Source: Bacteroidota bacterium (lineage in GTDB: Bacteria > Bacteroidota > Ignavibacteria > UBA10030 > SZUA-254). Taken from it: 64,000 bases of DNA. A program made the translations under genes and the position numbers. The stretch is taken from NCBI GenBank assembly GCA_035635475.1, contig DASQAZ010000036.1, forward strand, positions 13,066 through 77,065. Reading direction: 5' to 3'. Shown one piece after another: positions 1-64,000 of the stretch. The first letter of the stretch is position 1; each line of letters opens with the position of its first letter. The notes under the pieces are model-generated. The model was not told the DNA's origin. It saw only the letters and a list, made by a program, of their open reading frames with translations, and did no database searches.

Positions 1-2047
1 CGCCCGTTCCTGCGGCGTTCTTTGCGCGAACACGCCAAAAATACTTTGTCTGGTTTGCCAGCGAGCTAACCTGCCGCGATGTGTCGGCGACGAGAGAGTC
101 ATCCAGCACGACACCCACAAAGAGCGAATCAAGCGAAACTTGCAGACGATACGAACTCACTGCCGGCAATGCCCTCCACCGAACTGCAAGTGTCGTCGGC
201 TGATCCACGGAGGCGCTGGCGGGAGAGATGAGCGTTGGAATCCCGGGGGTCGCAGGCAGGATCGTAAAGCTCCAGGGAACCGACCAACTACCCCAGCCTG
301 CGGAATTCCGGGCACTGACGTGCCAGTAATACGTCGTGTTGTTGGCGAGGGGGCCAACCGATCGTGACGTGCTCACGACCCCGGAATCGTCCACGGCGGA
401 AGTACCGAAGGAAGAATTTGTCGATAGCTGAAGTCTATACGCGTCGGCGCCTGCGACCGAACCCCAGGATAGCGTCAATGTTGATGGTTGGTTCACGGAA
501 CCGTTCGGGGGACTTGTCAGGGCAACCTGATCGGTCAATGTGAAAAATGCCACATCCCCGCCTTCTCCGGTTCCTGCGCCGTTGAAGGCGACGAGCTTGT
601 AATGGTACTGAGTACTTGGCGAAAGTCCGCGAATGACACCGGAGACGTTGACGGGGCTGGTTCCGGCGACGGGACTTTCCACGGCGGTGATTGCGTTGCC
701 ATATGCCGTTGTTGTCCCAAATTCGAACTTTGCCTGAGTCGAGGTCCCGTTCGGATTGACGATTCCCTGAAAGTTTGCGGAAATCGCATCGACGCCCACC
801 GGGGGCTTCGTCGTGGCGGCCGGTGCGGCGCCGGTGACGAAACTCCAGACAGCCGACCATGGGCCCGCTGCCGACGAATTCAGCCCGCTGACCCGCCAGT
901 AAAACGTCGTGCTGTTAGCGAGCGGACCGACAGCCTGCGCGGTGCCGGTGATGGTCGAGTCGTCGAACCCGAGTGTTGCGAATGTGGGGCTCATCGATAC
1001 CTGGAGCCGGTAGCGCGACGCTCCGGAAGCTGCATTCCAAGAGACCGTGACCGTGACGGGCTGGTTGGCGGCGCTGTTCGGCGGGCTGAGGAGCGTCGGA
1101 GCCGGGGGAGCGGCGGGAACTGTCGCAAAGTACCAGGCATTCGACCAGGCGCCCTGTCCCCCCGCGTTTTTCGCGCTGACGCGCCAGTAGTAGATGGTGC
1201 CGTTCGCCAGCGGCCCAACGCTGCGGGATGTCGCGGTCAGGGCAGAATCATCAAGGGCGAGAGTGGCAAAGCCCGAGCCGGCCGAGACCTGCAGATGGTA
1301 ACTTGAGGCGCCCGGAGTGGACGACCAGCTGAGACTCACTGTCGGCGGTTGATCTGCGGCCCCGTTCGGAGGCGAGGCGAGATTCGGCGCGGCGGGCGGC
1401 GCCGTCGCCGTCGTGAAACTCCGGCTGGCTGACCAGGAGCTCGCCCCACCGGAATTGGATGCATTCACGCGCCAATAATAATCGAAATTGTTCTGCAGGC
1501 CTTGTACCAGGCGGCCGGTCGTCACGAGAGTGGAATCATCCACTACCAATGTGGAAAAAACAGGAGAGGCGGATAGCTGCACCCTGTACGAAGTCGCCCC
1601 GGAAGAGGCGCCCCATGTCAGCGTCACACTCGTCGGCACCACCGCCCCGTCGGCGGGGCTCGATGGAACGGGCGACGGCGGAGGCACCGGAACAGTCCCG
1701 AAAATCCAGGTATCGGACCATGATGACACGTCTACAAGATTCTGCGCTCTCACGCGCCAGTAGTATGTTGTGCTCCGATGAAGGCCGCTGACGTCGGTCG
1801 ATTGTCCTGCAATCGATGAATCGTGATACACGAGCGATGTGAACAACGGAGTATCGGAGATCTGCAGCTCGTAGCTGCTCGCACCGAGGACTGCGCGCCA
1901 GGCGAACGTGAGCGACGTCGGCTGATTGATGGAGCTGTCAGCAGGAGACAGGAGCCTGGGCGCCGGAAGCACCTGGGCCATTGTCCTGGGAGCCGCCGCA
2001 AGGAACAAGAGGAACAATGCGCAAGAGAGCCGCACGGCGGGCATCAT
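1..2047 (-). CDS. Secreted tandem-repeat protein with at least 6 copies of a ~93-aa FN3-like module plus one canonical FN3 unit; C-terminal part runs off the window
   Basis: Hand translation of the minus frame is open from ATG 2047 to base 1. It is absent from the ORF track because no stop lies in the window. N-terminus MMPAVRLSCALFLLFLAAAPRTMAQ looks like a signal peptide. Repeated module: SP.NG..NQP..L.W....GA..Y.LQ.S....F....DDS.......V..L...T.YYWRV.A.N..G...WS..W.F.T. One divergent unit reads KFEFGTTTAYGN...LSPSTQYHYKLVAFNGAG. The start lies 4 nt after the upstream stop. Confidence 0.8.
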   Translation of the reverse strand, partial: MMPAVRLSCALFLLFLAAAPRTMAQVLPAPRLLSPADSSINQPTSLTFAWRAVLGASSYELQISDTPLFTSLVYHDSSIAGQSTDVSGLHRSTTYYWRVRAQNLVDVSSWSDTWIFGTVPVPPPSPVPSSPADGAVVPTSVTLTWGASSGATSYRVQLSASPVFSTLVVDDSTLVTTGRLVQGLQNNFDYYWRVNASNSGGASSWSASRSFTTATAPPAAPNLASPPNGAADQPPTVSLSWSSTPGASSYHLQVSAGSGFATLALDDSALTATSRSVGPLANGTIYYWRVSAKNAGGQGAWSNAWYFATVPAAPPAPTLLSPPNSAANQPVTVTVSWNAASGASRYRLQVSMSPTFATLGFDDSTITGTAQAVGPLANSTTFYWRVSGLNSSAAGPWSAVWSFVTGAAPAATTKPPVGVDAISANFQGIVNPNGTSTQAKFEFGTTTAYGNAITAVESPVAGTSPVNVSGVIRGLSPSTQYHYKLVAFNGAGTGEGGDVAFFTLTDQVALTSPPNGSVNQPSTLTLSWGSVAGADAYRLQLSTNSSFGTSAVDDSGVVSTSRSVGPLANNTTYYWHVSARNSAGWGSWSVPWSFTILPATPGIPTLISPASASVDQPTTLAVRWRALPAVSSYRLQVSLDSLFVGVVLDDSLVADTSRQVSSLANQTKYFWRVRAKNAAGTG

Positions 2048-2051
2048 GAAC

Positions 2052-3983
2052 TCATCGTTTCGCATACACAAGGACGCCGTCGACTGTTGTTCTCTCCTCA
2101 TGAGTGCTCATGTTTTCGAGTCGAATCTCGGACCTCCGGATGCCGATGGCATTGAGGCGTGCGATGGCCTCGATACGCCGCAGGATCTCGGGTTTCACGG
2201 TCTGGTCTGCAATCAACAGCTCATCGACTTTCATCTTGTGCAGCAACCCCTCGAGCTTCCAGTGACCGCCGAAGACAGGGTAGCCATTGACGTTCTTGCC
2301 CTCGAGGTCTGCGTCGTCGTCCAGGAATCCAATCGGGATCAGTTTCGGTGAGGGATCATCCAGGATTTTTTGGAGCAGCAGCATTCCGTCGGTTCCGGCG
2401 CCGTAGATGAGTATGCGCTTGCCTCCTTCAAGCTCCCGGCGTGACAGGTACCTGAGAACGTGGAATGACGCCCGGGTTCCGGCGACCAATGACGCCAGAA
2501 TGTAAAAATCCAGAATGAGCCCTGTAACACCCAGGGCGGCGGAAGACCAGGATGTGACCATAAAAAACAGCGCAGTTATTCCCACCGCGGCTGTTGCCGT
2601 CTTTAATATGTTCAGCAAGTCTCCCAGCCCGAACATCCGGATGGTCTCCCGATAAAGGCCGCATGCACAAAATATGGAAAGCTGCAGGAAACCGGCCATT
2701 GCCAAGGAGAAGAAAAATTCGCGACCCGAGTACAGTTCGTCCGGAGTCGTCAACAAATATGAAGCTGAAAAGGCGATCAATATGTAACAAAGATCGAGAA
2801 ACGCATGGAAGAGCGTGCGATGCATCAGCGCGGAGTCATAGATCGGCAGCAGCATGCCGTTTCGAAGCACGGCGATCTCCCGGTACTGAAGTCTCCGCAC
2901 CCCGACAACCGATGCAATCGAGACCGCAGCAACGATGAACGCGTTGGTGCTGCTGTTGCTGACCTGGAGCGCGAACGCGGCGGCGCCGAAGATGCAGGAG
3001 ACCAGGTACAAGACAAACACCACGGCGCGCTGCGATAATCCCTTCGCGATCAACCTGTGGTGGATATGAGCTTTATCGGGTGTGACAATTGTGTGAAGCC
3101 TCGCGAGGAGCCCCGCCGGGCCCGAACCTGTCGGGAGGAGCGACTTCAACATCCGTCTAATCATAGAGAGAAGCGTGTCCATGATCGGCAATCCCAGCGC
3201 GAGCAGCGGGACGAGGATGGTAAATGCCGTCGATCCCTTGGTCGAACTCTGGATGGAAAGCACTGCAAGGGAGAATCCGAGGAAAAGGCTGCCGGAGTCT
3301 CCCAGGAAAATCCGCGCCGGGTTGAAATTATATTTCAGGAAACCGATGAGGGCTCCGGCCAGGGCAAGAGAGATCATCGCAATTGCATAATGTTGAGAGA
3401 GGCAGGAAATCGCGCAGACGGTGATCGAAGCGATGACGGCGATTCCCGATGCGAGTCCATCGAGGCCGTCGATGAGATTAAAGGCATTCGTCACGCCGAC
3501 GATCCATAGAACCGTGACGGGAAAATCGAGGATGCCTAAATCCAGCAGGTTCGAGCCGAGGATATTTGTCACCGATGAAATATGGACCCCGGCGGCGTAA
3601 ACGGTCGACGCGGCGAGCGCTTGCGCCAGGAATTTTTGGCCCGCCTTGATCGGCCGTATGTCATCCCAGATTCCCACGGCGAGCATTAGCATAAGCGATC
3701 CGATAAGCAGGATTGCCTGGTGCGTTTGAAGCCGGGAAATTGAGTGCAAGAAGGGATTGATCGGATACAGGATCACCAAAGCCAGAAGAAAGCTGATGTA
3801 GATCCCGACACCCCCCAGCCGCGGCATCGGGCGTGTATGAATCTTTCGTGGGTCCGGCTTGTCGATTGCCCCGACAAGTCCGGCCAGCTTGATGACAAAC
3901 GGCGTCGCAATCAGCGAAAGAACAAGCGGAATGCCGAAGGTGAGGACGACGTTGAAGACGGTTCTGACGGTCTCGTTGCTCAT
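2052..3983 (-). CDS. Polyprenyl-phosphate HexNAc-1-phosphate transferase (WecA/MraY family, initiating enzyme) fused to a C-terminal multi-TM plus CoA-binding/Rossmann-like module
   Basis: 643-aa ORF. The N-terminal ~330 aa are multi-TM with IDKPDPRKIHTRPMPRLGG, NAFNLIDGLDGLASG and FLGDSGS motifs. The C-terminus RILIYGAGTDGMLLLQKI...IPIGFLDDD...VNGYPVFG resembles the CoA_binding_3-type domain seen in WbaP/PglF-type proteins. Confidence 0.85.
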   Translation of the reverse strand: MSNETVRTVFNVVLTFGIPLVLSLIATPFVIKLAGLVGAIDKPDPRKIHTRPMPRLGGVGIYISFLLALVILYPINPFLHSISRLQTHQAILLIGSLMLMLAVGIWDDIRPIKAGQKFLAQALAASTVYAAGVHISSVTNILGSNLLDLGILDFPVTVLWIVGVTNAFNLIDGLDGLASGIAVIASITVCAISCLSQHYAIAMISLALAGALIGFLKYNFNPARIFLGDSGSLFLGFSLAVLSIQSSTKGSTAFTILVPLLALGLPIMDTLLSMIRRMLKSLLPTGSGPAGLLARLHTIVTPDKAHIHHRLIAKGLSQRAVVFVLYLVSCIFGAAAFALQVSNSSTNAFIVAAVSIASVVGVRRLQYREIAVLRNGMLLPIYDSALMHRTLFHAFLDLCYILIAFSASYLLTTPDELYSGREFFFSLAMAGFLQLSIFCACGLYRETIRMFGLGDLLNILKTATAAVGITALFFMVTSWSSAALGVTGLILDFYILASLVAGTRASFHVLRYLSRRELEGGKRILIYGAGTDGMLLLQKILDDPSPKLIPIGFLDDDADLEGKNVNGYPVFGGHWKLEGLLHKMKVDELLIADQTVKPEILRRIEAIARLNAIGIRRSEIRLENMSTHEERTTVDGVLVYAKR

Positions 3984-3989
3984 CGTGGT

Positions 3990-4919
3990 TCAGAGTCCTA
4001 TTAAAAGACTTATCTCGTGGAATTGCGATACCGCGTTATTTGGAGAAATGGCGTAATCGATCTCGATCCGGTCGGTGATGAATCCAGCACCGTAATGTGC
4101 AGCCGCGGCGCCGGGGAGTGCGATATAACCGGCGCGAAGAGCGATGGTTCGCACCGGGTAGACTTCGAAGCCGACTTTGTACCGGGATCCGCTCTCACCG
4201 ATGCTCTTTTCATCCGCGACAGCGAGAACAAGCAACCGCCGTCCTACGAAAGAAGGATATTGAAGGCTGAGCCCGAGACCGAGGCTTGCCGGAACGGACT
4301 CCGTTACCAGGGCCGTTCCGGGCTGGTCCCGGCGGACGTCGATCCGGGTGCTGATCCCCGTGTAGACCAGGCCGTAGGTCGAGCCGGGAGTCGGACTGTA
4401 AAAACATCCCGCCGACCATGAACGCGCCGTCGCCCGCTCCATACCGCTTTCGGCTGTCGATGCGCCTATTCTGCCGCCAAGGCCGAGGGTTGGCGTGACT
4501 GCCCGGGCGTAGGCGATATCCATTCCGTATTGCATGAATTGCAAGGCCGGCCCGACGGTCTGATTCAGATTTCCCGTATGAGTGAGCGTCAAACCGACGC
4601 CGATCATGTCCTCTCTCGATGCCGGGAACGCGAACGCGGCCCCCTCGCTCATCGAGGGATCGGGCACTTCCTGCACATGATTCACGGCGAGGAATCTTCT
4701 TTCAATAAAGAGAAGAGCTGCCGGATTTCCGTACATACTGTTCGGGTCAAACGCCTCGGCCGCCGAAACACCGCCAAGAGCCGCGCTCCGGGCTCCCCCA
4801 TCGACCGTGAGCGGATGATAATCGGGTAATTGCTGGGAAAACGCGTGCCCGGTCATCATGATAGCCATTCCACAAATCCAGGCCAGGCGGAAATGCATCA
4901 TATGCGCGCCGCTATTCAT
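3990..4919 (-). CDS. Outer-membrane beta-barrel protein of the EPS export operon (PorV/PorQ-like N-terminal motif); function unknown
   Basis: Signal peptide MMHFRLAWICGMAIMMTGHAFSQ. GARSAALGGVSAAEAFDPNSMYGNPAAL resembles the conserved N-terminal block of PorV/PorQ-type barrels. Composition is G/A/S/T/Y-rich and alternating. It sits between the wza-like and wecA-like genes with 6-11 nt gaps. Confidence 0.5.
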   Translation of the reverse strand: MNSGAHMMHFRLAWICGMAIMMTGHAFSQQLPDYHPLTVDGGARSAALGGVSAAEAFDPNSMYGNPAALLFIERRFLAVNHVQEVPDPSMSEGAAFAFPASREDMIGVGLTLTHTGNLNQTVGPALQFMQYGMDIAYARAVTPTLGLGGRIGASTAESGMERATARSWSAGCFYSPTPGSTYGLVYTGISTRIDVRRDQPGTALVTESVPASLGLGLSLQYPSFVGRRLLVLAVADEKSIGESGSRYKVGFEVYPVRTIALRAGYIALPGAAAAHYGAGFITDRIEIDYAISPNNAVSQFHEISLLIGL

Positions 4920-4930
4920 CGACCAACCCG

Positions 4931-5671
4931 TCAGTGCACAAAGCTGAAAAAGCCGAACAGGAGCACGGCATCCCGGAGGAAATCGGAAAATTGCTTCACG
5001 GCGTTCTCTGTCTTCGGCACGAATACGGTGTCGCCGGGCCTCACTCTCGGAAGCCGCTCCACGGTCCCGTTTTCAAGAGCCGTCGCCAGGTCGACCTCGG
5101 TGGGATCTTCATTCCTTCCGGCGCGAATAATCTTCACGTGACGCAGATCCGCTTCCGGGGTTGTTCCGCCCGCGCTGGATATCATTTCGACAAGCGGTAC
5201 TTCAGCCAACACCTGGAAATTTTCCTGCTTCGCGACAGCGCCGATGACCGTGACCCTCTGGCCGAGCGGACTGAAGATCGCAACGATAATTCTGGGGTCG
5301 CCATGGATGTAATCCGAGAGCTTCTGCTTCAGGAGTTGTTGAAATTGCTCTTTGGTCAGTCCTTCGACCATAATCTCGCCGATGAGCGGAACGATGATCA
5401 GCCCTCCCTCCCGCACGATGCCCTTCGTACTGAACTCGGGGTATCCCCATACCGAAACGTCGACGGAATCGCCTTGTTTGATACGATAGGTTTTCGGCTG
5501 GGCGGCCGCAACCCCCAGCGAACCCGAACCTGATCGGGAATATCCCGCAAAATTGTCCCGTACGGCACCCTCTCGCGTGCTGCAGGAGATAATGAACAGT
5601 CCGGCGAAAAGGAGCACCAGAGTGTGCATTATTTGCACAGCGGCACGCTCCACAACGACTAGTTTTTGCAT
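4931..5671 (-). CDS. wza: Polysaccharide export outer-membrane lipoprotein (Wza-type, Poly_export + SLBB domains)
   Basis: YRIKQGDSVDVSVWGYPEF...GGLIIVPLIGEIMVEGLT.EQ is the Poly_export block. RVTVIGAV...ISSAGG...VKIIR...LRPGDTVFVP is the SLBB block. Candidate lipobox LFAGLFIISC. A later start at MHTLVLLF is possible. Confidence 0.85.
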   Translation of the reverse strand: MQKLVVVERAAVQIMHTLVLLFAGLFIISCSTREGAVRDNFAGYSRSGSGSLGVAAAQPKTYRIKQGDSVDVSVWGYPEFSTKGIVREGGLIIVPLIGEIMVEGLTKEQFQQLLKQKLSDYIHGDPRIIVAIFSPLGQRVTVIGAVAKQENFQVLAEVPLVEMISSAGGTTPEADLRHVKIIRAGRNEDPTEVDLATALENGTVERLPRVRPGDTVFVPKTENAVKQFSDFLRDAVLLFGFFSFVH

Positions 5672-6097
5672 AGGCTATGCCTGTAGATAGTTCGTTTCGC
5701 GTCCATTATGGAATGCCTCCCAGTGATTTTATCAAGTATCGCATGGCCTTCATGGCTGTGTTCAAGAGGCTAAGTACAAGAAGCGTACCAGTCGGGGGCT
5801 CAGATCGTGCCGCGGTTGATTCCTGCTCGTTTCATGCGAGAAACGAAAGAAATCTACCGGAGCGGGTTGACCGGCACTTGAGGAAGGCGGAATCCTCCCG
5901 CGCAAATTTCGATCTGCAGGAACGTGAGGGGTGCAAGATTTGCGCAGAAGCCCCCAGGGGTTGGCTTTCGTATGATGATTTTCCGAACCAAAATCCACAT
6001 AAAGAGCGGCTAAAGTGTGAAAAACTATTTGGTATGATAATTGCCCCCCGTATGATGTCGGCATGAGTATCCCATTAGAGCCAGAAAGGATCCTCCG

Positions 6098-7432
6098 GTG
6101 AGTCCAGCACAGTTTTCCGCACATGACATCGTCAATCTTATCGTCCGGAGAAAGAAACTGATCAAGGTTTCCTTCTCCGTCGTCTTTCTTCTCAGCACGC
6201 TCTGCGCCTTCATCCTGCCGCGGAAATATGAATCGTCCATCACGATCCTCGTGCAGCGCGACGAAACGCTCAATCCGCTGGTCAGCTATGAGATGGCGGT
6301 CTCGATGGCGTCGGAAGACCGGCTGAGGACTTTCAACGAGATCATTTTCAGCCGCCCCAGCATCGAGGCTCTTATTGACAGCATCGGCCTGAGACGGTCG
6401 ATCGGCTCAACGCGGCAACAGGAGGATTTAATAAAAGAACTGCGCAAAAACATCAAGACAGACCGGAAGGGCGACTCCTTCTCGATCACCTATGTCGACG
6501 TGGACCCCGTTCGGGCACAAGCGGCCGTCTCGGCCATTGAGAACTTTTTCGTCAAGACCGAGCTTCAGGTTGAGCACCAGCGGGACGAACTCACCGTGGA
6601 ATTTTTCGAGAAAAAGCTCGACGACCTGCGGCAAAAATTCGAAGAGAATCAGAAACAGATGGTCTCCCTCCTGCGGCAGCGAATTCAGGAACAGCCGACG
6701 GAGAATCGCGGACTGTACACGCAGGTGGAAAATGCAGACAAGCAGATTAGCGATATCGATACGCGGATAAAGACGTATGAGCACGAATTGGGCGTCCTCC
6801 GCTCACTGCCACAATCTCTTGAGAGCGCCAAGGGGAGGCAGGCTCTTGACGAATTGCAGCGCGCGGATCTACCGTTATCGGGCGATCTCCACACGGTGCT
6901 CGCCAAGCGCGATGAACTCCTCCAGCGCTATACCCCGCAATATCCTGAGGTGCAAAAGCTCGGGGGACAGGTGACCGAGTTGCTGGACCGCATGCGCAAG
7001 GCGCTCGAAACCGAGATATCGAAGCAGCAATCGGATCTGTTCACCCTCCAGCAGAAGAGGGGGCAGTCGATCAACGACCTTAAGCAGTCCTCCGTCACCC
7101 AGCGCGTCGATCAGGACAAGGAGGCGGACTACGGCATCTACCAGAAACTCTATGACGAAATGAAGGTCAAACTGGAGCAGGCCCGCACGGCCCGCGATCT
7201 CGGGAAGCGGGCGGCAAATCAGTTTGTCGTCATCGATCCCGCACAGGTGCCGGCTGAAGCGACAAAGCCGAACCGGACGCTTCTGATCGCGGGGGGATTC
7301 GGGCTCGGACTGTTCATGGGCCTTCTCGCCGCGGTGGGAGCGGAGCTTATGGACACCCGGGTGCGGTCGCCGCTGGATGTCGAAGTGTATGGAAAGCCGA
7401 TCATCGCGTTCATCCCCGAAACGCTGCAATAA
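6098..7432 (+). CDS. Polysaccharide co-polymerase / chain-length determinant (Wzz/GumC-type PCP)
   Basis: 444 aa with an N-terminal TM (VSFSVVFLLSTLCAFILP) and a long coiled-coil middle. The C-terminal block FVVIDPAQVPAEATKPNRTLLIAGGFGLGLFMGLLAAV carries the second TM. This is the PCP architecture. Confidence 0.85.
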   Translation: MSPAQFSAHDIVNLIVRRKKLIKVSFSVVFLLSTLCAFILPRKYESSITILVQRDETLNPLVSYEMAVSMASEDRLRTFNEIIFSRPSIEALIDSIGLRRSIGSTRQQEDLIKELRKNIKTDRKGDSFSITYVDVDPVRAQAAVSAIENFFVKTELQVEHQRDELTVEFFEKKLDDLRQKFEENQKQMVSLLRQRIQEQPTENRGLYTQVENADKQISDIDTRIKTYEHELGVLRSLPQSLESAKGRQALDELQRADLPLSGDLHTVLAKRDELLQRYTPQYPEVQKLGGQVTELLDRMRKALETEISKQQSDLFTLQQKRGQSINDLKQSSVTQRVDQDKEADYGIYQKLYDEMKVKLEQARTARDLGKRAANQFVVIDPAQVPAEATKPNRTLLIAGGFGLGLFMGLLAAVGAELMDTRVRSPLDVEVYGKPIIAFIPETLQ

Positions 7433-7458
7433 TGGCCGGACCACTGAAAGGATTCTAA

Positions 7459-8241
7459 ATGCTGCCCCCAACAACGGATACTCCAGAAAAGGGCGAAGAA
7501 GTCAACCAGGAACCCGGAACACAGGAGCTTGAGCGCGCAACCCGGTCGATTATCCTCAAACCGGAGATCGCGAGCGACATCAATGAAGGGTTCATAGACT
7601 TCCAGTTCTATAATTGTTTCAACTATTCGCTCCTGTCAGCCGACGGCAAGTCGGTCAACCTCACGCTCGGAATTACCAGCGCGAATCCGGGAGAGGGAAA
7701 GACGCTTGTCGCCTGCAATCTGGCGGTTTCTCTTGCGATGGGGTATGGGAAGGAGACCGTGCTCGTCGACCTCAACCTTGAAGAACCGAGGATCCACGAC
7801 ATCTTCGGCACGCCGAAAGGTCCCGGTCTGGTCGATGCCCTGCAACGGGGGCCGATTCAGATCTCGCGGACCGCGATCGAACACCTGTCGATTCTGACCG
7901 CAGGCGAGACGAACGGTCACTTCAAACCGAGCAAGGGAGGGAAATCGGTGGAATTCCGCAACCGCGGCGGGACCGCCCCGACCGTCGGGCTGAATCACCT
8001 GGCTGATTTCGGCAGCATCATCCTCTCGCTGGAGCAGCAATACGACTTTGTTATCGTCGATATGCCCTCGATTGAATCGAAAGGGGTTCCAATTCTGTAC
8101 GCCAACCACCTCGACGGCCTGCTCGTTGTCGTGGACTCGCGAAAGACAAGACGGGCCGATCTTGAGCGGCTCTTCCGGCGCGTTCATAAAAAGCAGGTGG
8201 TGGGATTCGTGTTTAACTGCTTTGAGTCCGATGATCACTAG
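7459..8241 (+). CDS. P-loop ATPase of the BY-kinase (CapB / Wzc C-terminal) family with degenerate kinase motifs
   Basis: Walker A GITSANPGEGKT and Walker B-like YDFVIVDMPS are present. The Walker A' position reads VLVDLNLEEP instead of the usual hhhhDxDxR(R/K)P. There is no C-terminal tyrosine cluster (ends FNCFESDDH). Confidence 0.75.
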   Translation: MLPPTTDTPEKGEEVNQEPGTQELERATRSIILKPEIASDINEGFIDFQFYNCFNYSLLSADGKSVNLTLGITSANPGEGKTLVACNLAVSLAMGYGKETVLVDLNLEEPRIHDIFGTPKGPGLVDALQRGPIQISRTAIEHLSILTAGETNGHFKPSKGGKSVEFRNRGGTAPTVGLNHLADFGSIILSLEQQYDFVIVDMPSIESKGVPILYANHLDGLLVVVDSRKTRRADLERLFRRVHKKQVVGFVFNCFESDDH

Positions 8242-8253
8242 AAGAGCATTCCT

Positions 8254-8424
8254 ATGATTACTCTCGGGGGAACCGTTTTGCTTTGCATCATAGCAATGCT
8301 GATCGGCAAACGGCGCGGTGGCTCGATGACCTGGGTCGATTACACGATCATTACGACCATAGCGCTCGCCCAGGCAGCCGTAGTGGTGTACGACATGTTC
8401 ACCCTGGAGCCCCCGACGATATGA
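8254..8424 (+). CDS. Small (56 aa) two-helix membrane protein, below the track's 60-aa listing limit
   Basis: ATG 8254 to TGA 8422-8424 translates as MITLGGTVLLCIIAMLIGKRRGGSMTWVDYTIITTIALAQAAVVVYDMFTLEPPTI. This gives two hydrophobic helices with a KRRGG loop. The stop overlaps ATG 8421 of the Wzy-like gene (ATGA). Confidence 0.35.
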   Translation: MITLGGTVLLCIIAMLIGKRRGGSMTWVDYTIITTIALAQAAVVVYDMFTLEPPTI

Positions 8425-9983
8425 GCCGTCCCGGAAACAGCACCCTCGTCTTTGAAACGGGCGCCATGTCGGGATCCGGCCTCGGTGAGTCGTCCATGAC
8501 ATTGACTCTCGCCAGTCAACGCGGACTGGTGCTCGGGTTCGCGGTGATCGGTTCGATCGTTCTCTCGGCAATCATCATCCTCACCTACGGGAACCTGGCG
8601 GCAGCCTATGCCTGTCTCGCCGCCTTCGCGGTCGCCTTTATAAGCTTTTACCGTATCGACGTCGGATTGGATATTCTCATCGGCCTTGCGATGCTTTGCG
8701 ATGAGTTTGATATTCCAGGATTTTATGCCTGGACGCTGAGGGCGGGCTACTTCACAAATCTCAAGGAGCTGTCCTATCTGATGGGCTCGGAATGGGCGGT
8801 GATGAATCCATTCGAGCTCCACCTGTTCCTCCTGTTCTTCATCTGGCTGCTTGTGGTTTGCCTGCGGCGGAACATCAAGTTCACGCCGGTCATGCTCTGG
8901 CCGGCACTCGCTTCGATGCTGGTCTGGGTTGTCGTGTCGCTGGTCCTTGGATTGCAGAGGGGAGGCGATTTCCTTCCCGCGCTGTGGGAGATCCGAGCGC
9001 TATTCTATTTTGCCCTCGTCTACGCGTTTGTCCCGCAGGTCGTCGAGTCGATGACCCAGATCCGGACGCTTCTCTGGGTCATGATTGCGACAATCTCGAT
9101 CAAGGCGTTTCAGGGGATTGCGCGTTACATTCTTATAGGCCTCACGATGGCGGGCTATCCAACGCTGACGAACCATGAGGATCCCGTCTTTATGACGACG
9201 CTCGTCATTCTGCTCCTCGGCTTCCTTCTGTTCCGGACGGGTGGATCCCAGCGCGCCGCCCTCCTTGCGCTCCTCGGACCGCTTCTTTTGGGGTTCTTTG
9301 TCGCACAGCGCCGCGCCGCCTACGCATCCGGAGCCGCATCGCTCGCCGTGTTCGTCGTGTTGCTGTCGAAAGAAGAACGGCGCCGGCTTCTCAAGAACGC
9401 GGCTCCGGCCATCCTCCTGTTCTCGCTTTACTGCGCCGTCATGTGGAATAGCGAGAGCCGGTGGGCCATGCCGGTCAAGCTGGTCAAATCCGGATTTTCC
9501 AACGATCGCGAAACGGCGGGAGAACGGTTCTATTCCAATCTCTATCGGGAGCACGAGAAATATGATCTCGCCATCACAGTAAGAAATGCCCCGGCAATCG
9601 GTATCGGATTCGGGAAAAAATACGATAAGCCGATCGAGCTCGTGCCCATCCCGTTCACGCTCAGGGATTACATTCCTCATAATCAGATCCTGTGGCTGAT
9701 CGTGAAGATGGGGGGACTGGGTTTTTTTCTATTCTGGCTATTCTTCGACGGGATCGTCTACCGGGGCGCGTCGATCGTGTCCCGGCTGCACGATCCGTAT
9801 CTGAAAGCCGTGTGCGTGATGGCTGTGGCGGCGGTCATCAACCAGATGGTGACGTCGTATTACGACCTCCAGTTAACGTATTACCGGAACATGATCTATC
9901 TTGGAGCCCTCCTCGGCCTGCTGCCGGCGATCCGGAATCTCGACCGGGACACGGCGGGTGAAGGGCAGGAGACATTGCCATGA
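8421..9983 (+). CDS. wzy: O-antigen polymerase/ligase family membrane protein (Wzy-like)
   Basis: About 10-12 hydrophobic helices with a large loop, typical of Wzy/O-antigen-ligase proteins. The position in the locus fits. The track ORF from 8283 adds an R/H-rich non-membrane extension. ATG 8421 is translationally coupled to the small upstream ORF. Confidence 0.7.
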   Translation: MSRPGNSTLVFETGAMSGSGLGESSMTLTLASQRGLVLGFAVIGSIVLSAIIILTYGNLAAAYACLAAFAVAFISFYRIDVGLDILIGLAMLCDEFDIPGFYAWTLRAGYFTNLKELSYLMGSEWAVMNPFELHLFLLFFIWLLVVCLRRNIKFTPVMLWPALASMLVWVVVSLVLGLQRGGDFLPALWEIRALFYFALVYAFVPQVVESMTQIRTLLWVMIATISIKAFQGIARYILIGLTMAGYPTLTNHEDPVFMTTLVILLLGFLLFRTGGSQRAALLALLGPLLLGFFVAQRRAAYASGAASLAVFVVLLSKEERRRLLKNAAPAILLFSLYCAVMWNSESRWAMPVKLVKSGFSNDRETAGERFYSNLYREHEKYDLAITVRNAPAIGIGFGKKYDKPIELVPIPFTLRDYIPHNQILWLIVKMGGLGFFLFWLFFDGIVYRGASIVSRLHDPYLKAVCVMAVAAVINQMVTSYYDLQLTYYRNMIYLGALLGLLPAIRNLDRDTAGEGQETLP

Positions 9984-10786
9984 ACCTCAGAACTCCTCAG
10001 CCGCGATCGATCTTCCTCCTGGGCACCCGCGTTGACAACATCGACGAATGCACCGCGCTTCGCATGGCGATTGGGTTTGCCGCCCATCGTGACGGTCTGC
10101 CTGCCCGAACGGTGTGTTTTACCAACGTTCACACCATCTGTGAGGCGAGGCGCGACCGTACATTGATGCATTGCGTTAATCTCGCGGATCTGGTTCTGCC
10201 CGACGGGAGCGGATTGAAAATCGCCGGCCGGATTTTTGGCACCCCCATCCGCGAAAACCTCAATGGAACCGACTTTACACCCAAAGTTCTCGATGCCGCG
10301 CAGCAGAACGGCCTCAGCGTTTATCTTCTCGGCGCCCAGCTGGGAAGGGTGGTCTCGTGCAGGGCAAACCTTCTGAGGCAATACCCGAATTTAAAGATCG
10401 TGGGACTGCATCACGGCTATTTCACTGCGGATGATGAACAGGATGTCATCCGGGACATCAATGCGAAGAAGCCGGATATTCTCCTTGTTGCGCTCGGCAC
10501 CCCACGACAGGAAAAATGGATTTCGAAAAATGCAAGATGCCTGAACGTCGGAGTCTGCCTCGCGGTGGGGGGGCTATTCGACTTTCTCTCCGGCACCGTC
10601 GAACGCGCCCCGGCCTGGATGCGGCGGGCGGGAATTGAATGGATCTTCCGTCTCCTTCAGGAACCGCGGCTGAAATGGAAACGGGTGTTTCTCGAAATCC
10701 CGATGTTCCTGGCCCTGGTGATCGCCAAACGGATTGTTCCGCGGAAGCTCCGGATGCTTCATGATCGAAGGGTAGCGCTCCGATGA
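9980..10786 (+). CDS. WecB/TagA/CpsF family glycosyltransferase (GT26)
   Basis: Family blocks seen: LPDGSGL, NGTDF, YLLGA, LVALGTPRQEKW, AVGGLFDFLSG..ERAPAWMRRAGIEWIFRLLQEPRLKWKR. ATGA overlap with the upstream gene. Confidence 0.9.
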   Translation: MNLRTPQPRSIFLLGTRVDNIDECTALRMAIGFAAHRDGLPARTVCFTNVHTICEARRDRTLMHCVNLADLVLPDGSGLKIAGRIFGTPIRENLNGTDFTPKVLDAAQQNGLSVYLLGAQLGRVVSCRANLLRQYPNLKIVGLHHGYFTADDEQDVIRDINAKKPDILLVALGTPRQEKWISKNARCLNVGVCLAVGGLFDFLSGTVERAPAWMRRAGIEWIFRLLQEPRLKWKRVFLEIPMFLALVIAKRIVPRKLRMLHDRRVALR

Positions 10787-12282
10787 CAATCGATGCCGCC
10801 CGATCGGTCACGAAGAACGCCGCCGTCATGATGGGCTCTCAGGTCGTGACGTGGATCTCCACGTTCATCCTCATGCTCTTCCTTCCCCGCTATCTCGGCA
10901 GCGAGGAATACGGAAGGTTGTATCTCGCGATCTCGGTCGGGATGATCATCCAGATTATCATCGAGTTTGGCGGCAACTACTACATCCCGAAGGAGGTCTC
11001 GCGGGATCGGGAAAGCGCCCCCTCGCTGGTCATGAATTTCATTCTCATTCGAATCCTCCTCTGGGTTGTCTCAATTCTGCTCCTCGCCGGGTTTGCGAAT
11101 TTCGCCAGCTACCCCCGGGAGGTCAAAGGGTTGCTTTTTATTATCGGCACCGCGAAGCTCTGGGAAGGGATCGCCGGAGTGGTGCGCAATTGCCTCCAGG
11201 GATTTGAAAAAATGGAATACACATCGGCTGCCGCGATCGTCGAACGGACGTTTCTCACTGCGGTTGGCGTCGTTGCGCTTTGCCTGGGGGCGGGAACGGC
11301 GGTGATTGCGGCGATCATGGCCGTAAGTACGCTCCTGAATTTCCTGACCGTCGCGAAATTCTTTCGCCGGTTTGTGCCCCGGCTTCCCCGCTTCGATCCT
11401 GCGGCTGCGCTACGGATCATGAGGTCGTGTTTGCCCTACTTTCTGTATTCAGTGTTTGCCGTTGTGTACTACCGTGTCGACGCCGTAATGCTTTCGCTCA
11501 TGGCGCCGGAGCCGGAAGTGGGATGGTACGGTGCGGCGTATCGTTTTTTTGACGTCCTCATGTTTCTGCCGAGCATCATCACGACGGCCCTGTTTCCCGT
11601 GTTGTCACGGCTATGGATCCAGGACGAAGCGGTCCTCGGAAGGACCTCGAACCGCTGCCTCGACTTTGTGATCCTTGCCGCGATTCCCGTTGGCGTTTGC
11701 ACGTTCGCGTACGCCGAACAGATCATTCAATTCTTCTTCGGAATTAAGGAATACGGGCCGTCGGTCATCATTCTTCGCATTTTTTCGTTCGGCATCCTCA
11801 TGCTCTACATCGATATGATTCTGGGGACGATGTTATTCGCTTCCGACAGGCAGCGGCAGTGGACGGTCGTGGCGTTCATTGCCTTGGTGCTGAATCCTCT
11901 GCTTAATTATGTGCTGATTCCGATCGCCGAATCCCGGACGGGCAATGGAGGCATCGGAGCCGCTCTGGCGACGCTCCTGACCGAAGTTGTCGTCATGATT
12001 GCGGCGCTGAGGATCATGCCGGCACACCTCCTCGGAACCTCGTGGATTTACTCGACCGCGCGGGGCGCCGGCGCCGGGGTGCTGATGGTGATTGCGATCG
12101 TACTCGGGAACCGGGCGTCACTGCCATGGGTACCGGCCGGCATCATCGCGATGGGCCTGTACATTGCAGCGCTCCTGGCGATGCGCGCCTTTCGCCCCGC
12201 CGAGCTTGCATTTTTCCAGGTCTTTTTTTCCAGCCGTAACTTGAAGACCATTTTCCCGACACAAAGAGAGATGAGCGCATGA
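10783..12282 (+). CDS. wzx: Wzx-type oligosaccharide flippase (MOP superfamily polysaccharide biosynthesis protein)
   Basis: 499 aa with ~12-14 TM helices. The N-terminus KNAAVMMGSQVVTWISTFILMLFLPRYLGSEEYG is typical of the family. ATGA overlaps on both sides. Confidence 0.85.
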   Translation: MTIDAARSVTKNAAVMMGSQVVTWISTFILMLFLPRYLGSEEYGRLYLAISVGMIIQIIIEFGGNYYIPKEVSRDRESAPSLVMNFILIRILLWVVSILLLAGFANFASYPREVKGLLFIIGTAKLWEGIAGVVRNCLQGFEKMEYTSAAAIVERTFLTAVGVVALCLGAGTAVIAAIMAVSTLLNFLTVAKFFRRFVPRLPRFDPAAALRIMRSCLPYFLYSVFAVVYYRVDAVMLSLMAPEPEVGWYGAAYRFFDVLMFLPSIITTALFPVLSRLWIQDEAVLGRTSNRCLDFVILAAIPVGVCTFAYAEQIIQFFFGIKEYGPSVIILRIFSFGILMLYIDMILGTMLFASDRQRQWTVVAFIALVLNPLLNYVLIPIAESRTGNGGIGAALATLLTEVVVMIAALRIMPAHLLGTSWIYSTARGAGAGVLMVIAIVLGNRASLPWVPAGIIAMGLYIAALLAMRAFRPAELAFFQVFFSSRNLKTIFPTQREMSA

Positions 12283-13538
12283 GAATTCTGCACCTGATAC
12301 CTTACTCCCCCATTCCCCCCACCTTCGGGGGAGCCCTGCGCAACTATCACCTCCTGAAGCACATGGCGGCGAACCACGATGTGACCGTGCTGTTATTCGG
12401 TACGCCCGAGGATGCCGACTCGGTTGCCGGGGGTTTTCATCTGCCGGGCGACCGCGTCCGGGTCGTACGAAAGTCCTGGATCCGAACCCGGTGGCGGCTC
12501 GGGCAAATGTATGCAATGGCAACCCCTTACAGTTTTTTCCATCTCATGATCGGGCGATCGGGCAGGATGCAGGAGGCGATCGACGAGGTGCTTGCCGCCG
12601 GGGAGTTCGACATCGTGCAGACTGAATTCACGCCGATGGGGTGTTACAAGCTAAGGACCTCGGCGGTGAAAATCCTGGACGCCCACAATGTAGAGTACCA
12701 GAATCACCTCCGGATGTCCGTGCACGCGAACTCCCTGATCAGACGGCTCTGGTACAGGCGTGAGACCTATTTGCTGAAAAGGGAAGAGACGCGGGCCTGC
12801 CGGCAGCACGATGCCGTGTTTGCAACATCCGCCCGTGATCTGGAACTTCTGGAGAAACTCTCGCCGGGCGTTCCGAAATTCGTCATCCCCAACGGCGTCG
12901 ATGCATCATACTTTAAGGCAGCCGACCAGACTCCGGCATCGCCCTCGCTCGTATTCACGGGGATGATGGCGTACGTTCCAAATTCCGACGGGATGTTGTA
13001 TTTCTTGGACGAAATCTTTCCGCTGATCAAAAAGAAGGTTCCCGGGGTAACAATCACCATCGTCGGAAACCGCCCGCCCCGGGAATTATTAAGGAGGGCC
13101 TCGGACGATGTCATCGTCACCGGTTACGTGGACGACGTTCGCCCGTTCGTCGAGCGCGCCGCCGTCTACGTCGCCCCGCTGCGCATCGGGAGCGGAACAC
13201 GATTGAAAATTCTGGAAGCTTTATCTATGAAGAAACCGGTCGTCACGACCAGCATCGGGTGCGAGGGGCTGGACGTCGTCGACGGGGAATCGGCTCTCGT
13301 TGCCGATGAGCCCGAAGCGTTTGCCTGCCGCGTGATCGAGCTGCTTCATAGCGACCGGTTGCGCCGGAAATTGATGCGAACCGGATCTGAGCTGGTGCGG
13401 GAAAAGTACGATTGGCGCATCGTGCACAAGCGGCTCGATGAGGCCTACTGCGAAGTCCTGCGCAGCGCGCGCATCCCGGCCGGCGCGGACGCGGATCGAG
13501 ATCGTCTCGAGTACCGTGAGCCGGCTTACGTAACGTAA
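12279..13538 (+). CDS. Glycosyltransferase family 4 (GT-B, group 1)
   Basis: C-terminal block VTGYVDDVRPFVERAAVYVAPLRIGSGTRLKILEALSMKKPVVTTSIGCEGLDVVDGESALV includes the E-x7-E motif. Confidence 0.9.
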   Translation: MRILHLIPYSPIPPTFGGALRNYHLLKHMAANHDVTVLLFGTPEDADSVAGGFHLPGDRVRVVRKSWIRTRWRLGQMYAMATPYSFFHLMIGRSGRMQEAIDEVLAAGEFDIVQTEFTPMGCYKLRTSAVKILDAHNVEYQNHLRMSVHANSLIRRLWYRRETYLLKREETRACRQHDAVFATSARDLELLEKLSPGVPKFVIPNGVDASYFKAADQTPASPSLVFTGMMAYVPNSDGMLYFLDEIFPLIKKKVPGVTITIVGNRPPRELLRRASDDVIVTGYVDDVRPFVERAAVYVAPLRIGSGTRLKILEALSMKKPVVTTSIGCEGLDVVDGESALVADEPEAFACRVIELLHSDRLRRKLMRTGSELVREKYDWRIVHKRLDEAYCEVLRSARIPAGADADRDRLEYREPAYVT

Positions 13539-13551
13539 GTCTCTTCCACCG

Positions 13552-14451
13552 ATGAAAGGAGAATTCTGCGTGGCAACAGATGGAAGCGTGGTGTACACCG
13601 ATCACCGCGCCATGCCCTCAATCAAAGTGTTGATGTACCACCGGATCGTAGACGACGGAAGCCTTGCACAACGGCACTGGACCTGCGTCCACGTGAACAA
13701 TCTCGCTCAACAGCTTCACATGCTCGATCGCTGCGGGTTTACCACGATCACCTTCAACGATTACCGGCTCTCCCTGTCCGGCGAGCTGAATTTGCCGCGA
13801 AAACCCGTCGTTATTAGTTTCGACGACGGGTATCTCGACACCTACCGGCTGGCGTTTCCCGTCTTGCGGGAACTGGGAATGAAAGCCGTCGTCTTCGTTG
13901 TCGCCGGCAAGAATGTCAAGTCCAACATATGGGACCGGCATCTCGGGGTTCCGCCGGCCCCGCTTCTTGAGCCCAGACATCTGGTGGAGATGTCGGGGGA
14001 GGGGATCGAAATCGGTTCTCATTCCCTCACCCATCCGCGCCTGACCGATCTGCCGGACGATGCAGCGTGGGAAGAGCTATCCCACTCGAAGCTTCTTCTC
14101 GAGATGCTCCTTGACTCCGCGATTAACAGCATCTCGTATCCCTACGGGCTCGTCAATCAGAATATCAAGAACATGGCCCGGGAAGTCGGCTATACGATCG
14201 GGTGCGGCGTCTCCAGCGGTCCCGTACGCTTCGGCGACGACCTGCTCGAAGTGCGGAGGACTACTATTAAAAATACGACCGGACCTCTGCGGTTCGGATT
14301 GCGGCTGCTTCCGTTCTTCCAACGATATTCCTTTCTCCGGTGGAAAACCTCGCAGGCGCTCTCGAGCCGGGCAACTCCCGCACGCGGGAGGAATCTGGTG
14401 GATATCGCGATGTCGACCGTTCCGGGGAATGGGTTCGATCATGAAACCTGA
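13552..14451 (+). CDS. Polysaccharide deacetylase (NodB/CE4 family)
   Basis: VISFDDGYLDTY (motif 1), GSHSLTHPRL (H-S-x-x-H) and SYPYG are present. A later start at ATG 13612 (MPSIKVLMYHRI) is possible. Confidence 0.85.
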   Translation: MKGEFCVATDGSVVYTDHRAMPSIKVLMYHRIVDDGSLAQRHWTCVHVNNLAQQLHMLDRCGFTTITFNDYRLSLSGELNLPRKPVVISFDDGYLDTYRLAFPVLRELGMKAVVFVVAGKNVKSNIWDRHLGVPPAPLLEPRHLVEMSGEGIEIGSHSLTHPRLTDLPDDAAWEELSHSKLLLEMLLDSAINSISYPYGLVNQNIKNMAREVGYTIGCGVSSGPVRFGDDLLEVRRTTIKNTTGPLRFGLRLLPFFQRYSFLRWKTSQALSSRATPARGRNLVDIAMSTVPGNGFDHET

Positions 14452-15808
14452 CACTCCACAAATGGAAGCCCCGGAATATCAAGACATTGCGGTTCCAACG
14501 CGCGAGCCGGAGCTCGTCACAATGGAGATTGTGCGATCGGAGAATGAGTTCGCCGCGTTGTCTCAATCGTGGGAGCGGCTTACCCAGCTCTCGAAGGCCC
14601 GCATCTACCAGACATTCGACTGGCAGTGGACATGGTGGAGCCATTTCGGGTCAGGACTCGATTTGCACATCATCGCTCTCCGGCACAACGGGGAGATCAT
14701 CGGCCTTGCGCCGTTCTGCGTGGAAACCGGATCTGTCTGGGGAGTTCCGTATCGCCGGTGCCTGAAGCTCGTTGGCTGCAATATTCGAATTAAAGAACCC
14801 TCCGGGATCCCCGTCACGTACGATGTGTCGGACTATCTCGACATCATCATCCACCCGGGATATATCGGCCCGGCGCTGGAGTCGATCGCTCAGTACCTGC
14901 GCGATCACCTCTCGGAATATGATGCGATTGAGTTCACAAATGTGCCTGACGAGAGCCTGATCATGAAGGCGCTGGTTCCGCGGCTGAAAGAAAGCGGCTT
15001 CAGGATTTTGGCCTCGCGCGCGGACGTCTGTCCCCGCCTGAAAGTGCCATCTTCCATAGAGGCGTACCTCCAATCACTGGGGCCGAATGTTCGCCGCCGG
15101 CTTCTCCAGGCAAAGACGGCTGCGAACGGGGGCGGGTTGTTCACGATTGAACGCGCCGAGGGTCCGGCCCTCTGGCCCGGTTCGGTTCGGGAGCTGGCGG
15201 CTCTGCACCAGCAGAGATGGAACCGGATTGGTTATCCGGGGCTTTTTTATGATGCGCGGTTCGGGCGCTTTATCAACGACGTTGTCGGGCGCATGCAGGG
15301 ACGGGGCCGCGTATGGTTGAAAATCGCAACATCGGGCGGAAAGACGGTCGCAGTGCGGCTGGGATTCTGCTTCAATGACGCGTTCTATGACTACCTTTCG
15401 GGTTTCGATGATCAATCCCCCGCCGCGAAGCGCAGGCCGGGTATCGCCCTGCTGCTTTCAATGATCGAAGATGCGAGAGGGTTGAATGCGGAGACTGTCG
15501 ACTTTCTTCGCGGAGACGAAGCGTACAAGTTTGAGATGAGTTCCGAGGCCGCGCACAACTGGAAGGTCACCGCATTTTTGCCGGCGCATGCCTCCATTCC
15601 GCGGGCGATTCTGTCGTTTGTTGACGGGGGAATCCGCTGGTGGTGGAAAGAACGGCTCCTCATGCGCGTCCAATCTCAACAATATCCTTTCCCCTCTTCG
15701 GTCATGAGGTATTTCCGCTTCCGAACAGAGTCGGTTGCCCGGAAAATCGGGCGTGCGGCAGGCCGAGGTCCCGGATTCAAATCGGAGAAACTCAATGTTC
15801 ATGCATGA
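14441..15808 (+). CDS. CelD/BcsL/FemAB-like GNAT acyltransferase (Acetyltransf_6-type), paralog 1
   Basis: ATG 14441 is in frame with track ORF 14060, whose first 127 codons overlap the deacetylase. Family blocks: FDWQWTWWSHFG...LHIIALRHNGEIIGLAPF and GFCFNDAFYDYLSGFD...VDFLRGDEAYK. Confidence 0.8.
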   Translation: MKPDTPQMEAPEYQDIAVPTREPELVTMEIVRSENEFAALSQSWERLTQLSKARIYQTFDWQWTWWSHFGSGLDLHIIALRHNGEIIGLAPFCVETGSVWGVPYRRCLKLVGCNIRIKEPSGIPVTYDVSDYLDIIIHPGYIGPALESIAQYLRDHLSEYDAIEFTNVPDESLIMKALVPRLKESGFRILASRADVCPRLKVPSSIEAYLQSLGPNVRRRLLQAKTAANGGGLFTIERAEGPALWPGSVRELAALHQQRWNRIGYPGLFYDARFGRFINDVVGRMQGRGRVWLKIATSGGKTVAVRLGFCFNDAFYDYLSGFDDQSPAAKRRPGIALLLSMIEDARGLNAETVDFLRGDEAYKFEMSSEAAHNWKVTAFLPAHASIPRAILSFVDGGIRWWWKERLLMRVQSQQYPFPSSVMRYFRFRTESVARKIGRAAGRGPGFKSEKLNVHA

Positions 15809-18785
15809 AGAGGTTCACTCGCATCTGAACTATGTGCTGGATCCGCCGGCCTCCGCAGAAGCTGGGATCCGGCGGGAGAACTCGCGCCCCTGGTCGAGAA
15901 ATCTGCTGCACTCATTCCGGGAGCTCCTGGATCACCTGCGGGATCTGGCCGCCGCTTCTATGAATTCAAAAAACGACCGGAAAATCACCCTTGACGGGTA
16001 TCTAACTACCTGTGCTCTCTGGCAGATTCTCGAGGATTTCCTTCACCGGGGATTGCTGCGGGTCGAGCTCAGAATGAAGACGGCTGCTCGCGAGGCCGTG
16101 AATCCCGTTCGGAGCGCCCGCTCCCCGAGGAACTGGATTCAGGTACTACAAAGGGGCATCCGGTCTCAGGCGTTGCTCATTCCATCGAGAGCGGCCGATG
16201 TTCTTGCCGCTTCCGCCGTCGAATTGCGCATGAGACTGCGCGAGTCCGATTTAGCGCGAGCCTCCGAAATTTTGAAGAGCGCGGTCGAAAGGATGGCTTC
16301 AGAGGCCGTCGCATCCGAACAATGCACGGGGTCCGGGGAGCAATCAGATGCACCATTGCAAGAGGCCGCACAAACGGTGCTGGAACAATCCTACCCGGAC
16401 ACGCTCCTGAATCGCGTGCTGAAAATTCCGGCATGTTTCAAGGATTTCGACTGCCACCCGGATGACTGCGGGGTCTTCGCAAACAAGATCGCGGAAACTT
16501 TTGAAGACCGCCACGAACCACTCACCGTCCTTGGAATCAGGACTTCCGGCTCGTATCTGGCTCCGCTCTGTGCAGCCTACCTGCGGAAGGAGGGATTCAG
16601 AGATGTCACGATTGCGACCATCCGGCCCGATGTGAGTCTCCTTTCCCCGGAGCAGAGCCTGCTTATCGGGAGAGCGCAGGCGGGAACGATTTTAATCATC
16701 GACGACCCACCCTTCACCGGCGACGGCCTTCTCTCGTGCATCAGGATGCTGGAACGCATGGGAATAGCGGCGAACAGGATTATTGCGCTTGTCTTTGAAG
16801 ATCCGGAGGCGCCGTTCTTTAGCGTAGATGAAATGACGGGCACTTCAACCTGGAAGGAACTCCGCTCCCGCATCCGGACGATTCTGTTGCCGAAGCGCGA
16901 GTGGCGGATCCGGAGAGTCACCGGTATGCTGCAGATGGGCGGAGCGGATATGAGAATCCTGAAACTCCACGGCTTTTCTGTCCAAGAAGCGCCCGCAGGA
17001 ACGGGCGATCCGGCATCGGCTGGGGGCGGCCAACGTTTTCGCGTGCGGCGGGCGCGGCGTCATGAAAATTTAAAGCTTGATAGTACGCTCGAAACTCCGG
17101 GAGGGGCCGCCTCTTCCTCGTTTATTGCCAGGGGAACCGGGTTCGGCTGGTTTGAAGATCATGCGCTGGAAATCGCGCGCCGAATACCGGATTTCGCGCC
17201 GCCGGTCTCGCGGCTTGCAGAGGGCCTGCATCTCAGATCATGGATCGAGGGCCGCACCGCCGCGGAAAACCCGGCTCTCTGTGATGAACAGTTCGTCCGG
17301 CATGCTGCCAGATATGTCGCGGAACGATCCCGGGCCCTCCCCCTGGACAATGAGGGGAATCGCGACCTGGAAGACCGGAAGACAGGATGGCACCTGCTGG
17401 CGCGGACGTTCGGGCGGAGTTATCTGATGCTGCGCTCTTTTTCCTACTATGCGCTGCGCAAACAATTGTCGAGAATATGCCTCGGCGCGCCCCGGGCCGT
17501 GATCGACGGCCGGATGGGACCTGCCGAGTGGATCGTGCCGGCCGGCGGAGGGCACCCGCTCAAGCTGGACTTTGATGAACATGCATTCGACAGGAGCGAC
17601 CTCTCGGTTTTCGATCCCGTCATCGATCTGGCGGGCTTCTCGGTCGAGCACCGGCTCCCGGACCATCTGGAAAAAACGTTGATGATCGAATATATCAGCC
17701 GGAGCGGCGACACCGGAGCGTGGGAACGACTCCCAACATGCAAAATGATCGTGTGTCTTTCGGCGCAATCAGAGCTCGAATCACAGGCATTCGAAGGCGC
17801 TGCCGATCCGGCAAGGGTGACGCTCGATTTATTAGAACTTGAGCGGGTTATGTCAAAAACCGCAAACGGGTTTCTCTCGGAGGCATTCCGCCTTCAGGAG
17901 GCGCGCTGGGAGTCGGACGAAATGGTTGCGATCGATGTCGACGGCGTGCTCGAGGACAGCATCCTGGGTTTCAGCGCGATGTCGCCGGCGGCCGTGAAGG
18001 CAGTTCGTACGCTGGCGCGGCACGGTTTTCAGATTGTGCTCGCCACGGGCCGAAGTTTACCGGACATGATCGAGCGAGCGCGGATCCTGCGCCTCCGGGG
18101 CGGCATCGCAGAGTACGGATCGGTGGTCTGGGACCGGGGGCGCGATGCAACGGCCACTCTCGTGACCCCGCGGGAAATGGAACAACTTCGGAAACTCCGT
18201 GCGATTCTCGCCGATCAAGACGGGGTTTCCATCGACCCCGGTCATGAATATTCCGTCCGCGTTTTTCAGCCGGCAAAGGGCTCCCGCCGGCGGGTTGCCG
18301 CTTTCTGGCTTGAACAGATCCTGCGGCGGTGGAAGCTCGACGAAGTGCGCGTCATCAAGGGAAACTCGGTCACAGACGTGGTCGGAAAGAGCGTGAACAA
18401 GGGCGCCGGACTCCTGTACCTGAGGCGGATCTTCAATGCGCGCGAGGTTCATGCGGTCGGGGACACTCACGAAGATGTGCCGCTCTTCCGCGCCGCGGAT
18501 CATTCCTACGCGCCGGCAAGTGCGGGACCCGGCCTTGCGAGGGAGATGAGGGACGGCGATCTCTTCGTTGCGAAAGGAAAGACGGAGCGCGGGCTGTTCC
18601 AGATCGCGATGAGGATCGCCCACGGAAGAAGCCGCCGTTGTCCGCTCTGCGCGGGCGCCGATCAATGGAGCGAACCCGTTTCGATTCTCGTGCAGGCGCT
18701 GGGTCTGAGAGACAGGAGCCGTTTTCAAAAAATGTCCGATCTGATCGGCCACGACATGCTCAAGAATTTCTATGCCAGCCTTTAA
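15795..18785 (+). CDS. Three-domain fusion protein: phosphoribosyltransferase-like + protein-kinase/APH-like + HAD-IIB phosphatase-like
   Basis: PRTase block (nt ~16437-16814): LTVLGIRTSGSYLAP...GTILIIDDPPFTGDGL. Kinase-like block (nt ~17097-17774): FIARGTGFGWFEDH...VIDGRMGPAEWIV...LKLDFDEHAF...DPVIDLAGF. HAD block (nt ~17916-18539): VAIDVDGVLED, IVLATGRS, SVNKG, AVGDTHEDVPLF. Start taken as ATG 15795 or 15801, inside track ORF 15735. Confidence 0.7.
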   Translation: MFMHEEVHSHLNYVLDPPASAEAGIRRENSRPWSRNLLHSFRELLDHLRDLAAASMNSKNDRKITLDGYLTTCALWQILEDFLHRGLLRVELRMKTAAREAVNPVRSARSPRNWIQVLQRGIRSQALLIPSRAADVLAASAVELRMRLRESDLARASEILKSAVERMASEAVASEQCTGSGEQSDAPLQEAAQTVLEQSYPDTLLNRVLKIPACFKDFDCHPDDCGVFANKIAETFEDRHEPLTVLGIRTSGSYLAPLCAAYLRKEGFRDVTIATIRPDVSLLSPEQSLLIGRAQAGTILIIDDPPFTGDGLLSCIRMLERMGIAANRIIALVFEDPEAPFFSVDEMTGTSTWKELRSRIRTILLPKREWRIRRVTGMLQMGGADMRILKLHGFSVQEAPAGTGDPASAGGGQRFRVRRARRHENLKLDSTLETPGGAASSSFIARGTGFGWFEDHALEIARRIPDFAPPVSRLAEGLHLRSWIEGRTAAENPALCDEQFVRHAARYVAERSRALPLDNEGNRDLEDRKTGWHLLARTFGRSYLMLRSFSYYALRKQLSRICLGAPRAVIDGRMGPAEWIVPAGGGHPLKLDFDEHAFDRSDLSVFDPVIDLAGFSVEHRLPDHLEKTLMIEYISRSGDTGAWERLPTCKMIVCLSAQSELESQAFEGAADPARVTLDLLELERVMSKTANGFLSEAFRLQEARWESDEMVAIDVDGVLEDSILGFSAMSPAAVKAVRTLARHGFQIVLATGRSLPDMIERARILRLRGGIAEYGSVVWDRGRDATATLVTPREMEQLRKLRAILADQDGVSIDPGHEYSVRVFQPAKGSRRRVAAFWLEQILRRWKLDEVRVIKGNSVTDVVGKSVNKGAGLLYLRRIFNAREVHAVGDTHEDVPLFRAADHSYAPASAGPGLAREMRDGDLFVAKGKTERGLFQIAMRIAHGRSRRCPLCAGADQWSEPVSILVQALGLRDRSRFQKMSDLIGHDMLKNFYASL

Positions 18786-20136
18786 CAATCATCCCGGTGG
18801 ACAGCCGATGCTGAAAAAAGTGATCCTACCGGCACTGAAGGGCGAGCCGCGTTCACTGAACGGGCACTGCGAGCTCCATGTCGTGCGCACCGAAGTGGAA
18901 CTGGATGCCCTGGAGGAGCGGTGGAATGGCCTCATGAGTTGTTCCGATGTCTCCGCATTCCAGACGTTCGAGTGGCTGAGGACCTGGTGGCGGTACTTCG
19001 GGGCTAATCGGAGGCTCCACTCGCTCATTGTAACGGAAGAGGGCCGGACAATCGGCATCGCCCCGATGTTTATAGAAGACGCGAGAATCCTGGGCGTCAG
19101 GGTTGCGACGCGGCTGAGATTCATGGGCTGCGGCATCTCGGACTATTGTGATTTCATCATCGCCCGGGGGAAAGAGGAACTCGTCCTCCATGCGTTTGCG
19201 CAGTATCTGTTCGCACACTCCGGCGATTGGGATATTTTCGAAATTGCCGACGTGAACGAGCGCGCCCAGCTTTATAAAATGCTTCCGAGGCTCCTCCGTG
19301 AACGCGGCATGGGCGTCTACACGTACCAGGGGAATGTCTGTCCGAGCCTCGCGCTGCCCGATTCCTGGGATGACTTTCTCGCCGGACTCGGCCAGAAGAT
19401 GCGGCATCATCTGAAAAAGAAGAGGGAGATGCTGAATCTTCAGTACCGGACGGAGGTGGAAATCTTCAAATCGGCCTCGGACGATATCGACCTCGCCGTC
19501 AACGAATTCATTCAGATCCATGAACGGCGGTGGAAGGGCCTCGGGTTCCGGAGCGCCTTTGACGACGAGGTCCACCGGGAGTTCCACTATGAGGTCGCCC
19601 GGAGGATGGCTCGCCGCGGCTGGCTGAGGCTCTTCTTCCTCAAGGTGGACGGGCGGAGGGTCGCGGTGAGTTTTGACTTCAATTTCAACAAAAGAATTCA
19701 TGTCTATCTCTCCCATGCCTGCGGACCGGAGGAGATCATGAAGTGCAGTCCGGGTTTCCTGATCCGCTGTATTGCGATCGATCGCGGCATAGCGGAGGGC
19801 ATGGAAATCTACGACCTCCTGAGAGGAAATGAGGCCTACAAATATGAGGAGCTCAAGTGTGTCCGTAGCGAAAACTGGCTCGTGAGGGGAGTGGGATGCT
19901 CCCGCGAGTCACGGGCCCGGTTCCGGATCTTTCTCGTGCGCGAGTTCGTGATCAAGAGCTTCGATCGGATTCGCCGGGAATACCACGAGTTCAGGCGGTT
20001 CGTGATCACCAAGAAACCTTCAACGATGGCGAGTCTCCGTTTTTTCCGATCCCAACTCGTTCTTCTCTACAAATTGGCAATAAATTACTGTGAACGCTTC
20101 TTTTTCAATGAAAGCCGACACCATGCGCCGAGATGA
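18772..20136 (+). CDS. CelD/BcsL/FemAB-like GNAT acyltransferase, paralog 2
   Basis: FQTFEWLRTWWRYFG...LHSLIVTEEGRTIGIAPM and FDFNFNKRIHVYLSH...IYDLLRGNEAYK follow the same pattern as 14441-15808. Confidence 0.8.
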   Translation: MPAFNNHPGGQPMLKKVILPALKGEPRSLNGHCELHVVRTEVELDALEERWNGLMSCSDVSAFQTFEWLRTWWRYFGANRRLHSLIVTEEGRTIGIAPMFIEDARILGVRVATRLRFMGCGISDYCDFIIARGKEELVLHAFAQYLFAHSGDWDIFEIADVNERAQLYKMLPRLLRERGMGVYTYQGNVCPSLALPDSWDDFLAGLGQKMRHHLKKKREMLNLQYRTEVEIFKSASDDIDLAVNEFIQIHERRWKGLGFRSAFDDEVHREFHYEVARRMARRGWLRLFFLKVDGRRVAVSFDFNFNKRIHVYLSHACGPEEIMKCSPGFLIRCIAIDRGIAEGMEIYDLLRGNEAYKYEELKCVRSENWLVRGVGCSRESRARFRIFLVREFVIKSFDRIRREYHEFRRFVITKKPSTMASLRFFRSQLVLLYKLAINYCERFFFNESRHHAPR

Positions 20137-21451
20137 AGAGCCGCGGAGGGCGGTCATTCTCTCGGGCGGCGGATGGCCGGGCGCGTACGACATCGTGCGC
20201 GCGCTGGGCCTGGCGGGAGTTAAGTCTATTGTCGTCTCCTCCCAGCCGGACGACATCGCATTCCATTCCCGCTACGTTGAGGGAAGAATCAATCTGCCGG
20301 AGTTTCAGCCGTGCCAATACGGAAGAATCGCAGACGCTCTGGAAGCGATCGGAACTTCGGAGCGGGAGAAGCCGGTGCTTTTTTATGTAGGCGACGCAGA
20401 GGTTGCATTTGTGCAACAGTTTCGCGATCGGCTGCGGGAATACTTCCGGTTCCTCCTGCCGGAGGATCGCCTCACCACGACGCTCCTCAACAAGTCGTTG
20501 TTTTACGAGTTCGCGCGGGGATGCGATCTTCCCGTTCCGAGCGCGGAGTCGTTCTCCGATGTGCGCGACCTGCGGAAAAGAATCGGCGCCGTCGCGTTTC
20601 CCTGCATCGTGAAGCCTTCGTTCAACCAGGACTGGTTCTGGAAGAATCGGGAGGAACGCGACCGGTTGCCGTCATACAAGCAGGCGCTGCGCCGATTCGG
20701 TTCGAAGGATGACCTCCTGGAATTCGCCGACGCCCTCCCCGAGCGGGCTTCCGGGTTTGTGGTTCAATCCTACATCGACGGCGGCGACGATGCGATCACC
20801 AGCTTCCACGGCTACTTTAACGAACAGTCGGAGTGTCTCGGCTACTTCCTGGGCCGTGAGATCCGCACGAATCCTCCCCACACCGGCGAAAGCGCATATT
20901 CGCGCACCATTTACAACGAATCGTTGGCGAAGCGGAGCATCGATTACCTGAGGCGCATCGGCATGCGCGGCATTGTGAAAATCGACTATAAGCTGGATGC
21001 ACGGACGAATGATTTTAAGATGATGGAAATAGAGCCGCACTTTCAATTCTGGCACCTGCTCGGAGCGTACGCCGGGGTAAACCTGCCGCTGATTGCCTAT
21101 CGCCATCAGCGCGATGAGCGGGTAGCGATCTCCGGGAGTTATGCCGACGATCTCCGAATGCTTTATTTCCTCCCGGATATCCGCGCATTTTGGGGCGGAT
21201 ACCGGAAATCCGGCGAGTGGGCGCTGGTCCCATATTTAAAATCGTTCATGAAGAAAAAATACTACCGGGTATTCGATCCGCTCGACCCCTTGCCCTTTGT
21301 TCGTTCCGTCATGGGACTTGGCGGGCGCATCCTCAAACATCTCCCTGTGCGCCTCGCCGCGAAGAGCGGGGCTATTCAGGTGCGAGGAATCCGTCCGCAG
21401 AATGTGATTGTAAGAGAATTACCTCAACTTCATCGGATGAACGAACACTAG
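20090..21451 (+). CDS. ATP-grasp ligase (COG3919-like predicted carboxylate-amine ligase), paralog 1
   Basis: Blocks seen: AVILSGGGWPGAYDIVRALG, FPCIVKPS, VVQSYIDG, GIVKIDYKLD...MMEIEPHF. The track start is GTG 20090. ATG 20108 and ATG 20123 are alternatives, and the upstream gene ends at 20136. Confidence 0.75.
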   Translation: MNASFSMKADTMRRDEEPRRAVILSGGGWPGAYDIVRALGLAGVKSIVVSSQPDDIAFHSRYVEGRINLPEFQPCQYGRIADALEAIGTSEREKPVLFYVGDAEVAFVQQFRDRLREYFRFLLPEDRLTTTLLNKSLFYEFARGCDLPVPSAESFSDVRDLRKRIGAVAFPCIVKPSFNQDWFWKNREERDRLPSYKQALRRFGSKDDLLEFADALPERASGFVVQSYIDGGDDAITSFHGYFNEQSECLGYFLGREIRTNPPHTGESAYSRTIYNESLAKRSIDYLRRIGMRGIVKIDYKLDARTNDFKMMEIEPHFQFWHLLGAYAGVNLPLIAYRHQRDERVAISGSYADDLRMLYFLPDIRAFWGGYRKSGEWALVPYLKSFMKKKYYRVFDPLDPLPFVRSVMGLGGRILKHLPVRLAAKSGAIQVRGIRPQNVIVRELPQLHRMNEH

Positions 21452-21454
21452 AAT

Positions 21455-22813
21455 ATGCAGAACCGATCGGCAAAGAGCGCGGAGGCACTGATCATATCGG
21501 CGGGATGGTCTCCCGGAGCGTACGACATTGCAAGGTCGCTCGGCATGGCCGGAATCCTGAGCCATATCGCTTCTTCGCAGCCCTCGGACATCGGATTTTA
21601 TTCCCGTTATTGCGCGGGACGGTGGATGCTTCCGTGTTTCAAGCCCGAGAATTACGGCGAGATCGTCATACGGCTTCAGAAGCTCAGCTCCGGGTCGGGC
21701 GAGAAGCCGGTGCTCTTCTACGCATCGGACCCTGAACTGTGGTTTGTCTGGAGATACCGCCATCAACTTGAGCCTTTCTACCGTTTTCTGCTGCCTCCCG
21801 ACGATCTGATTGAGAAGCTATTCAACAAGGTGCTGTTCGCAGAGTTCGCCCGCGAGCACGAGCTCCCGATCCCCCGATCGGCTACGCTCCGGCGCCTCGA
21901 AGAGCTTCAGGAGCTCGATGGTGCGATCACCTTTCCCTGTATCGTCAAGCCGGCATACAGCCAGGACTGGATATGGGATACGCCCGAGCAGGAGACCCGA
22001 TTCGGATCATACAAGAAGGCGTTGCGAAGGTTCGATTCAAAAGCCCAGCTTCTGGACTTCTGCGGCGCACTGCCCGAGAGAGAGGCCGGGGTCGTGATTC
22101 AGGAATATATCGACGGGCGGGATGAATCAATCGACAGTTTCCACGGGTATTTCGACAAGCACTCGCGTTGTCTCGGATATTTTCTCGGGCGCAAAATACG
22201 CACCTACCCGCCGCATACGGGCGGGAGTGCCTATGTGCGGACAATCCATAACGAGACTCTCGCCCGATTAAGCGATGAGTATCTTAGACGAATAGGATTC
22301 CAGGGAATCGTGAAAATAGATTACAAATGGGATGACCGGACGAAAGTATTTAATATTCTGGAGATCAATCCTCGTTTCAACCTCTGGGAGCTGCTGGGCG
22401 CTTATGCGGGTGTTAATCTGGCATCGGTGGCCTACCATGACCAGCGCGGAGAGTCGGTGGAGTGGCGGTCATCGTACACCGATGACGCTCGCCTTCTGTA
22501 TGCTAAACAGGATCTTCGGGCGTACTGGACCGGTTATCGGCACACCGGAGAGTGGACGTTCATTTCGTACGTGAGGTCGATGGCGGCGAAGCTTCACTTC
22601 CGCGTCTTCGATCCCAGGGACCCGCTTCCGTTTGTGGTTTCGGCACTGGCATTCCTTCTGAGAAACGGCCTGCGGATGCTCGGAGTGAAAATGAAGGTAC
22701 CCAAGCCGGGTGAGCATGCGTTTATTTCGAGACGGCGGATGAGGGGACAAGCAATTTCTCAAAAGCCGCCCGAGCCTCACGAAGCACAGATCAGGCCGGC
22801 AATGATGGAGTAG
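21455..22813 (+). CDS. ATP-grasp ligase, paralog 2 (tandem duplicate)
   Basis: Colinear with 20090-21451 along the whole length (ALIISAGWSPGAYDIARSLG, FPCIVKPA, VIQEYIDG, GIVKIDYKWD...ILEINPRF). By eye about half of the residues are identical. Confidence 0.8.
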   Translation: MQNRSAKSAEALIISAGWSPGAYDIARSLGMAGILSHIASSQPSDIGFYSRYCAGRWMLPCFKPENYGEIVIRLQKLSSGSGEKPVLFYASDPELWFVWRYRHQLEPFYRFLLPPDDLIEKLFNKVLFAEFAREHELPIPRSATLRRLEELQELDGAITFPCIVKPAYSQDWIWDTPEQETRFGSYKKALRRFDSKAQLLDFCGALPEREAGVVIQEYIDGRDESIDSFHGYFDKHSRCLGYFLGRKIRTYPPHTGGSAYVRTIHNETLARLSDEYLRRIGFQGIVKIDYKWDDRTKVFNILEINPRFNLWELLGAYAGVNLASVAYHDQRGESVEWRSSYTDDARLLYAKQDLRAYWTGYRHTGEWTFISYVRSMAAKLHFRVFDPRDPLPFVVSALAFLLRNGLRMLGVKMKVPKPGEHAFISRRRMRGQAISQKPPEPHEAQIRPAMME

Positions 22814-22847
22814 AGGGTGTGAATCGTCTCATCATCACTGGAGAAGC

Positions 22848-23558
22848 GTGACTGAAGTCGTTGATACTGTTGCGGGTTTGATGAAATTGGAGCGTGAATG
22901 GGACGCGCTGGCGTTGGAATTCCAGAACCCGCTACTCACCCATGAATGGTTTGCCTCCTGCGCGGCGGCGGTGAGCCCTCCCGATGAGCTGAGGATTATT
23001 CTCATCATGGACGAAGAAAAGCTCGTCGCTGCAGCACCAATGGTGATGGTTCGCCGCTGGGGCGTCCGGCGCCTGGAAATTCTCGGGAGCTCGACCCTGC
23101 AGGAACCGAGCACCTTTCTTTTCAGAGATGAAGATTCGCTCAACGAACTCCTGAGGGCGGTCAGGACCGGGGTCTCCGTGCGTGTTGTAAAAGGACAATG
23201 GTCGGACCCGAGGGGAAACGGGCTTGACTGCAGGAGAAACTTCCGCGTCCTGATCGACGCTCTCGCAGGGCGCTGCCCGCATGTGTTCGTCGGTACGCAC
23301 GATCGCCACCTCGCCCGTGAAGCGCTCACGATCCTGCGTGCCTCGGATACGCGGTGTGAACTGGAACAGATGCTCGGACTGCCCTCGATTGTGAAGAGCG
23401 CGGCAGAGCCTCTCGGGATCCCGGTCAGGGTGTATGTTCCCTTCGGCACTCCGTATCTGCCCTACAATATCCGCTACGTTTCGCATCGCCCTGCGATGAT
23501 GGCCTGGGCGCTTAATGGCCTCCTGACAGGGGGGGATTGGAACCAGGGATTGTTGTGA
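22848..23558 (+). CDS. Chimeric ORF: CelD-like N-terminal ~100 aa joined to a proline-dehydrogenase-like C-terminal half barrel; possibly a gene remnant
   Basis: The N-terminus EREWDALALEFQNPLLTHEWF...LRIILIMDEEKLVAAAPMVM matches the pattern of both CelD paralogs. The C-terminus VSVRVVKGQW, VFVGTHDRHL, ELEQMLGLP, IPVRVYVPFGTPYLPYNIRYVSHRP matches ProDH blocks (VRLVKGAY, ATHN, E.Q.L.GM, VR.Y.P.G...YL.RRL.ERP). GTG start. Confidence 0.55.
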   Translation: MTEVVDTVAGLMKLEREWDALALEFQNPLLTHEWFASCAAAVSPPDELRIILIMDEEKLVAAAPMVMVRRWGVRRLEILGSSTLQEPSTFLFRDEDSLNELLRAVRTGVSVRVVKGQWSDPRGNGLDCRRNFRVLIDALAGRCPHVFVGTHDRHLAREALTILRASDTRCELEQMLGLPSIVKSAAEPLGIPVRVYVPFGTPYLPYNIRYVSHRPAMMAWALNGLLTGGDWNQGLL

Positions 23559-23565
23559 AGAGCCG

Positions 23566-24807
23566 GTGACTATGATAACCGCAATCGAAATTGTCCTTCT
23601 TTCTATTCTTGGCCTCCCTCTCTGTTATCTTGCCCTCCTCAGCTTCCTTGCCCTCAATCCGAAACAGCGCCGGAATTCGGGCAATTCCCGCCTGCGCCGA
23701 TTCGCCATCGTCGTGCCCGCACACGACGAGGAGCGGACCATCGATGCAACGCTCCGAAGCCTGCTCGCGATCGATTACCCGCGCCAGATGTACGATCTCG
23801 TCGTCATTGCCGACAACTGCGATGACGGCACCGCTCAAGTTGCGAATCGTCCGGGAGTCCAGGTTCTGGAGAGAAACGATCCCCATCTGCGCGGGAAAGG
23901 TTATGCGCTGCGCTGGGGGTTTGATGCACTGCTCTCATTGTCCCGGTACGACGCTGTCGTTGTCGTGGATGCCGACAGTACCGCCTCCCGGAATTTTCTT
24001 TCGGTCATGAATGATTACCTTGAAACCGGCGCGGAGGCGGTCCAGAGCAGCGACCTGGTCAGGCCGCTCCCCGGGTCCTGGAGTTCGGAGATCGTTCGCA
24101 TCGGCTTTCTGCTCTATAATTACGTGCGGCCGCTCGGCAGGATGGCTCTCGGATGCTCGGCGGGTTTGCGTGGAAACGGCATGTGCTTCGCCGTCGACAC
24201 GCTTCGCCGGGTTCCCTGGGTCGCATTCTCCGTCGCCGAGGATCTCGAGTATGGCCTGGAATTGTTGCTCCGGGGGGTTGGCGTCGTTTTTGCGCCTGAA
24301 GCGGTCGTGATTGCCGCGATGCCTCAGCATGCTGCAAACGCCCGGAGCCAGCGCGCGCGGTGGGAAATGGGCAGATTCCCGCTGGTCAAAAAGTATGCAG
24401 GCCGGCTTCTCCGCACTGCCGCGTACGCACGCTCGTATCGATGTTTCGATGCGTTCATCGATCTTGTCACTCCGCCGCTCGTCAATTTGCTCATGGCCGT
24501 TTCAGCGATGTTCATGATCTCCGTCATCCTGTTGGGGCTCGGCTATTGGGAGCTGGGGCCTGTGATCTGGCTTTGGGCCGGGTTGATGGGGTTGGGGATG
24601 GTACATCTGCTGGTCGGAATTCAGGCCGCCCGGGGGTCTGTGGAAGATCTGAAAGTTCTACTTCATCTTCCCCGGTACGCTTTCTGGAAACTCCTGCTCT
24701 ACGCCGGGATGATCAAAAAGCGCGTGCCAAATGAATGGATTCGCACCCACCGTGAAGCCGGCGACGAGCCGCTTCCGGGGGAACAATCGTCGGGGAGTCC
24801 CGCCTAG
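23566..24807 (+). CDS. Membrane-embedded family 2 glycosyltransferase of the processive-synthase type
   Basis: Blocks seen: FAIVVPAHDEE, VVIADNCDDGT, RGKGYAL, VVVVDADS (DxD), GNGMCF, EDLEYGLEL, QRARWEMG (Q-x-x-RW). One N-terminal and several C-terminal TM helices. Confidence 0.85.
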   Translation: MTMITAIEIVLLSILGLPLCYLALLSFLALNPKQRRNSGNSRLRRFAIVVPAHDEERTIDATLRSLLAIDYPRQMYDLVVIADNCDDGTAQVANRPGVQVLERNDPHLRGKGYALRWGFDALLSLSRYDAVVVVDADSTASRNFLSVMNDYLETGAEAVQSSDLVRPLPGSWSSEIVRIGFLLYNYVRPLGRMALGCSAGLRGNGMCFAVDTLRRVPWVAFSVAEDLEYGLELLLRGVGVVFAPEAVVIAAMPQHAANARSQRARWEMGRFPLVKKYAGRLLRTAAYARSYRCFDAFIDLVTPPLVNLLMAVSAMFMISVILLGLGYWELGPVIWLWAGLMGLGMVHLLVGIQAARGSVEDLKVLLHLPRYAFWKLLLYAGMIKKRVPNEWIRTHREAGDEPLPGEQSSGSPA

Positions 24808-24810
24808 TGC

Positions 24811-26175
24811 CTACCACGTTCTTCGTATCGGATGTGCCTCCGTATTGAAAATAACCTTCGTCGGGTCGAGAGTTTCCGGCGGCGCGTACAGCAAGTAGAG
24901 ATACTTTAGCGTTTCGGCGAGGAAGAAACTTTCCATGTTGTCCTTTTTCTCCTTGGTTCGGACGTCCTTCAAGGCGGCGTATCCGGCCTCTGTTTTGCAG
25001 TAGCGCCTGAGACTGTCGAAGAAAGTCCTGCCCATTTCGAGGTAACGCGGCCGTTTCGTAATGTAATAGAGGTAGTATGCCGATTCGATGATTTCAGGGC
25101 GAAGAGGATAGCCGCCCTCCGTCACGGTCATCGTCGCATAGTCGATTTCCTCCGGCTCGATGCCGAAGCTCGTCCACATCTTGTAGCACGATTCTTCCAG
25201 GCGCGCAGCGCGCTCGAGATCGCCCGAGAGTGCGAGCACGGCGGGGAGGAAGGCATCGAGCGCTCCGAAGCGCGTTTGCTCACGCTTCCCCGTTCGCATG
25301 TTCACGCGTGCGTACCAGAATCCCGTGGCCGTTTCATGCGCGAGGTACTTCTCCGCCGAATCGATGCTCGTCCGCCACATGGTTTCGCATTCCTTGTCAT
25401 CGAAGAGGCGCCAGCACTTCAGGAGGTATTCATAATAGGAATCGATTCCGCCGCTGATGTGGCTGAGCGAGTCGGTCCAGGCGCCGGTTTCAACGTTGAT
25501 CGCCGAACCCAGGAGCCCGATCGGAGAGCGGCGGTTGTAGACCTCGACGAGCGCGCGTTTGGCTTTCTCGTAGAAGACGGCTTTACCGGTGAGCTTGCTC
25601 AGCGTGCCGAATTCGATGAGCAGCGTGCCGATTTCGGCGGGGTTGGTAATCGAATCCCGGACAGCCCCCGTCTTGAGGTTCACATAGACATACGGCATGC
25701 CGGTCGGAGAGTTGAAAACCGGGAGCAATCGGTTTCCCAGGTCTTCGGCGAGAGTCAGAAGGCGTTTGTCGCCCGTAAGTTGAAAGTTGCTCAAGAGTCC
25801 GCCCAGGAGCCGGATCGTAATCTCGAAATTCTTGACCTCCATGTCGCGATCGAAGGAGAGCTTCGATGTGACCAGTTCCCTCGCTTCTTGTGCTTCATCG
25901 GTGAGGCCCATGAGGGTCAGGGCATCCATCGCATCGACCGGGGTCATGCAAAGGGAGAAGCGCCCCCAGTCGCGATAGCTCTTGCTGAGAGGTTTCAGCT
26001 CGTCATGTCCCCAGGCGTATTTCTTGTAGGCGTTCCAGCAGTGTAGAAATTCCCGGCGCACATCCTCGGCCATCCTGGACTTGTCGATTTCGAGGAGGAG
26101 CGACTTGTCCTGCGTCGCGGCTTGCCGGAGCGGCAGAAGGCACAAAAAAACGAGGGCTGAAACGGTTCGAATCAC
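24811..26175 (-). CDS. Glycoside hydrolase family 47 (class I alpha-1,2-mannosidase), secreted
   Basis: Signal peptide MIRTVSALVFLCLLPLRQAATQ. GH47 blocks: WNAYKKYAWGHDELKP, NFEITIRLLGGLLSNFQLTGD, NPAEIGTLLIEFGTLSKLTG, LAETLKYLYLLY. Confidence 0.85.
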   Translation of the reverse strand: MIRTVSALVFLCLLPLRQAATQDKSLLLEIDKSRMAEDVRREFLHCWNAYKKYAWGHDELKPLSKSYRDWGRFSLCMTPVDAMDALTLMGLTDEAQEARELVTSKLSFDRDMEVKNFEITIRLLGGLLSNFQLTGDKRLLTLAEDLGNRLLPVFNSPTGMPYVYVNLKTGAVRDSITNPAEIGTLLIEFGTLSKLTGKAVFYEKAKRALVEVYNRRSPIGLLGSAINVETGAWTDSLSHISGGIDSYYEYLLKCWRLFDDKECETMWRTSIDSAEKYLAHETATGFWYARVNMRTGKREQTRFGALDAFLPAVLALSGDLERAARLEESCYKMWTSFGIEPEEIDYATMTVTEGGYPLRPEIIESAYYLYYITKRPRYLEMGRTFFDSLRRYCKTEAGYAALKDVRTKEKKDNMESFFLAETLKYLYLLYAPPETLDPTKVIFNTEAHPIRRTW

Positions 26176-26202
26176 GGTTGACTCCGAATGTTGGGATGCC
26201 TG

Positions 26203-26238
26203 AAAAAAAATCCCGATCCCGCGTGGGCGGGACCGGGA
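26203..26238 (-). terminator. Rho-independent terminator after the DUF1059-like gene
   Basis: The minus-strand RNA reads UCCCGGUCCCGC-CCAC-GCGGGAUCGGGA followed by U8. This is a 12-bp GC-rich stem with one G-U pair, a 4-nt loop and a U tract. It lies ~20 nt after the stop at 26261. Confidence 0.8.
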
Positions 26239-26260
26239 TTTGAGTTCGTACTTCGGGAAG

Positions 26261-26587
26261 CTACTGTTTCGCCTCGGTCGCTTCCTCGGTCTTCATCATA
26301 CCTGCCACTTCTTTTGCGGTCATCTTCTTGTTGTGGGACTTTTGCGCATGCCTGATAACGATGTCCGAGAGCTCCTTCTTGTCGTGGCTTCGGCACATGA
26401 AACCGCAGGCGGGATCGCAGGTCACCGAGTACATCGCGCTTTTTTCGGGCGCCTTCTCGGTTTTTGTCATTTCCGGCTTTGCTTCCTTCTTCGGCTCTTG
26501 TGTTGTCGTCTCCTGAGCCCGTGTGATCGTTGTAAGGCAAACGGTCAGAATGACTGCGAACAGGAGCGCCGAGAGTTGTTTTACCAT
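26261..26587 (-). CDS. Small secreted DUF1059-like protein
   Basis: Start ATG 26587 (MVKQLSALLFAVILTVCLTTITRAQ, a signal peptide) is preceded by AGGAG. A K/E/T-rich linker follows. YSVTCDPACGFMCRSHDKKELSDIVIRHAQKSH matches the C..C.F.C...D..E......H....H pattern of DUF1059. Confidence 0.6.
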   Translation of the reverse strand: MVKQLSALLFAVILTVCLTTITRAQETTTQEPKKEAKPEMTKTEKAPEKSAMYSVTCDPACGFMCRSHDKKELSDIVIRHAQKSHNKKMTAKEVAGMMKTEEATEAKQ

Positions 26588-26657
26588 GGCTTGTCTCCTT
26601 TCTGATTTGTGGTTGGGTGTTTCGGTTAGTATGCTGCAGGTCTTTCTCGAACAGCCG

Positions 26658-26686
26658 AAGTTATCGAATATCCGCTCGAATGTCAA
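26658..26686 (-). promoter_or_regulatory. Candidate sigma70-type promoter for the DUF1059-like gene
   Basis: The minus strand reads TTGACA, a 17-nt spacer, then TAACTT. It lies ~70 nt upstream of ATG 26587. The -10 element is weak. Confidence 0.3.
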
Positions 26687-26734
26687 GTTTTCAACCCCCT
26701 TCGGTTACCTTTATATTATAGGGCAACACGCCGG

Positions 26735-29095
26735 TCATTCCTTCGCTTCGGTAACCTTCTTCAGTTCCCGGACTTTATCGTAAAACTCGGGGAGAGACAT
26801 CTCTTTAATGAAAATCATTCCCCGCGCGGCCCTCAAACGAGGATGGGCGTGGTTGAGGAAGAAGTCCTTTCCGAGGCAGGTTTTGACGATTCCATACTGT
26901 TCGACCTGAATCTTCTGCGCAAGCTCGGAGAACGGGCCGTCGTGTTCATAACTCGGGAAGGAGGCTGCACGCTGTGAGCCGAAACAGTTCATGAACGCCG
27001 TGTGCAGCAGAGAGAGAGTATTCAGCGATACCGGGACCATGGTCGTGGCCTCCGCCGGGCTAAACCGATACCAGACGTTCCGGTAGCCCCAGATCCGGAT
27101 CCGGGGGTTCGCGCGCTTCTGATACATCTTGACGGCCTCCGCCACCGCCTGGAGGGCCTTGTAATGAGTGTCCGGACCGCTCCCCTCGGGGTCAAAGGCC
27201 ACCGAAACGACGTCGGGACGAACGCGCATCATCAGCTTGTAAATCGGAGGAACATCGCGCTCGATCCGGGGTTCCTCTCCGAACAGCTCTCCGGCGTAGA
27301 ATCCCAATCGCAGCGCGTGCACGTCGGATGCCTCGATACCGAAGTATGCCCACAGCAGCTCGACTTCCCACTCCCGCAGCGTTCCCTTTATAAGCTGTAT
27401 CTCCGGAGGATCTTTCCCACCGGGGTATTGCGAAACCAAGTAGTCGTCCAACTCGAGAATTTTCCTGCGCAGGGTGGAGAGCTTTTTCGTTTTGAATATT
27501 CCGATGAGATTCCGGAGCAGGCGCCTGGCTTCCGCTTCGTCCTTTTTCTCCTGGCGCTTCGCGGCGGTGCCGTCGAGAAACAGATAGACATCCTCCATTC
27601 TCTTCGCAGGGTCGCCGGGATCGTTCAGGAGGTTCCGGAACGACGCATTATTGAGACGGTCCCCGAGCTTCCGGACAATCGAGAGACAATACTGATTCGA
27701 AACGGAGGTGAAACCGGAGGTGAGATTTGCGAAATAGTGTTTATTCGTGGGATCGCGGACGAGATGATAAATGTAGGCGAGGTATCCGAGCATCACGTCG
27801 TCCTGATGCGGTTCGGTGTGAAGAAAGGTCGTGCCCGATATGGTCGCGATTCCTTTTTCAATTTTGCCGAGGAGGCGCTTGTGAGCGGCTCGCGTGCGTT
27901 CCCGAAGCGGCCTGCCTTTCGAACGCATCAGTTCGCTCGCGAGCCGATCGGCCCGGCAGTCGTCCGCAGTCAATTCCGGGAGCGATTTCTTGCGGCTGCA
28001 GGCGAGTGAAATGAGCACGTCATCGGCGATCTGATCTGACGGCGGTCGCATGCGTCGAATATCTTCGACCCGCCTCTGGGAGAGGGCGCGCGCCGCTCCC
28101 CTGGTAAGATAGAATCGGGAGTGCTTGAGGTCCTGAAGCACAGAGGCGGGATATTGCTGGTGTTTCTTTTCTTCGATCGCCAGGCGGACGACTTGCGCCT
28201 TGGCATCCCCGGCGGCGATGATGATCGCCGTGGCCGTGGGATTGTACGTAAGCGTGGCGAGGCCGATGGTAATCACCAGCCGGTTGCGGGATATCTCGAT
28301 CCCGCCCAGGTCCGATGCGGCCCCCGCCTGCGTCTCGTAGTTCGTGCCCGTCAACCGGGTGGTGGAAAAAACGCCCGACCCCCTCACGTTGAACGCCACA
28401 TGTCCGTCGGGCCCGATTCCTCCTAGAAAAAAACCGATGCCGCCCAGGGTCCTGATTCTCATTTCGTAATTGGTGCAGAACATGTCGACCCGATTGATTA
28501 CTTCCCTCTGGAGGTGTTCGAGGTCCGAGCGGGTCTGTCTCACCCGGAGCGAGAGATCGACGATGTTCCCGGGAAACACGTCCTCCATTGACGCTCCCGG
28601 AGGAAGGCCCAGCGTGGTCGAGTCGATCAGCAATGCTTTCTTCGCGTCGAGGCCGAACCCCTTGAGATAGAACTTGTTCACATAGTGGTGAAAGCTGTTA
28701 TGCTGCCGGGCATCCATCGGATAGAACTCGTCGATCTGGACGAAGATGAGGCTCCGCATATCGGGCGGGCCGGATGCGCTGATTCCATACTCCCGGAGAA
28801 GGCGCTTGATTTCGCCGGCATTCCAACGGTCGAGGATCCGCCGGACCCACCTGATGAAATGCTCGGGAGTTCTTCCGGTCGGGAGAGCGATGACGCCCCC
28901 CGGGTTCTTGAGGACCCATTCAATAAAGCGGAGGGCTGCGAGCTTTCCCAGCGCGGGAAAGTTCTCCACCTCGATCACCCCGAGCTTCTCGGTGGGGGGA
29001 TAGATGAATTTCCGCCCGCTCCGGGCGAGCTCCACAGGCTCCACCGATGAGCTCGCGTCGTAGGGTCGCACCGAATTCGTCGATTTAATAGGCAT
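26735..29095 (-). CDS. Long NagB-like protein: glucosamine-6-phosphate deaminase/isomerase-fold N-terminus fused to an LmbE/PIG-L-like deacetylase-type domain
   Basis: N-terminal blocks GVIALPTGRTPE, IFVQIDEFY, GGIGPDGHVAFN indicate the NagB/Pgl fold. The C-terminal half has FLHTEPHQDDVMLG (PIG-L type). As I recall, this is the same layout as the long NagB-like proteins of Bacteroidota. Confidence 0.75.
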   Translation of the reverse strand: MPIKSTNSVRPYDASSSVEPVELARSGRKFIYPPTEKLGVIEVENFPALGKLAALRFIEWVLKNPGGVIALPTGRTPEHFIRWVRRILDRWNAGEIKRLLREYGISASGPPDMRSLIFVQIDEFYPMDARQHNSFHHYVNKFYLKGFGLDAKKALLIDSTTLGLPPGASMEDVFPGNIVDLSLRVRQTRSDLEHLQREVINRVDMFCTNYEMRIRTLGGIGFFLGGIGPDGHVAFNVRGSGVFSTTRLTGTNYETQAGAASDLGGIEISRNRLVITIGLATLTYNPTATAIIIAAGDAKAQVVRLAIEEKKHQQYPASVLQDLKHSRFYLTRGAARALSQRRVEDIRRMRPPSDQIADDVLISLACSRKKSLPELTADDCRADRLASELMRSKGRPLRERTRAAHKRLLGKIEKGIATISGTTFLHTEPHQDDVMLGYLAYIYHLVRDPTNKHYFANLTSGFTSVSNQYCLSIVRKLGDRLNNASFRNLLNDPGDPAKRMEDVYLFLDGTAAKRQEKKDEAEARRLLRNLIGIFKTKKLSTLRRKILELDDYLVSQYPGGKDPPEIQLIKGTLREWEVELLWAYFGIEASDVHALRLGFYAGELFGEEPRIERDVPPIYKLMMRVRPDVVSVAFDPEGSGPDTHYKALQAVAEAVKMYQKRANPRIRIWGYRNVWYRFSPAEATTMVPVSLNTLSLLHTAFMNCFGSQRAASFPSYEHDGPFSELAQKIQVEQYGIVKTCLGKDFFLNHAHPRLRAARGMIFIKEMSLPEFYDKVRELKKVTEAKE

Positions 29096-31729
29096 CTAGA
29101 TCCAGCCCCGCTTGAGGAGCCGCATCTTCACGCTCTGCGTCAGCGTAATGTAGCCGATCAGCGTCAGTAAAAGAATGGGCCAGTAGAGAGCCGGTAATTC
29201 GACAAACCCGAGCGCCGGAGCGAAAGGCGAGTAGGGGAGCCAGGCGCCGATCGCCATGACAATGACAGAGGTGAACACCAGTGGCAAGCTGGGGCGGCTC
29301 TGCAGGAAGGGAATCTTATTCGTGCGGATCACGTGGATAATCAGCGTCTGGGTCATAAGAGATTCGACGAACCATCCGGTTTGAAACAAGGATGCGCGGG
29401 CCGGATCCCAGCAATTGAAGACATAGAGCATGACGAAGTAGGTGGTGTAATCGAAGATCGAACTGATCGGGCCGATAAAAAGGATGAATTTCTTAATCTC
29501 GTCGATCGACCAGGGACGGGGCTTTGCCACAAGTTCCTCATCGACCGCATCGGTCGGAATCGGAACCTGCGAGAAATCGTACAGCAGGTTGTTGGTCAGG
29601 ACCTGGATGGGCGCCATCGGAAGAAAGGGCAAAAAGGCGCTTGCGCCGAGTACGCTGAACATATTCCCGAAGTTCGAACTTGCCCCCATCCGGATGTACT
29701 TCAGGATGTTATTGAAAACCTTCCGGCCTTCGATCACCCCCGCTTCAAGCACCAACAGACTTTTCTCGAGCAGTATGATGTCGGCGGATTCCTTGGCAAT
29801 GTCGACAGCGGTGTCGACGGAGACTCCGATATCGGCGGCGCGCAGAGCCGGGGCATCATTAATTCCGTCACCCATGAATCCGACGACGTGGCCCCGTTCG
29901 CGGAGGACCTCGACGATGCGTTTTTTATGAATCGGCGAGAGGCGCGCGAACAGCGTCGTCTTCTCCACCTCATTATACAATTCCTGATCCGGCAATTGAT
30001 CGACCTGGCTTCCGAGAATGACCTGATCCGTCGGAAGACCCACTTCGTGACAAATCTTCCGGGCCACCAGATCGTTGTCGCCGGTCAGCACCTTGACCGC
30101 GACGCCGTGTCTCTGCAGCGCTGCGATTGCGGCTGCGGCCGTCTCCTTCGGGGGGTCCAGAAACGCCACATAACCTCTCAGCACGAGGTCCCGCTCATCG
30201 TCCTTGGAGTAAACCGTGCGCACGTCGACGTCTTTATAAGCGATGGCAAGAACCCTGAATCCGTCCATGCTGAGGCGCTCGTATTCCTCCTTCAGATCCT
30301 CGATCAGGATCGGATCCATCGGCAGAATTTCTGTGTTCAGCTCGAACCGGGTACAGCGAAGGAAGATCTCTTCGGGGGCCCCCTTGGTGAGCAGGCGATG
30401 ACCGCCGTCCGGCATCTGGACCACGACGGACATCATCCGCCGCGAGAAATCAAACGGAATCTCGTCGATCCTCCTGACATTCTCGAAGTTCAACTGCTGG
30501 CGCACCTCGGCGTGCTCGAGGATCGCGCGGTCGAGAACGTTCTTCAGGCCTGTCTGGAAATGGCTGATGAGATAGGCATCGCGCAAGACGAGCTCGTCCT
30601 CCTCGCGGACCACATCGCAGTGGCGTTCGAGGATGACATGATCGACGGTGAGTGTTCCTGTCTTGTCGGTGCAAAGCACGTCCATCGCCCCCAGATTCTG
30701 GATCGAGTTGAGCCGCTTGACGATCACCTTTTTCCGGCACATGGCGAGAGCCCCTTTCGAGAGACAGACCGAAACGATCATCGGGAGCATCTCGGGGGTG
30801 AGGCCGACCGCTACGGCGAGCGAAAAGAAGAATGCCTCGACCAGGTTCCCTTTCGTCAGCAGGTTGATCAGGAAGACGAGAGGTACCATGACCATCATGA
30901 ACCGGATCATCAGCCAGGTGAAGCGGTTGATGCCCTGATCGAAACTTGTGAGCACCGTCTGACCCGCCAGGCTGCGGGCGATGCTGCCCAGGTACGTGCG
31001 GGAACCGGTCTCAAGGACGACGCCGGTCGCCGTCCCGCTCTCGACGCTGGTGCCCAGAAAGCAGATATTGATGAGCTCGATCGGCGAGACGTTCCCCCTT
31101 GTCTCCGGAACATCGAACTTTTCGACGGGGAGAGATTCTCCGGTCAGCGCCGCCTGCACGATAAATAGGTCTTTAGACGAGAGGATCCGCAGGTCGGCAG
31201 GGATCATGTCCCCGGCCGAGAGCCTCACGATGTCGCCGGGAACGAGGTCCTTCAGTGGAATTTCCTTCGCCTGTCCGCCGCGGATCGCGGTGGCGGTGAC
31301 CGTAATCATCGCTTTCAATTTCGCGGCCGCAGAGTCGGCGCGTGACTCCTGTACGAACCGTAAGATAACGCCGAGGGCGACCATCAGCGACATCACGATG
31401 CCCGCCCGGCTATCACCCGTCGCGAACGAGAGGATGGCGAGAGCCGCCAGGAGGATCACGAGCGGATTGCGCAGCGTGATCATGAGCCGCCAGAGCCAGC
31501 CGTGTTTCTTCTCCTTCGCCAGCTCGTTCGGTCCGACCTCCGTCAACCGCTGCTCGGCCTCCGAATCGATCAGTCCATCAATTGTTGTTTTCAGCCTGGC
31601 GAGTGCTTCGTCCGGCTTCATCCGGGACACTTCGGCGAGAAGAGAAGAAGCAGCCGGCGAACCCGCCTTCTTTCGCATCAGAGGCGGCGCCGGGCGAATG
31701 GCCGTCCGTTCTTCAATATCTAACGGCAC
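29096..31729 (-). CDS. mgtA: Magnesium-importing P-type ATPase
   Basis: CTDKTGTLT, TGES and MGDGINDAPALRAADIGVSV are present, with ~10 TM helices and an MgtA/MgtB-like C-terminus. The track start is GTG 31729. In-frame ATG 31678 and ATG 31621 (MKPDEALARLKTTIDGL) are alternatives. Confidence 0.9.
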   Translation of the reverse strand: MPLDIEERTAIRPAPPLMRKKAGSPAASSLLAEVSRMKPDEALARLKTTIDGLIDSEAEQRLTEVGPNELAKEKKHGWLWRLMITLRNPLVILLAALAILSFATGDSRAGIVMSLMVALGVILRFVQESRADSAAAKLKAMITVTATAIRGGQAKEIPLKDLVPGDIVRLSAGDMIPADLRILSSKDLFIVQAALTGESLPVEKFDVPETRGNVSPIELINICFLGTSVESGTATGVVLETGSRTYLGSIARSLAGQTVLTSFDQGINRFTWLMIRFMMVMVPLVFLINLLTKGNLVEAFFFSLAVAVGLTPEMLPMIVSVCLSKGALAMCRKKVIVKRLNSIQNLGAMDVLCTDKTGTLTVDHVILERHCDVVREEDELVLRDAYLISHFQTGLKNVLDRAILEHAEVRQQLNFENVRRIDEIPFDFSRRMMSVVVQMPDGGHRLLTKGAPEEIFLRCTRFELNTEILPMDPILIEDLKEEYERLSMDGFRVLAIAYKDVDVRTVYSKDDERDLVLRGYVAFLDPPKETAAAAIAALQRHGVAVKVLTGDNDLVARKICHEVGLPTDQVILGSQVDQLPDQELYNEVEKTTLFARLSPIHKKRIVEVLRERGHVVGFMGDGINDAPALRAADIGVSVDTAVDIAKESADIILLEKSLLVLEAGVIEGRKVFNNILKYIRMGASSNFGNMFSVLGASAFLPFLPMAPIQVLTNNLLYDFSQVPIPTDAVDEELVAKPRPWSIDEIKKFILFIGPISSIFDYTTYFVMLYVFNCWDPARASLFQTGWFVESLMTQTLIIHVIRTNKIPFLQSRPSLPLVFTSVIVMAIGAWLPYSPFAPALGFVELPALYWPILLLTLIGYITLTQSVKMRLLKRGWI

Positions 31730-31830
31730 GCGTTACAGGACGGGGATTGTGGAGAGATCAGGGGCAATTCTTCCAGACAACTCACTCTGCGGGTTCGGTG
31801 TCGGAGGCAGAAAACCGATTCATGATTTAA

Positions 31831-31859
31831 AATATAGCAGAAATCGGCGCGAGTATCAA
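31831..31859 (-). promoter_or_regulatory. Candidate sigma70-type promoter for mgtA in the divergent intergenic region
   Basis: The minus strand reads TTGATA, a 17-nt spacer, then TATATT. Confidence 0.3.
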
Positions 31860-31903
31860 CTATTCTTTTTGAATTTCGCCCGGCTTTCGCGTACATTCGG
31901 AGG

Positions 31904-32815
31904 ATGATCGCTCAGAAAATACGGGGAGTCTACCCGCCTATGATCACTCCCTTTACGAAGGAGGGCGAGGTGGATTACGCCGCGCACAAGCGCAACGTCG
32001 AGCGCTGGAACAAGGAGGAGCTGGGCGGTTATCTGGTCCTCGGATCCAACAGCGAGACGCCCTATCTCAACGAAACAGAGAAAGTACGGTTGATCGAGCT
32101 GACCGCACAGTACGCAGCGAGAGGCAGGAAGATCTTTGCAGGGACAGGGTTGGAGTCGACCCGGGAGTCGATCCGTCTGACTAAAAGGGCAGCCGAGGCC
32201 GGCGCCCATGCGGCTTTGGTTCTAACGCCGAGCTTTTACGGCTCCCAGATGAGTGATGATGTGCTCATCGGCCATTTTCGCCACATTGCCGACTCCTCCC
32301 ACATTCCTATTCTTATCTATAATATGCCGGCCTTCACGCACATCAACGTTTCGGTGGCCGCCGTCGGTGCCCTGAGCCGGCATCCGAATGTGATCGGGAT
32401 GAAGGACAGCGCCGGCGATGTACGCCAGCTCGAAGAGATCATGAAGGTTGTTCCGGAAACATTCAACCTCATCGTGGGCACTGCCGCGGCCTGGTATCCC
32501 GCGCTCACGCTCGGCATCTCCGCCGGAATTCTCGCCCTGGCGAACGTGGCGGGCAATCAATGTGCCATGGTTCAGAAGTATCACGAAGGGGGGGAGAGGG
32601 AGAAGGCCCGTGAGCTCCATGAGAAGCTTTTGCCGGTGAATGCCGCCGTCACATCGACGTACGGCATCGCGGGTCTCAAATACGCGGCAACCCTGCTCGG
32701 GTATGACGGGGGATGCGTCCGGAGTCCTCTCCTATCCCTGACCGAGTCCGCGCAAAAACGAATTGAGGAATTGCTCTCAGCCGCGGGTTTGCTGGCGTTG
32801 AGGGTATCGCAGTAG
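31904..32815 (+). CDS. Dihydrodipicolinate synthase / N-acetylneuraminate lyase family class I aldolase; substrate unassigned
   Basis: GVYPPMITPF, LGSNSE and NVIGMKDSAGD (Schiff-base Lys context) are present. Length is 303 aa. Confidence 0.8.
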   Translation: MIAQKIRGVYPPMITPFTKEGEVDYAAHKRNVERWNKEELGGYLVLGSNSETPYLNETEKVRLIELTAQYAARGRKIFAGTGLESTRESIRLTKRAAEAGAHAALVLTPSFYGSQMSDDVLIGHFRHIADSSHIPILIYNMPAFTHINVSVAAVGALSRHPNVIGMKDSAGDVRQLEEIMKVVPETFNLIVGTAAAWYPALTLGISAGILALANVAGNQCAMVQKYHEGGEREKARELHEKLLPVNAAVTSTYGIAGLKYAATLLGYDGGCVRSPLLSLTESAQKRIEELLSAAGLLALRVSQ

Positions 32816-32894
32816 GAAGCACATCAGAGCCCCTCCGGATCCTGAAATCAGGTAAAGTCCACGATCACACCCGGCCCGAAATCAGACCGAATCT

Positions 32895-33839
32895 TCAGAC
32901 CTGTTGTTTCCGTCCTTTTCTCTTGCGCGCGAGATAATGTTCACGTTTGTCGGCCACTGTAAGCCTTGGTTGAGACTCCTGAGCAGGATAAATGAATTCA
33001 AGATTCGCCGACGAGAACATATCGGAGTTTTCTTTACGCAAACGCTCCTCGGCCATCCTGCAGTATTCGGCGTCGATCTCGATGCCGATGCTGTTTCGTC
33101 CTGATTTCATCGCGGCTACCATCGTCGTGCCCGAACCGCAAAACGGATCGATGACTGTGTCGCCTGAAAATGAGAACATCCTGACAAGCCTGTAGGCGAG
33201 CTCCAGGGGAAAGGGAGCGGGATGTGCTCTGGTTGATGCACCGGTGATGTTCCAGAATTGCTGGAACCACTTATTGTACTCCTCCTTGGAAATCATGCTG
33301 AGCTTCCGCTGGCGTTCTGTTGGTTGTCTGTAACCGCCCGGCTTTCTCTGCATGAGTATGAACTCGATGTCGTTCTTGATGATCGCGTTTGGTTCGTAAG
33401 GTTTCCCAAGAAACTTGGAACCATTGTTGACCTCATAACTGGCGTTTGCAATCTTGTGCCAGATGATCGGATTGAGATTATCGAGACCGATCTTGCGACA
33501 AATTACGGCGATGTCGGAGTGCAAGGGAAAGACAACGTGTCGGCCGAAGTTGCGGCGTGATAAACAAACGTCACCCACGACGCAAACGACGCGACCCCCG
33601 GGGACGAGGATTCTGCACATCTCTTGCCAGACTTTAGCCAATTCCGCCAGAAAAGTTTCGTAGTCAGCGACGTGACCAAGTTGGTTTGGATTCTCGTTAT
33701 AGCGTTTCAGTGTCCAATAGGGTGGTGATGTGACGACGAGGTGGACGGACTCGTCTTGAATGAACGCCAGGTTTCTTGCGTCGCCCTGCACGAGGCGGTG
33801 AGTTGTATTATCGTGTTGTCCGTTTTGTCTCGGTGTCAT
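32895..33839 (-). CDS. Type II DNA methyltransferase, beta-class N4/N6 (motif IV before motif I)
   Basis: Motif IV is VVTSPPYW near the N-terminus. Motif I is DPFCGSGTTMVAA near the C-terminus. There is a 4-nt overlap with the upstream endonuclease gene. Confidence 0.9.
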   Translation of the reverse strand: MTPRQNGQHDNTTHRLVQGDARNLAFIQDESVHLVVTSPPYWTLKRYNENPNQLGHVADYETFLAELAKVWQEMCRILVPGGRVVCVVGDVCLSRRNFGRHVVFPLHSDIAVICRKIGLDNLNPIIWHKIANASYEVNNGSKFLGKPYEPNAIIKNDIEFILMQRKPGGYRQPTERQRKLSMISKEEYNKWFQQFWNITGASTRAHPAPFPLELAYRLVRMFSFSGDTVIDPFCGSGTTMVAAMKSGRNSIGIEIDAEYCRMAEERLRKENSDMFSSANLEFIYPAQESQPRLTVADKREHYLARKRKGRKQQV

Positions 33840-34573
33840 CGTTTCCTCGAGGTTCCAAATGCGGCGACCTGAGCAATCAGTGATTTTGCAAATATTTCGA
33901 ATGTGAGATCAATTGCCGGCTCTGTATATCGACCCTTCGATCCACGCTTTCTATCTGACATCAGGAAAGCGGCCACGTTGTAAAGGCGTTCTCTCACCAG
34001 CTTTCTGCAGAACAATTCATAGCGCTTGACGTAGGATGCATTCACATATTCCGGAAATACCTTAAAGTGGGGCTCCTGCACCTTGACCGGCTTCTGGGAT
34101 TCCGGGCAATCCTCGACTAAGAAGATGTAACCAAGCCAGGGCTTGATTGTCTTGTTGTACGCTCCTTCGCGGTAAGCCGTCCAGAGATCGAGCGCGCTTC
34201 CCATTGCTTCCTCGGTCCGATTGTTAAAATTGTTTCCAAACGACGGACCGACCTGAGACTTTGCTTCGAGGGCAAGAACGAGCTGGTCACCCTTGACCAG
34301 AAGAAGATCCCACTCTTTTGTCGGCCGGAAGAATCCTGGGAGCTCTAAATGCCTTTTATGGAAGATGTTTGATGTGTTGGCTCCGGTTTCGACCATCAAG
34401 TCGGTGAGAAGGCCGATAAAGCCATCCATCTGGGCTCCGCCGGTGACAGCACTTCGGGCGCCCTTATCAGCACCACCAGAGTCCGCCTGCTTCTTGGACT
34501 GCCTCCGTCTTGTCAACCAATACTGCGCGATCGCTTGAGAGACATGCTTGCTTACGTTGTCGATCTTCTTCAC
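33836..34573 (-). CDS. Type II restriction endonuclease, resembling the XhoI/PaeR7I family
   Basis: PD-(D/E)xK-type core: EWDLLLV...LALEAKSQVGPSFGNNFNNRTEEAMG. The blocks GARSAVTGGAQMDGFIGLL and LPGFFRPTKEWD match my recollection of PaeR7I-family proteins. The gene is coupled to a methyltransferase. Confidence 0.65.
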   Translation of the reverse strand: MKKIDNVSKHVSQAIAQYWLTRRRQSKKQADSGGADKGARSAVTGGAQMDGFIGLLTDLMVETGANTSNIFHKRHLELPGFFRPTKEWDLLLVKGDQLVLALEAKSQVGPSFGNNFNNRTEEAMGSALDLWTAYREGAYNKTIKPWLGYIFLVEDCPESQKPVKVQEPHFKVFPEYVNASYVKRYELFCRKLVRERLYNVAAFLMSDRKRGSKGRYTEPAIDLTFEIFAKSLIAQVAAFGTSRKR

Positions 34574-34655
34574 AAGCTTCCATCGGTACTTCCTCTAAGA
34601 TAGCGAATCGCCCCAGAAGATTCCAATTTCAAGCGTTGGCAGGAATCACTCCAAG

Positions 34656-35888
34656 TTACTTCGCGGCGTACTCGGCAATTTTTCTTCTCAAGAAATTATT
34701 CAGCGATTTCTGCGGCACTCCGAAGACAGCTTGAACGGCTCTGTAGAAATCCGCGTCACTTTTTCCATACGACATCAGACGTTTGAGCAAAGGGAGCCCG
34801 CCTTGCTCATCGGCCATCTTACATAATAATCCACCGAAAACATAGATGGGATCTGTGTAATAATCCATGTGCCAAAACGCGAGAACCGTGTCTAAATTGA
34901 GTTGTGGATGTTCCCGTAGATACTGATCCGCGCGTTTCAGGTGCCAGGATAATTCATGTCCCTTTGACCCTCCCAATAGGGTGGCATATCCTTCGCTGAA
35001 CCATCCGTGGGAGTTTAAGTTGAGCGGGCTCATATAGATATGGACGAACTCGTGCGGGTAATACTCGTTTTGACCAGCACCATAGACAATTCGGTTTCGA
35101 GCGTCTGACGATCCGCTCGCGCCCCTCAAGTTCCCTTCGCCGATGTGGTAATCGAAACCGAGAGCTTTGTAAAGGATGTCCAGATTCTCAGCGAGATAGT
35201 AATCGACGTCGAACGGCCTAATGCTCCACAACCCGGTGAGAGAATCAACGAAGGAATTCAAGCGAAGGGCGAGGGTTCGATCGAACTCATGACCATTCGG
35301 GAATATGAAACTGATACTCCCAACCTTTTCTTTTTTCCAAACTCTTGTGTTGATTGGCAGCATGTTGCACAGTTTGTACGCCCCGTCTTCTTTTACAGCA
35401 CCGACCTCGGTAATACACTCGGGGTGGGAGAATCCTGAATCCGTGAAAGCAAGGACCGTACGGATTGCAAAGCCACTGTCTATTCGCGATACGCTCATAA
35501 TTGTTGCCCTCCAGTAAGGGAGGTAGGCATATAAGCTTGGACTATAGTATGTAGAATTTAGTAAGTCAAACTTACCTGCATACCTTTTCTTCTCGGCTCC
35601 GAGCCAATATGGATTGTCGTAGACACTGTCGGGTTTTGAATTAAGATAGTGTTTCCAGAGTTGAATGACTTCCGCAATGTCGGCATTCGCCGTATCGATA
35701 CCACCATTGATGTGAACTCGAATGGGAGACAGTTGAGCAACAAGACTGCCGACATGAAGAAGACAAAGGCAAAGGAGCATTTTGATTGTCAATGCCCGTT
35801 TGATCCAGAATCCAGAGTGCATGTGACTGCTCATCGAGCGAATTTTGCATGGATGATGGTTACAACACACGGCATACCATCCGAACAA
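34656..35888 (-). CDS. Secreted zinc metallopeptidase-like protein (gluzincin HExxH...WFSEGYA)
   Basis: HEFVH is followed 15 residues later by WFSEGYA (compare the M1-type WLNEGFA third ligand). Signal-like segment MLLCLCLLHVGSLVAQ. The gene is AT-richer than its surroundings. Confidence 0.5.
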   Translation of the reverse strand: MFGWYAVCCNHHPCKIRSMSSHMHSGFWIKRALTIKMLLCLCLLHVGSLVAQLSPIRVHINGGIDTANADIAEVIQLWKHYLNSKPDSVYDNPYWLGAEKKRYAGKFDLLNSTYYSPSLYAYLPYWRATIMSVSRIDSGFAIRTVLAFTDSGFSHPECITEVGAVKEDGAYKLCNMLPINTRVWKKEKVGSISFIFPNGHEFDRTLALRLNSFVDSLTGLWSIRPFDVDYYLAENLDILYKALGFDYHIGEGNLRGASGSSDARNRIVYGAGQNEYYPHEFVHIYMSPLNLNSHGWFSEGYATLLGGSKGHELSWHLKRADQYLREHPQLNLDTVLAFWHMDYYTDPIYVFGGLLCKMADEQGGLPLLKRLMSYGKSDADFYRAVQAVFGVPQKSLNNFLRRKIAEYAAK

Positions 35889-35897
35889 TCTCCCATT

Positions 35898-38800
35898 TCA
35901 CATTTTGCCGAGGACTTTTCCGCTTCTGCGATCGATGAACGTCATCGCGATGCGCTGCGCGGGGACTGATATTTTCAGCTCGGTTTTCAGTTCCAGATGT
36001 GTCACGAGAATGTCGGTATCCCTGTCGCATTCCGATATCAGCGTATAGAGCACCGTGTCTTCGAAAATTGCCGGAATGACAATGACGCCGGAATTCACGG
36101 GTTCCACGTTGCAGACAGGAGCAATCCCGGCCTGACGTAAGGCGTATCGATAGAGTTCGACGGTCGGTTCGACCGTCTCCGAAAGTTCGACCGGCAGCGG
36201 GCACCAGATCAGCTTTCCGGATCCGTGAGGAATTGTGATGACCGCGGGCTTCTCATCCCGGCGGACGACGGCCTTCTCGACCCGTTGTATCTTCTCACCG
36301 CGATAACTCAACCGATATTCAATCTCGCCGATGCGGAGAAATTCTTCCTCTGCGACCGGTTTGCTGATTGCCTCAACTCCGAGCGACTTACTGCGCTCCA
36401 CCGGGAGCCAATGATCGTCCGCATCGATGATCCCGGTTAAAAGCACGGTCGAGCCGCTTTCAGCGCTTGAGAGCAATGTTTCCCAGCACTTTTGGTTGAT
36501 CGTGCGCGGTGAGGGCATGATCAGGAGTCTCGGCGGGCGGCTCACGGGGCGGTATTCCGATACGGCGGCAAGCGGTGCGGAAAAATGTTCGTTCATAACG
36601 CGCACGCAGCGGCGCGTCGCCTCGGTGGCAAAGTTCCGCGTCGAAAACATCTGGGAGTGGGGGATGACCATGAGCGCATCTTCGTCCTTCCGGCCATGCA
36701 TGAGGTCGCGGTGCGCCGCGATAAAACGAGCCAGACGCATCATGGGTTCCAGTTCGGGCTTTGCAGTCCCATCCGCACGATGGAAACCGATCGCCGCTTC
36801 GTTGTCGGACGGCATATACGGGTTCGTATTCCAGAGCCATTGGATGAACCCCGCACCTCCTGCCCCGAGGGCGAGCGCCATTTTTCGTTCCAGAAGATTT
36901 CGCGCCTCTACTTCCGTCCGCCAGGGGGTGGCATCCATCTTCTCGTAAAGCATCACCCCCGTCTCTTCGACGAGATTCGGTTTGCCAGGGATTGTGGTGA
37001 CAATCTGGTCCCAGAGCAGGTCGTCATTGAGCCACCAATTATGAACACACGTGAAGTCGACGGAATTTCCAAAGAACTGGTTGGCCGGAGAGTCATACGT
37101 GCCGCCCTCATCCTGACCCACCGTAATGAGCTGAGACGCGTGTCCTTGAACGCCGCGGATTGCCCCCTTGATCTCGTTGACCCACCGCATGAACATGTCC
37201 TGCGCGAACAGCCGGTAGTCGATCGTCTTGACGGGACGGCGACTTTCGAAAACATTGACGTCCTCAAAATCCTCTTTCGTGGGCAGGGAGATGGCTTCGC
37301 CGGCGGTCGAGCGATGCGCCTCAAGGATTCTCGCGGTCGTTGCTTCATCGGAAAAATCGGCGTACCGTTTCTTCAGCCACACTTGCCATGCTTCGGTTTC
37401 GTAACGGTCGTAATTCGGCCGGCACTGCCACAGATATTGGGGATTACAGAACGAGGGTTCGTTGATCAGGTCCCAGATGATATCATTCATGTGCCGATAC
37501 CTGTGGGCAAACGCTGTGACGAACTCCTTCTGAGCATTCACCGATTGCGGATCCAGATATGGATTCGTCCCTCCCCACGATTCCGGTAGAAATGCGAAGA
37601 GTGTAAAGATAATCGGAATATCGAACTTGCGTGCAGTCAGCACAAAGGCGTCCATGGCGCGAAGGGCGGCCTCGTTCGGGGTCCCGACATCCGGCATGTA
37701 CTGTTTCCAGCCGGTCCAGATTCCGGTACGGATCATGTTCACCCCCGCGGCTTTCATCTCGGCAAAATCCTTGTTCCAGACATAGGGGTTCGGCTCGAAC
37801 AGAAACTTTCGATGAACGTCCGATGCCATGTACGTTGTTCCGGTGACTGGAAAAGTCTTGTCGTCGCGGAGAAGATAGCCGTTGCCGGCAGTGATCGCCT
37901 TGCCGCGCTTGATCAATGCATCATCATAGATCCAGAATCCCGTCCTGTGCCTGAGTACGTGAAAGGACTTGAGCTGCGCGCCCAGCGCAGCGTTGACCTG
38001 GTACAGGCCCGGCCTGAGCTTCTCCTGCCCCGTCATGTGTGCGTCGCCGGTCGCGAGCGCCCCTGAACCCAGAAGAGGGACATCCACCTGCCACACCGCG
38101 CGGCCTTGTTCATCGAATACCGCGAGCCGGCATCCCGTCCGTACGAGGTCTTCTACTTCCATCTTGGGGCGCCGGAACTGGAGGGTAAACGAAGGTTGCT
38201 CACCCGGGTAATAGGATGCGAATGAGGGGCGCACGATGAACTGCATCGCTCCCTGTGCTCCGCGTTCGACCAAGAGGCGTATGGCCCGGGCGGTGATTGT
38301 TCCCTTGAAGTTCGCCAGAACCCACCGGCCACCCGAGTACGGCCCCTGCAACCTATCGATTTCTATCATTGGTGCTACGATCCGCTGATGCTCTTTTGTT
38401 ACACCGTGGACAAGAGGTGTGAGGACGGCATCCCTCGGGCCGGGGCTTCCATCTTCGTTGGGAAAGTCCTTTACCGATGTAAACCGGACATACAGCTCGT
38501 ACACCTCCATGGCTTTAAACTGATCGACAAGCGGGCGTGTCCATTCGAGTTCCGGGTTCGGCTGATACGCCGAAACCGGCCCTGCGCTCACAGTGAATGA
38601 CTGCGTGATCCCGAGACGCTGATGGTAGGAAGTTTGCGGGGGTCCGACTCTCCAGCCGTCGGCCGCCCTATCGACCGGAACCGAGAACGGGACTCCCCCA
38701 AGATTGACCCAGTTCCCACCATCCGCGAGAAAACCGGAGATCCGATCGAATGCTTGTTCCGGAAATGTTGAGCCGTACGGATTGAGGAACAGATCAAAAT

Positions 38801-39059
38801 TCGAGGTGCTGAGGCGCTTCGTGATTTGATCGACACCCAGAAATTCTGAATCGAAATCATTGATTGCGTCCTGAAGCGTCTGCCGATCGACCGCTATGCC
38901 ATCTGCCGATGGGAATGAGGGTTCATAGAAGAGCGCAATTCGGATTTTTTTCCCTCTCGGTTGAACCTGGGGGTCCGGCAAAACGGGCAAGGAATGTGCA
39001 ACCGTCGCGAGGGCAAGGCCTCCTGCAGTCTTGATAAAGTCTCTCCGTCTGATCTTCAT
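35898..39059 (-). CDS. Tat-exported glycoside hydrolase with a clan GH-A (beta/alpha)8 core; family not resolved
   Basis: Twin-arginine signal MKIRRRDFIKTAGGLALA. Core blocks GVNMIRTGIW, DIPIIFTLF, IIWDLINEPSF (acid/base NEP) and NLVEETGV (candidate nucleophile). 1053 aa, multidomain. Confidence 0.65.
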   Translation of the reverse strand: MKIRRRDFIKTAGGLALATVAHSLPVLPDPQVQPRGKKIRIALFYEPSFPSADGIAVDRQTLQDAINDFDSEFLGVDQITKRLSTSNFDLFLNPYGSTFPEQAFDRISGFLADGGNWVNLGGVPFSVPVDRAADGWRVGPPQTSYHQRLGITQSFTVSAGPVSAYQPNPELEWTRPLVDQFKAMEVYELYVRFTSVKDFPNEDGSPGPRDAVLTPLVHGVTKEHQRIVAPMIEIDRLQGPYSGGRWVLANFKGTITARAIRLLVERGAQGAMQFIVRPSFASYYPGEQPSFTLQFRRPKMEVEDLVRTGCRLAVFDEQGRAVWQVDVPLLGSGALATGDAHMTGQEKLRPGLYQVNAALGAQLKSFHVLRHRTGFWIYDDALIKRGKAITAGNGYLLRDDKTFPVTGTTYMASDVHRKFLFEPNPYVWNKDFAEMKAAGVNMIRTGIWTGWKQYMPDVGTPNEAALRAMDAFVLTARKFDIPIIFTLFAFLPESWGGTNPYLDPQSVNAQKEFVTAFAHRYRHMNDIIWDLINEPSFCNPQYLWQCRPNYDRYETEAWQVWLKKRYADFSDEATTARILEAHRSTAGEAISLPTKEDFEDVNVFESRRPVKTIDYRLFAQDMFMRWVNEIKGAIRGVQGHASQLITVGQDEGGTYDSPANQFFGNSVDFTCVHNWWLNDDLLWDQIVTTIPGKPNLVEETGVMLYEKMDATPWRTEVEARNLLERKMALALGAGGAGFIQWLWNTNPYMPSDNEAAIGFHRADGTAKPELEPMMRLARFIAAHRDLMHGRKDEDALMVIPHSQMFSTRNFATEATRRCVRVMNEHFSAPLAAVSEYRPVSRPPRLLIMPSPRTINQKCWETLLSSAESGSTVLLTGIIDADDHWLPVERSKSLGVEAISKPVAEEEFLRIGEIEYRLSYRGEKIQRVEKAVVRRDEKPAVITIPHGSGKLIWCPLPVELSETVEPTVELYRYALRQAGIAPVCNVEPVNSGVIVIPAIFEDTVLYTLISECDRDTDILVTHLELKTELKISVPAQRIAMTFIDRRSGKVLGKM

Positions 39060-39087
39060 GGCCGGCGCACCACGATTTGGGAAAACC

Positions 39088-42000
39088 TCATTTCTGATCG
39101 ATGCGTACGTACATGCTGCCGTGTCCTGCGATGGTTAGCGGGATCTTCGTTTCCCCCTGAATCTTTCCGAAAATATCGCTTGCATGAACGGCGATCGGAA
39201 TCGCGCGAGGGGATCGCACGGCAACGTTCTGTTTTCGGCCCGACGGATTACTTAGGTAAAGTAGCCACGCGCGTTCACCCTCGATCGGCTTGACGGAGAG
39301 GGCGAGAACCTCCGGAGGATAGACGCTGAAGAGCGAAGCCGAGGGTCGACCGGACCTGTCCGCTTCGGTAACAACGAGAGGCTGCCTCCGCTCGATCTCG
39401 AATCGCAGTGCATCCTCGCCTTTGAATTCCCCATGGGGGAGGATAGAATAGCGGAAACTTACGAGCCCGGGCTGGTCGGCTTTGTAATTCGTATGCCAGT
39501 AGTTGTTCATCACATAGGAATAGACAATGGGGGATGGATTGATCGATCTCAGCCAGGGGAGCTCGGCGGTAATCGAGCCGAGTTCGATCATCGGAGCATC
39601 CGCTGTTACCCAGGTGACCCCGTACTCATCGTTGGAGACGTCAACATAGCCCTGCACGGAGAGAAAATTCTTACACGATCCGGCCAGCTGATCGGCTCCC
39701 GGCCGCACGAGACCGTTGGCGACATCGTAACGGATCCGTCCTTCGGGGAGGTTGAACGGAAACGCGATATGGACGCCCTCCTTCTCGCGGACTCCGCGCT
39801 TGAGGAGCGTATCGATGATGTCAATCCGAGAAATTCCCGAGAAGAGGCGAATTTCAGCTCTGTACCTGTCGCACCCGGGGGCATCAGCTTCGATGAGCAA
39901 GGATCCGAAAAGAGGGCCGTGCTCTTTTATTTTGACACTGACCTTTGTAACGTGCCGCGCGCTGTCGGGATTCGTCCCCGGGACGTAGAGGTATTCATTC
40001 AGCCCCAGGCCCTTCGAACTGTCGACAAGCTGCTTCTTCGTCCATCGTAGATTCTCAATCGAACCGGTGTGTGGATTCACCGTCAGAGACAGGAGACCGT
40101 TACTCAAAGAATTCGCAGACACCTCAACGTTGCCTCTCGATAGTCCTTTTCCCTTTCCGATGAAGTAGCGTTTCAAAGACAATGGCGGGATGCTCTCCGC
40201 GAGAACGGCAAGTTCACCGGTGGAGAGCCGTTGAGAGGGGACCGGGCGCCTTCGTTCATCGAAGACTCGATCTCCGGCAGCGCTTTGCCCGGGCGAGAGA
40301 AGAACGACGTCGGTGCGCCGCCACGAATTTGTATTATAAATGTCGAACGAAGTTTCGATCGGTTTCTTCAACCGTCCTGGAAGAGGCGCTTCTGAAAGCG
40401 GGGAAAGCGCTTTATCGAGAAGCCTTCGTGACAGGGTGTCGGCTTCCAGGGCAAACCGCTGCTTGATCTTCCATTGACCTGTGACCATCGAATCATCCGG
40501 CTCGGAAATGCTGTTGGACGCTCCCCATGTATGCTCGTCATAAAGCACCACACCCCTCCATGCGGAATCATACTCGCGGGCGGGGAATCCTCCCGGCGCG
40601 CTCATTGACCATACCGCTTCTCCCTGGATGAGGCGGTCGACGCTGTGCCGGTTTAACGCCGTCTCAAAAGCGGTGGAGGCGGCGCCATCCTCCCAGTACG
40701 GTGTAAAGTCGCCTTTCAGAGAGGGCAGGGTCGAACCGTATCGGGTTTCAAAGTCCCTGAACATTTGTTCGTGCGTGGCGATGATCAGCTTCGGGGAGAT
40801 GTATCGTTCGTTCCAGTCTTTCACGAAGCGCGAAAGGCTCGCATCGGGAGGACCGTTATCCCCGAGCGTGTAGGGCAGTTGGAAAATCTCGTACGGGTAA
40901 GCGTTTTCGTCAAGCTTCCGGGTGAGCTTCAGGATTTTCTCGTCTCCAAGCTTGCTGAGTTCTCCCTCGTGGAAGCTGGCGTAACTCGCCCCGGCGACCC
41001 ACATCAGAAGTTTCTCATCACCGGATTGCGAAGTCCAGTAAAACGGTTTGTCTCCCCACTGCTCGAGAGCATACCCGATCCGGTCGGACGAATTCGGCGC
41101 GCTGGCAAAATACCGGACGCCGCTCTGTGCGAGAGCCGGCACCATACCCCAGGTGAATCCGGGGACGTCCGATTCGACCGCGGTCGTGATCGGAATCGAA
41201 TATTCCCTTGAGAACCGCCGCGCATAATCGGTAAAATGGCTCATCTCGACTGCATTCGCCAATCCGGTCAGCATATTCGCATATAGCGCGTTGAGCCCGA
41301 GACTGCCTGCGCGAACGGCTTCGATGAATTCCGCCCGGCGTTCCGGCGAAGCCTGCCGCAGGTAACCTTCGACAGGAAAGAGGCCTTCCAGGTTCCACTT
41401 GTAACGCGCGTCCGCCGGATAGTCGCGCGTCTCGCCAATGAGCTTAAGGGCGGCCCCGATATTGTTCCACTGCTTGCGTTCGACAACGGTCTGAAGGTCG
41501 GAGTAACCGATATCGTTGTGTGAGTACGAGAGAAGATAGATCAAACGTTTCGTCACGGGCTGTATGGGGACGTCGGTCCGGTCCACAGAATGGCCGTCCA
41601 CATTGAACTGGACAGGGATTGTTTCTTCTGAATCAACGGCCCCGATCGGAATCATGTAAATATTCGCGCCGACGTTGAGCGGCTTTTTCACGATATGCTC
41701 GCCGGAGGCGATGATCTCGAGGATTCTTCCCGGACGAAGGTTGTCGAGGCTCAGGCGAAGCGTCTGAAAGGCGCGGTTCTGACGACGGATAATGGCGGGT
41801 TCGGCGCGCAGACGGGGAGTAAAGTTGAACCGGTATTCGAATGTCATATACCACTCGGCACTTCCTTCATCCTCGCTTTCAACTTGTAGCCTGAGGGGGG
41901 CACCCGGCCGGAAACCCTTTTTGGGAAGATCGAGGAACATGTATCCGAAGAGATCGTTGAACTTATCGGCCATCTGTGATCGAAACGAAAGATTGGAGCC

Positions 42001-42501
42001 GCCGGTGCCGGCGACGCTCCAGTGTTCCGCGGTCGAATCCTTATAATTCTTGAAAGTGAACCACGGCACGCCGTTTATAAAAAGGCGAAATGTGTGCGCG
42101 ACCGCATTCTCCCCCCAGCCGGCCCGATCCAGGCCGGCGAGCCAGACAAGATGGTACATTGGATCGGTTCCGGGATTCACGAGTGTGTCGGTTTCCCATG
42201 TGATCGAATGAACTTCCCTGTTCGCCCTGACGAGCAACGCTTTGTCAGCATCGGGGTGGGAGGAGTGATAGGACAGTACCTGGCCGTCCACCGACGAACG
42301 GTATCCGTTTGAGTAGAATTCGGCAGAGCCAGCTTCCCGGCCTCGGTCACTTTCTCCCTGCGTGACGTTGATAACGATTCCCGTGTGACGATCCTGAGCT
42401 GCGAGCGAGCCGGCAGCGGGCAGGCAAAGCAGAGAGAAGATCTTCAACCTCGCGTAATGCTTCCGCGGATCAAGCATGGATGCCTCCCGGCACGCGGTCA
42501 A
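39088..42501 (-). CDS. Glycoside hydrolase family 38 (class II alpha-mannosidase), secreted
   Basis: IYLLSYSHNDIGYSD matches the GH38 metal-site block HSHNDxGW. Signal peptide LKIFSLLCLPAAGSLAAQ. 1137 aa. A start at MLDPRK (42477) is possible. Confidence 0.7.
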   Translation of the reverse strand: MTACREASMLDPRKHYARLKIFSLLCLPAAGSLAAQDRHTGIVINVTQGESDRGREAGSAEFYSNGYRSSVDGQVLSYHSSHPDADKALLVRANREVHSITWETDTLVNPGTDPMYHLVWLAGLDRAGWGENAVAHTFRLFINGVPWFTFKNYKDSTAEHWSVAGTGGSNLSFRSQMADKFNDLFGYMFLDLPKKGFRPGAPLRLQVESEDEGSAEWYMTFEYRFNFTPRLRAEPAIIRRQNRAFQTLRLSLDNLRPGRILEIIASGEHIVKKPLNVGANIYMIPIGAVDSEETIPVQFNVDGHSVDRTDVPIQPVTKRLIYLLSYSHNDIGYSDLQTVVERKQWNNIGAALKLIGETRDYPADARYKWNLEGLFPVEGYLRQASPERRAEFIEAVRAGSLGLNALYANMLTGLANAVEMSHFTDYARRFSREYSIPITTAVESDVPGFTWGMVPALAQSGVRYFASAPNSSDRIGYALEQWGDKPFYWTSQSGDEKLLMWVAGASYASFHEGELSKLGDEKILKLTRKLDENAYPYEIFQLPYTLGDNGPPDASLSRFVKDWNERYISPKLIIATHEQMFRDFETRYGSTLPSLKGDFTPYWEDGAASTAFETALNRHSVDRLIQGEAVWSMSAPGGFPAREYDSAWRGVVLYDEHTWGASNSISEPDDSMVTGQWKIKQRFALEADTLSRRLLDKALSPLSEAPLPGRLKKPIETSFDIYNTNSWRRTDVVLLSPGQSAAGDRVFDERRRPVPSQRLSTGELAVLAESIPPLSLKRYFIGKGKGLSRGNVEVSANSLSNGLLSLTVNPHTGSIENLRWTKKQLVDSSKGLGLNEYLYVPGTNPDSARHVTKVSVKIKEHGPLFGSLLIEADAPGCDRYRAEIRLFSGISRIDIIDTLLKRGVREKEGVHIAFPFNLPEGRIRYDVANGLVRPGADQLAGSCKNFLSVQGYVDVSNDEYGVTWVTADAPMIELGSITAELPWLRSINPSPIVYSYVMNNYWHTNYKADQPGLVSFRYSILPHGEFKGEDALRFEIERRQPLVVTEADRSGRPSASLFSVYPPEVLALSVKPIEGERAWLLYLSNPSGRKQNVAVRSPRAIPIAVHASDIFGKIQGETKIPLTIAGHGSMYVRIDQK

Positions 42502-42566
42502 CTTGGAGTGAGTTCAAGCGCTTCATGCCGGCGTTGCAGCAAATAACGAAGGTCCTTGCCCGGTTC

Positions 42567-43457
42567 TCATTTTAGTACTCGGTCGAAGAATTCGTTTTGA
42601 AGCACTTTTGTTTTTCGGTCGGCCTTGACGACGCGCAGGGCCCTTAGCAAGGACTCGATGCTGTGTTCAGTTAGGAGTTCGCCGAGCGCCTTGGTCGCTT
42701 TATCTCCTTCGCCGGCGTAATGGTTGGGGAAATCTGCGTACCACCAGATTCCGGTGTACAGGTCGGGCAACGAGAGCCGGTTCAGGTCAGCCCCGGACTC
42801 CTGCCGGGCCCGATCCAGCTTCACGAGGTCCGGCCTTAAATAGAGAAGTGTGGATGTCTCCGACTCACCCGCATGGTAGTCGCCGTCGGGATCCGATTTT
42901 CGCATCTTGACGACCTTTTTATAAAAGGCGGTGTCGAGCGGAGGGTCGTAGAGGTATACAACGTAGTCTCTTCTCCGCTCAAGCTGGGATTGAACGAAGT
43001 ACCTGAGCAGGTTCGGGTTCCCTCCGTGACCGTTCACTATTAAAATCTTTTTCAAGCCGTTTCGGCCGATCTCCTCGCACGTGGCATCGAGGAGGTCCCA
43101 GACCAAACGGCTCGGCAGGGCGAACGTGCCCGGCTGATGTTTGGCTTCGTAAATCTGGCCGTAAAAATAGTCGGGAAAGACGACTGCATACTCTTTGCCC
43201 GTAACGCGTGCGGCCCACTCGCGCACATGAATCAGGTCGCAGCCGATGGCGGCGTGGGGCCCGTGTTTTTCGAGAATGCCGATGGGAAGGATGCACGTCG
43301 ATTCGGATTTAGCCAGGGCGAGGGGCCAATCGCTCGCGATAAGTTCGTCCCATCGGGAGGGCAGATTCTGCCCGGCGGCCCGACCATTGAGCAACAGAGA
43401 GAGCACGAGAACAATCGTTGCCGGTTTCATGGCAATTCTCCTTGCATAATCTTGCAT
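42567..43457 (-). CDS. Creatininase-family amidohydrolase with a signal peptide
   Basis: ILPIGILEKHGPHAAIGCD, ILIVNGHGGN and YHAGESETS are present. The likely start is ATG 43430, giving MKPATIVLVLSLLLNGRAAGQ. Confidence 0.8.
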   Translation of the reverse strand: MQDYARRIAMKPATIVLVLSLLLNGRAAGQNLPSRWDELIASDWPLALAKSESTCILPIGILEKHGPHAAIGCDLIHVREWAARVTGKEYAVVFPDYFYGQIYEAKHQPGTFALPSRLVWDLLDATCEEIGRNGLKKILIVNGHGGNPNLLRYFVQSQLERRRDYVVYLYDPPLDTAFYKKVVKMRKSDPDGDYHAGESETSTLLYLRPDLVKLDRARQESGADLNRLSLPDLYTGIWWYADFPNHYAGEGDKATKALGELLTEHSIESLLRALRVVKADRKTKVLQNEFFDRVLK

Positions 43458-43462
43458 GAATT

Positions 43463-45709
43463 CTATTTCAGTTGCGGGGCCTTCAATTCAAAATCCGTGG
43501 AGAGGGTGTCGATCGCTACCCGAAAGCCGCCCGGTTCAACAATACGTTTGTAGTTCTTACCGATGAAGGAAAGGTCGGGCGCCGTCAGCCGAAATGTGAC
43601 TGTTCTTCTCTCCGCAGCGCGGAGCTCGAGCTTGCTGAACCCTTTCAATTCTCGGAACGGAGGTGTCACACTTCGATAAAGATCGGTTACGAAGAGCTGC
43701 GCCACCTCTTTGCCGGTGACCGTCCCTTTATTCTTTATCGTCACGGACACCTCGATCGTGTCCTTCATAGAGTACGTACTCTTGCTCAATCGAAGGTCGC
43801 TGTATTCGAAGGTCGTGTAACTCAATCCGGATCCGAACGCGAATTCCGGGTTGTACCGGTTCACGTCGCTCACATCGGCTCCCTTGCCGTCGTACGGAAC
43901 ATGAGCGTTGGGATATTTCGGATAGCTGAACGGAAGCTTGCCGCTGGGATTGACATCGCCGAACAGAACCTTTCCCACGGCAGTCCCTCCTTCCATCCCG
44001 GGGAGATATGCCATAAGAACCGCGCTGCATTTATCCACAATTCGATGGATCGTCCGCGGCCTGCCCTCCGCAAGGACGAGAACGACCGGTTTCCCCCGCC
44101 GCGAAAGCTCTTCGACTAACCGCAACTGGGCCTCCTCCAAATTAAAATCGTCGATATTCCCGACAAATTCGCAGTACGCCTTTTCTCCGAGACACGCAAT
44201 CACAACATCGCAGGTATCCGCAGCCCCGACGGCCGCGGCGATATTCAGCGGCTTGTCAAATGAGGTACCCGGCACATAGACGACATTCTCTTTCCCGTTT
44301 TCTTCCCGAATCGCATCGAGGATCGTTTTCTTTTCATGGGGATAGAGTTCCTCACTGTCTCCCTGCCAGGTGATTGTCCATCCGCCGTTCAGGGCGGAAA
44401 GAAGATTGGCGGTCGGACCGGTCACCAGTACGCGAGTTCCCTTTCTCAACGGCAACACATTGATACTATTCCTCAGCAGTGTGATGGCCTCGGACGCGGC
44501 CTCCAGATTTAGCTCCGCGTCTTGCTTCGATCCGACCTCTGCTGCAGCCGGTTCCGGATAGGGATGCTCGAAGAGTCCCGCCGCAAATTTTACCCGAAGG
44601 ATCCGCCGCACCGCGTCATCGATCCGGGAGAGGGGGACATTCTTTTCCCTGACGAGCGCGAGAAGGAGGTCGTAGAAACTGAAGTCAAGAGGCACCATGC
44701 TCATATCGATGCCCGCCATGACGCCGATGCGTACCGCCTCTTTCGGACTGTCGGCCACCCTGTCGCGCGTATAAAGGTGTTTAATTCCCTCCCAATCGGA
44801 GACGACAAATCCCCGGAACTTCCACTCGCCTTTGAGAACCTCGGTGAGGAGATGGTAATCCGCGTGGCACGGAATTCCATTGGTCTCACCCGCGTTAACC
44901 ATGACCGTCATGGCACCGGCTCTGACGCCTGCCTCGAAGGTGGGAAGGAAGTATTGACGCATCATGCGTTCGTCGATCCACGCGGAAGTCCGATCCTTGC
45001 CGGTGATTGTAAAACTGTATCCGGCGTAATGTTTCAGGCATGCGGCGACCTTATCAGGGGCCCCGATGTCGTCTCCCTGCAGTCCCGAGATGTACGATGT
45101 GCCGATCCTTGTCGCAAGGACTACATCCTCGCCGTACGTTTCCCAGAACCGGGGCCAGAGCGGTTGTCGTCCGAGGTCAAGAACGGGGTGAAAATTCCAC
45201 GGAATTCCCGAAGCACGCACCTCACGCGCGGTTACCTCTCCGATCCGTTTTGCAATATCGGGACTCCAGGTGGCGGCGACGGCGATGCCCTGGGGAAAAA
45301 GGGTTGCACCTCTCGTATAGGACGCGCCGTGGATGGCGTCGATACCGTAGATGACCGGAATGCCGAGTCGCGTCTTCCTGGCAGCGTCCTGGATCTGCGT
45401 AATAATCTCGTGCCAGTGGTCGATGGAGTGGGCGGATGTGGCGACATTGAGGATCGAGCCTACATGGTACTTGAAGATCGCCGTCTCAAGTTTTACGGGG
45501 TCGATCGCATGGGGCTCCGCTTTTCCGCTGTCGCCTTTGGAAACAACGTCGAGCGCGACTTGCGTCATCTGGCCGACTTTCTCCTCAAGAGTCATCTTTT
45601 TAAGGAGGTCGTTCACCCGCTTTTCAATATCCTTCGAGCCCGGGTGGCCGGCCGCCGCAATCGCAAGGAGTGGATCCAATAGGAGCAGGGCCACCAGTAT
45701 GGTCTTCAC
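43463..45709 (-). CDS. Glycoside hydrolase family 3 (BglX-like beta-glucosidase / exo-glycosidase), secreted
   Basis: KMTLEEKVGQMTQV and GFVVSDWEGI (nucleophile Asp) are present. GTG 45709 has AAGGAG 7 nt upstream and yields a signal peptide (VKTILVALLLL). The track ORF extends to 45781 and would overlap the end of gnd. Confidence 0.9.
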   Translation of the reverse strand: MKTILVALLLLDPLLAIAAAGHPGSKDIEKRVNDLLKKMTLEEKVGQMTQVALDVVSKGDSGKAEPHAIDPVKLETAIFKYHVGSILNVATSAHSIDHWHEIITQIQDAARKTRLGIPVIYGIDAIHGASYTRGATLFPQGIAVAATWSPDIAKRIGEVTAREVRASGIPWNFHPVLDLGRQPLWPRFWETYGEDVVLATRIGTSYISGLQGDDIGAPDKVAACLKHYAGYSFTITGKDRTSAWIDERMMRQYFLPTFEAGVRAGAMTVMVNAGETNGIPCHADYHLLTEVLKGEWKFRGFVVSDWEGIKHLYTRDRVADSPKEAVRIGVMAGIDMSMVPLDFSFYDLLLALVREKNVPLSRIDDAVRRILRVKFAAGLFEHPYPEPAAAEVGSKQDAELNLEAASEAITLLRNSINVLPLRKGTRVLVTGPTANLLSALNGGWTITWQGDSEELYPHEKKTILDAIREENGKENVVYVPGTSFDKPLNIAAAVGAADTCDVVIACLGEKAYCEFVGNIDDFNLEEAQLRLVEELSRRGKPVVLVLAEGRPRTIHRIVDKCSAVLMAYLPGMEGGTAVGKVLFGDVNPSGKLPFSYPKYPNAHVPYDGKGADVSDVNRYNPEFAFGSGLSYTTFEYSDLRLSKSTYSMKDTIEVSVTIKNKGTVTGKEVAQLFVTDLYRSVTPPFRELKGFSKLELRAAERRTVTFRLTAPDLSFIGKNYKRIVEPGGFRVAIDTLSTDFELKAPQLK

Positions 45710-45765
45710 GGAATACTCCTTGTTAGGGTAGCGGAGACGGAAGCCCGGTGCGGCCGCGTGGGCGG

Positions 45766-47184
45766 TTATTTCGAAACCCACGTTTCGTGGAAACTGCCCG
45801 GCTTGTCGATCCGCTCGAACGTATGTGCCCCGAAGAAATCACGCTGCGCCTGGATCAGGTTCGCCGGCAGCCGCTCGCTGCGGTAGGAATCATAGTACGC
45901 CAATGATGCGCCCATCGCAGGCATGGGAACGCCGAGCTCAATGGCGGTCCTGAGCGCAAATCGCCATCCATCCTGTGCTTGATTAACCTCAGACTGAAAC
46001 TCCCGATCGACGAGCAGGTTCGGCAATGCCCGGTCGCGCTCGAAAGCCTTCATGATCTCATTGAGGAGCTTCGCTCGTATGATACACCCTGCGCGCCATA
46101 TTTTGGCAATCGCGGCCAGGTTGAGACTATACGAATATTCCTGTGAGGCCCTGCCGAGAAGTGCGAGACCCTGGGCATACGAGCAAATCTTTGATGCATA
46201 GAGAGCGTCGCGCACGGCATCAGTCAATTTCTGACGGGAGTTCGTGCCACCGGCAGAAGAGGGGGCCTTGAGAATCCGGGATGCGCGCACGCGCTCGTCT
46301 TTTAGAGCGGAAAGATTTCTGGCGTCGAGCGCCGCGGCGATTGTGGAAACTGCCGCTCCGAGATTGGCCGCATCCTGGATTGTCCACTTGCCGGTTCCCT
46401 TTTGTCCGGCTGTATCCAGGATCATGTCGACCAGTGGAGCGCCGGTTTCGGAGTCAATCTTCCCGAATACCATGGCCGTCGTTTCGATGAGGAAAGAGGA
46501 GAGCTTACCTTTGTTCCAATCCGTGAAGAGGCTCTGAAAATCGCTTGCAGTAAAGCCGAGGGCGCGTTTGAGCAGGTCGTACGACTCCGCAATGAGCTGC
46601 ATGTCGCCATATTCGATCCCATTATGCACCATCTTGACGTAATGTCCCGAACCTCCGGGTCCAATGTAGGTAACACAGGGTTCCCGGTCCTCAAGCGCTT
46701 TCGCCGCCACCTTCGTCAGAATCGGTTCGATTGCTCGGTAGGCTTTCTCGTTCCCGCCCGGCATGAGGCTGGGCCCCTTGAGGGCGCCTTCTTCCCCCCC
46801 GGAAACTCCCATGCCAATGTAACTGATCCCTTTCGCCTCAAGATCGTGCCCGCGCCGCTCCGTATCGAGGAAATGCGAGTTACCCCCGTCGATGAGGATG
46901 TCACCTTTTTCCAGGAATGGAAGGAGCTGCTGGATCGTGATGTCGACCGGCTCTCCGGCTTTCACGAGCATCATGATGCGCCTCGGGCGGGAGAGGGATT
47001 CAACGAAGGCATGGACGGAGTACGCGGGAGTGATGTGTTTTCCCGCCGCGAATCCGCGCATGTAGGCATTGGTCACCTCGACAACCCTTTCAAAGACAGA
47101 GACGGTGAACCCGTTACGTTCGAGGTTGAGGGCGAAATTCTGGCCCATCACGCCCAGACCAAGCATTCCGATATCGCTGCTCAT
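45766..47184 (-). CDS. gnd: 6-phosphogluconate dehydrogenase, decarboxylating
   Basis: MSSDIGMLGLGVMGQNFALNLERNGF is the NADP-binding N-terminus. The sequence is family-like along its full length. ATG 47184 overlaps the pgl stop (ATGA). The track extension to 47271 is R-rich. Confidence 0.95.
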   Translation of the reverse strand: MSSDIGMLGLGVMGQNFALNLERNGFTVSVFERVVEVTNAYMRGFAAGKHITPAYSVHAFVESLSRPRRIMMLVKAGEPVDITIQQLLPFLEKGDILIDGGNSHFLDTERRGHDLEAKGISYIGMGVSGGEEGALKGPSLMPGGNEKAYRAIEPILTKVAAKALEDREPCVTYIGPGGSGHYVKMVHNGIEYGDMQLIAESYDLLKRALGFTASDFQSLFTDWNKGKLSSFLIETTAMVFGKIDSETGAPLVDMILDTAGQKGTGKWTIQDAANLGAAVSTIAAALDARNLSALKDERVRASRILKAPSSAGGTNSRQKLTDAVRDALYASKICSYAQGLALLGRASQEYSYSLNLAAIAKIWRAGCIIRAKLLNEIMKAFERDRALPNLLVDREFQSEVNQAQDGWRFALRTAIELGVPMPAMGASLAYYDSYRSERLPANLIQAQRDFFGAHTFERIDKPGSFHETWVSK

Positions 47185-47963
47185 CGACTGTCCTTCCCTT
47201 GCGGGTTTTCGTGGGATACGGCTCGATTTTGATCGCCGATCAGCGAAGCGGCGTCTTCGTCGAGCATCCACTCCACCGTCCCGTCTGCCGGAACGACGAG
47301 CGTCGCCGGGATATGTTTCACAGGCCGATCGGCGGCAAGGACTTGTTTAAGAATGGACGCTTTGCGCGCTCCGGAGACAAGGAAGAGAACCGCGCGGGAA
47401 TTATTGATGACGGGAAGCGTGATCGTAATTCGCCAGCTTTTAAATTTGGGAACAAAAACAGCAACGACGCACCTGACCTCTTCATCCAGCGCGGCGGTGC
47501 CGGGGAAGAGCGACGCGATGTGACCGTCCTCCCCGAGCCCGAGAAGGATCAGATCGAATCGAGGGACGGGATGCGCGAAGAATGTCTCCAGGTCGATTCG
47601 ATACTCTTCCGCCGCCCGGTCCGGGGCCAATTCGCCACGGACGCGATGAATGTTTGATTCCGGAACCGGAACCAGCGATAGAAGCTCCCGCCTGACCATG
47701 CCGAAATTGCTCTGCGGGTTGTCCGGGGGGGCCATGCGCTCGTCAATGAAAAACAAGTGGATTTTATTCCAATCCACGCGGCCGGATCCTTCCCTGGCGA
47801 GGAGACGATACGCGAGCCGCGGCGTCTCTCCTCCGGCCAGCGCCAATGAACAAACCCCTCGCGCGGCGACTGCCTGATTCATGATATCGCACAACTTCCG
47901 GGCCGTCTCCAGTGCGAGCGCATCGGGATCCTTGAACACATTGATCGTCGCACGGACTGCCAT
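47181..47963 (-). CDS. pgl: 6-phosphogluconolactonase
   Basis: LALAGGETP, HLFFIDERM and LLGLGEDGHIASLFPG are present. TAATG junction with zwf. Confidence 0.9.
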   Translation of the reverse strand: MAVRATINVFKDPDALALETARKLCDIMNQAVAARGVCSLALAGGETPRLAYRLLAREGSGRVDWNKIHLFFIDERMAPPDNPQSNFGMVRRELLSLVPVPESNIHRVRGELAPDRAAEEYRIDLETFFAHPVPRFDLILLGLGEDGHIASLFPGTAALDEEVRCVVAVFVPKFKSWRITITLPVINNSRAVLFLVSGARKASILKQVLAADRPVKHIPATLVVPADGTVEWMLDEDAASLIGDQNRAVSHENPQGKDSR

Positions 47964-49447
47964 TACCGTGCGCGCCCGGGCGATCCCTTATGCGCCGAAC
48001 ACTCCTGTGTCCACCAGCGGCCATCCCGCCACAGCAATTCGTCTGCGGTGGGAGGGCCCCACGACCCGGCCGGGTAGGGGAGCAGGGGCGGAGCATGTTC
48101 GCCTTCCCAGCCGGCTTGAATCGGATCGATGATCTTCCAGGCCAGCTCGATTTCATCGTTGCGGGCGAACAACGATGCATCGCCGTGGATCGCGTCGAGC
48201 AGCAAGCGCTCGTACGCTTCGGGAATCGAAGAGATGTGAAAGGATTCCCGGTAGTGAAAATTCATGGCGGCGGGCCGGATTTGCATTCCGCCGTCGGGTA
48301 CCCGCGTGATAAACCGCAGGTGGAACCCTTCATCCGGTTGAATACAAATGCTGAGGTGGTTGGTGGACAGCTCCGTGATGCCAGCCTGAGTATCGAACAT
48401 CTGGAGCGGGGGGCGGCGAAACTTGATGACAATCTCCGAGAGTTTTTCTTTGAGCTTCTTTCCCGAACGCAGAAAAAAGGGAACGCCCTGCCACCTCCAG
48501 TTGTCGATAGAGAGCTGCAATGCCGCGAAGGTGGCGGTCGTTGAGCGTGAATCAACCCCTTCTTCAGAGGTATAACCTGCATACTGCCCGCGCACCGTGA
48601 ATCGTGCAACTGCCTCCTCGGGAATATCCCGCACCCCACGGAGCGCCTTTACCTTCTCATCGCGCAAGGCGTCTGCTTCGACGATGGCCGGAGGTTCCAT
48701 CGCCACCAGCGTGAGCAATTGCATCAGGTGGCTCTGGAACATATCCCTGAGCACCCCGGCCTGATCATAGTAACCGGCACGGTGTTCGATTCCCACACTT
48801 TCGGCCACGGTTATCTGGACATGATCGATAAAGTTTCTGTTCCAGAGAGGCTCGAAAATCGCATTGCCAAAACGGAAGACCAGAAGATTCTGGACTGTTT
48901 CCTTGCCGAGGTAGTGGTCGATTCTGAAAATCTGCCTCTCCTGGGCGACTTTGTGAAGGTCCTGATTCAGCGCGATTGCTGACGGGAGATCCCGGCCGAA
49001 CGGCTTTTCGACGACGATCCGCCTCTTTTCCGAGGGCTTCGTTTCCCTGATCATGCCGGCGGCGCCGAGAGACGCTATCGCGATGGGAAAAAACCGGGGC
49101 GCAGTTGCGAGGTAGTAGAGAGAGACCTCCGGCGAGCCGGCAACGCTCTCGATTTTGTCTGAAAGCGACCGGAAATCGGCGCCGTTTTCGATGTTTCCTA
49201 TCTGATAGTAGAGGTTCCTGGCAAATTCAGCCCATATGCTCTGATCGTAATCGGCGGGCGAGAACTTCAGAAGCGCTTCTCTCAGATTCTCACGGAAGGC
49301 ATCGTCGCTCAGCGGAGTGCGCGAGAAACCGATGATGCTCGTGTTTTCCGGGAGCCGTTTCTTTCGAAAATTGCCGTAGAGAGCGGGGATGAGCTTTCGT
49401 GAAGTGAGATCTCCGCTTGCCCCGAAGATGACGATTGCCGTGCTCAT
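47963..49447 (-). CDS. zwf: Glucose-6-phosphate 1-dehydrogenase
   Basis: VIFGASGDLTSRKLIPALY, FRIDHYLGKE and EPLWN are present. Confidence 0.95.
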   Translation of the reverse strand: MSTAIVIFGASGDLTSRKLIPALYGNFRKKRLPENTSIIGFSRTPLSDDAFRENLREALLKFSPADYDQSIWAEFARNLYYQIGNIENGADFRSLSDKIESVAGSPEVSLYYLATAPRFFPIAIASLGAAGMIRETKPSEKRRIVVEKPFGRDLPSAIALNQDLHKVAQERQIFRIDHYLGKETVQNLLVFRFGNAIFEPLWNRNFIDHVQITVAESVGIEHRAGYYDQAGVLRDMFQSHLMQLLTLVAMEPPAIVEADALRDEKVKALRGVRDIPEEAVARFTVRGQYAGYTSEEGVDSRSTTATFAALQLSIDNWRWQGVPFFLRSGKKLKEKLSEIVIKFRRPPLQMFDTQAGITELSTNHLSICIQPDEGFHLRFITRVPDGGMQIRPAAMNFHYRESFHISSIPEAYERLLLDAIHGDASLFARNDEIELAWKIIDPIQAGWEGEHAPPLLPYPAGSWGPPTADELLWRDGRWWTQECSAHKGSPGRAR

Positions 49448-50274
49448 CGGGTCATGTGCTTGGTACCGGCGGGCCCTGAAACGATCACATCGGTTGCGAG
49501 TCCGAGGAACAATCCGTGTTCAATGATGCCGGCTCGCCCTTTGAGCCCAGCGGCGAGCTTCTCCGGTTTCCCCAGCCGACCAAAGTTGCAATCGAGAATA
49601 AAATTTCCCTGATCGGTAAGAAACGGTCTTCCGTTCTTCTCACGGCGCACGACGCTTGTCGCTTTCAACGACGTTAGATATGCGGACACCGGTTTCCATG
49701 CAAACGGCGTGACCTCGACGGGGACGCTGTGGAGGGTTCCGATACAGGGGGAGAGTTTCGTCTCGTCAACAATATAGATACGTCGCCTACTTGCCTCCGC
49801 GACGACTTTTTCGCGGAGCAGCGCTCCTCCGCCTCCTTTGATCATGTCGAGCCGCGGATCCACCTCATCGGCGCCGTCGATCGTGAGATCAATTTCGGGG
49901 TGCGTTTCAAGCGTCCCGGTGGGGATTCCGGCTCGAACGGCCTCAGCCTCCATCTCGTTCGAACAAGGTATTCCGATGATATCGTTCAGTCTCCCGACAC
50001 GCAGCAACTCGCCGATGAGCACAACCGCGAATCCTGCAGTCGTGCCGTGCCCGAGCCCGACGACCATCCCGCTCTCGACGAACTCCACCGCGCACTCGGC
50101 TGCCCTCCGTTTATACTCGTTCAATTTATGCCGCGTGCGAGACTTATCCCGCGCGCGGAACTCATGCCGCATACGGGATGTATCCTGTGCACTGGACTTT
50201 TCCCGCGTACGGGGCAGATCATGCTTACGGGACTTATCCCGCTTACGGGACGAATCGTCTTGCGCTGAGGGCAT
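49444..50274 (-). CDS. rpiA: Ribose-5-phosphate isomerase A with a repeat-encoded N-terminal extension (start uncertain)
   Basis: VVGLGHGTTA, DGADEVD and KGGGGALLREK are present. Homology to RpiA begins near NEYKRRAAE. ATG 50172 is an alternative start. The first ~50 codons of the long ORF are hexapeptide repeats. Confidence 0.85.
   Translation of the reverse strand: MPSAQDDSSRKRDKSRKHDLPRTREKSSAQDTSRMRHEFRARDKSRTRHKLNEYKRRAAECAVEFVESGMVVGLGHGTTAGFAVVLIGELLRVGRLNDIIGIPCSNEMEAEAVRAGIPTGTLETHPEIDLTIDGADEVDPRLDMIKGGGGALLREKVVAEASRRRIYIVDETKLSPCIGTLHSVPVEVTPFAWKPVSAYLTSLKATSVVRREKNGRPFLTDQGNFILDCNFGRLGKPEKLAAGLKGRAGIIEHGLFLGLATDVIVSGPAGTKHMTR
50133..50258. repeat. Seven head-to-tail imperfect copies of an 18-nt unit (consensus about GCKTACGGGACTTATCCC)
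   Basis: The seven copies, read directly, are: gcgtgcgagacttatccc, gcgcgcggaactcatgcc, gcatacgggatgtatcct, gtgcactggacttttccc, gcgtacggggcagatcat, gcttacgggacttatccc, gcttacgggacgaatcgt. Weaker copies flank the array. An isolated copy, gttttacgggacttaata, lies at 50354-50371. Confidence 0.8.
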
Positions 50275-50504
50275 TGTCCTAAACCGTTGGCTGTATCATG
50301 CCGCGTTTCATTTTGACGGCCCGCCTGGCTTGTTCAATCGTAAGGTTCCTCCCGTTTTACGGGACTTAATATACCGAAAAGCGATGCAATGTTCCATTCC
50401 GAAGAATGAAGTCTACGAGGCGGATTTGACTTTGAGTCGATCATCAAATACTTTTATGATAGATACATTCACCGGTCTAAAACGCCCATGAAAAGGACAT
50501 TCAG

Positions 50505-50876
50505 ATGACCACGTCACCCCGAAAAGGTATCCGTCCCATCAGCGCTGTACTATCGATCGCAATGGCTGCCTTGCAAATAATTCTTCCAACAGCTGCGGCG
50601 CTTGCGGGAGAGATCTTCGGCAGCATAAGATCGGATGGGAAGATCGTCGGAAAGGGAGTGAAAGTTGAGATTGCCGGCGCTTCGAAACCGTACGGAACGG
50701 AGACCGATAATTACGGTTCCTACCGAATTTATCTCCCCGAGAAGGGGAAATTCACTTTGACGGTGCATTACCGCCAGCAGAAACCTTCGATACCCGTCTA
50801 TTCGTATGATCGGTCGACACGGTACGACTTCAGCGTCGAGCGAAAGGACAGCCTGTACGTGCTGAAGAGGAAATAG
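50505..50876 (+). CDS. Small secreted protein with a carboxypeptidase-regulatory-like beta-sandwich pattern
   Basis: Signal/TM segment AVLSIAMAALQIILPTAAALAG. GSIRSDGKIVGKGVKVEI...TDNYGSYRIYLPEKGKFTLTVHY resembles CarboxypepD_reg-type domains. Confidence 0.5.
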   Translation: MTTSPRKGIRPISAVLSIAMAALQIILPTAAALAGEIFGSIRSDGKIVGKGVKVEIAGASKPYGTETDNYGSYRIYLPEKGKFTLTVHYRQQKPSIPVYSYDRSTRYDFSVERKDSLYVLKRK

Positions 50877-50878
50877 AA

Positions 50879-51775
50879 ATGGCCGAGGTCCCGGGCACGC
50901 CGCAGCGGAAAGACGGTTGGGAGAAAGCGAAAGTTATCCTCGAGCCGGTCGGCGGTTTGTTGACTGCGCTGGCCGTGGCGGGGCTCGGATACTACGGTTC
51001 CCGGGTTCTCGAGCAGCGCCAGACGATCGACTCGAACTCGCGGCTCTATTCCGAACTGATGAGCAAACGGGAGGAGTCGGAGAGCGCGTTGCGAAAGGAC
51101 ATGTTTAACTCGATCATCGGCTCGTTTCTGCAGAGGGGCGGCGAATCGGGCTCCCTTGATTCCAGGATCCTGAACCTCGAGCTGTTGACGCAGAATTTTC
51201 ACGAGTCGCTTGACCTCAAGCCCCTTTTTCTCCACCTTGAGCGACAGGTTAGCAAAATCAAGATCCCCGCCGAGCACGATGACTACCTCAATCGGCTGGA
51301 AACCGTCGCGCGCGATGTGACTCGCAAGCAGATGTGGGTGCTCGAGGAAGCGGGGAAAAAGTTTGAGCGAAGAATAGATCTCGACAGCCTGCGGAACAAC
51401 CCGGGTGGAATTGAGCTGGATAATGACACGCTGGCGGTGGACGAAATCAAGCGTGATTTCCGGATCGTTGCGCTTCAGGCGGACCCGCGCTCCAAGAATG
51501 TAAAGATACGACTGGAGGTCAGAACCCTGGGCGATTCGTCCCAGGCGGCCCCGGAAGCCAATGTCGTCGAATTCTGGGTCGGCTTTTTCGATTTCCCCAT
51601 GATCGACAACATTCGCCTCTCTCACGACCAGCGCTGTTCGGTTGTCTTGACTGAATATGAAGATGACAGCGCCGACATCACGATCCTGGAATTCCCGGGA
51701 TCTCACGCGAGCCTGAAAGAAAAGCCCTACTTCGAGGAAATACTCCACAACCTTCAAGAGCACACCGGGAAGTGA
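50879..51775 (+). CDS. Hypothetical membrane-anchored protein (single N-terminal TM), no recognisable family
   Basis: 298 aa with TM segment VILEPVGGLLTALAVAGLGYYG. The start lies 2 nt after the upstream stop. Amino-acid composition is balanced, unlike the R/L-rich antisense ORF 50798-51787. Confidence 0.5.
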   Translation: MAEVPGTPQRKDGWEKAKVILEPVGGLLTALAVAGLGYYGSRVLEQRQTIDSNSRLYSELMSKREESESALRKDMFNSIIGSFLQRGGESGSLDSRILNLELLTQNFHESLDLKPLFLHLERQVSKIKIPAEHDDYLNRLETVARDVTRKQMWVLEEAGKKFERRIDLDSLRNNPGGIELDNDTLAVDEIKRDFRIVALQADPRSKNVKIRLEVRTLGDSSQAAPEANVVEFWVGFFDFPMIDNIRLSHDQRCSVVLTEYEDDSADITILEFPGSHASLKEKPYFEEILHNLQEHTGK

Positions 51776-51851
51776 GCCGAAGGCCATTGAGGCTCATCTG
51801 AGCCGGCCCGGGGCGGAGGGGGAAAAGACTTCAGCGGATGAACATCAGCCG

Positions 51852-52910
51852 ATGAACACCTGGCCGGAGACTCCGATTCGCGTCGAACGGTTGCACGGGG
51901 GGAAACTGATCCTTGAGCGTATCCCATCGCATCCGTGGGAGAGTAAGGTCACATTCAACCCTGCCTGCGCTCTGGTCTCGGGACGCGAGACTATCGTGAC
52001 CATTATCGAAAAGACCCCGTTCGATCGGCGTACGAAGGAAACCCTCGCGAAGAGAGAGGCGCTCGTCTTTCTGCTGTATCGAGCCCAGGGAGCGACATCA
52101 GCAGGATTTGCGCGTTCATCGTTGGGCCTTGCTGTGCTGTCGCCCGGGCTGGAATTGCTCGCGCGACAATCGGAGCCGGTCGTTCTCCCGGACCAGCCAT
52201 ATGACGATCTTGGAGTCGAGGACGGAAGGATTACGAAAGTCGGCGACCGCTACATTCTGTTCTACACGGCCTATGGCTCGGGAACTCCCAAAAACCGCAT
52301 TCGCATTGCGATCGCATCCACGCGCGACTTCGTGCGTTGGAAAAAGCACGGCCTGCTGCGCGGGGCGTTCAACACGATCGACAACAAGAACGCGATGTTG
52401 TTTGAGCACCCGATCGGCGGAAAGCATGTCATGCTCCATCGTCCGATGGAGGGTGAGAACGCGATGTCGATCCACTGGGCTGAGAGCGATGATATTTTCG
52501 GCGAATGGAAAACGCGGGGGGTCCTGCTGAAGCCGATTCCAAGTCCGGAGTTCGCAGACACATGGATCGGAGGCGGGGCACCTCCATTGCAGATTTCAGA
52601 TAACCGCTATCTGATGCTCTATCATATTGGAAACCGAGGGACAGACGCGACGAAGGAGTATGATCTGGGCATCGCCGAGGCAGAATGGAAATCGGGAAGC
52701 CTGTCGATAGGCCGCAATGGCCTCCTCATGCGCCCCGAGACACAGACGGAGACGAGGGGGGATGCGGATCTGGGTGTGAATAATGTTCTCTTTGTATGCG
52801 GCGCATATTTCTATGATGGGGATCTGTATTTCCCCTATGCAGGCGCCGATAGCGTGGTCCTGGGGGGCAAAATCCCTCGAACGGAACTGGACCGATTCCT
52901 CGCACGCTAG
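51852..52910 (+). CDS. Glycoside hydrolase family 130 (beta-mannoside phosphorylase/hydrolase), cytoplasmic
   Basis: FNPACALV, GVEDGRITKVGDRYILFYTAY, RIAIASTRDFVRWKKHG, NKNAMLF...MLHRP, LMLYHIGN and FPYAGADS are present. No signal peptide. Confidence 0.85.
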   Translation: MNTWPETPIRVERLHGGKLILERIPSHPWESKVTFNPACALVSGRETIVTIIEKTPFDRRTKETLAKREALVFLLYRAQGATSAGFARSSLGLAVLSPGLELLARQSEPVVLPDQPYDDLGVEDGRITKVGDRYILFYTAYGSGTPKNRIRIAIASTRDFVRWKKHGLLRGAFNTIDNKNAMLFEHPIGGKHVMLHRPMEGENAMSIHWAESDDIFGEWKTRGVLLKPIPSPEFADTWIGGGAPPLQISDNRYLMLYHIGNRGTDATKEYDLGIAEAEWKSGSLSIGRNGLLMRPETQTETRGDADLGVNNVLFVCGAYFYDGDLYFPYAGADSVVLGGKIPRTELDRFLAR

Positions 52911-52932
52911 GAACCCGCTGCAAAGCGCTGCG

Positions 52933-55401
52933 CTAGAGCCAGGTCAGTTTCAGTCTTCGTTTGAGTTCCCGGGCACCAAACCTTGAATGAACAATGATCC
53001 TCCTCGCAAGTCCCGCGTCGAGATCGAAATAGTTGTCGTTGAAAACGGCATCCTCTCCTGTAACCTCGAGGTACACGTTCTTCACGAATCTGCCCGATTG
53101 AAGGGTCAGCTCGATCCTTCCTTGCTTCAACTTGCGGACTCTTGCGACGACCTTCGCCCGCGGTAAGTGAAGGTGTTTCGGGTCCGCAAAGAAGAACCGG
53201 TTTTCCGATTGGCCCGCGCTGCCGCCGCCGAGTGCTGCCCGTAAATGGTGAGAGAACGGATCCGATGCGCCGTAAACGGAGGCGGCGATTAAATAAATTT
53301 TCTGTGTGGAATTCGCGCGTATCCGGATACGAAACCTTCGCTTCCAGCGATCCGCCCCGCTGAATGAACGCAGTGAAAGGGTCAGGATGCCGGAGGTTGG
53401 GCGTGGAAGGTCGTTCGTGGCCCAGAGCTCGATACCGCGCTCGACTTTCTTAAAGCTGACGAGAACCGGCGCGAAAAAACGTTTCGCGAAGTAGTAAGCA
53501 GCCTTCGGTCGCAGGCCGCTGTCGATGACAGCCCAGCTGCTCACAGGCCAGCAGTCGTTCAGCTGCCAGAAAATGGAACCGGAGGTCTGGAATTTTCTTC
53601 GCCGCCAATGCTCGGCGGCGAATTTCAATGCCTCTGCCTGCACGAGCTGGCTCTTGTAGATCCAGCGCTCGAAATCATCGGGGATCTTATAATGGGCTGC
53701 CTGGAAGCGGAAGAGGCGTTCTGTCCCGGCGACCTGCTTATTGTGGTGCTCCATAACCTGACTCTGAATGTCGCGGTCCGACGGAAGGGTAACGGCACCG
53801 ATCGTGGCCCGGTTCGGCAGCGCTTGAAAGCCGAACTCGGTTATGAAACGCGCGGTATTTTTCTCATAGTCACGGTAATCCTTCCACTGGCTCCAAACGC
53901 CCCATTCGTGATTATTGCCGTTCGATCCGGAGTTTGGGAATCCCGAACCGAAAGGAGAGCTGCGCCAGTACGGCCGCGTCCCATCCTGTTTCCGGCAAGT
54001 ATTCTTGAGGATTTCCCGAAAGATCTTTGATCCGCGCATCTGGTCGGGCTTTTTTCCCGGATGGCTTGCGCAAAAGAGCCATTCACATTCATTGTTGCCG
54101 CACCAGAGAACGATCGACGGGTGATTGCGAAGGCGTTTCACGACCGATTCCGCCTCGACCGCCGCCTGTTTCAGGAACCACGCTCTTTCCGGATATTCGC
54201 CGCAGGCGTACATGAAATCCTGCCAGACCATCAGTCCAAGCCGGTCACAGAGTTCGTAGAAAAGATCGTTTTCATAGAACCCGCCGCCCCAGACGCGGAT
54301 CATGTTCATGTGAGCATCCCGCGCCATTATTAAAAGCGTTTCGTAGGTTGACTCTTGGATCCGGGGAATGAATGTGTCACAGGGGATCCAATCCGCGCCT
54401 TTGCAGAATATCTTCACGCCGTTGATCTCAACGGTGAAGGACTTGCCCTCATTGTCCCGTTCCTGCAGCAGTCTGACCGTCCGGATCGCGAAGGGCGTTT
54501 CAATATTATGAATCTCGCGGCCGCGCAAAATCAACGAGAAGAGCACCCTGTACATCGGATGGCTGCCGTACCCGTTCGGCCACCAGAGTTCAGGATGGGG
54601 GATGTGAACGCGGAATGATACGCGAGCCCCGGCGGCCGCCCTTGAAGCTTCAAGGGTGACAGAAGGGCCGGCGATCATTGCGCGCACCTCGAAAGGCTCA
54701 GTTGTAAAACGGAGCAGGCCGACGGAGACATCGAGAACCGCCTCACGCGCGCTCGTCGAAATGACTTTGACGAAAGGATCGAACAACCGTCCTCCCGAGC
54801 AGGCTTCGATCGAAATCTTTTTCCAAATGCCGGAGGTCGTGAGTTTCGGCCCCCAATCCCACCCGAAGGAATACTGCGCTTTGCGAACATAGACGCGCTC
54901 GCTCCCGTGGGAGACCTCGAGTGGACCGTGTTTCTTTTCGAGCCGTTGCGAGCGGACTGCCGGAGAGTCGAAGAGGATTTCGAGTCTGTTCTTGCCGCCG
55001 CGCAGGTATTTCCCGATTTCGAACCGGTGTTCGATAAACATATTTTCCGCCGTGCCGATCCGCCTCCCGTTGAGAATGACCGTCGCATATGTATCGAGCC
55101 CCCCCGCAACAAGTTCGATCGCCTGTGCAGACAGGACATCCGGCGGCACGACAAAATCCCGGCGGTAGAGCCATTGCTGAGACTCGATCCACTGCACGCG
55201 GGATTCATTCATTCTATAAAAAGGGTCCGGAATTTTCCTATTGGCCAGCAGGTCTGTATGAACCGTGCCGGGGACGGTTGCCTTCATCCACCGCGTGACC
55301 CCACGGAATTCCGGGGGAAGCGTCCCGTATGTGTTCACCGCCTTGAAGTGCCAGCCGCCCCCGAGATCAACCGTTTTCATGAACGAAGGAACCTTGCTCA
55401 T
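52933..55401 (-). CDS. Glycoside hydrolase family 2 beta-mannosidase
   Basis: VPGTVHTDLLANRKIPDPFY, NMIRVWGGGFYE, VWQDFMYAC and SIVLWCGNNE are present. ATG 55401 overlaps the upstream stop (ATGA). The track start 55491 would overlap the upstream gene by 94 nt. Confidence 0.9.
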   Translation of the reverse strand: MSKVPSFMKTVDLGGGWHFKAVNTYGTLPPEFRGVTRWMKATVPGTVHTDLLANRKIPDPFYRMNESRVQWIESQQWLYRRDFVVPPDVLSAQAIELVAGGLDTYATVILNGRRIGTAENMFIEHRFEIGKYLRGGKNRLEILFDSPAVRSQRLEKKHGPLEVSHGSERVYVRKAQYSFGWDWGPKLTTSGIWKKISIEACSGGRLFDPFVKVISTSAREAVLDVSVGLLRFTTEPFEVRAMIAGPSVTLEASRAAAGARVSFRVHIPHPELWWPNGYGSHPMYRVLFSLILRGREIHNIETPFAIRTVRLLQERDNEGKSFTVEINGVKIFCKGADWIPCDTFIPRIQESTYETLLIMARDAHMNMIRVWGGGFYENDLFYELCDRLGLMVWQDFMYACGEYPERAWFLKQAAVEAESVVKRLRNHPSIVLWCGNNECEWLFCASHPGKKPDQMRGSKIFREILKNTCRKQDGTRPYWRSSPFGSGFPNSGSNGNNHEWGVWSQWKDYRDYEKNTARFITEFGFQALPNRATIGAVTLPSDRDIQSQVMEHHNKQVAGTERLFRFQAAHYKIPDDFERWIYKSQLVQAEALKFAAEHWRRRKFQTSGSIFWQLNDCWPVSSWAVIDSGLRPKAAYYFAKRFFAPVLVSFKKVERGIELWATNDLPRPTSGILTLSLRSFSGADRWKRRFRIRIRANSTQKIYLIAASVYGASDPFSHHLRAALGGGSAGQSENRFFFADPKHLHLPRAKVVARVRKLKQGRIELTLQSGRFVKNVYLEVTGEDAVFNDNYFDLDAGLARRIIVHSRFGARELKRRLKLTWL

Positions 55402-58400
55402 CGGAGGAGAAGAATCTTTCGCGTCAATTGGAAGGCGGGAGCGGATAGTTGAACAAAATACACGCCGCTTGACCGAAGAGACGCGTCCCACCTCGCGATG
55501 TAGCTGCCCGGCGATTTCACGCCGTTCACCAGGGTTGCGACTTCCCGTCCCGTTACGTCGTACACCTTGAGCGATACGCGGTTCAAATCCCGACCTGCGA
55601 CCGACGGGATCGAGAATCTGATATGAGTTTCGGGGTTGAACGGATTTGGATAATTCTGGCTCAGGGAATATTCACGCGGGAGCAATTGCGATCGAAGATC
55701 CTCGACGGCAGATAGTCCGCTTGCCAGGCCCTGGATTTGCGCCACTGAAAGCGCATGATTGTAGATGCGGATATCGTCGAGAACGCCCTGAAAATTATAG
55801 CCCTGGTCGGTTGGGAGGACTTGTCCGATGGTCAAATCGATCGCCGTTGTGAGAATTGTACCTGACCAGGATGAGAATGCATCGAGATCGCCGTTCAGAT
55901 AAATCTCATAGTCCGAGCCATTGTAGAGCACGGTGACATTGTACCACGTGCCGATCGTGAGCCCCGTTTCGGAGTCCAGATCCTTCGTGCCGACGGTCGT
56001 CTTCACCGTCCACCGCAGCCGATTATTTGAGATCGACACCTTCCAGCGGTTCTGCCAGTTTCCGTGGGATATGGGGTATTGCTCGCGGGAGAACAGGGCG
56101 CCGATTTTCATCCAGAAGTTGACGGTGACTGCCTGCTGAAAGTTCAGGCTCGTAGAGTTCGCGACCTGAACGGAGTTTGTGGTGCCGTTGAACGAGTAGG
56201 CGCGGCCGGGGCTGCCGTTCCGGTCGTTTGCCGGCACAGCGCCGTTGACTGTGCCGTTGTTGTTGAATCCGCTCGAATCGTTCGCATTGCCGTCGAACGG
56301 ATAATACGCGACCATCTCGCCGCTTTGCACGACTGAAAAGTCGCGCACTTCGATTCCTACGCTGTCGAACGCCTGGCCTCCGTGGCCGTCGTCTACGGTG
56401 CAGTACACATAGTAGTTCCCAGCAATTGACGGCGCGCTCCATGACGCTCCGGCGCCCGAGCCGGTCACGGTGCCGGCAGGGGCGGTCCAATTATACGTGA
56501 GCGTATTCGTGTCTGGATCTGAGGCAAGGCAGGTCAATTGACTCGATGTTCCGAGGTCTATTTTTCTCGGAGCGGCGACGATCCGGGAGATGACAGGAGG
56601 ATGGTTGATGAACAATGCGACGGTCAGGACGATGCGGGCGCTGTCCAGCCCTCCGCGGCCGTCCGCCGCAGTGCACGTAACCGTATCGCTGCCCACCGAG
56701 TCGGGCGCGATCCATGTGACAAAGCGACCAGCTCCGTGGATGGTCCCCCCCGACGCCCGCCAGGAGAAGCCGACTGTGTCGCCGTCGCGGTCCACGGCCG
56801 TGCAATAGATCCGAATGCTGTCACCCCGGGTCAGCGTCGTGTGGTCTGCGGCGAACGCCTTGATTCTTGGGGGATAATTCCCGGTGAAGTGGCTTGAATG
56901 GTAATCCACAATGATGCCGTCGATGAGCATCTTGTCGAAGTCATAGGTGACTGTTCCTCCCGCGGGCGCGATGACGACGAGTGCGGCGCTGTTCGGCTGC
57001 AATGGAAGAGGGCTCATGCCCGAGACCCCCGTTAGAACGAAGCTCCTTGAAACTGCGTCATAGAGATCATGCGTACCGCTCCCGGCGTCGATCGAGACGG
57101 TCTTGACAGAGTCATAAGGATTAAAAAGAAGGTAGCTGGGATAGGCGGGAGCATGGTAATAGTCGGTCTTGAGCACGTCGAGTGTGAGAATCATCGGGAC
57201 TTCCGTTGTATCGATGATCCCGCCGAGAATGCCGGCATGCGAGGAGGAATACAACGAAAGATTGGTTTGTCCCCAACCGCCGCTGATCGCATCGCCGGTT
57301 GCGAACGGACTGGTGCCGCCGTTAAACTGCCGCATCGCCTCATGGGCGATGACGGAATTTGAATCGTACTGCCGGGACCAGGCCCTGCTGTCCTGGTGGT
57401 TATCGGGCAGATAATTCGGATAGAAAAGCCGCGAGGCATTTGCGGCGTTGAGAACCCACTTTCCAACGGCCCGCGCAAAGCGCGGGTCATACCGCACGAG
57501 GGGAACAAGCGCCCCAACTTGCTCAAACGTGTTCATCGTGAATGCATAGTCGTTGACACCGTTAATTTCGCCGATCAATCCGCTGCAATCATAGCTTCCC
57601 CAGGTTCCGACGACAGCCCCCCATGACCGGAGGGGCCCGACGTTGAAACACCAATTGACCATTTTCTCAACATCGTAGGTTGTTCCAAGCTCGGCGTTCA
57701 TTCTCGCCGCGAGGTACGTGCCGTACGGGAGTTGAAGTTCGTACGAGGGGTTGGTCGGGAGGATGTCGAGGAATTCCATCGCCCACTCGGCGCCGATCCG
57801 ATATCGGGCGCTGCCGGTCTTGACGTACGCCTGATAGAGAAGCCACCCGATCGCCCCCGCCGCTTCCGGCTCACGGACGCCGGCGTCGTATGGCGTCATG
57901 GTTTGAAGGTACCAGCCGCGATGGTTCATGTTCGGAATTTGCCACGGCGTTGCGCTCCCGCCCATCGCCTGGGAAGCCAGTGCCCACCGGTCGGCAACGC
58001 TCGCGAATTGATAGTTAAAGTCTCCCGTCCCCGGATAAAGATTATTGAGTTGATAAAAAAACACATTGGGCATCGTCTCGTACCACCAATCCTCCCCGCC
58101 ATCGTCGACCGGATGGTTCTTGTAGACATTCTGACTCGGGCGCTTGTTGAACCATTCCTCAGACATTAAGACCCAGTTGTAGCCGTTCTGATTGCTTTTG
58201 TCAATACCCGTGAGCGCGGCGCCGACGACGGCCGGAATGCAATTGATCGCTTCGGCGGAGGCGGGTACGGTTGTGCCGACCACCGTGTGGAGGCCGAAGC
58301 TGTTATGCCCGGGATAATTGATTGGGCTCGTGTTGAACCAGACGAGGGGAAGGTAGGTTCCCGAGAGGTTGATGTTAAATACGAGCGAATCATACCCGCG

Positions 58401-58631
58401 GGCGACCCCCTTCCAATCACGCATGAGATAGGGGGCGGGCCTGTTCGGCATCAGCTCTACTCTCGGAATTGTGATTTGCTGAGCTATCAAGCTTCCCGAA
58501 CAGAACATGGCGAGAAGGGAGGCGGCCGTCAATCGAAGTGTTCGGCGAACTGCTCGGCGAGGTGTGCGGCAGAGAGGAGCGTGATCCCAGGCGCGGTCAT
58601 TCATGGTCGTGCACTTTCTGAAATTCAACAC
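55398..58631 (-). CDS. Large T9SS-secreted protein: unknown ~560-aa N-terminal domain + two PKD/Ig-like domains + LamG/concanavalin-like domain + Por C-terminal sorting domain
   Basis: Signal segment LRLTAASLLAMFCSGSLIAQ. Ig-like repeats YCTAVDRDGDTVGFSWRASGG and LTCLASDPDTNTLTYNWTAPAG. LamG-like block YYPFDGNANDSSGFNNNGTVNG...AYSFNG. The C-terminus has the NYPNPFNP motif. An alternative start is ATG 58604. Confidence 0.8.
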   Translation of the reverse strand: MLNFRKCTTMNDRAWDHAPLCRTPRRAVRRTLRLTAASLLAMFCSGSLIAQQITIPRVELMPNRPAPYLMRDWKGVARGYDSLVFNINLSGTYLPLVWFNTSPINYPGHNSFGLHTVVGTTVPASAEAINCIPAVVGAALTGIDKSNQNGYNWVLMSEEWFNKRPSQNVYKNHPVDDGGEDWWYETMPNVFFYQLNNLYPGTGDFNYQFASVADRWALASQAMGGSATPWQIPNMNHRGWYLQTMTPYDAGVREPEAAGAIGWLLYQAYVKTGSARYRIGAEWAMEFLDILPTNPSYELQLPYGTYLAARMNAELGTTYDVEKMVNWCFNVGPLRSWGAVVGTWGSYDCSGLIGEINGVNDYAFTMNTFEQVGALVPLVRYDPRFARAVGKWVLNAANASRLFYPNYLPDNHQDSRAWSRQYDSNSVIAHEAMRQFNGGTSPFATGDAISGGWGQTNLSLYSSSHAGILGGIIDTTEVPMILTLDVLKTDYYHAPAYPSYLLFNPYDSVKTVSIDAGSGTHDLYDAVSRSFVLTGVSGMSPLPLQPNSAALVVIAPAGGTVTYDFDKMLIDGIIVDYHSSHFTGNYPPRIKAFAADHTTLTRGDSIRIYCTAVDRDGDTVGFSWRASGGTIHGAGRFVTWIAPDSVGSDTVTCTAADGRGGLDSARIVLTVALFINHPPVISRIVAAPRKIDLGTSSQLTCLASDPDTNTLTYNWTAPAGTVTGSGAGASWSAPSIAGNYYVYCTVDDGHGGQAFDSVGIEVRDFSVVQSGEMVAYYPFDGNANDSSGFNNNGTVNGAVPANDRNGSPGRAYSFNGTTNSVQVANSTSLNFQQAVTVNFWMKIGALFSREQYPISHGNWQNRWKVSISNNRLRWTVKTTVGTKDLDSETGLTIGTWYNVTVLYNGSDYEIYLNGDLDAFSSWSGTILTTAIDLTIGQVLPTDQGYNFQGVLDDIRIYNHALSVAQIQGLASGLSAVEDLRSQLLPREYSLSQNYPNPFNPETHIRFSIPSVAGRDLNRVSLKVYDVTGREVATLVNGVKSPGSYIARWDASLRSSGVYFVQLSAPAFQLTRKILLLR
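55401..55664 (-). other. T9SS (Por) C-terminal sorting domain of the preceding protein
   Basis: LSQNYPNPFNPETHIRFSIP...LKVYDVTGREVATLVNG...GSYIARWDAS...SGVYFVQL...TRKILLLR is the classic TIGR04183-type tail. Confidence 0.8.
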
Positions 58632-60006
58632 TCTCCGCTTGTTCGAGAAGCAGAAGTTTCGATTTATTCACGTCGATAGCCAGCGTCAGATCGTCCCCGC
58701 GGGAATTACGGAAGGAGGCGTAAAGAAACCTCCTGGTCCGGGTCATGCCGGTCTTGCGGAAACCGAGATACTGTTTCGCGAGGGGATAGCGTTCAACCTC
58801 GACAAGCGTCTGGAGGGCTTCAATGGTGGATTCCGCCCCGGAGTTTCGGTTGACGGTCGCGCTGTCCCGGATGACGTCGAAACAGCGCCCGGTCGAGGAG
58901 TCGTACATCGGCTGATGCAGCACATTGTTCCCAAAGAGCCAGGAGGCTGCCAATCCCGCCATCTTGAGATAACGGGGATCGTCGGTTGCTTCATAAAGAC
59001 GGATTAATCCTATCGCCATCGGGCGCACGCCGTAGGCGATCTGCTCGTATTCAATCTTCTTCGAGGAGTCGGCGACATCCATCTCCTTCATGAATCCTTC
59101 GATGAGCAACCTGCTGTAAAAGCAATCGGCCTCGCGTTTGGCGGATTGGATCATTTTCTTATTGGACAACGATTTTCCCGCCTGCGCGAGCGCTTGCGTC
59201 TGGCCGTTCCCCCACATATGCCATAGAGTCTGCCAGGACCGGTGCAACGCGTACGGAAACGTTCGCATGTCACCCTCCTGCATCGAGGTAAGGCCGGCGG
59301 AGAGTTTTTCGATGTACGACTTGACCCGCTGGTCCCGCGAGGATCCGTAGAATTCGATCAGGCCAAGCAATAATTCGGATGTCGCATCAGCGCCCGAGCC
59401 ATAGAAGAGCCATGTCGGCAGGCGAAGTTTCCGCATCATCTCATGCTTACCGTAGGTTTTCAGCATGGAGTCGACGTTCGGAAGGGCTCGCCCGATCCCT
59501 TCCCGGAGGACGGCGGCGAACGCAGAGTCTCGGGTGTGCAGAACCCTGCATCCGATGCCCATCGACCAAGTCGCGCGGGCGGCCCACCAGCCGAATGACT
59601 TGAAGCTGGTTTTTCCGTTCGTATTGATCGAATGATCCTTCAGGATAAAATTATAGAATTTTCCATCGGGTGTCTCCATCTTGACGACAAATTTCAGGAG
59701 GGAGATCGCGCGGGCGCGGCTCTCCTCGCTGCCGGTCAGCTCGTAATGCCGCAAGTAAAGAACGGCTGCCCGGCCCGCATCATCGACACAGGCTATCCCC
59801 TCGGGGCCGGATTCCGCCGCCGCGATCCATCGGTAATCCGGGTAGTTCGAATAGACGTGAAGGATATCGATGCTATCGCCGAGGAGCTCGATTTTTTCCG
59901 TGAGATGCCCAAGATGACTGAAGTTGACGAGCGACGAGTGTTCCTGTGCTCCGAGATGCATGATAGAAGCCAGCATAATCAATGCGATCGTCGAAGGGCG
60001 GATCAT
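58597..60006 (-). CDS. Secreted hypothetical protein, probably helical-repeat/(alpha/alpha)-toroid-like; family unknown
   Basis: ATG 60006 overlaps the kinase stop (ATGA) and gives the signal peptide MIRPSTIALIMLASIMHLGAQ. The 90-codon upstream extension in the track is R-rich. No motif recognised. Confidence 0.55.
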   Translation of the reverse strand: MIRPSTIALIMLASIMHLGAQEHSSLVNFSHLGHLTEKIELLGDSIDILHVYSNYPDYRWIAAAESGPEGIACVDDAGRAAVLYLRHYELTGSEESRARAISLLKFVVKMETPDGKFYNFILKDHSINTNGKTSFKSFGWWAARATWSMGIGCRVLHTRDSAFAAVLREGIGRALPNVDSMLKTYGKHEMMRKLRLPTWLFYGSGADATSELLLGLIEFYGSSRDQRVKSYIEKLSAGLTSMQEGDMRTFPYALHRSWQTLWHMWGNGQTQALAQAGKSLSNKKMIQSAKREADCFYSRLLIEGFMKEMDVADSSKKIEYEQIAYGVRPMAIGLIRLYEATDDPRYLKMAGLAASWLFGNNVLHQPMYDSSTGRCFDVIRDSATVNRNSGAESTIEALQTLVEVERYPLAKQYLGFRKTGMTRTRRFLYASFRNSRGDDLTLAIDVNKSKLLLLEQAESVEFQKVHDHE

Positions 60007-60986
60007 GCGCGAGTCTTCCTGGACGCCAGGAAGCGTTCGACTTGCCTCCTGCTCGGTAATGCGGAGATCACGCCCGGTCTCATCGCAGTGAGAGCGCCTG
60101 CCGCGTTCGCAAATCGGCAGATCGATTCGAGCGTTGATGCAGAGAAATTCCGGATTTGGTTTCGGCCCGCGAGGCTGCCGAACAAAAGCGCGGCGAGAAA
60201 ACCGTCGCCGCAGCCGGTCGTATCGACCACTGCAACCTTGAAACCCCGCACGAAAACAGAGTGCAGCTTCGTGCATGCATAACAGCCTCTTGCACCCAGC
60301 GTGATGGCCACGAGGTTCGGACCTTCCGCCAGCAGTTTAGCGCCCGCGCGCCGGTAACGGCGGCTCCCCGTCAGAAAGTATGCTTCCTCACTATTCAGCC
60401 GTAGGACGGAAGTGTGTCGTACCATTCTTAATAGATTCCGTCTGGCCTCGCGTGCCGATCGCCAGAGGGAAAGGCGGAGGTTTGGGTCGAATGAAACAAT
60501 GCTTCCGAGCCGGGAAGCTTTTTCTGCGATGTGAAAGGCCGTCGAGCGCGCCGGATCTTTCAACAAAAGGAACGAACCGATATGGATGATGGAGGATCGC
60601 GAGAGGCGCGCGAAGTCGACATCCGATCTTTGAAGCTGTTCATCGGCAGGGCTCGACCCCCAGAATACGAAATCCCTCCCTCCCGAGCGTGTCCGGGAGA
60701 CGAATGCCAGTCGAGTCCGGTGCGAATCGTCGATGCGAACGCGCGCCGTGTTGACCCCGTTCTTCCGGAGCTCCGAAGCGAGAAAATGCCCGAATGGATC
60801 GCGGCCGACCCTTCCGATGAAGGCAGTCCGGACTCCCAGCTTCGCCAGCCCGACGGCGACATTGGCGGCCGCCCCTCCCGCATGTTTGGTAAAGCCCGGC
60901 GCTTTCGACAACGTGGTCCCCGCCCGGGTCGATACGAAGTCGACAAGGATCTCACCCACACTCGTGATCGATGGAGGTGACGTCAT
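60003..60986 (-). CDS. PfkB-family sugar kinase (fructokinase/ketohexokinase-like)
   Basis: GGAAANVAVGLAKLG and VVDTTGCGDGFLAALL (PfkB signatures) are present. Confidence 0.9.
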   Translation of the reverse strand: MTSPPSITSVGEILVDFVSTRAGTTLSKAPGFTKHAGGAAANVAVGLAKLGVRTAFIGRVGRDPFGHFLASELRKNGVNTARVRIDDSHRTRLAFVSRTRSGGRDFVFWGSSPADEQLQRSDVDFARLSRSSIIHIGSFLLLKDPARSTAFHIAEKASRLGSIVSFDPNLRLSLWRSAREARRNLLRMVRHTSVLRLNSEEAYFLTGSRRYRRAGAKLLAEGPNLVAITLGARGCYACTKLHSVFVRGFKVAVVDTTGCGDGFLAALLFGSLAGRNQIRNFSASTLESICRFANAAGALTAMRPGVISALPSRRQVERFLASRKTRA

Positions 60987-61999
60987 GAGTTCGGCAGGAT
61001 GATGCTTTTGATCGTTATTCCCTCTCTCTGATAGCGAAGCGCTTCGTGGACTCCGTCAAGCGGAAACTTGTCGGTCTGGAACAAGTCGACGCGGACCTTT
61101 TTTGCAACGAGCAGAGCGATCGAACGGTCAAAGGTATTCGGGTTGACGTAGGAGCCTACGATCGTAAGTTCTTTATAGTAGACCTGATTCGGCTCCAGAG
61201 GGATTTTCTCGCCGATGGGGGCCACCCCGAAGAACTCCACTGTCCCGCCCCGCCGGGCCAGCTCGATTGCAAGCTGCATCGTCTGAGGTTTGCCGACGCA
61301 CTCGATCACAACGTCGCCGCCCTGGATCGCGGCATCGCGGAGGAGTGTGGACGGATTGTCTTGCAATGGATTCAGAACGACATCGGCCCCGAGTTCGGTC
61401 GCGATGCGCCTCTTATGCTCCAGCGGCTCCAGGACGATCACGCTCGCCGCTCCGGCGTTCCTGGCGAGCTGAAGCATGATCAACCCGATCGTTCCCCCGC
61501 CGATGATGATCACCGTATCGCCGGCTTTCACGCCCGCCCTGTCGATTCCATGAACGGCGCAGGAGACCGGCTCGATGAATGCGCTCGTCTCTTTCGCCAT
61601 TGCGGGCGGAATGAAATAAATCTGACGTTCCGGTACGATCGAGTACTCGGCCATGCCCCCGTCGATGTCGACGCCGAGCGCCTTCAGGTTCGAGCAGAGA
61701 TGCACAAGGCCCCGCCGGCAGAAATAGCATGTTCCGCAGGCGATATTGGGATCGACGGCAACTCGCCGGCCATGGAGCTGACCGCCCCCCGTTTTGCCGC
61801 TGTCTTCGACGACGCCGGAATATTCGTGCCCGAGAACGACCGGCGGAGTCGACCGGGATGTTCCTTCGACGATATGCACATCCGTGCCGCACACACCGCA
61901 AACGTCCACCTTTACCAATAACTCCCCCGGCTCCAGCTTGCGGATCGGCTTCAATGTGACCGTAAGTGAATTGGGTCCGTTAAGAAGGGCCGCTTTCAT
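60983..61999 (-). CDS. Zinc-dependent medium-chain dehydrogenase (sorbitol/threonine dehydrogenase-like)
   Basis: CGVCGTDVH, LGHEYSGVV, CGTCYFCRRG (structural Zn Cys cluster) and IIGGGTIGL are present. Confidence 0.9.
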   Translation of the reverse strand: MKAALLNGPNSLTVTLKPIRKLEPGELLVKVDVCGVCGTDVHIVEGTSRSTPPVVLGHEYSGVVEDSGKTGGGQLHGRRVAVDPNIACGTCYFCRRGLVHLCSNLKALGVDIDGGMAEYSIVPERQIYFIPPAMAKETSAFIEPVSCAVHGIDRAGVKAGDTVIIIGGGTIGLIMLQLARNAGAASVIVLEPLEHKRRIATELGADVVLNPLQDNPSTLLRDAAIQGGDVVIECVGKPQTMQLAIELARRGGTVEFFGVAPIGEKIPLEPNQVYYKELTIVGSYVNPNTFDRSIALLVAKKVRVDLFQTDKFPLDGVHEALRYQREGITIKSIILPNS

Positions 62000-63861
62000 T
62001 TGGGATTGAACTCAAGTGCGACAGACTGGGGTTTGTCGGATCCGGCCAGCCGAAGCTCATAGCGGATGAGCCCGTCAGGTTCAAAGGACTTCTTGAAGGA
62101 AGTCCTCGCTTTCCCGTCCACCAGGAATTTATTCAGAAACAACGGTGTGATAACCGAAGCGGCGATGCGGTGGCCCCTGAACGAAGAAATACTCATGGCA
62201 AGTGTTCTCGACTGCGGGGTGTACTCGACGTGATTGAGGATCGCATTGACGCTTTCAAGATACGGAGCTCCGCCCGGTCCGTACACAGCACGGAAGCGGC
62301 CAGTGGAGGCGACATCCAGCGGAAAAACGAGCGAAGGGATGCTCCGGCCGCCTGCCGATAACGACTTCAGCCGATCCGCCTTACCCGTGAGCGACCATTC
62401 GTGTTTCCCGCCGAACGCGTACGTACAGTTGACCGAATCAAGCGTCAGCGGCAAGCGCCCCGAAAGAGAAAGGTTCCATTCATTGTCGCGGAATCCGCAT
62501 AATTCATAGAGAACATTCAGATAAAACCCGGCTGCCCAGAGAAACGACGGTTTATCGATCGTCCCGAACCTGGGTGAGTCACTTCCGGAATAGCGGTACT
62601 CATACATGGCCGGGAGTCCCCGGGGGCTCCGGGCTATTCCGTCGAGCGTCATGGCATGCCTGACGAAGCTTATTGCGCTGTCGGTTTCGCCGATTGAATT
62701 CAACGCCAGCGCGTACCACGCGTTCGCGTGCGGCCAGATTCCCCCGTTTGCATACACGTACGGGTCGCCCGCCTCATTCCCGGCAAACCGGAAGAACGTG
62801 CGCATCGAATCGGTGTGAAAATCAGGCGGCGCGACGATCATGATTCCCACCGGGAAGCGAAGGAGCCGGTTTGAAGCGGTCGCAACCAGCCGCGTTGACT
62901 TCTGGGGGGAGAGCAGGCCGAAGACCGGTCCCAACAGGGAACCCATGTAAATATGCGAATCCTTCCGGCCCTCATTATAATTGATGAGATAATTCAGGGA
63001 ATCGTCCCAGAGCCGCACGGCCAGCGATTTCTCCATTTCATCCGCGAGCAGTTCGTATTCAAGGAGTCCCTCGGAGCGGTGGCCCAACACCGTACTTATG
63101 TAAACGTAATCGCGCAGCGCGCGGATCGACAGGATGGTAAGATATGACCGTGGGCCCTCCCGGTGGCCGATGTCCCACCAATCCGGCCGGTAGCCGTGCA
63201 TCAGGTTGTCGGATCGCCGCTGCGAAAGGACCTCGGTCAAACTGCGCGAGAGGAGCGGATAGAGTACCTCCCCCAGGGAATCATCCCCCGAATGGCGGAG
63301 ATATCTTGCGGCGGCGAGAATAAACCAGAGGTGATTCCAGTTGTCGGGCGTGCAATATTCCGTTTTGAAACCGTCGTCCCGCCAGTAATACGCATGTGGA
63401 ATGATACTATTATTGGCGTGGTTCGCGACGTAGAGGAGGTTCTCGCGAACGCGGTCGAGATCGAAGTTGACGGCGCCGAGATCAGTGAGCAGCAGGTCGT
63501 GCGTGAAGTAAAAATTGTATTCGGCCGGACAGGGCATCGGCACGATTGCGCCATCAAGATAGTGTTGATTGGAGGCGAGAATTCCGCGCGCCCAGATTGC
63601 CGATCTGTCAAGCCATTCGTCACTCGTTCTGAACGATGCTTCTTCCTGCGCTTTCCGCCTTACAAAGGTGTCGTACCCCCTCACCTCTCCTCTCCAGCCG
63701 CGTTCGAGGCCCGGAACACGTGCCGCGAATTCCTCGCGTTTGCAGGTTCCGATGATCTGTATGATAATCAGTGAATCCTGCGGGGCGATATTCCTTCGAT
63801 AGATGAATGCGGCGGCAGGGACGGTCCGGCGTGACGAGTTTTGTTGCTGCCTCGCAATCAT
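61996..63861 (-). CDS. (alpha/alpha)6-barrel glycoside-hydrolase-like protein (GDE_C / GH15-GH63-like)
   Basis: YANGGIWPHANAWYALAL and multiple W/Y-rich helix pairs are present. The same frame stays open from 63861 to the window end, so the true start may lie beyond 64000. Confidence 0.6.
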   Translation of the reverse strand: MIARQQQNSSRRTVPAAAFIYRRNIAPQDSLIIIQIIGTCKREEFAARVPGLERGWRGEVRGYDTFVRRKAQEEASFRTSDEWLDRSAIWARGILASNQHYLDGAIVPMPCPAEYNFYFTHDLLLTDLGAVNFDLDRVRENLLYVANHANNSIIPHAYYWRDDGFKTEYCTPDNWNHLWFILAAARYLRHSGDDSLGEVLYPLLSRSLTEVLSQRRSDNLMHGYRPDWWDIGHREGPRSYLTILSIRALRDYVYISTVLGHRSEGLLEYELLADEMEKSLAVRLWDDSLNYLINYNEGRKDSHIYMGSLLGPVFGLLSPQKSTRLVATASNRLLRFPVGIMIVAPPDFHTDSMRTFFRFAGNEAGDPYVYANGGIWPHANAWYALALNSIGETDSAISFVRHAMTLDGIARSPRGLPAMYEYRYSGSDSPRFGTIDKPSFLWAAGFYLNVLYELCGFRDNEWNLSLSGRLPLTLDSVNCTYAFGGKHEWSLTGKADRLKSLSAGGRSIPSLVFPLDVASTGRFRAVYGPGGAPYLESVNAILNHVEYTPQSRTLAMSISSFRGHRIAASVITPLFLNKFLVDGKARTSFKKSFEPDGLIRYELRLAGSDKPQSVALEFNPK

Positions 63862-64000
63862 GGAGGACGAAAGCCAGTTAGAGGTTCCGGTATCGCTGAT
63901 TGCCAGATCCCGGGCGCTTGCGCTGCCGTCTTCGGGGCGCTCGCCGGCATTTTCAACGAAAACTTCCGCACGGCCTGCATCCGCGTCGTCGAAAGCTGCC

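Follow-up and report, generated by a model that had tools for sequence, protein, structure and literature searches.

A partly conserved eight-gene cassette beside a Wzx/Wzy core that may tailor a HexNAc-containing glycan in the cytoplasm

The window analysed here, a 64-kb stretch of DNA from a Bacteroidota bacterium taken at its full length, holds eight genes (G1 to G8) that form a real cassette, conserved in part across bacterial phyla and placed after a WecA/Wzx/Wzy/PCP/Wza core. They encode a CE4 deacetylase, two FemX-like GNATs, a 996-aa fusion, two paralogous ATP-grasps, a chimera, and a QxxRW-type GT2. Judged from the sequences, their most likely role is the de-N-acetylation, re-N-acylation and PRPP-derived decoration of a HexNAc-containing glycan in the cytoplasm. 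We put at roughly 45% the probability that the cassette carries out this cytoplasmic tailoring on an undecaprenyl-phosphate-linked glycan exported by the adjacent Wzx/Wzy/PCP/Wza. The tri-domain fusion, G3, represents an enzyme type that is widespread and without any described function. The features are the following:

2052..5671, - strand: divergent unit (Wza, OMP, primer)
2052-3983, - strand: WecA-type priming transferase fused to a CoA_binding_3/WbaP-N-like region
3990-4919, - strand: PorV/PorQ-like OMP
4931-5671, - strand: Wza-type OPX
6098..13538, + strand: Wzx/Wzy core upstream of the cassette, on its strand (Pfam, NCBIfam)
6098-7432, + strand: PCP
7459-8241, + strand: BY-kinase-like P-loop protein
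8283-9983, + strand: Wzy
9980-10786, + strand: WecG/TagA GT26
10783-12282, + strand: Wzx
12279-13538, + strand: GT4
13552..14451, + strand: G1, cytoplasmic CE4 polysaccharide deacetylase, 299 aa
14429..15808, + strand: G2, FemX-like two-lobed GNAT 1, 459 aa
15795..18785, + strand: G3, 996-aa three-domain fusion
16452..16934, + strand: G3 PRTase-like domain, aa ~220-380 (PF00156, profile match to PyrR)
17037..17909, + strand: G3 choline/ethanolamine-kinase or APH-like domain, aa ~415-705 (Foldseek)
17916..18629, + strand: G3 HAD-IIB (Cof-type) phosphatase domain, aa ~708-945 (PF08282, TIGR01484, Foldseek)
18772..20136, + strand: G4, FemX-like GNAT 2, 454 aa (442 aa with a start at 18808)
20090..21451, + strand: G5, ATP-grasp 1
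21455..22813, + strand: G6, ATP-grasp 2
22848..23558, + strand: G7, in-frame deletion chimera
23566..24807, + strand: G8, membrane GT2 of synthase type, 413 aa

The ORFs and their junctions confirm that a same-strand block of eight genes follows a conventional core, as had been read from the sequence alone. All eight ORFs lie on the + strand at 13552-24807, and consecutive genes of the cassette either overlap or lie no more than 34 nt apart. The GT4 gene and G1 are 13 nt apart, G1 overlaps G2 (ATG at 14429) by 23 nt, and G2 overlaps G3 by 14 nt. G3 and G4 overlap by 14 nt, or are separated by 22 nt if G4 starts at 18808, and the 47-nt overlap of G4 and G5 is smaller with a later ATG. The remaining gaps are 3 nt (G5 to G6), 34 nt (G6 to G7), and 7 nt (G7 to G8); a convergent GH47 gene begins 3 nt past the end of G8. 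The upstream genes match the PCP/Wzy/GT26/Wzx/GT4 core described earlier (Pfam, NCBIfam), and their order across 6098..13538 is identical in the loci L002 and L010. The WecA-like primer and the WecG-type GT26 imply HexNAc substrates. No exosortase model matched any scanned ORF of the 64-kb window with Pfam (E <= 0.001-0.01) or any of the 20 ORFs also run with NCBIfam, the ORF at 488-1306 having been scanned with NCBIfam only; the sequence-only reading had likewise noted no exosortase. G1 to G7 have zero TM and zero signal segments, which makes ATP-, PRPP-, and tRNA-dependent steps feasible.

The domain assignments made earlier also hold, including the PRTase/kinase-like/HAD fusion and the CelD-N/ProDH chimera. 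G1 matches PF01522 (1.8e-25) with its catalytic motifs intact (FDDG at aa 90, HSLTH at aa 157, YPYG at aa 196), lacks a signal peptide or TM segment, and resembles the N-terminal domain of PgaB (TIGR03938, 84.6 bits, under the cut-off). With NF050820 it scores 20 bits (cut-off 400), and we rejected it as an HfsH equivalog. G2 and G4, which are 31% identical, match PF13480 (Acetyltransf_6) at 1.7e-24 and 1.3e-20, neither matches PF02388 (FemAB), and FemX was the sole match of their family profile in the PDB (7e-5). Acyl-CoA and aminoacyl-tRNA are both possible donors for PF13480 enzymes. Orthologues of G4 with 58-60% identity occur in Rokubacteria and Bacteroidota MAG loci. The proposed link to PEP-CTERM families fails at this level, with no match of TIGR03019 and a TIGR03006 score of 16 bits for a cut-off of 276.

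G3 comprises an N-terminal helical region, a type-I PRTase-like domain, a choline-kinase/APH-like domain, a HAD-IIB phosphatase, and a C-terminal CxxC tail, and its AlphaFold model has a pLDDT of 82 and a pTM of 0.85. The match to PF00156 (aa 232-333, 1.4e-5) scores 24.9 bits with a cut-off of 26.3, and the model was found in 10 of 24 family members (best 9.9e-8). The profile of the domain matches PyrR (1.9e-4), then HGPRT, APRT, and OPRT, with both loop motifs aligned: the PPi loop G-I-RTSG-SYLAP at aa 249 and the PRPP loop IDDPPFTG at aa 302. The acidic pair of the PRPP loop, the phosphate-binding TG/SG residues, and the RTSG PPi loop are invariant in 24 homologues. The usual nucleophile of type-I PRTases is a nitrogen, not a sugar hydroxyl. 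The middle domain has no Pfam match. In its AlphaFold model (aa 415-705, pLDDT 78.7), Foldseek against the PDB ranks LicA best (4r78, 2.1e-6), along with ethanolamine/choline kinases and APH(3')-Ia (TM 0.5-0.57), and a weak LicA profile match spans the DPxxDLA motif; the hhalign comparison with the neighbouring actinobacterial APH family was not significant. D571 and K590 are invariant, D592 nearly so, but the canonical HxDxxxxN motif (Brenner His/Asn) and the beta3 Lys are not retained, so that this domain may be inactive. The HAD domain (PF08282, 2e-11; TIGR01484, 1.7e-9) keeps all four motifs (D714xD716, S754, K869, GD890xxxD894), and its Foldseek matches are 1kyt, 1wr8, sucrose-phosphatase, and trehalose-6-P phosphatases (1e-10 to 1e-8).

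The paralogous ATP-grasps G5 and G6 (55% identity) have weak Pfam matches, and their family profile retrieves CPSase, biotin carboxylase, RimK, and Ddl from the PDB at 4.6e-10 and weaker. G6 is PRK12767-like, with canonical motifs (K in IVKP, QEY, E-I-N-P-R) and matches to PF15632 (27.9 bits, gathering score 29.1), PF02786, and PF02655. In G5, which is 62% identical to L013:6212-7423, E-I-E-P-H replaces the Mg/catalytic motif E-x-N-x-R, a variant shared by its Rokubacteria orthologue. The chimera G7 is no designed component but, by sequence comparison, the product of an in-frame deletion of about 1.2 kb that joined a third GNAT to a ProDH-like gene. The N-terminus of this third FemX-like GNAT makes up its aa 1-105, and the rest matches the C-terminal half of ProDH (NF045947, 2.1e-8), aa ~89-236 aligning with that half of full-length ProDH-like proteins of ~290 aa. 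Both parent genes are intact and adjacent in the close relative L011 (GNAT3 at 3061-4254, ProDH-like at 4032/4248-4976), to which the two halves are 88.6% and 85% identical (tblastn). The window lacks the DNA of L011 3378-4582 (about 1.2 kb), and the junction lies at about nt 23155-23164 with the microhomology GGGCGGTCAG. G7 is probably a non-functional remnant. G8 matches PF13641 (2.9e-27) and PF13632 (7.8e-16), and has the motifs D at ~aa 53, DAD at 135, QRARW at 262, and ED within aa 216-235. There is one TM segment at its N-terminus, and the hydrophobic segments at its C-terminus would fit about 3-4 TM helices. It is 59% identical to the GT2 adjoining the G3 homologue of L008.

The G3 family is large and unannotated, with 804 clusters at 50% identity and relatives encoded by 211 species genomes. 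Nearly all of its fully flanked loci (49/51) contain glycan-synthesis genes: GT2 in 39/51, CE4 in 33/51, and GNAT in 22/51. Its usual partners across phyla are GT2, CE4, and an APH kinase, with FemX-like GNATs less frequent. Among the 22 loci with such GNATs, 21 also have a CE4, which fits the earlier idea that the polymer is deacetylated and then decorated; overall, we regard that idea as partly supported. Neither CE4 nor GNAT accompanies G3 in 17 of the 51 loci, so that G3 is independent of the deacetylation step, and ATP-grasps of the G5/G6 type occur in 7 of 79 G3 loci. The eight genes are not co-conserved as one unit. CE4, GNATs, G3, and ATP-grasp come together only in Ignavibacteria, Bacteroidota, and Rokubacteria relatives: the order CE4-GNAT1-G3-GNAT2-ATP-grasp is retained in the Bacteroidota MAG L002, L001 from Rokubacteria has it in rearranged form, and in the related L008 CE4 and three GNAT copies occur with an AMP-binding enzyme, GT2, and G3. 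G3 homologues are also found naturally fused to GNAT1 (P0002, Rokubacteria) and to a Wzx-like protein (P0006), which ties G3 to the lipid-linked glycan.

In the pathway that we favour, the WecA-like enzyme would prime with HexNAc-1-P and, going by their families, GT26, GT4, and the QxxRW GT2 would lengthen the unit. The signal-less CE4, with its intact active-site motifs, would remove the N-acetyl from a HexNAc, and the amine thus freed would be acylated anew, most plausibly by aminoacyl transfer, by the two FemX-like GNATs, of which there were three before the deletion that formed G7. The ATP-grasp pair may lengthen or amidate the side chain through ATP-dependent amide bonds, the weakest link of the scheme. 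The type-I PRTase of G3 would move ribose-5-phosphate from PRPP onto the glycan or the new side chain, its HAD-IIB domain would then strip the 5-phosphate, and the degenerate choline-kinase-like domain could bind the acceptor or add a phosphate. These G3 steps are modelled on the PRTase+HAD logic that forms the invariant core of the characterised glycan ribofuranosyltransferases (gPRT-PRP; PMC11127046, PMC11294581, PMC12096443) and of Ter-linked modules (PMC11994780). For the pairing of CE4 with a Fem-like GNAT, HfsH/HfsK offers a precedent from genetics (PMC5362036).

The full D, DxD, ED, QxxRW signature of G8 and its TM helices mean that the cassette might serve a separate polymer. In this somewhat unlikely case, it would be a self-contained synthase-dependent pathway. 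G8 would both polymerise and translocate a HexNAc polymer similar to PNAG or chitin, which CE4 would deacetylate in part and which would receive its decoration from the GNATs, ATP-grasps, and G3; the neighbouring Wzx/Wzy core would serve a different polymer or provide shared export parts. CE4 and GT2 are found jointly with G3 in 32/51 loci and a Wzx-like gene in 11/51, the 15-kb contig L008 has no Wzx/Wzy, and the likeness of the CE4 to PgaB is accompanied by a weak match of G8 to PgaC/IcaA. However, PgaB is periplasmic whereas G1 has no signal peptide, the proximity of the cassette to GT4 on the strand of Wzx/Wzy recurs in relatives, and one G3 homologue is joined to a Wzx-like protein. The closest named model of G8 is EpsU (NF041865, 264.7 bits, cut-off 700), a GT2 of exopolysaccharide biosynthesis. 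The EPS of M. xanthus is made via the Wzx/Wzy pathway.

There are three further readings. It is quite unlikely that G3, rather than being a phosphoribosyltransferase, serves the FemX-like enzymes as a scaffold or specificity factor, with its PyrR-like domain binding RNA (e.g., aminoacyl-tRNA) or a nucleotide, its pseudokinase binding glycan or lipid, and the HAD alone being catalytic. Among solved structures, PyrR proteins, which bind RNA, come closest to the PRTase domain, the motifs of the kinase-like domain are degenerate, and the GNAT1-G3 fusion occurs naturally; but the PRPP- and PPi-loop residues are invariant, 17/51 loci have no GNAT beside G3, and an intact HAD implies a phosphorylated intermediate made by some other activity. 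It is likewise improbable that an ethanolamine- or serinol-like amino-alcohol is phosphorylated, joined by ATP-grasp in amide linkage to the carboxylate of a uronic or amino acid, and dephosphorylated by the HAD, as in C. jejuni. In structure the middle domain comes closest to choline/ethanolamine kinases, which would suit this route, and the amine substrates of the C. jejuni glucuronamides are phosphorylated forms. The precedent is the HS:2 capsule, where the enzymes that attach serinol or ethanolamine to glucuronic acid as an amide include the ATP-dependent amidoligase in the C-terminal domain of Cj1438 and the HAD phosphatase Cj1435, which dephosphorylates the product (PMC12096443). Yet G5/G6 show no homology to Cj1438C (hhalign probability 0.1%) and cannot be placed in its family, ATP-grasps are found at 7/79 G3 loci only, the kinase catalytic motif is incomplete, and the conserved PRTase domain is left unexplained. 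Finally, it is highly improbable that the cassette makes a nucleoside-like small molecule that diffuses, of the sort proposed for Ter-linked modules, and is co-located with EPS genes without further connection. PRTase, HAD, and ATP-grasp are the components of such modules (PMC11994780), and G6 is a near-threshold match to ATPgrasp_Ter. Against this, G3 is fused to GNAT and Wzx-like proteins, 49/51 G3 loci are glycan loci, PRTase_2 and PRTase_3 do not match G3, and the ORFs scanned in the window include no ter genes and no CitE-like TIM barrel.

The predicted cytoplasmic tailoring of a lipid-linked glycan can be compared with several known systems. No locus with a chemically defined product was found to match the block, but the statement in the sequence-only reading that no characterised pathway corresponds was too strong, since HfsH/HfsK, the gPRT-PRP ribofuranosyltransferases, and Cj1438C/Cj1435 are analogous, if non-homologous. 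G2 and G4 share their enzyme class with FemX/A/B, the tRNA-dependent enzymes of the peptidoglycan side chain, and Aslfm is an ATP-grasp D-aspartate ligase; by prediction, enzymes of both classes form a branch, amide-linked to a free amine of a lipid-linked glycan precursor, in the cytoplasm, the acceptor being lysine there and, as predicted, a de-N-acetylated sugar here. PEP-CTERM/XrtA EPS loci also have a deacetylase and a FemAB-like protein, and the best models of the core genes are XrtA-associated (pepcterm_ChnLen, 172 bits; pepcterm_TyrKin, 91; stp1 GT4, 238), all under cut-offs; with these scores, no TIGR03019 match, and no exosortase in the ORFs scanned, we rejected membership of that family. 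Ter-operon-linked modules have enzyme classes in common with the cassette, PRTase and HAD being constant and ATP-grasp and TIM barrel optional (PMC11994780), whereas the context here is glycan synthesis and not stress response. The earlier Ter link and family membership were both set aside: ATPgrasp_Ter is below its gathering score in G6 and has no match in G5, and the searches for PRTase_2, PRTase_3, and ter genes among the scanned ORFs were negative. The HS:2 pair Cj1438C/Cj1435 resembles the cassette in ATP-dependent amide ligation on a capsule sugar followed by HAD dephosphorylation (PMC12096443). In the Caulobacter crescentus holdfast, a cytoplasmic CE4 and a GNAT act in a Wzx/Wzy polysaccharide pathway; the closest solved relatives of HfsK are Fem proteins, and the proposed logic is that it acylates the amines exposed by HfsH (PMC5362036). 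That system is without the PRTase/kinase-like/HAD fusion, the ATP-grasp pair, and multiple tandem GNATs. The gPRT-PRP enzymes (T. composti 7SHG, Salmonella STM0726, the M+C domains of C. jejuni Cj1432, and the Hib capsule enzyme) combine, as G3 does, a PRPP-type transferase and a HAD phosphatase in one polypeptide of a polysaccharide locus, and transfer ribose-5-P to a glycan before dephosphorylation (PMC11127046, PMC11294581, PMC12096443). G3 was rejected as a member of this family, having no detectable homology to Cj1432C and no 7SHG among its PDB profile matches. Its PRTase is of the classical type-I, closest to PyrR, HGPRT, and APRT, its domain order is reversed, its HAD is of the Cof-type IIB, and a choline-kinase-like domain lies in between.

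The window carries a real EPS-tailoring cassette that is conserved in part across genomes. Eight + strand ORFs fill positions 13552-24807 and are tightly packed, as the sequence-only reading had described. Adjacent genes share 14-47 nt or lie 3-34 nt apart, the first gene (G1) starts 13 nt past the GT4 gene of the upstream core, and a convergent GH47 gene begins 3 nt past the last one. HMM searches bore out the domain labels that had been given to the eight proteins. The core comprises PCP, a BY-kinase-like protein, Wzy, a WecG-type GT26, Wzx, and GT4, with Wza, a PorV-like outer-membrane protein, and a WecA-type priming enzyme on the opposite strand. A promoter and terminator scan of positions 5500-25200 gave counts at the level of shuffled sequence and is uninformative on operon structure. 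The closest genome match is a soil Ignavibacteria MAG (92% identity over G3), and the presence of a T9SS-tail protein and a PorV-like gene in the window is consistent with it.

Features of the window
2052-3983, - strand: priming enzyme
3990-4919, - strand: PorV/PorQ-family outer-membrane protein, flanked by the Wza-type exporter and the priming transferase
13552-24807, + strand: the cassette, with G1 (CE4 deacetylase), G2 (FemX-like GNAT 1), G3 (996-aa PRTase/kinase-like/HAD fusion), G4 (FemX-like GNAT 2), G5 and G6 (ATP-grasps 1 and 2), G7 (GNAT/ProDH-like chimera), and G8 (QxxRW-type GT2)
20090-21451, + strand: G5
24811-26175, 35898-45781, 51852-55491, and 61996-63861: glycan-degrading enzymes, densely set around the EPS locus
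26735-29095, - strand: 786-aa protein
32895-34573, - strand: XhoI-type restriction endonuclease (PF04555, 1.8e-89) and N6/N4 DNA methylase
45766-50274, - strand: oxidative pentose-phosphate operon
55398-58631: T9SS-sorted Laminin_G/PKD protein

The priming enzyme is an unusual chimera of a WecA/MraY-type PNPT domain (aa 22-349; TIGR02380, 127 bits) and a CoA_binding_3/WbaP-type N-terminal region (aa 395-611, aligned to TIGR03025 positions 2-214); no match reached as far as the C-terminal half of the PHPT models, which contains their catalytic domain. The PorV/PorQ-family protein matches NF033709 at 65.7 bits, below the cut-off. The mannoside- and glycan-degrading set includes GH47, GH5-like, GH38-like, GH3, GH130, GH2 beta-mannosidase, and GH94-like enzymes. 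The sole match of the 786-aa protein, which has no Pfam match, is a glucosamine-6-phosphate deaminase-like region at aa ~200-393 (PRK02122, 177 bits, below the cut-off). The restriction-modification genes sit in the one part of the window that is low in GC (0.49 versus ~0.57 elsewhere) and are probably a horizontally acquired island. The pentose-phosphate operon encodes 6PGD, 6-phosphogluconolactonase, G6PD, and ribose-5-phosphate isomerase A (RpiA). We considered it as a supply of ribose-5-P/PRPP for the cassette and set it aside: it lies 21 kb beyond the cassette end and is most likely housekeeping.

The deacetylase G1 belongs to CE4 (PF01522, 1.8e-25, 89.7 bits) and keeps the metal-binding and catalytic motifs FDDG, HSLTH, and YPYG. 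The absence of a detectable signal peptide in G1 and of hydrophobic segments in G2 to G7 places the tailoring enzymes in the cytoplasm. G2 and G4 are Acetyltransf_6 GNATs (1.7e-24 and 1.3e-20) that share 31% identity. A profile of 12 GNATs from the window and related loci matched a single solved structure, FemX (7e-5), and did so within the C-terminal lobe. PF02388 hit no protein of the window, G4 reached 16.3 bits on FemAB_like (threshold 27), its one NCBIfam match was a weak one to BspF, and G2 matched 0 NCBIfam families.

G5 and G6 are both ATP-grasps, 55% identical to each other. Their profile retrieved carbamoyl-phosphate synthetase (CPSase), biotin carboxylase, RimK/LysX, Ddl, and cyanophycin synthetase from the PDB (4.6e-10), which by profile is a generic set of carboxylate-amine ligases and carboxylases. 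The motifs of G6 are canonical (IVKP, IQEYI, EINPR). G5 keeps the ATP-binding Lys and the Q/E-x-Y hinge and has EIEPH in place of E-x-N-x-R, a variant shared with its Rokubacteria orthologue (L013:6212-7423). The paralogues may form a catalytic/non-catalytic pair.

G7, which the sequence-only reading had counted as a component of the cassette, turned out to be a deletion scar. It joins a GNAT-like N-terminus to a ProDH-like C-terminal half. In a close relative, on the metagenomic contig L011 (~87.5% DNA identity to the window), both parents are intact between ATP-grasp 2 and the GT2: a third FemX-like GNAT of 397 aa and a ProDH-like gene of ~290 aa. G7 aa 1-105 are 88.6% identical to the N-terminus of the former, and aa 89-236 are 85% identical to the C-terminus of the latter. 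The window aligns to L011 positions 1639-3377 and 4573-6324, and positions 3378-4582 are absent from it, although the deleted length is inexact because of an N gap in L011. The ends of the two alignments share 10 bp, at an imperfect GGGCnnTCAG microhomology, and the reading frame is kept across the junction. With half a GNAT lobe and half a TIM barrel, the product is most likely inactive; it is identical in three public contigs. Ancestrally, the cassette comprised nine genes, of which five were amide-forming. With 0 occurrences in 79 related loci, the ProDH-like gene is lineage-specific, and members of its family turn up in varied, unrelated settings. These short proteins of ~280-300 aa (L011 4032-4976, P0028-P0095) are named 'proline dehydrogenase' by the sources, mostly with faint PF01619 support, and in the Ignavibacteria relative one of them is embedded in the EPS cassette. 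A 236-aa Rokubacteria ORF following an ATP-grasp has the length of G7 and was rejected as its counterpart, being part of a second, diverged ATP-grasp.

The most interesting component is G3, a member of a large, unnamed tri-domain family dedicated to glycan loci. An AlphaFold model built from 24 homologues is confident (pLDDT 82, pTM 0.85), and together with Foldseek and HMM evidence it upholds, at the fold level, the earlier call of a PRTase-kinase-HAD fusion. The PRTase-like domain (aa ~220-380) scores 24.9 bits on PF00156 against a cut-off of 26.3, and the model matched 10 of the 24 homologues (best 9.9e-8). The domain profile retrieved PyrR (1.9e-4), then HGPRT, APRT, and OPRT. Two invariant strings, G-x-RTSG-xYLAP (RTSG at aa 249) and DDPPx[ST]G (DDPPFTG at aa 303), align to the PPi and PRPP loops in the PyrR match. 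At the other end, the Cof-type HAD-IIB domain (aa ~708-945) scores 44.5 bits on PF08282 (cut-off 20.9) and falls just under the TIGR01484 cut-off (38.1 versus 41.8 bits). It matches 1kyt and 1wr8 in Foldseek (TM to target 0.79-0.85), and all four of its motifs (D714xD716, S754, K869, and GD890xxxD894) are intact and conserved in the 24 homologues. The helical N-terminal region and the C-terminal CxxC tail had no match.

Since HAD-IIB matches swamped the Foldseek search with the whole protein, the middle of G3 (aa ~415-705) was modelled on its own (pLDDT 78.7). The model predicts a bilobal kinase fold, with LicA, ethanolamine kinase, choline kinases, and APH(3') as matches (2e-6 to 5e-5, TM 0.5-0.57). 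A weak profile match to LicA spans the DPxxDLA motif, and no Pfam family matched, PF01636 included. D571 and K590 are invariant and D592 is kept in ~90%. The His and Asn of the Brenner motif (HxDxxxxN) and the beta3 Lys are not conserved, which makes kinase activity doubtful. An hhalign comparison with the true APH family encoded next to actinobacterial homologues was not significant; the kinase-like call draws on structure and one short motif.

We then examined the distribution of G3. A word-indexed search gave 25 clusters of relatives, and a full profile search gave 804 representative clusters (E<=1e-30, 50% identity), mostly full length. Relatives occur in 211 species genomes, from Actinomycetota (Streptomyces, Nocardia, Amycolatopsis, Pseudonocardia, Kitasatospora, Rhodococcus, Terrabacter), Chloroflexota, Dormibacterota, Terriglobia, Rokubacteria, and Ignavibacteria/Bacteroidota. 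Among the culturable carriers are Streptomyces sp. NBC_00133 (L050), Amycolatopsis orientalis DSM 43388 (L026), Pseudonocardia adelaidensis JCM 18302 (L045), and Terrabacter terrae JCM 14283 (L069). Near relatives retain the layout seen in the window. In a Bacteroidota MAG the gene order agrees with it from PCP to ATP-grasp. A Rokubacteria MAG encodes GT4, a GNAT1-G3 fusion, GNAT2, two ATP-grasps, a sulfatase, CE4, and WecG. An Ignavibacteriales-type contig carries CE4, DegT, three GNAT copies, an AMP-binding enzyme, GT2 (59% identical to G8), G3, and GT4. We counted co-occurring genes within ±10 kb of the 79 best G3 loci with family HMMs built from seeds. These replaced an all-versus-all clustering of ORFs, dropped because of shadow ORFs in high-GC genomes.

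Genes found within ±10 kb of G3 in the 51 loci with full flanks (GNAT and GT2 counts are probably underestimates)
Any glycan gene: 49/51
GT2: 39/51
APH kinase: 36/51 (median 1.3 kb from G3, often immediately downstream)
CE4: 33/51
GH16: 24/51
FemX-like GNAT: 22/51
GNAT and CE4 together: 21/51
Neither CE4 nor GNAT: 17/51
G5/G6-type ATP-grasp: 4/51

These counts show a tight coupling of CE4 and GNAT, mark G3 as a glycan-locus enzyme in its own right, and make the ATP-grasp pair an occasional add-on (7 of all 79 loci, including Streptomyces sp. NBC_00133). A check of co-conservation had been proposed in the sequence-only reading; by these counts, the block is modular rather than a single eight-gene unit. 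In Actinomycetota, an ~800-aa protein adjoins the G3 homologue downstream (e.g., L060 12424-14847, L042 12454-15003, L007 12745-15168); its first ~540 aa drew no match in Pfam, and it ends in a canonical APH kinase domain. Genes for GH16 and for PLC-type phosphoesterases often lie nearby there as well.

We tentatively favour, with a probability of about 0.45, a cytoplasmic tailoring line with an Und-PP-linked, HexNAc-containing unit as its predicted substrate; the case for HexNAc comes from the WecA-type primer and the WecG-type GT26. CE4 would expose an amine, the Fem-like GNATs would re-acylate it, and the ATP-grasps would add further amide-linked residues. A PRPP-derived (phospho)ribosyl group would be added by G3 and dephosphorylated by its HAD domain. 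The sequence-only reading had inferred a polymer deacetylated and then decorated in this manner, which is reasonable and unproven. A physical tie of G3 to the lipid-linked glycan stage comes from two natural fusions, one with GNAT1 (P0002, L001 590-4843, 1417 aa, Rokubacteria) and one with a Wzx-like Polysacc_synt domain (P0006, L004 10001-14101, 1366 aa). Next to this physical tie, the idea that the cassette makes a diffusible nucleoside-like product seems very improbable.

The features of G8 bring in another reading. It is a GT2 (PF13641, 2.9e-27) with D ~53, DAD 135, ED within aa 216-235, and QRARW 262, one TM segment at the N-terminus, and hydrophobic stretches at the C-terminus that would fit ~3-4 helices. 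Motifs and helices are those of a synthase-type GT2, predicted to be processive. Its best named model is M. xanthus EpsU (NF041865), at 264.7 bits against a cut-off of 700, and by this score it is a relative of EpsU rather than an equivalog. A separate synthase-dependent polymer, for which these motifs speak, is rather unlikely beside the Wzx/Wzy core. The fold matches of G3 to choline and ethanolamine kinases recall an amino-alcohol kinase/amidoligase/phosphatase route, as in the C. jejuni glucuronamide pathway; with the kinase residues degenerate, we consider it improbable. A G3 that serves as a scaffold for tRNA-dependent transfer has similarly poor odds. Literature searches covering the gene combination, PF13480, and the tRNA-dependent aminoacylation of EPS turned up no characterised equivalent.

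The tailoring line admits a bolder form, which we regard as distinctly unlikely. G3 would represent a second class of PRPP-dependent glycan-modifying enzymes, of independent evolutionary origin (type-I PRTase, choline-kinase-like module, and HAD-IIB), widespread in Actinomycetota, Chloroflexota, Dormibacterota, and Ignavibacteria/Rokubacteria relatives. Here, with the deacetylase, Fem-like transferases, and ATP-grasp ligases, it would build a ribosylated and/or peptide-branched ('peptidoglycan-style') EPS side chain. A decoration route of this kind has not been described. Should the tailoring line be right, an undescribed means of decorating surface polysaccharides would be common to bacteria of several soil phyla, among them culturable Streptomyces, Amycolatopsis, Nocardia, and Pseudonocardia. 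Should it be wrong, what remains is an ordinary EPS cluster carrying accessory enzymes. The G3 family has a fixed architecture and ~800 clusters at 50% identity, with neither name nor function assigned. Defining its chemistry would give glycobiology a new PRPP- or phosphate-based modification route, provide a testable biochemical model for the long-unsolved pairing of CE4 with Fem-like GNATs (HfsH/HfsK type), and improve the annotation of hundreds of genomes.

The links to the PEP-CTERM and Ter-linked families suggested from the sequence did not hold. No exosortase (XrtA/EpsH) model matched the ORFs scanned across the 64-kb window (Pfam; 20 ORFs also with NCBIfam), although one may be encoded beyond it, the FemAB-like model TIGR03019 had no match, and G1 scored 16.1 bits on the TIGR03006 deacetylase model (cut-off 276.2), which sets the cassette apart from the PEP-CTERM/XrtA accessory set. 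It is not a Ter-linked module either: on ATPgrasp_Ter (PF15632) G6 scored 27.9 bits against a gathering score of 29.1 and G5 had no match, PRTase_2/3 matched neither G3 nor 23 homologues (E<=0.1), and the ORFs scanned in the window included no ter genes. With the gPRT-PRP family, G3 shares a HAD domain with its catalytic Asp in the same polypeptide, here of the Cof-type IIB subfamily. Homology to gPRT was not found. The look-alike strings 'ARDGY' and 'CCGTGE' had prompted us to consider gPRT (Cj1432C) as a hidden relative, rejected at an hhalign probability of 0.1% (G3 PRTase-domain profile versus Cj1432 residues ~574-914); 7SHG was absent from the PDB profile matches of the domain (E<=10) and from the best 50 Foldseek matches. 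For STM0726, an enzyme of the gPRT-PRP family, a 5-phosphoribosyl intermediate has been trapped with the D14A mutant. Nor do the cassette proteins belong with the Cj1438C amidoligase or the EpsU and HfsH equivalogs. The cassette is a member of none of the systems tested and works like several of them. Both the characterised glycan ribofuranosyltransferases (PMC11127046, PMC11294581, PMC12096443) and the Ter-linked module (PMC11994780) have PRTase plus HAD as their constant core, and the pairing of CE4 with a Fem-like GNAT has a genetic precedent in HfsH/HfsK of the Caulobacter holdfast (PMC5362036).

Follow-up and report, generated by a model that had tools for sequence, protein, structure and literature searches.

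A widespread family of proteins with PRTase-like, kinase-like and HAD-IIB domains, and a possible role in ribosylation of lipid-linked glycans

Introduction

What could a PRTase-like, a kinase-like and a phosphatase domain accomplish on one polypeptide encoded among polysaccharide genes? The question arises from the window, the whole 64,000-nucleotide stretch of DNA that was analysed, to which all positions below refer. An earlier note on its sequence had described a 996-residue fusion of these domains, and the motifs quoted there were all found where it placed them. The ORF runs on the forward strand from an ATG at 15795 to a stop at 18785, and a relative of equal length (P0001) matches its 996-residue product at 99% identity.

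Domain architecture

The protein was divided into the following parts, all on the + strand.

15795-18785, +: whole ORF, 996 aa, with helical bundle, PRTase-like, kinase-like, HAD-IIB and Cys tail regions (ORF listing)
15888-16409, +: N-terminal helical bundle, aa 32-205 (AF2 helices)
16428-16949, +: type I PRTase-like Rossmann core, aa 212-385 (PF00156, PDB profile, AF2, Foldseek)
17049-17909, +: choline-kinase/APH-type protein-kinase-like domain, aa 419-705 (AF2, Foldseek, family profile, conservation)
17910-18599, +: Cof-type HAD-IIB phosphatase, aa 706-935 (PF08282, TIGR models, PDB matches)
18600-18782, +: C-terminal tail, aa 936-996, with H943-x5-C949-x2-C952 (invariant columns)

All three domain calls of the earlier note were borne out, as a type I PRTase-like core, an APH/choline-kinase-like fold and a complete HAD-IIB domain. 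The PRTase-like core carries an intact PPi loop (G247-x-R249-T250-S251-G252) and the PRPP motif ILIIDDPPFTG (D303, D304, P305, P306, T308 and G309; ILIIDDPPFTGDGL, aa 299-312, nt 16689-16730). The PF00156 match was borderline for the whole protein (24.9 bits versus a cut-off of 26.3) and exceeded the cut-off for the N-terminal segment alone (26.8 bits); 11 of 21 relatives were matched, with a best E of 2e-8. In a PDB profile both motifs lined up with PyrR, OPRT and APRT, PyrR being the best PDB sequence match of the core. The AF2 model showed five parallel strands with pLDDT above 90, and Foldseek retrieved HGPRT, XPRT and OPRT at prob 0.98-0.99 but with E of 0.03-0.2 and other Rossmann folds intermixed, such that the predicted structure lends weak support to a PRTase core. 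Across 175 family representatives from several phyla the PRPP motif and PPi loop were invariant, the strictest conservation of the whole protein.

The HAD domain contains all four motifs, confirming the complete set reported earlier: DVDGV (aa 714-718) provides D714-x-D716 of motif I, TGR (aa 751-753) T751 of motif II, K869 is motif III, and GDTHED (aa 889-894) provides D890 and D894 of motif IV. These motifs, including the phosphatase DxD, were near-invariant in the 175 representatives. The domain passed PF08282 (44.5 bits versus a cut-off of 20.9; E 2e-11) and also matched TIGR01487, TIGR00099 and TIGR01484, identifying a Cof-type IIB enzyme with a C2 cap. Its nearest solved relatives in PDB sequence matches (YidA, TA0175, SupH) are sugar-phosphate phosphatases. 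The usual substrates of Cof-type HAD-IIB enzymes are small soluble sugar phosphates.

The kinase-like region had no sequence-profile match, including none to PF01636 at E<=1. Its fold was indicated by an AF2 model (pLDDT 82.2, pTM 0.84) that in Foldseek searches against the PDB matched choline and ethanolamine kinases, LicA and APH at E of about 1e-6 and prob 1.00 (ChoK-alpha 7nb1 at E 1.3e-6, ethanolamine kinase 2qg7, LicA 4r78, APH(9) 3i0o and APH(3')-Ia). In the family profile DPvfDLA lines up with LicA. The altered catalytic loop VIDGRMGPAEW (aa 569-579) is followed by LKLDFDEHAF (aa 589-598) and DPVIDLAGF (aa 607-615), and the key residues comprise R421, H423, R446, G447-x-G449-x-G451, R511, D571, E578, K590, D592, D607 and D611, where R446 is the beta3 basic residue, D571 the catalytic-loop Asp and D592 the DFG-like Asp. 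Like choline/ethanolamine kinases, LicA and APH (PF01636 and relatives), the domain has a bilobal fold, a catalytic-loop Asp, a DFG-like Asp after beta8 and a DPxxDLA motif. In contrast to canonical kinases its catalytic loop is about three residues longer, its Gly-rich GxGxG follows beta3 rather than lying between beta1 and beta2, and the invariant R421, H423, R511 and K590 fall outside the canonical set. The departure from an HGD-type loop that the earlier note had remarked on extends to the whole family, in which no member has the His or Asn of HxDxxxxN and the Asp (D571) alone survives.

Retention of the catalytic Asp and Lys was partial. In the window's clade a basic residue at position 446 (K or R), D571, E578 and D592 were each kept in 14 or 15 sequences, giving a complete basic residue/Asp/Asp set. 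Across the family, however, the canonical Lys and the DFG-Asp are not maintained: Glu frequently occupies the beta3 position, and roughly half of the distant members have lost the DFG-like Asp. For the family as a whole this domain may thus serve something other than phosphotransfer, and its role is uncertain.

This variation in the distant clade, together with the loss of the loop His and Asn in every member, would agree with a protein in which the HAD domain alone is catalytic, the other two domains being pseudo-enzymes, either sensors of PRPP, (p)ppGpp or nucleotides or docking modules for a flippase/synthase complex, that couple glycan decoration to metabolic state. PRTase-like domains can serve purely in ligand sensing, PyrR is among the PRTase-fold regulators, and 47 of 79 other loci encode a separate canonical APH kinase. 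However, the near-invariance of D571, K590, R421, H423, R511 and the Gly-rich loop in the 175 representatives indicates that an active or ligand-binding site has been conserved; the PRPP-binding residues do not vary at all; and the window's clade combines the full kinase residue set with the lack of a separate APH gene, none being encoded in the window. We consider such a sensor or docking role improbable.

Of the approximately 230-residue N-terminal region, in which the earlier note had recognised helices and no motif, AF2 placed helices at aa 41-205. No known family was matched, Foldseek and a PDB profile search returning designed helical bundles only. The bundle carries the family motif LDxYLxxxxLxQxxEDxLHR, with L48, Q77 and D81 invariant, and is a candidate acceptor-binding 'hood'. 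In the C-terminal tail C949 and C952 are invariant and a His at 943 or 944 is conserved in both clades, so that H943-x5-C949-x2-C952 is a possible metal-binding knuckle.

Family distribution

The architecture was found in at least 231 species representatives and in 444 clusters at 50% identity (E<=1e-30). The full-length arrangement is kept in most of the top 150 representatives and all regions are conserved in the 175, to a degree that, judged from the sequence comparison, lies far beyond chance. No family member bears a functional name, neither Pfam nor NCBIfam has a model for the architecture, and no paper was found on a family with this domain order, in agreement with the earlier statement that no such protein has been characterised. 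The alternative raised there, an architecture both common and annotated, held for the first part and failed for the second: the family is widespread rather than rare, yet unstudied.

Several relatives are fused to further modules: Wzx-type flippases (P0006 and P0153), a PAP2 lipid phosphatase (P0168), a polytopic membrane module (P0049) and a PF13480 domain (P0002).

Gene neighbourhood

The surrounding genes were assigned as follows.

6098-13538, +: Wzz/GNVR, P-loop kinase-like, Wzy_C, WecG-family GT, Wzx flippase and GT1 genes, same operon direction (Pfam)
13552-14451, +: PgaB/IcaB-like polysaccharide N-deacetylase (Pfam 1.8e-25; TIGR03938 at 4.9e-24)
14435-15808, +: PF13480 (FemAB/CelD-like tandem-GNAT) gene, 14-nt overlap with the start of the fusion gene (Pfam 1.6e-24)
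18772-20136, +: PF13480 (FemAB/CelD-like) gene, 14-nt overlap with the end of the fusion gene (Pfam 1.3e-20)
20090-22813, +: two tandem ATP-grasp ligase-like genes, 20090-21451 and 21455-22813 (NCBIfam PRK12767/PRK06849-like)
23566-24807, +: GT2 glycosyltransferase, EpsU-like (Pfam Glyco_tranf_2_3 at 2.9e-27)

Locus L084 repeats the synteny of the Wzx/Wzy-type assembly genes and both flanking PF13480 genes. Recurrent neighbours across the family are GT2, deacetylase, PF13480 and GH16 genes. The window's GT2 gene scored 264.7 bits against NF041865 (below its cut-off); a GT2 gene is present in 50 of 79 family loci. The N-deacetylase was the most often conserved neighbour in searches with the window's own genes: it occurred in 41 of 79 loci when the window protein served as query, and in 35 of 79 when mixed seeds were used. 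Near distant members lies a gene for a large 14-TM protein, whose GT-C identity could not be shown; a MurJ flippase gene adjoins the family gene in L086, and an SDR epimerase gene follows immediately downstream in L081 and L086. The window's clade has Wzx/Wzy in place of these membrane partners.

The ATP-grasp and PF13480 genes bear on whether the product is a soluble small molecule rather than a directly modified glycan. Here the PRTase would form a C-N bond between PRPP and an amine or heterocycle, the kinase and HAD domains would adjust phosphorylation, the ATP-grasp ligases would process a ribosylated, nucleoside-like or aminoacyl-carrier moiety, and the FemAB-like enzymes would transfer it to a deacetylase-exposed amine. 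Classical type I PRTases make C-N rather than C-O bonds, and the type I motifs are intact; small soluble sugar phosphates are typical Cof-type substrates; PF13480 genes overlap the fusion gene on both sides and a PF13480 fusion exists; and ATPgrasp_Ter is the best Pfam match of the second ATP-grasp gene (27.9 bits, below its cut-off). Anantharaman, Iyer and Aravind reportedly proposed in 2012 a Ter-operon module of PRTase_2/PRTase_3, ATPgrasp_Ter and HAD for a predicted nucleoside-like metabolite, and the window locus likewise unites PRTase, ATP-grasp and HAD activities. However, ter genes are lacking and the context is polysaccharide assembly, the Ter-type PRTase_2 model matched 1 of 21 members and only weakly (E 0.026), and ATP-grasp genes lie beside the family gene in only 5 of 79 loci, mainly of the window's clade. 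The repeated flippase, PAP2 and membrane-module fusions, moreover, point to lipid-linked substrates at the membrane, making a soluble precursor unlikely.

The same ATP-grasp pair could instead belong to a phosphate-handle cycle as in C. jejuni HS:2 capsule amidation, in which the kinase would phosphorylate an amino alcohol (ethanolamine or serinol), an ATP-grasp enzyme would couple the amine to a glycan uronic acid, the HAD domain would remove the phosphate, and the PRTase-like domain would have a regulatory part only, binding PRPP or a nucleotide. From Raushel-lab work, the C. jejuni proteins Cj1438 and Cj1435 are said to be an amide ligase and a phosphatase acting on the phosphorylated amine. 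Choline/ethanolamine kinases and LicA are the best structural matches of the kinase-like domain, and a complete HAD phosphatase is present. In C. jejuni the three polymerisation reactions that remain are carried out by Cj1438 and Cj1435 (PMC12096443). Against such a cycle, most family loci lack ATP-grasp genes, canonical kinase residues vary across the family, and the strictest conservation falls on the PRPP motif and PPi loop, beyond expectation for an accessory sensor; we regard it as having little probability.

Proposed function

From the observed folds, intact PRPP and HAD motifs, family-wide conservation, gene context and fusions, we infer PRPP as donor, as well as an acceptor, an order of steps and a possible kinase activity. 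Our tentative reading, to which we assign a probability of roughly 0.4, is that the protein carries out PRPP-dependent phosphoribosyl transfer to a lipid-linked glycan intermediate, followed by HAD removal of the 5-phosphate. It would be a cytoplasmic enzyme acting at the membrane in a lipid-linked polysaccharide pathway with three catalytic modules. The PRTase-like domain, capped by the helical bundle, would bind PRPP and move ribose-5-phosphate onto an oxygen nucleophile of a pathway intermediate, candidates being a hydroxyl on one of the sugars in the lipid-linked repeat unit, a phosphate group, or polyprenyl phosphate itself, the carrier. The HAD domain would then take off the 5-phosphate to leave a ribofuranosyl residue. 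Using ATP, the choline-kinase/APH-like domain may phosphorylate the acceptor (priming) or another hydroxyl, and the flanking FemAB-like, deacetylase and ATP-grasp enzymes may decorate the same glycan. Against this reading stand the weak structural match of the PRTase core, the C-N chemistry of its classical counterparts, the small soluble substrates usual for Cof-type HAD enzymes, the lack of sequence relation between this HAD domain and known PRP domains, the variable kinase residues across the family and the purely ligand-sensing role that PRTase-like domains can have; nor is a kinase known to take part in ribofuranosylation systems. The earlier suggestion that a phosphorylated or ribosylated precursor for EPS decoration is made by channelled synthesis is plausible: both the gene context and the PRPP-plus-HAD ribofuranosylation systems in the literature agree with it.

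It is established that Rib-5-P can pass from PRPP to a glycan or to polyprenyl phosphate and that a HAD enzyme then removes the phosphate, as in Klebsiella gPRT-PRP and C. youngae PPPRS-PRP (PMC11127046), Hib Bcs3 CriT-CrpP (PMC10299916) and C. jejuni Cj1432 (PMC12096443). The 996-residue protein would parallel gPRT-PRP, Bcs3 CriT-CrpP and PPPRS-PRP, but with different domain families and a kinase. The gPRT-PRP enzymes are dual-domain ribofuranosyltransferases of Klebsiella O-antigen with a structure from Thermobacillus composti (Kelly et al. 2022, described in PMC11127046 and PMC11194591), and likewise unite a PRPP-type transferase and a HAD-superfamily phosphatase on one cytoplasmic polypeptide from a polysaccharide locus; as proposed here, Rib-5-P transfer precedes 5-phosphate removal. 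Whereas gPRT is described as strongly divergent from known PRTases, the present core fits classical PF00156 motifs; known gPRT-PRP members lack a kinase-like domain; and the Cof-type IIB domain had no sequence relation to known PRP domains or to solved PRP-containing chains in PDB sequence searches.

Bcs3, the Haemophilus influenzae type b capsule polymerase (CroT-CrpP-CriT-SH3b), is also a multi-enzyme polypeptide; its CriT has a five-stranded PRTase-like core amid helical bundles and uses PRPP (PMC10299916), and the present core is likewise bundle-flanked. CrpP is a HAD phosphatase that takes off the 5-phosphate, and a third catalytic domain adds a phosphate-containing unit (PMC10299916), although that domain is a GT-B ribitol-phosphate transferase rather than a kinase-like fold. 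The CrpP cap is inserted in the flap (C1 type) with only the first Asp of DxD, in contrast to the C2-type IIB cap and full DxD found here. In both of the examples that have been solved or dissected, Bcs3 and Cj1432, the phosphatase lies ahead of the transferase, whereas here the PRTase comes first, the kinase-like domain between and the HAD last. Bcs3 chains were absent from the Foldseek top 50 and from the sequence searches, as was the T. composti enzyme from the Foldseek top 50 for the PRTase core.

Three-component pentofuranosylation systems combine a UbiA-type polyprenyl-phosphoribose synthase plus PRP, a flippase, a GT-C and an optional SDR epimerase, as in C. youngae O1/O2 and the mycobacterial DPPR/DPA pathway (PMC11127046). 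In place of a UbiA-family membrane enzyme, the present family has a soluble type I PRTase-like domain as its transferase, and the window's clade lacks the membrane partners. Distant members, however, resemble these systems in placing a PRPP-type enzyme with HAD beside a MOP/MurJ-type module, a 14-TM protein and an SDR epimerase. The PAP2 fusion of P0168 is a further parallel: the mycobacterial 5-phosphatase Rv3807c is of the PAP2 family, like the phosphatase fused in that relative.

The gene and its family

The 996-aa ORF runs on the + strand from an ATG at 15795 to a stop at 18785, and its product carries a helical bundle, a PRTase-like domain, a kinase-like domain of the APH/choline-kinase type, a HAD-IIB domain and a Cys tail, in that order. 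A metagenomic protein of the same length (P0001) is 99% identical, and a locus from a soil Ignavibacteria MAG (L002) encodes a homolog with 92% identity to the window protein. Every motif quoted in the earlier note was found in the translation at the place where it had been reported.

Sequence motifs of the target protein
aa 299-312: ILIIDDPPFTGDGL, PRPP-type acidic loop
aa 569-579: VIDGRMGPAEW, kinase-like catalytic loop
aa 589-598: LKLDFDEHAF
aa 607-615: DPVIDLAGF
aa 714-718: DVDGV, HAD motif I
aa 751-753: TGR, HAD motif II
K869: HAD motif III
aa 889-894: GDTHED, HAD motif IV

Relatives were collected by several searches. A word-indexed search returned 25 clusters, and when the kinase-domain alignment served as a profile in a word-indexed search, the sole match was one truncated, near-identical protein. 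An exhaustive HMM search with the kinase-domain profile recovered 1638 representatives at a threshold of E<=1e-3, of which 444 passed E<=1e-30; the best 150 matches were mostly 880-1000 aa long, with the kinase-like domain at an identical position. Scanning species-representative genomes identified relatives in at least 231 species, spread over Ignavibacteria, Bacteroidota, Rokubacteria, Chloroflexota, Dormibacterota and many Actinomycetes (the cultured genera Streptomyces, Nocardia, Amycolatopsis, Pseudonocardia, Rhodococcus and Terrabacter among them). The plasmid collection contained no homolog. Since the architecture is kept across phyla, an assembly or frameshift artefact was rejected as the source of the fusion. 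None of the family proteins seen in search matches and cluster look-ups has a functional name, neither Pfam nor NCBIfam has a curated model covering the family, and no published paper on it was found. This agrees with the earlier statement that no characterised protein has such a domain order. The earlier note had also considered that the architecture might be both common and annotated; here it proved common (at least 231 species; 444 clusters at E<=1e-30) and lacking functional names. The target thus belongs to a real and widespread family of multi-domain enzymes whose architecture of PRTase, kinase-like and HAD domains is common yet uncharacterised.

A polysaccharide locus surrounds the gene

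The target gene lies within a co-directional Wzx/Wzy-type locus, and locus L084 has the same synteny.

Genes of the locus in the window
Assembly genes: Wzz/GNVR, P-loop kinase-like, Wzy_C, WecG-family GT, Wzx flippase, GT1
Other genes: PgaB/IcaB-like N-deacetylase, PF13480 (FemAB/CelD-like), target, second PF13480, two ATP-grasp ligase-like, EpsU-like GT2
15795-15808: 14-nt overlap of the target with the upstream PF13480 gene
18772-18785: 14-nt overlap of the target with the downstream PF13480 gene
20090-21451 and 21455-22813 (+): ATP-grasp ligase-like pair

The overlaps with both neighbours indicate that the target is an internal member of an operon, and they suggest translational coupling of the target with the two flanking PF13480 proteins, matching a PF13480-target fusion found elsewhere (P0002). 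The ATP-grasp ligase-like genes form a tandem, mutually divergent pair resembling PRK12767/PRK06849, the first without any Pfam match. No separate APH gene was found in the window, which fits a window kinase-like domain that keeps the canonical residue set (basic 446, D571, D592). ORF 20090-21451 was considered as a counterpart of the separate APH gene and rejected, being ATP-grasp-like instead.

The N-terminal core is type I PRTase-like

PF00156 scored 24.9 bits against the whole target and 26.8 bits against its N-terminal 400 aa alone, compared with a gathering cut-off of 26.3, and 11 of 21 relatives matched individually at E<=0.1 (best E 2e-8). Searched against PDB sequences, the family profile aligned to PyrR, the OPRT domain of UMP synthase and APRT, covering both motifs: the PPi loop (family GvRTSGSYLAP, PyrR GIKTRGIYLA) and the PRPP motif (family vlvvDDPPvtG, PyrR VILVDDVLYTG). 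In the target, the PPi loop follows the first core strand as G247-I-R249-T250-S251-G252, with G247, R249, T250, S251 and G252 invariant family-wide. The PRPP motif, I299-L-I-I-D303-D304-P-P-F-T308-G309, fits the type I pattern with Pro-Pro replacing the usual aliphatic pair; D303, D304, P305, P306, T/S308 and G309 show essentially no variation among 175 representatives. These two motifs show the strictest conservation across phyla in the whole protein.

An AF2 model placed this region in a five-stranded parallel alpha/beta core with pLDDT >90 (strands 243-248, 271-276, 298-302, 329-335 and 361-366). Foldseek matched the core to HGPRT, XPRT and OPRT at probabilities of 0.98-0.99 (TMt 0.39-0.47), yet with weak E values of 0.03-0.2, and periplasmic-binding and B12-binding Rossmann folds were interleaved among the PRTases. 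We conclude that the N-terminal core is a type I PRTase-like, PRPP-binding domain, for which we infer catalysis. A Ter-type PRTase/ATP-grasp/HAD module was rejected: PRTase_2 (PF15609) matched 1 of 21 members, at E 0.026, and the window contains no ter genes.

Ahead of the core, aa 41-205 were modelled by AF2 as a helical bundle containing an invariant motif, LDxYLxxxxLxQxxEDxLHR, and the invariant residues L48, Q77 and D81. Neither Foldseek nor a PDB profile search matched the bundle to a known family, in keeping with the earlier description of a helical region without a recognised motif. It occupies the position where type I PRTases carry an acceptor-specific hood.

The HAD-IIB domain and the C-terminal tail

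The HAD domain scored 44.5 bits with PF08282 in Pfam (cut-off 20.9) and 38.1 bits with TIGR01484 in NCBIfam, slightly under the cut-off of 41.8. NCBIfam places it among HAD-IIB/Cof-type sugar-phosphate phosphatases, and its closest solved chains are YidA, TA0175, YbiV-type and SupH. The full complement of HAD motifs read in the initial inspection is indeed there: all four are present, and D714, D716, T751, K869, D890 and D894 are near-invariant in the 175 representatives. The domain is almost certainly an active phosphomonoesterase. Further downstream, an H-x5-C-x2-C motif (aa 943-952; window 18621-18650) is invariant in the 175 representatives, the His shifting by one position between clades, and could be a metal site.

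A kinase-like fold with an altered catalytic loop

No sequence profile in Pfam, NCBIfam or the PDB sequences recognised aa 400-700, and PF01636 had no match in the target at E<=1. An AF2 model from 21 relatives (pLDDT 82.2, pTM 0.84) gave 95 Foldseek matches in the PDB at E<=1e-3. The top matches were human choline kinase alpha (7nb1, E 1.3e-6), Plasmodium ethanolamine kinase, LicA and APH(9)-Ia, together with Rv3168 and 25-hydroxysteroid kinase, and APH(3')-Ia lay further down; the listed kinase matches all had probability 1.00, with TMq about 0.5 for the choline-kinase/LicA type and about 0.4 for APH(3')-Ia. On the model, the region is certain to have a kinase-like fold, bearing out its earlier reading as APH/protein-kinase-like. 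The resemblance to ethanolamine and choline kinases would also suit an amino alcohol passing through a phosphate-handle cycle of the kind used for C. jejuni HS:2 amidation, an explanation that the strictly conserved PRPP site argues against and that we consider very unlikely.

Alignments by hhalign with the canonical APH proteins of neighbouring cassettes (single-sequence, global and local) gave nothing significant. Residues were therefore mapped from the fold, the order of AF2 secondary structure and a local alignment with LicA, in which DPvfDLA of the family profile aligns to the same LicA motif (E 0.06). The elements run long helix, short strand, D571 loop, strand 579-582, strand 589-590, D592 and DPxxDLA helix. 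In the model this order corresponds to a protein-kinase-like layout in which D571 would be the catalytic-loop Asp and D592 the DFG-equivalent Asp. The catalytic loop, V-I-D571-G-R-M-G-P-A-E-W, is about three residues longer than the HxDxxxxN loop and departs from that Brenner motif: the His site is always occupied by V, I or L, there is no Asn at +5, and the Asp alone is invariant. The loop had thus been correctly described as altered.

Retention of the catalytic Asp and Lys, which the earlier note had proposed to check, differs by residue and clade. D571 is kept everywhere, while a basic residue at 446 and D592 are kept in the window's clade and missing from much of the distant one. Among the close sequences, position 446 (beta3 basic) is K or R in 14/14 (R446 in the window), and D571, E578 and D592 are each kept in 15/15. 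In the 159 sequences of the distant clade, position 446 is E in 77, K in 51 or R in 10, and 80 of the 159 keep D592. The two positions are weakly correlated, and K446 and D592 were rejected as markers that would cleanly separate active from inactive subfamilies. Selection across the whole family is seen at R421, H423, the G447-x-G449-x-G451 loop, R511, W532, D571, K590, D607, D611, Y633 and R645. A working kinase is plausible in the window's clade; across the family the chemistry of this domain is not the textbook one. Compared with the APH/choline-kinase family, the target shares the fold and fails two defining features, the Brenner motif and profile membership. It is also conceivable, if very unlikely, that the HAD is the sole catalytic domain and that the PRTase-like and kinase-like parts sense ligands or dock the protein. 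Even if the ribosylation proposed below is wrong, a kinase-like domain without the His and Asn and with its own invariant Arg, His and Lys merits biochemistry.

Conserved partners and membrane fusions

Seeds from both clades were used in phmmer counts of partners at 79 genomic loci, alongside pre-called gene contexts; this approach was adopted because shadow ORFs and single-linkage chaining in high-GC genomes had compromised a clustering of stop-to-stop ORFs. The counts are lower bounds, since many loci are cut by contig ends.

Partner genes in the 79 loci
GT2: 50/79
Separate APH-family gene: 47/79
14-TM protein of no known family: 39/79
Deacetylase: 35/79
Polytopic membrane module of ~450 aa: 31/79
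PF13480: 30/79
GH16: 29/79
SDR epimerase: 16/79
ATP-grasp: 5/79, mainly in the window's clade

Fusions of family members
P0002: PF13480 at the N-terminus
P0006: Wzx-type flippase at the N-terminus
P0153: Wzx-type flippase at the C-terminus
P0168: PAP2 lipid phosphatase
P0049: polytopic membrane module

Fusions that arose independently in this way locate the enzyme on the cytoplasmic side of the membrane, in concert with the export of lipid-linked glycans. At locus L086, the neighbours of the target are a bona fide MurJ gene (272 bits; cut-off 235.6) together with an APH gene at one end and an HpnA-like SDR gene at the other. One alternative is that the target makes a soluble ribosylated precursor, subsequently used by the FemAB-like and ATP-grasp enzymes. 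In its favour, C-N bond formation is the chemistry of classical PRTases, and small molecules are the substrates of Cof-type HADs; against it speak the fusions to membrane proteins and the few loci with ATP-grasp genes nearby, and we consider it unlikely.

The separate APH kinases of the cassettes carry canonical HGDxxPxN and DWE motifs. In distant cassettes a canonical APH is fused to the ~450-aa polytopic module, which also occurs alone and is joined to the target family in P0049 (cassette examples: L080 4766-9022, L082 12745-15168 and L081 3892-5235). To our knowledge, no such joining of a kinase to a transporter has been described. The 14-TM neighbour has ~700 aa, about 14 TM segments and a soluble C-terminal part (L082 5101-7257; L080 4766-9022, C-terminal part); no relative was found in Pfam, NCBIfam or PDB sequences, and it might be a GT-C-like transferase or polymerase.

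Relation to known ribofuranosylation systems

The entry of ribofuranose and its epimers into bacterial surface glycans has been resolved from 2022 onward only. Bacteria are known to use two enzyme solutions, gPRT/CriT and UbiA-type synthases, both paired with a HAD phosphatase. Rib-5-P is transferred to the glycan by gPRT (PMC11127046), by CriT (PMC10299916) and by the C-terminal domain of Cj1432 (PMC12096443), and to polyprenyl phosphate by the UbiA-type PPPRS and DPPRS (PMC11127046). The 5-phosphate is next stripped off by a phosphatase, which belongs to the HAD superfamily in the case of gPRT, CriT and PPPRS (PMC11127046, PMC10299916), and optional SDR epimerases convert the pentose (PMC11127046).

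The working logic of gPRT-PRP, CriT-CrpP and PPPRS-PRP is like that of the target, and CriT, a five-stranded PRTase-like core ringed by helical bundles (PMC10299916), shares its general plan. However, the target is not a member of these systems. The published bioinformatic marker of the gPRT-PRP family is a PRP-type HAD domain (PMC11127046); neither the whole target nor its HAD alone matched Bcs3 or T. composti chains at E<=10, Cof-type IIB phosphatases alone being recovered, and the top 50 Foldseek matches of the PRTase-like core contained no such chain. Membership in gPRT-PRP was rejected on these grounds. Solved PRP-containing chains thus have no sequence link to the Cof-type IIB HAD of the target, and CrpP, with a cap inserted in the flap and a single Asp in motif I (PMC10299916), differs from it in both respects. 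Furthermore, gPRT is divergent whereas the target transferase matches the classical PF00156 motifs, and the phosphatase precedes the transferase in Bcs3 and Cj1432, an order that is reversed in the target with the kinase-like domain between.

A proposed pathway of phosphoribosyl transfer

The best-supported explanation, to which we assign a probability of roughly 40%, is that a phosphoribosyl group passes from PRPP to a pathway intermediate and then loses its 5-phosphate, because a PRPP-binding core, a bundle and a complete HAD occur together in polysaccharide loci, paralleling published ribofuranosylation. Some of these loci also contain a flippase-like module, a large polytopic protein and an SDR epimerase. 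The PRTase-like domain would move Rib-5-P from PRPP onto the intermediate, the HAD domain would remove the 5-phosphate after transfer, and the kinase-like domain would contribute a phosphorylation that uses ATP. In a variant, the phosphate made by the kinase would attack PRPP, like decaprenyl phosphate in the mycobacterial pathway, giving a phosphodiester-linked ribofuranose. Domain identities and gene context are direct observations here, from which donor, acceptor, order of steps and kinase activity are inferred.

The family most probably carries out PRPP-dependent ribofuranosylation of glycans in a new form, one that adds an atypical kinase. If so, it would be a differently built solution, a classical PRTase with an extra kinase-like step, carried by hundreds of species from soils and the actinomycetes (cultured Streptomyces, Nocardia, Amycolatopsis and Pseudonocardia among them) with little-known envelope glycans. 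Such a role would provide a function for many proteins labelled 'hypothetical' or 'HAD family hydrolase' and a marker for a conserved cassette without a described product (GT2, deacetylase, FemAB-like, APH-flippase fusion, 14-TM protein). Cultured actinomycetes and recombinant protein make the hypothesis directly testable.

A more far-reaching version, which we consider unlikely, is a third and independently evolved PRPP-pentofuranose route into bacterial envelope glycans via a soluble classical type I PRTase that, in place of gPRT/CriT or a UbiA-type enzyme, would transfer ribose-5-phosphate to a phosphate group. The acceptor phosphate would be installed by the built-in kinase-like domain or be the polyprenyl phosphate carrier's own, and the HAD-IIB domain would trim the 5-phosphate to leave a phosphodiester-linked ribofuranose or a lipid-P-ribofuranose donor. 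Flipping of this donor would fall to the MOP/MurJ-type module, whether fused or adjacent, and the 14-TM protein would use it on the outer side of the membrane. Such a third route would have a wide distribution among Actinomycetota, Chloroflexota, Dormibacterota and Ignavibacteria.

Other features of the window

22848-23558 (+): 236 aa, between the ATP-grasp and GT2 genes
24811-26175 (-): glycoside hydrolase family 47
26735-29095 (-): 786 aa, NagB-like N-terminal half
34001-36000: low-GC segment

The first of these ORFs has a weak match to C-terminal proline dehydrogenase (21 bits in Pfam, under the cut-off; 33.7 bits in NCBIfam). The second, on the opposite strand at the end of the polysaccharide locus, is a full-length member of glycoside hydrolase family 47 (Pfam E 3e-126), a family best known as the eukaryotic ER/Golgi alpha-mannosidases. 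In the third, the NagB-like half (glucosamine-6-phosphate deaminase, PRK02122) was matched over aa 200-392. The low-GC segment has a GC content of 0.49, compared with about 0.57 elsewhere, and may have been horizontally acquired.
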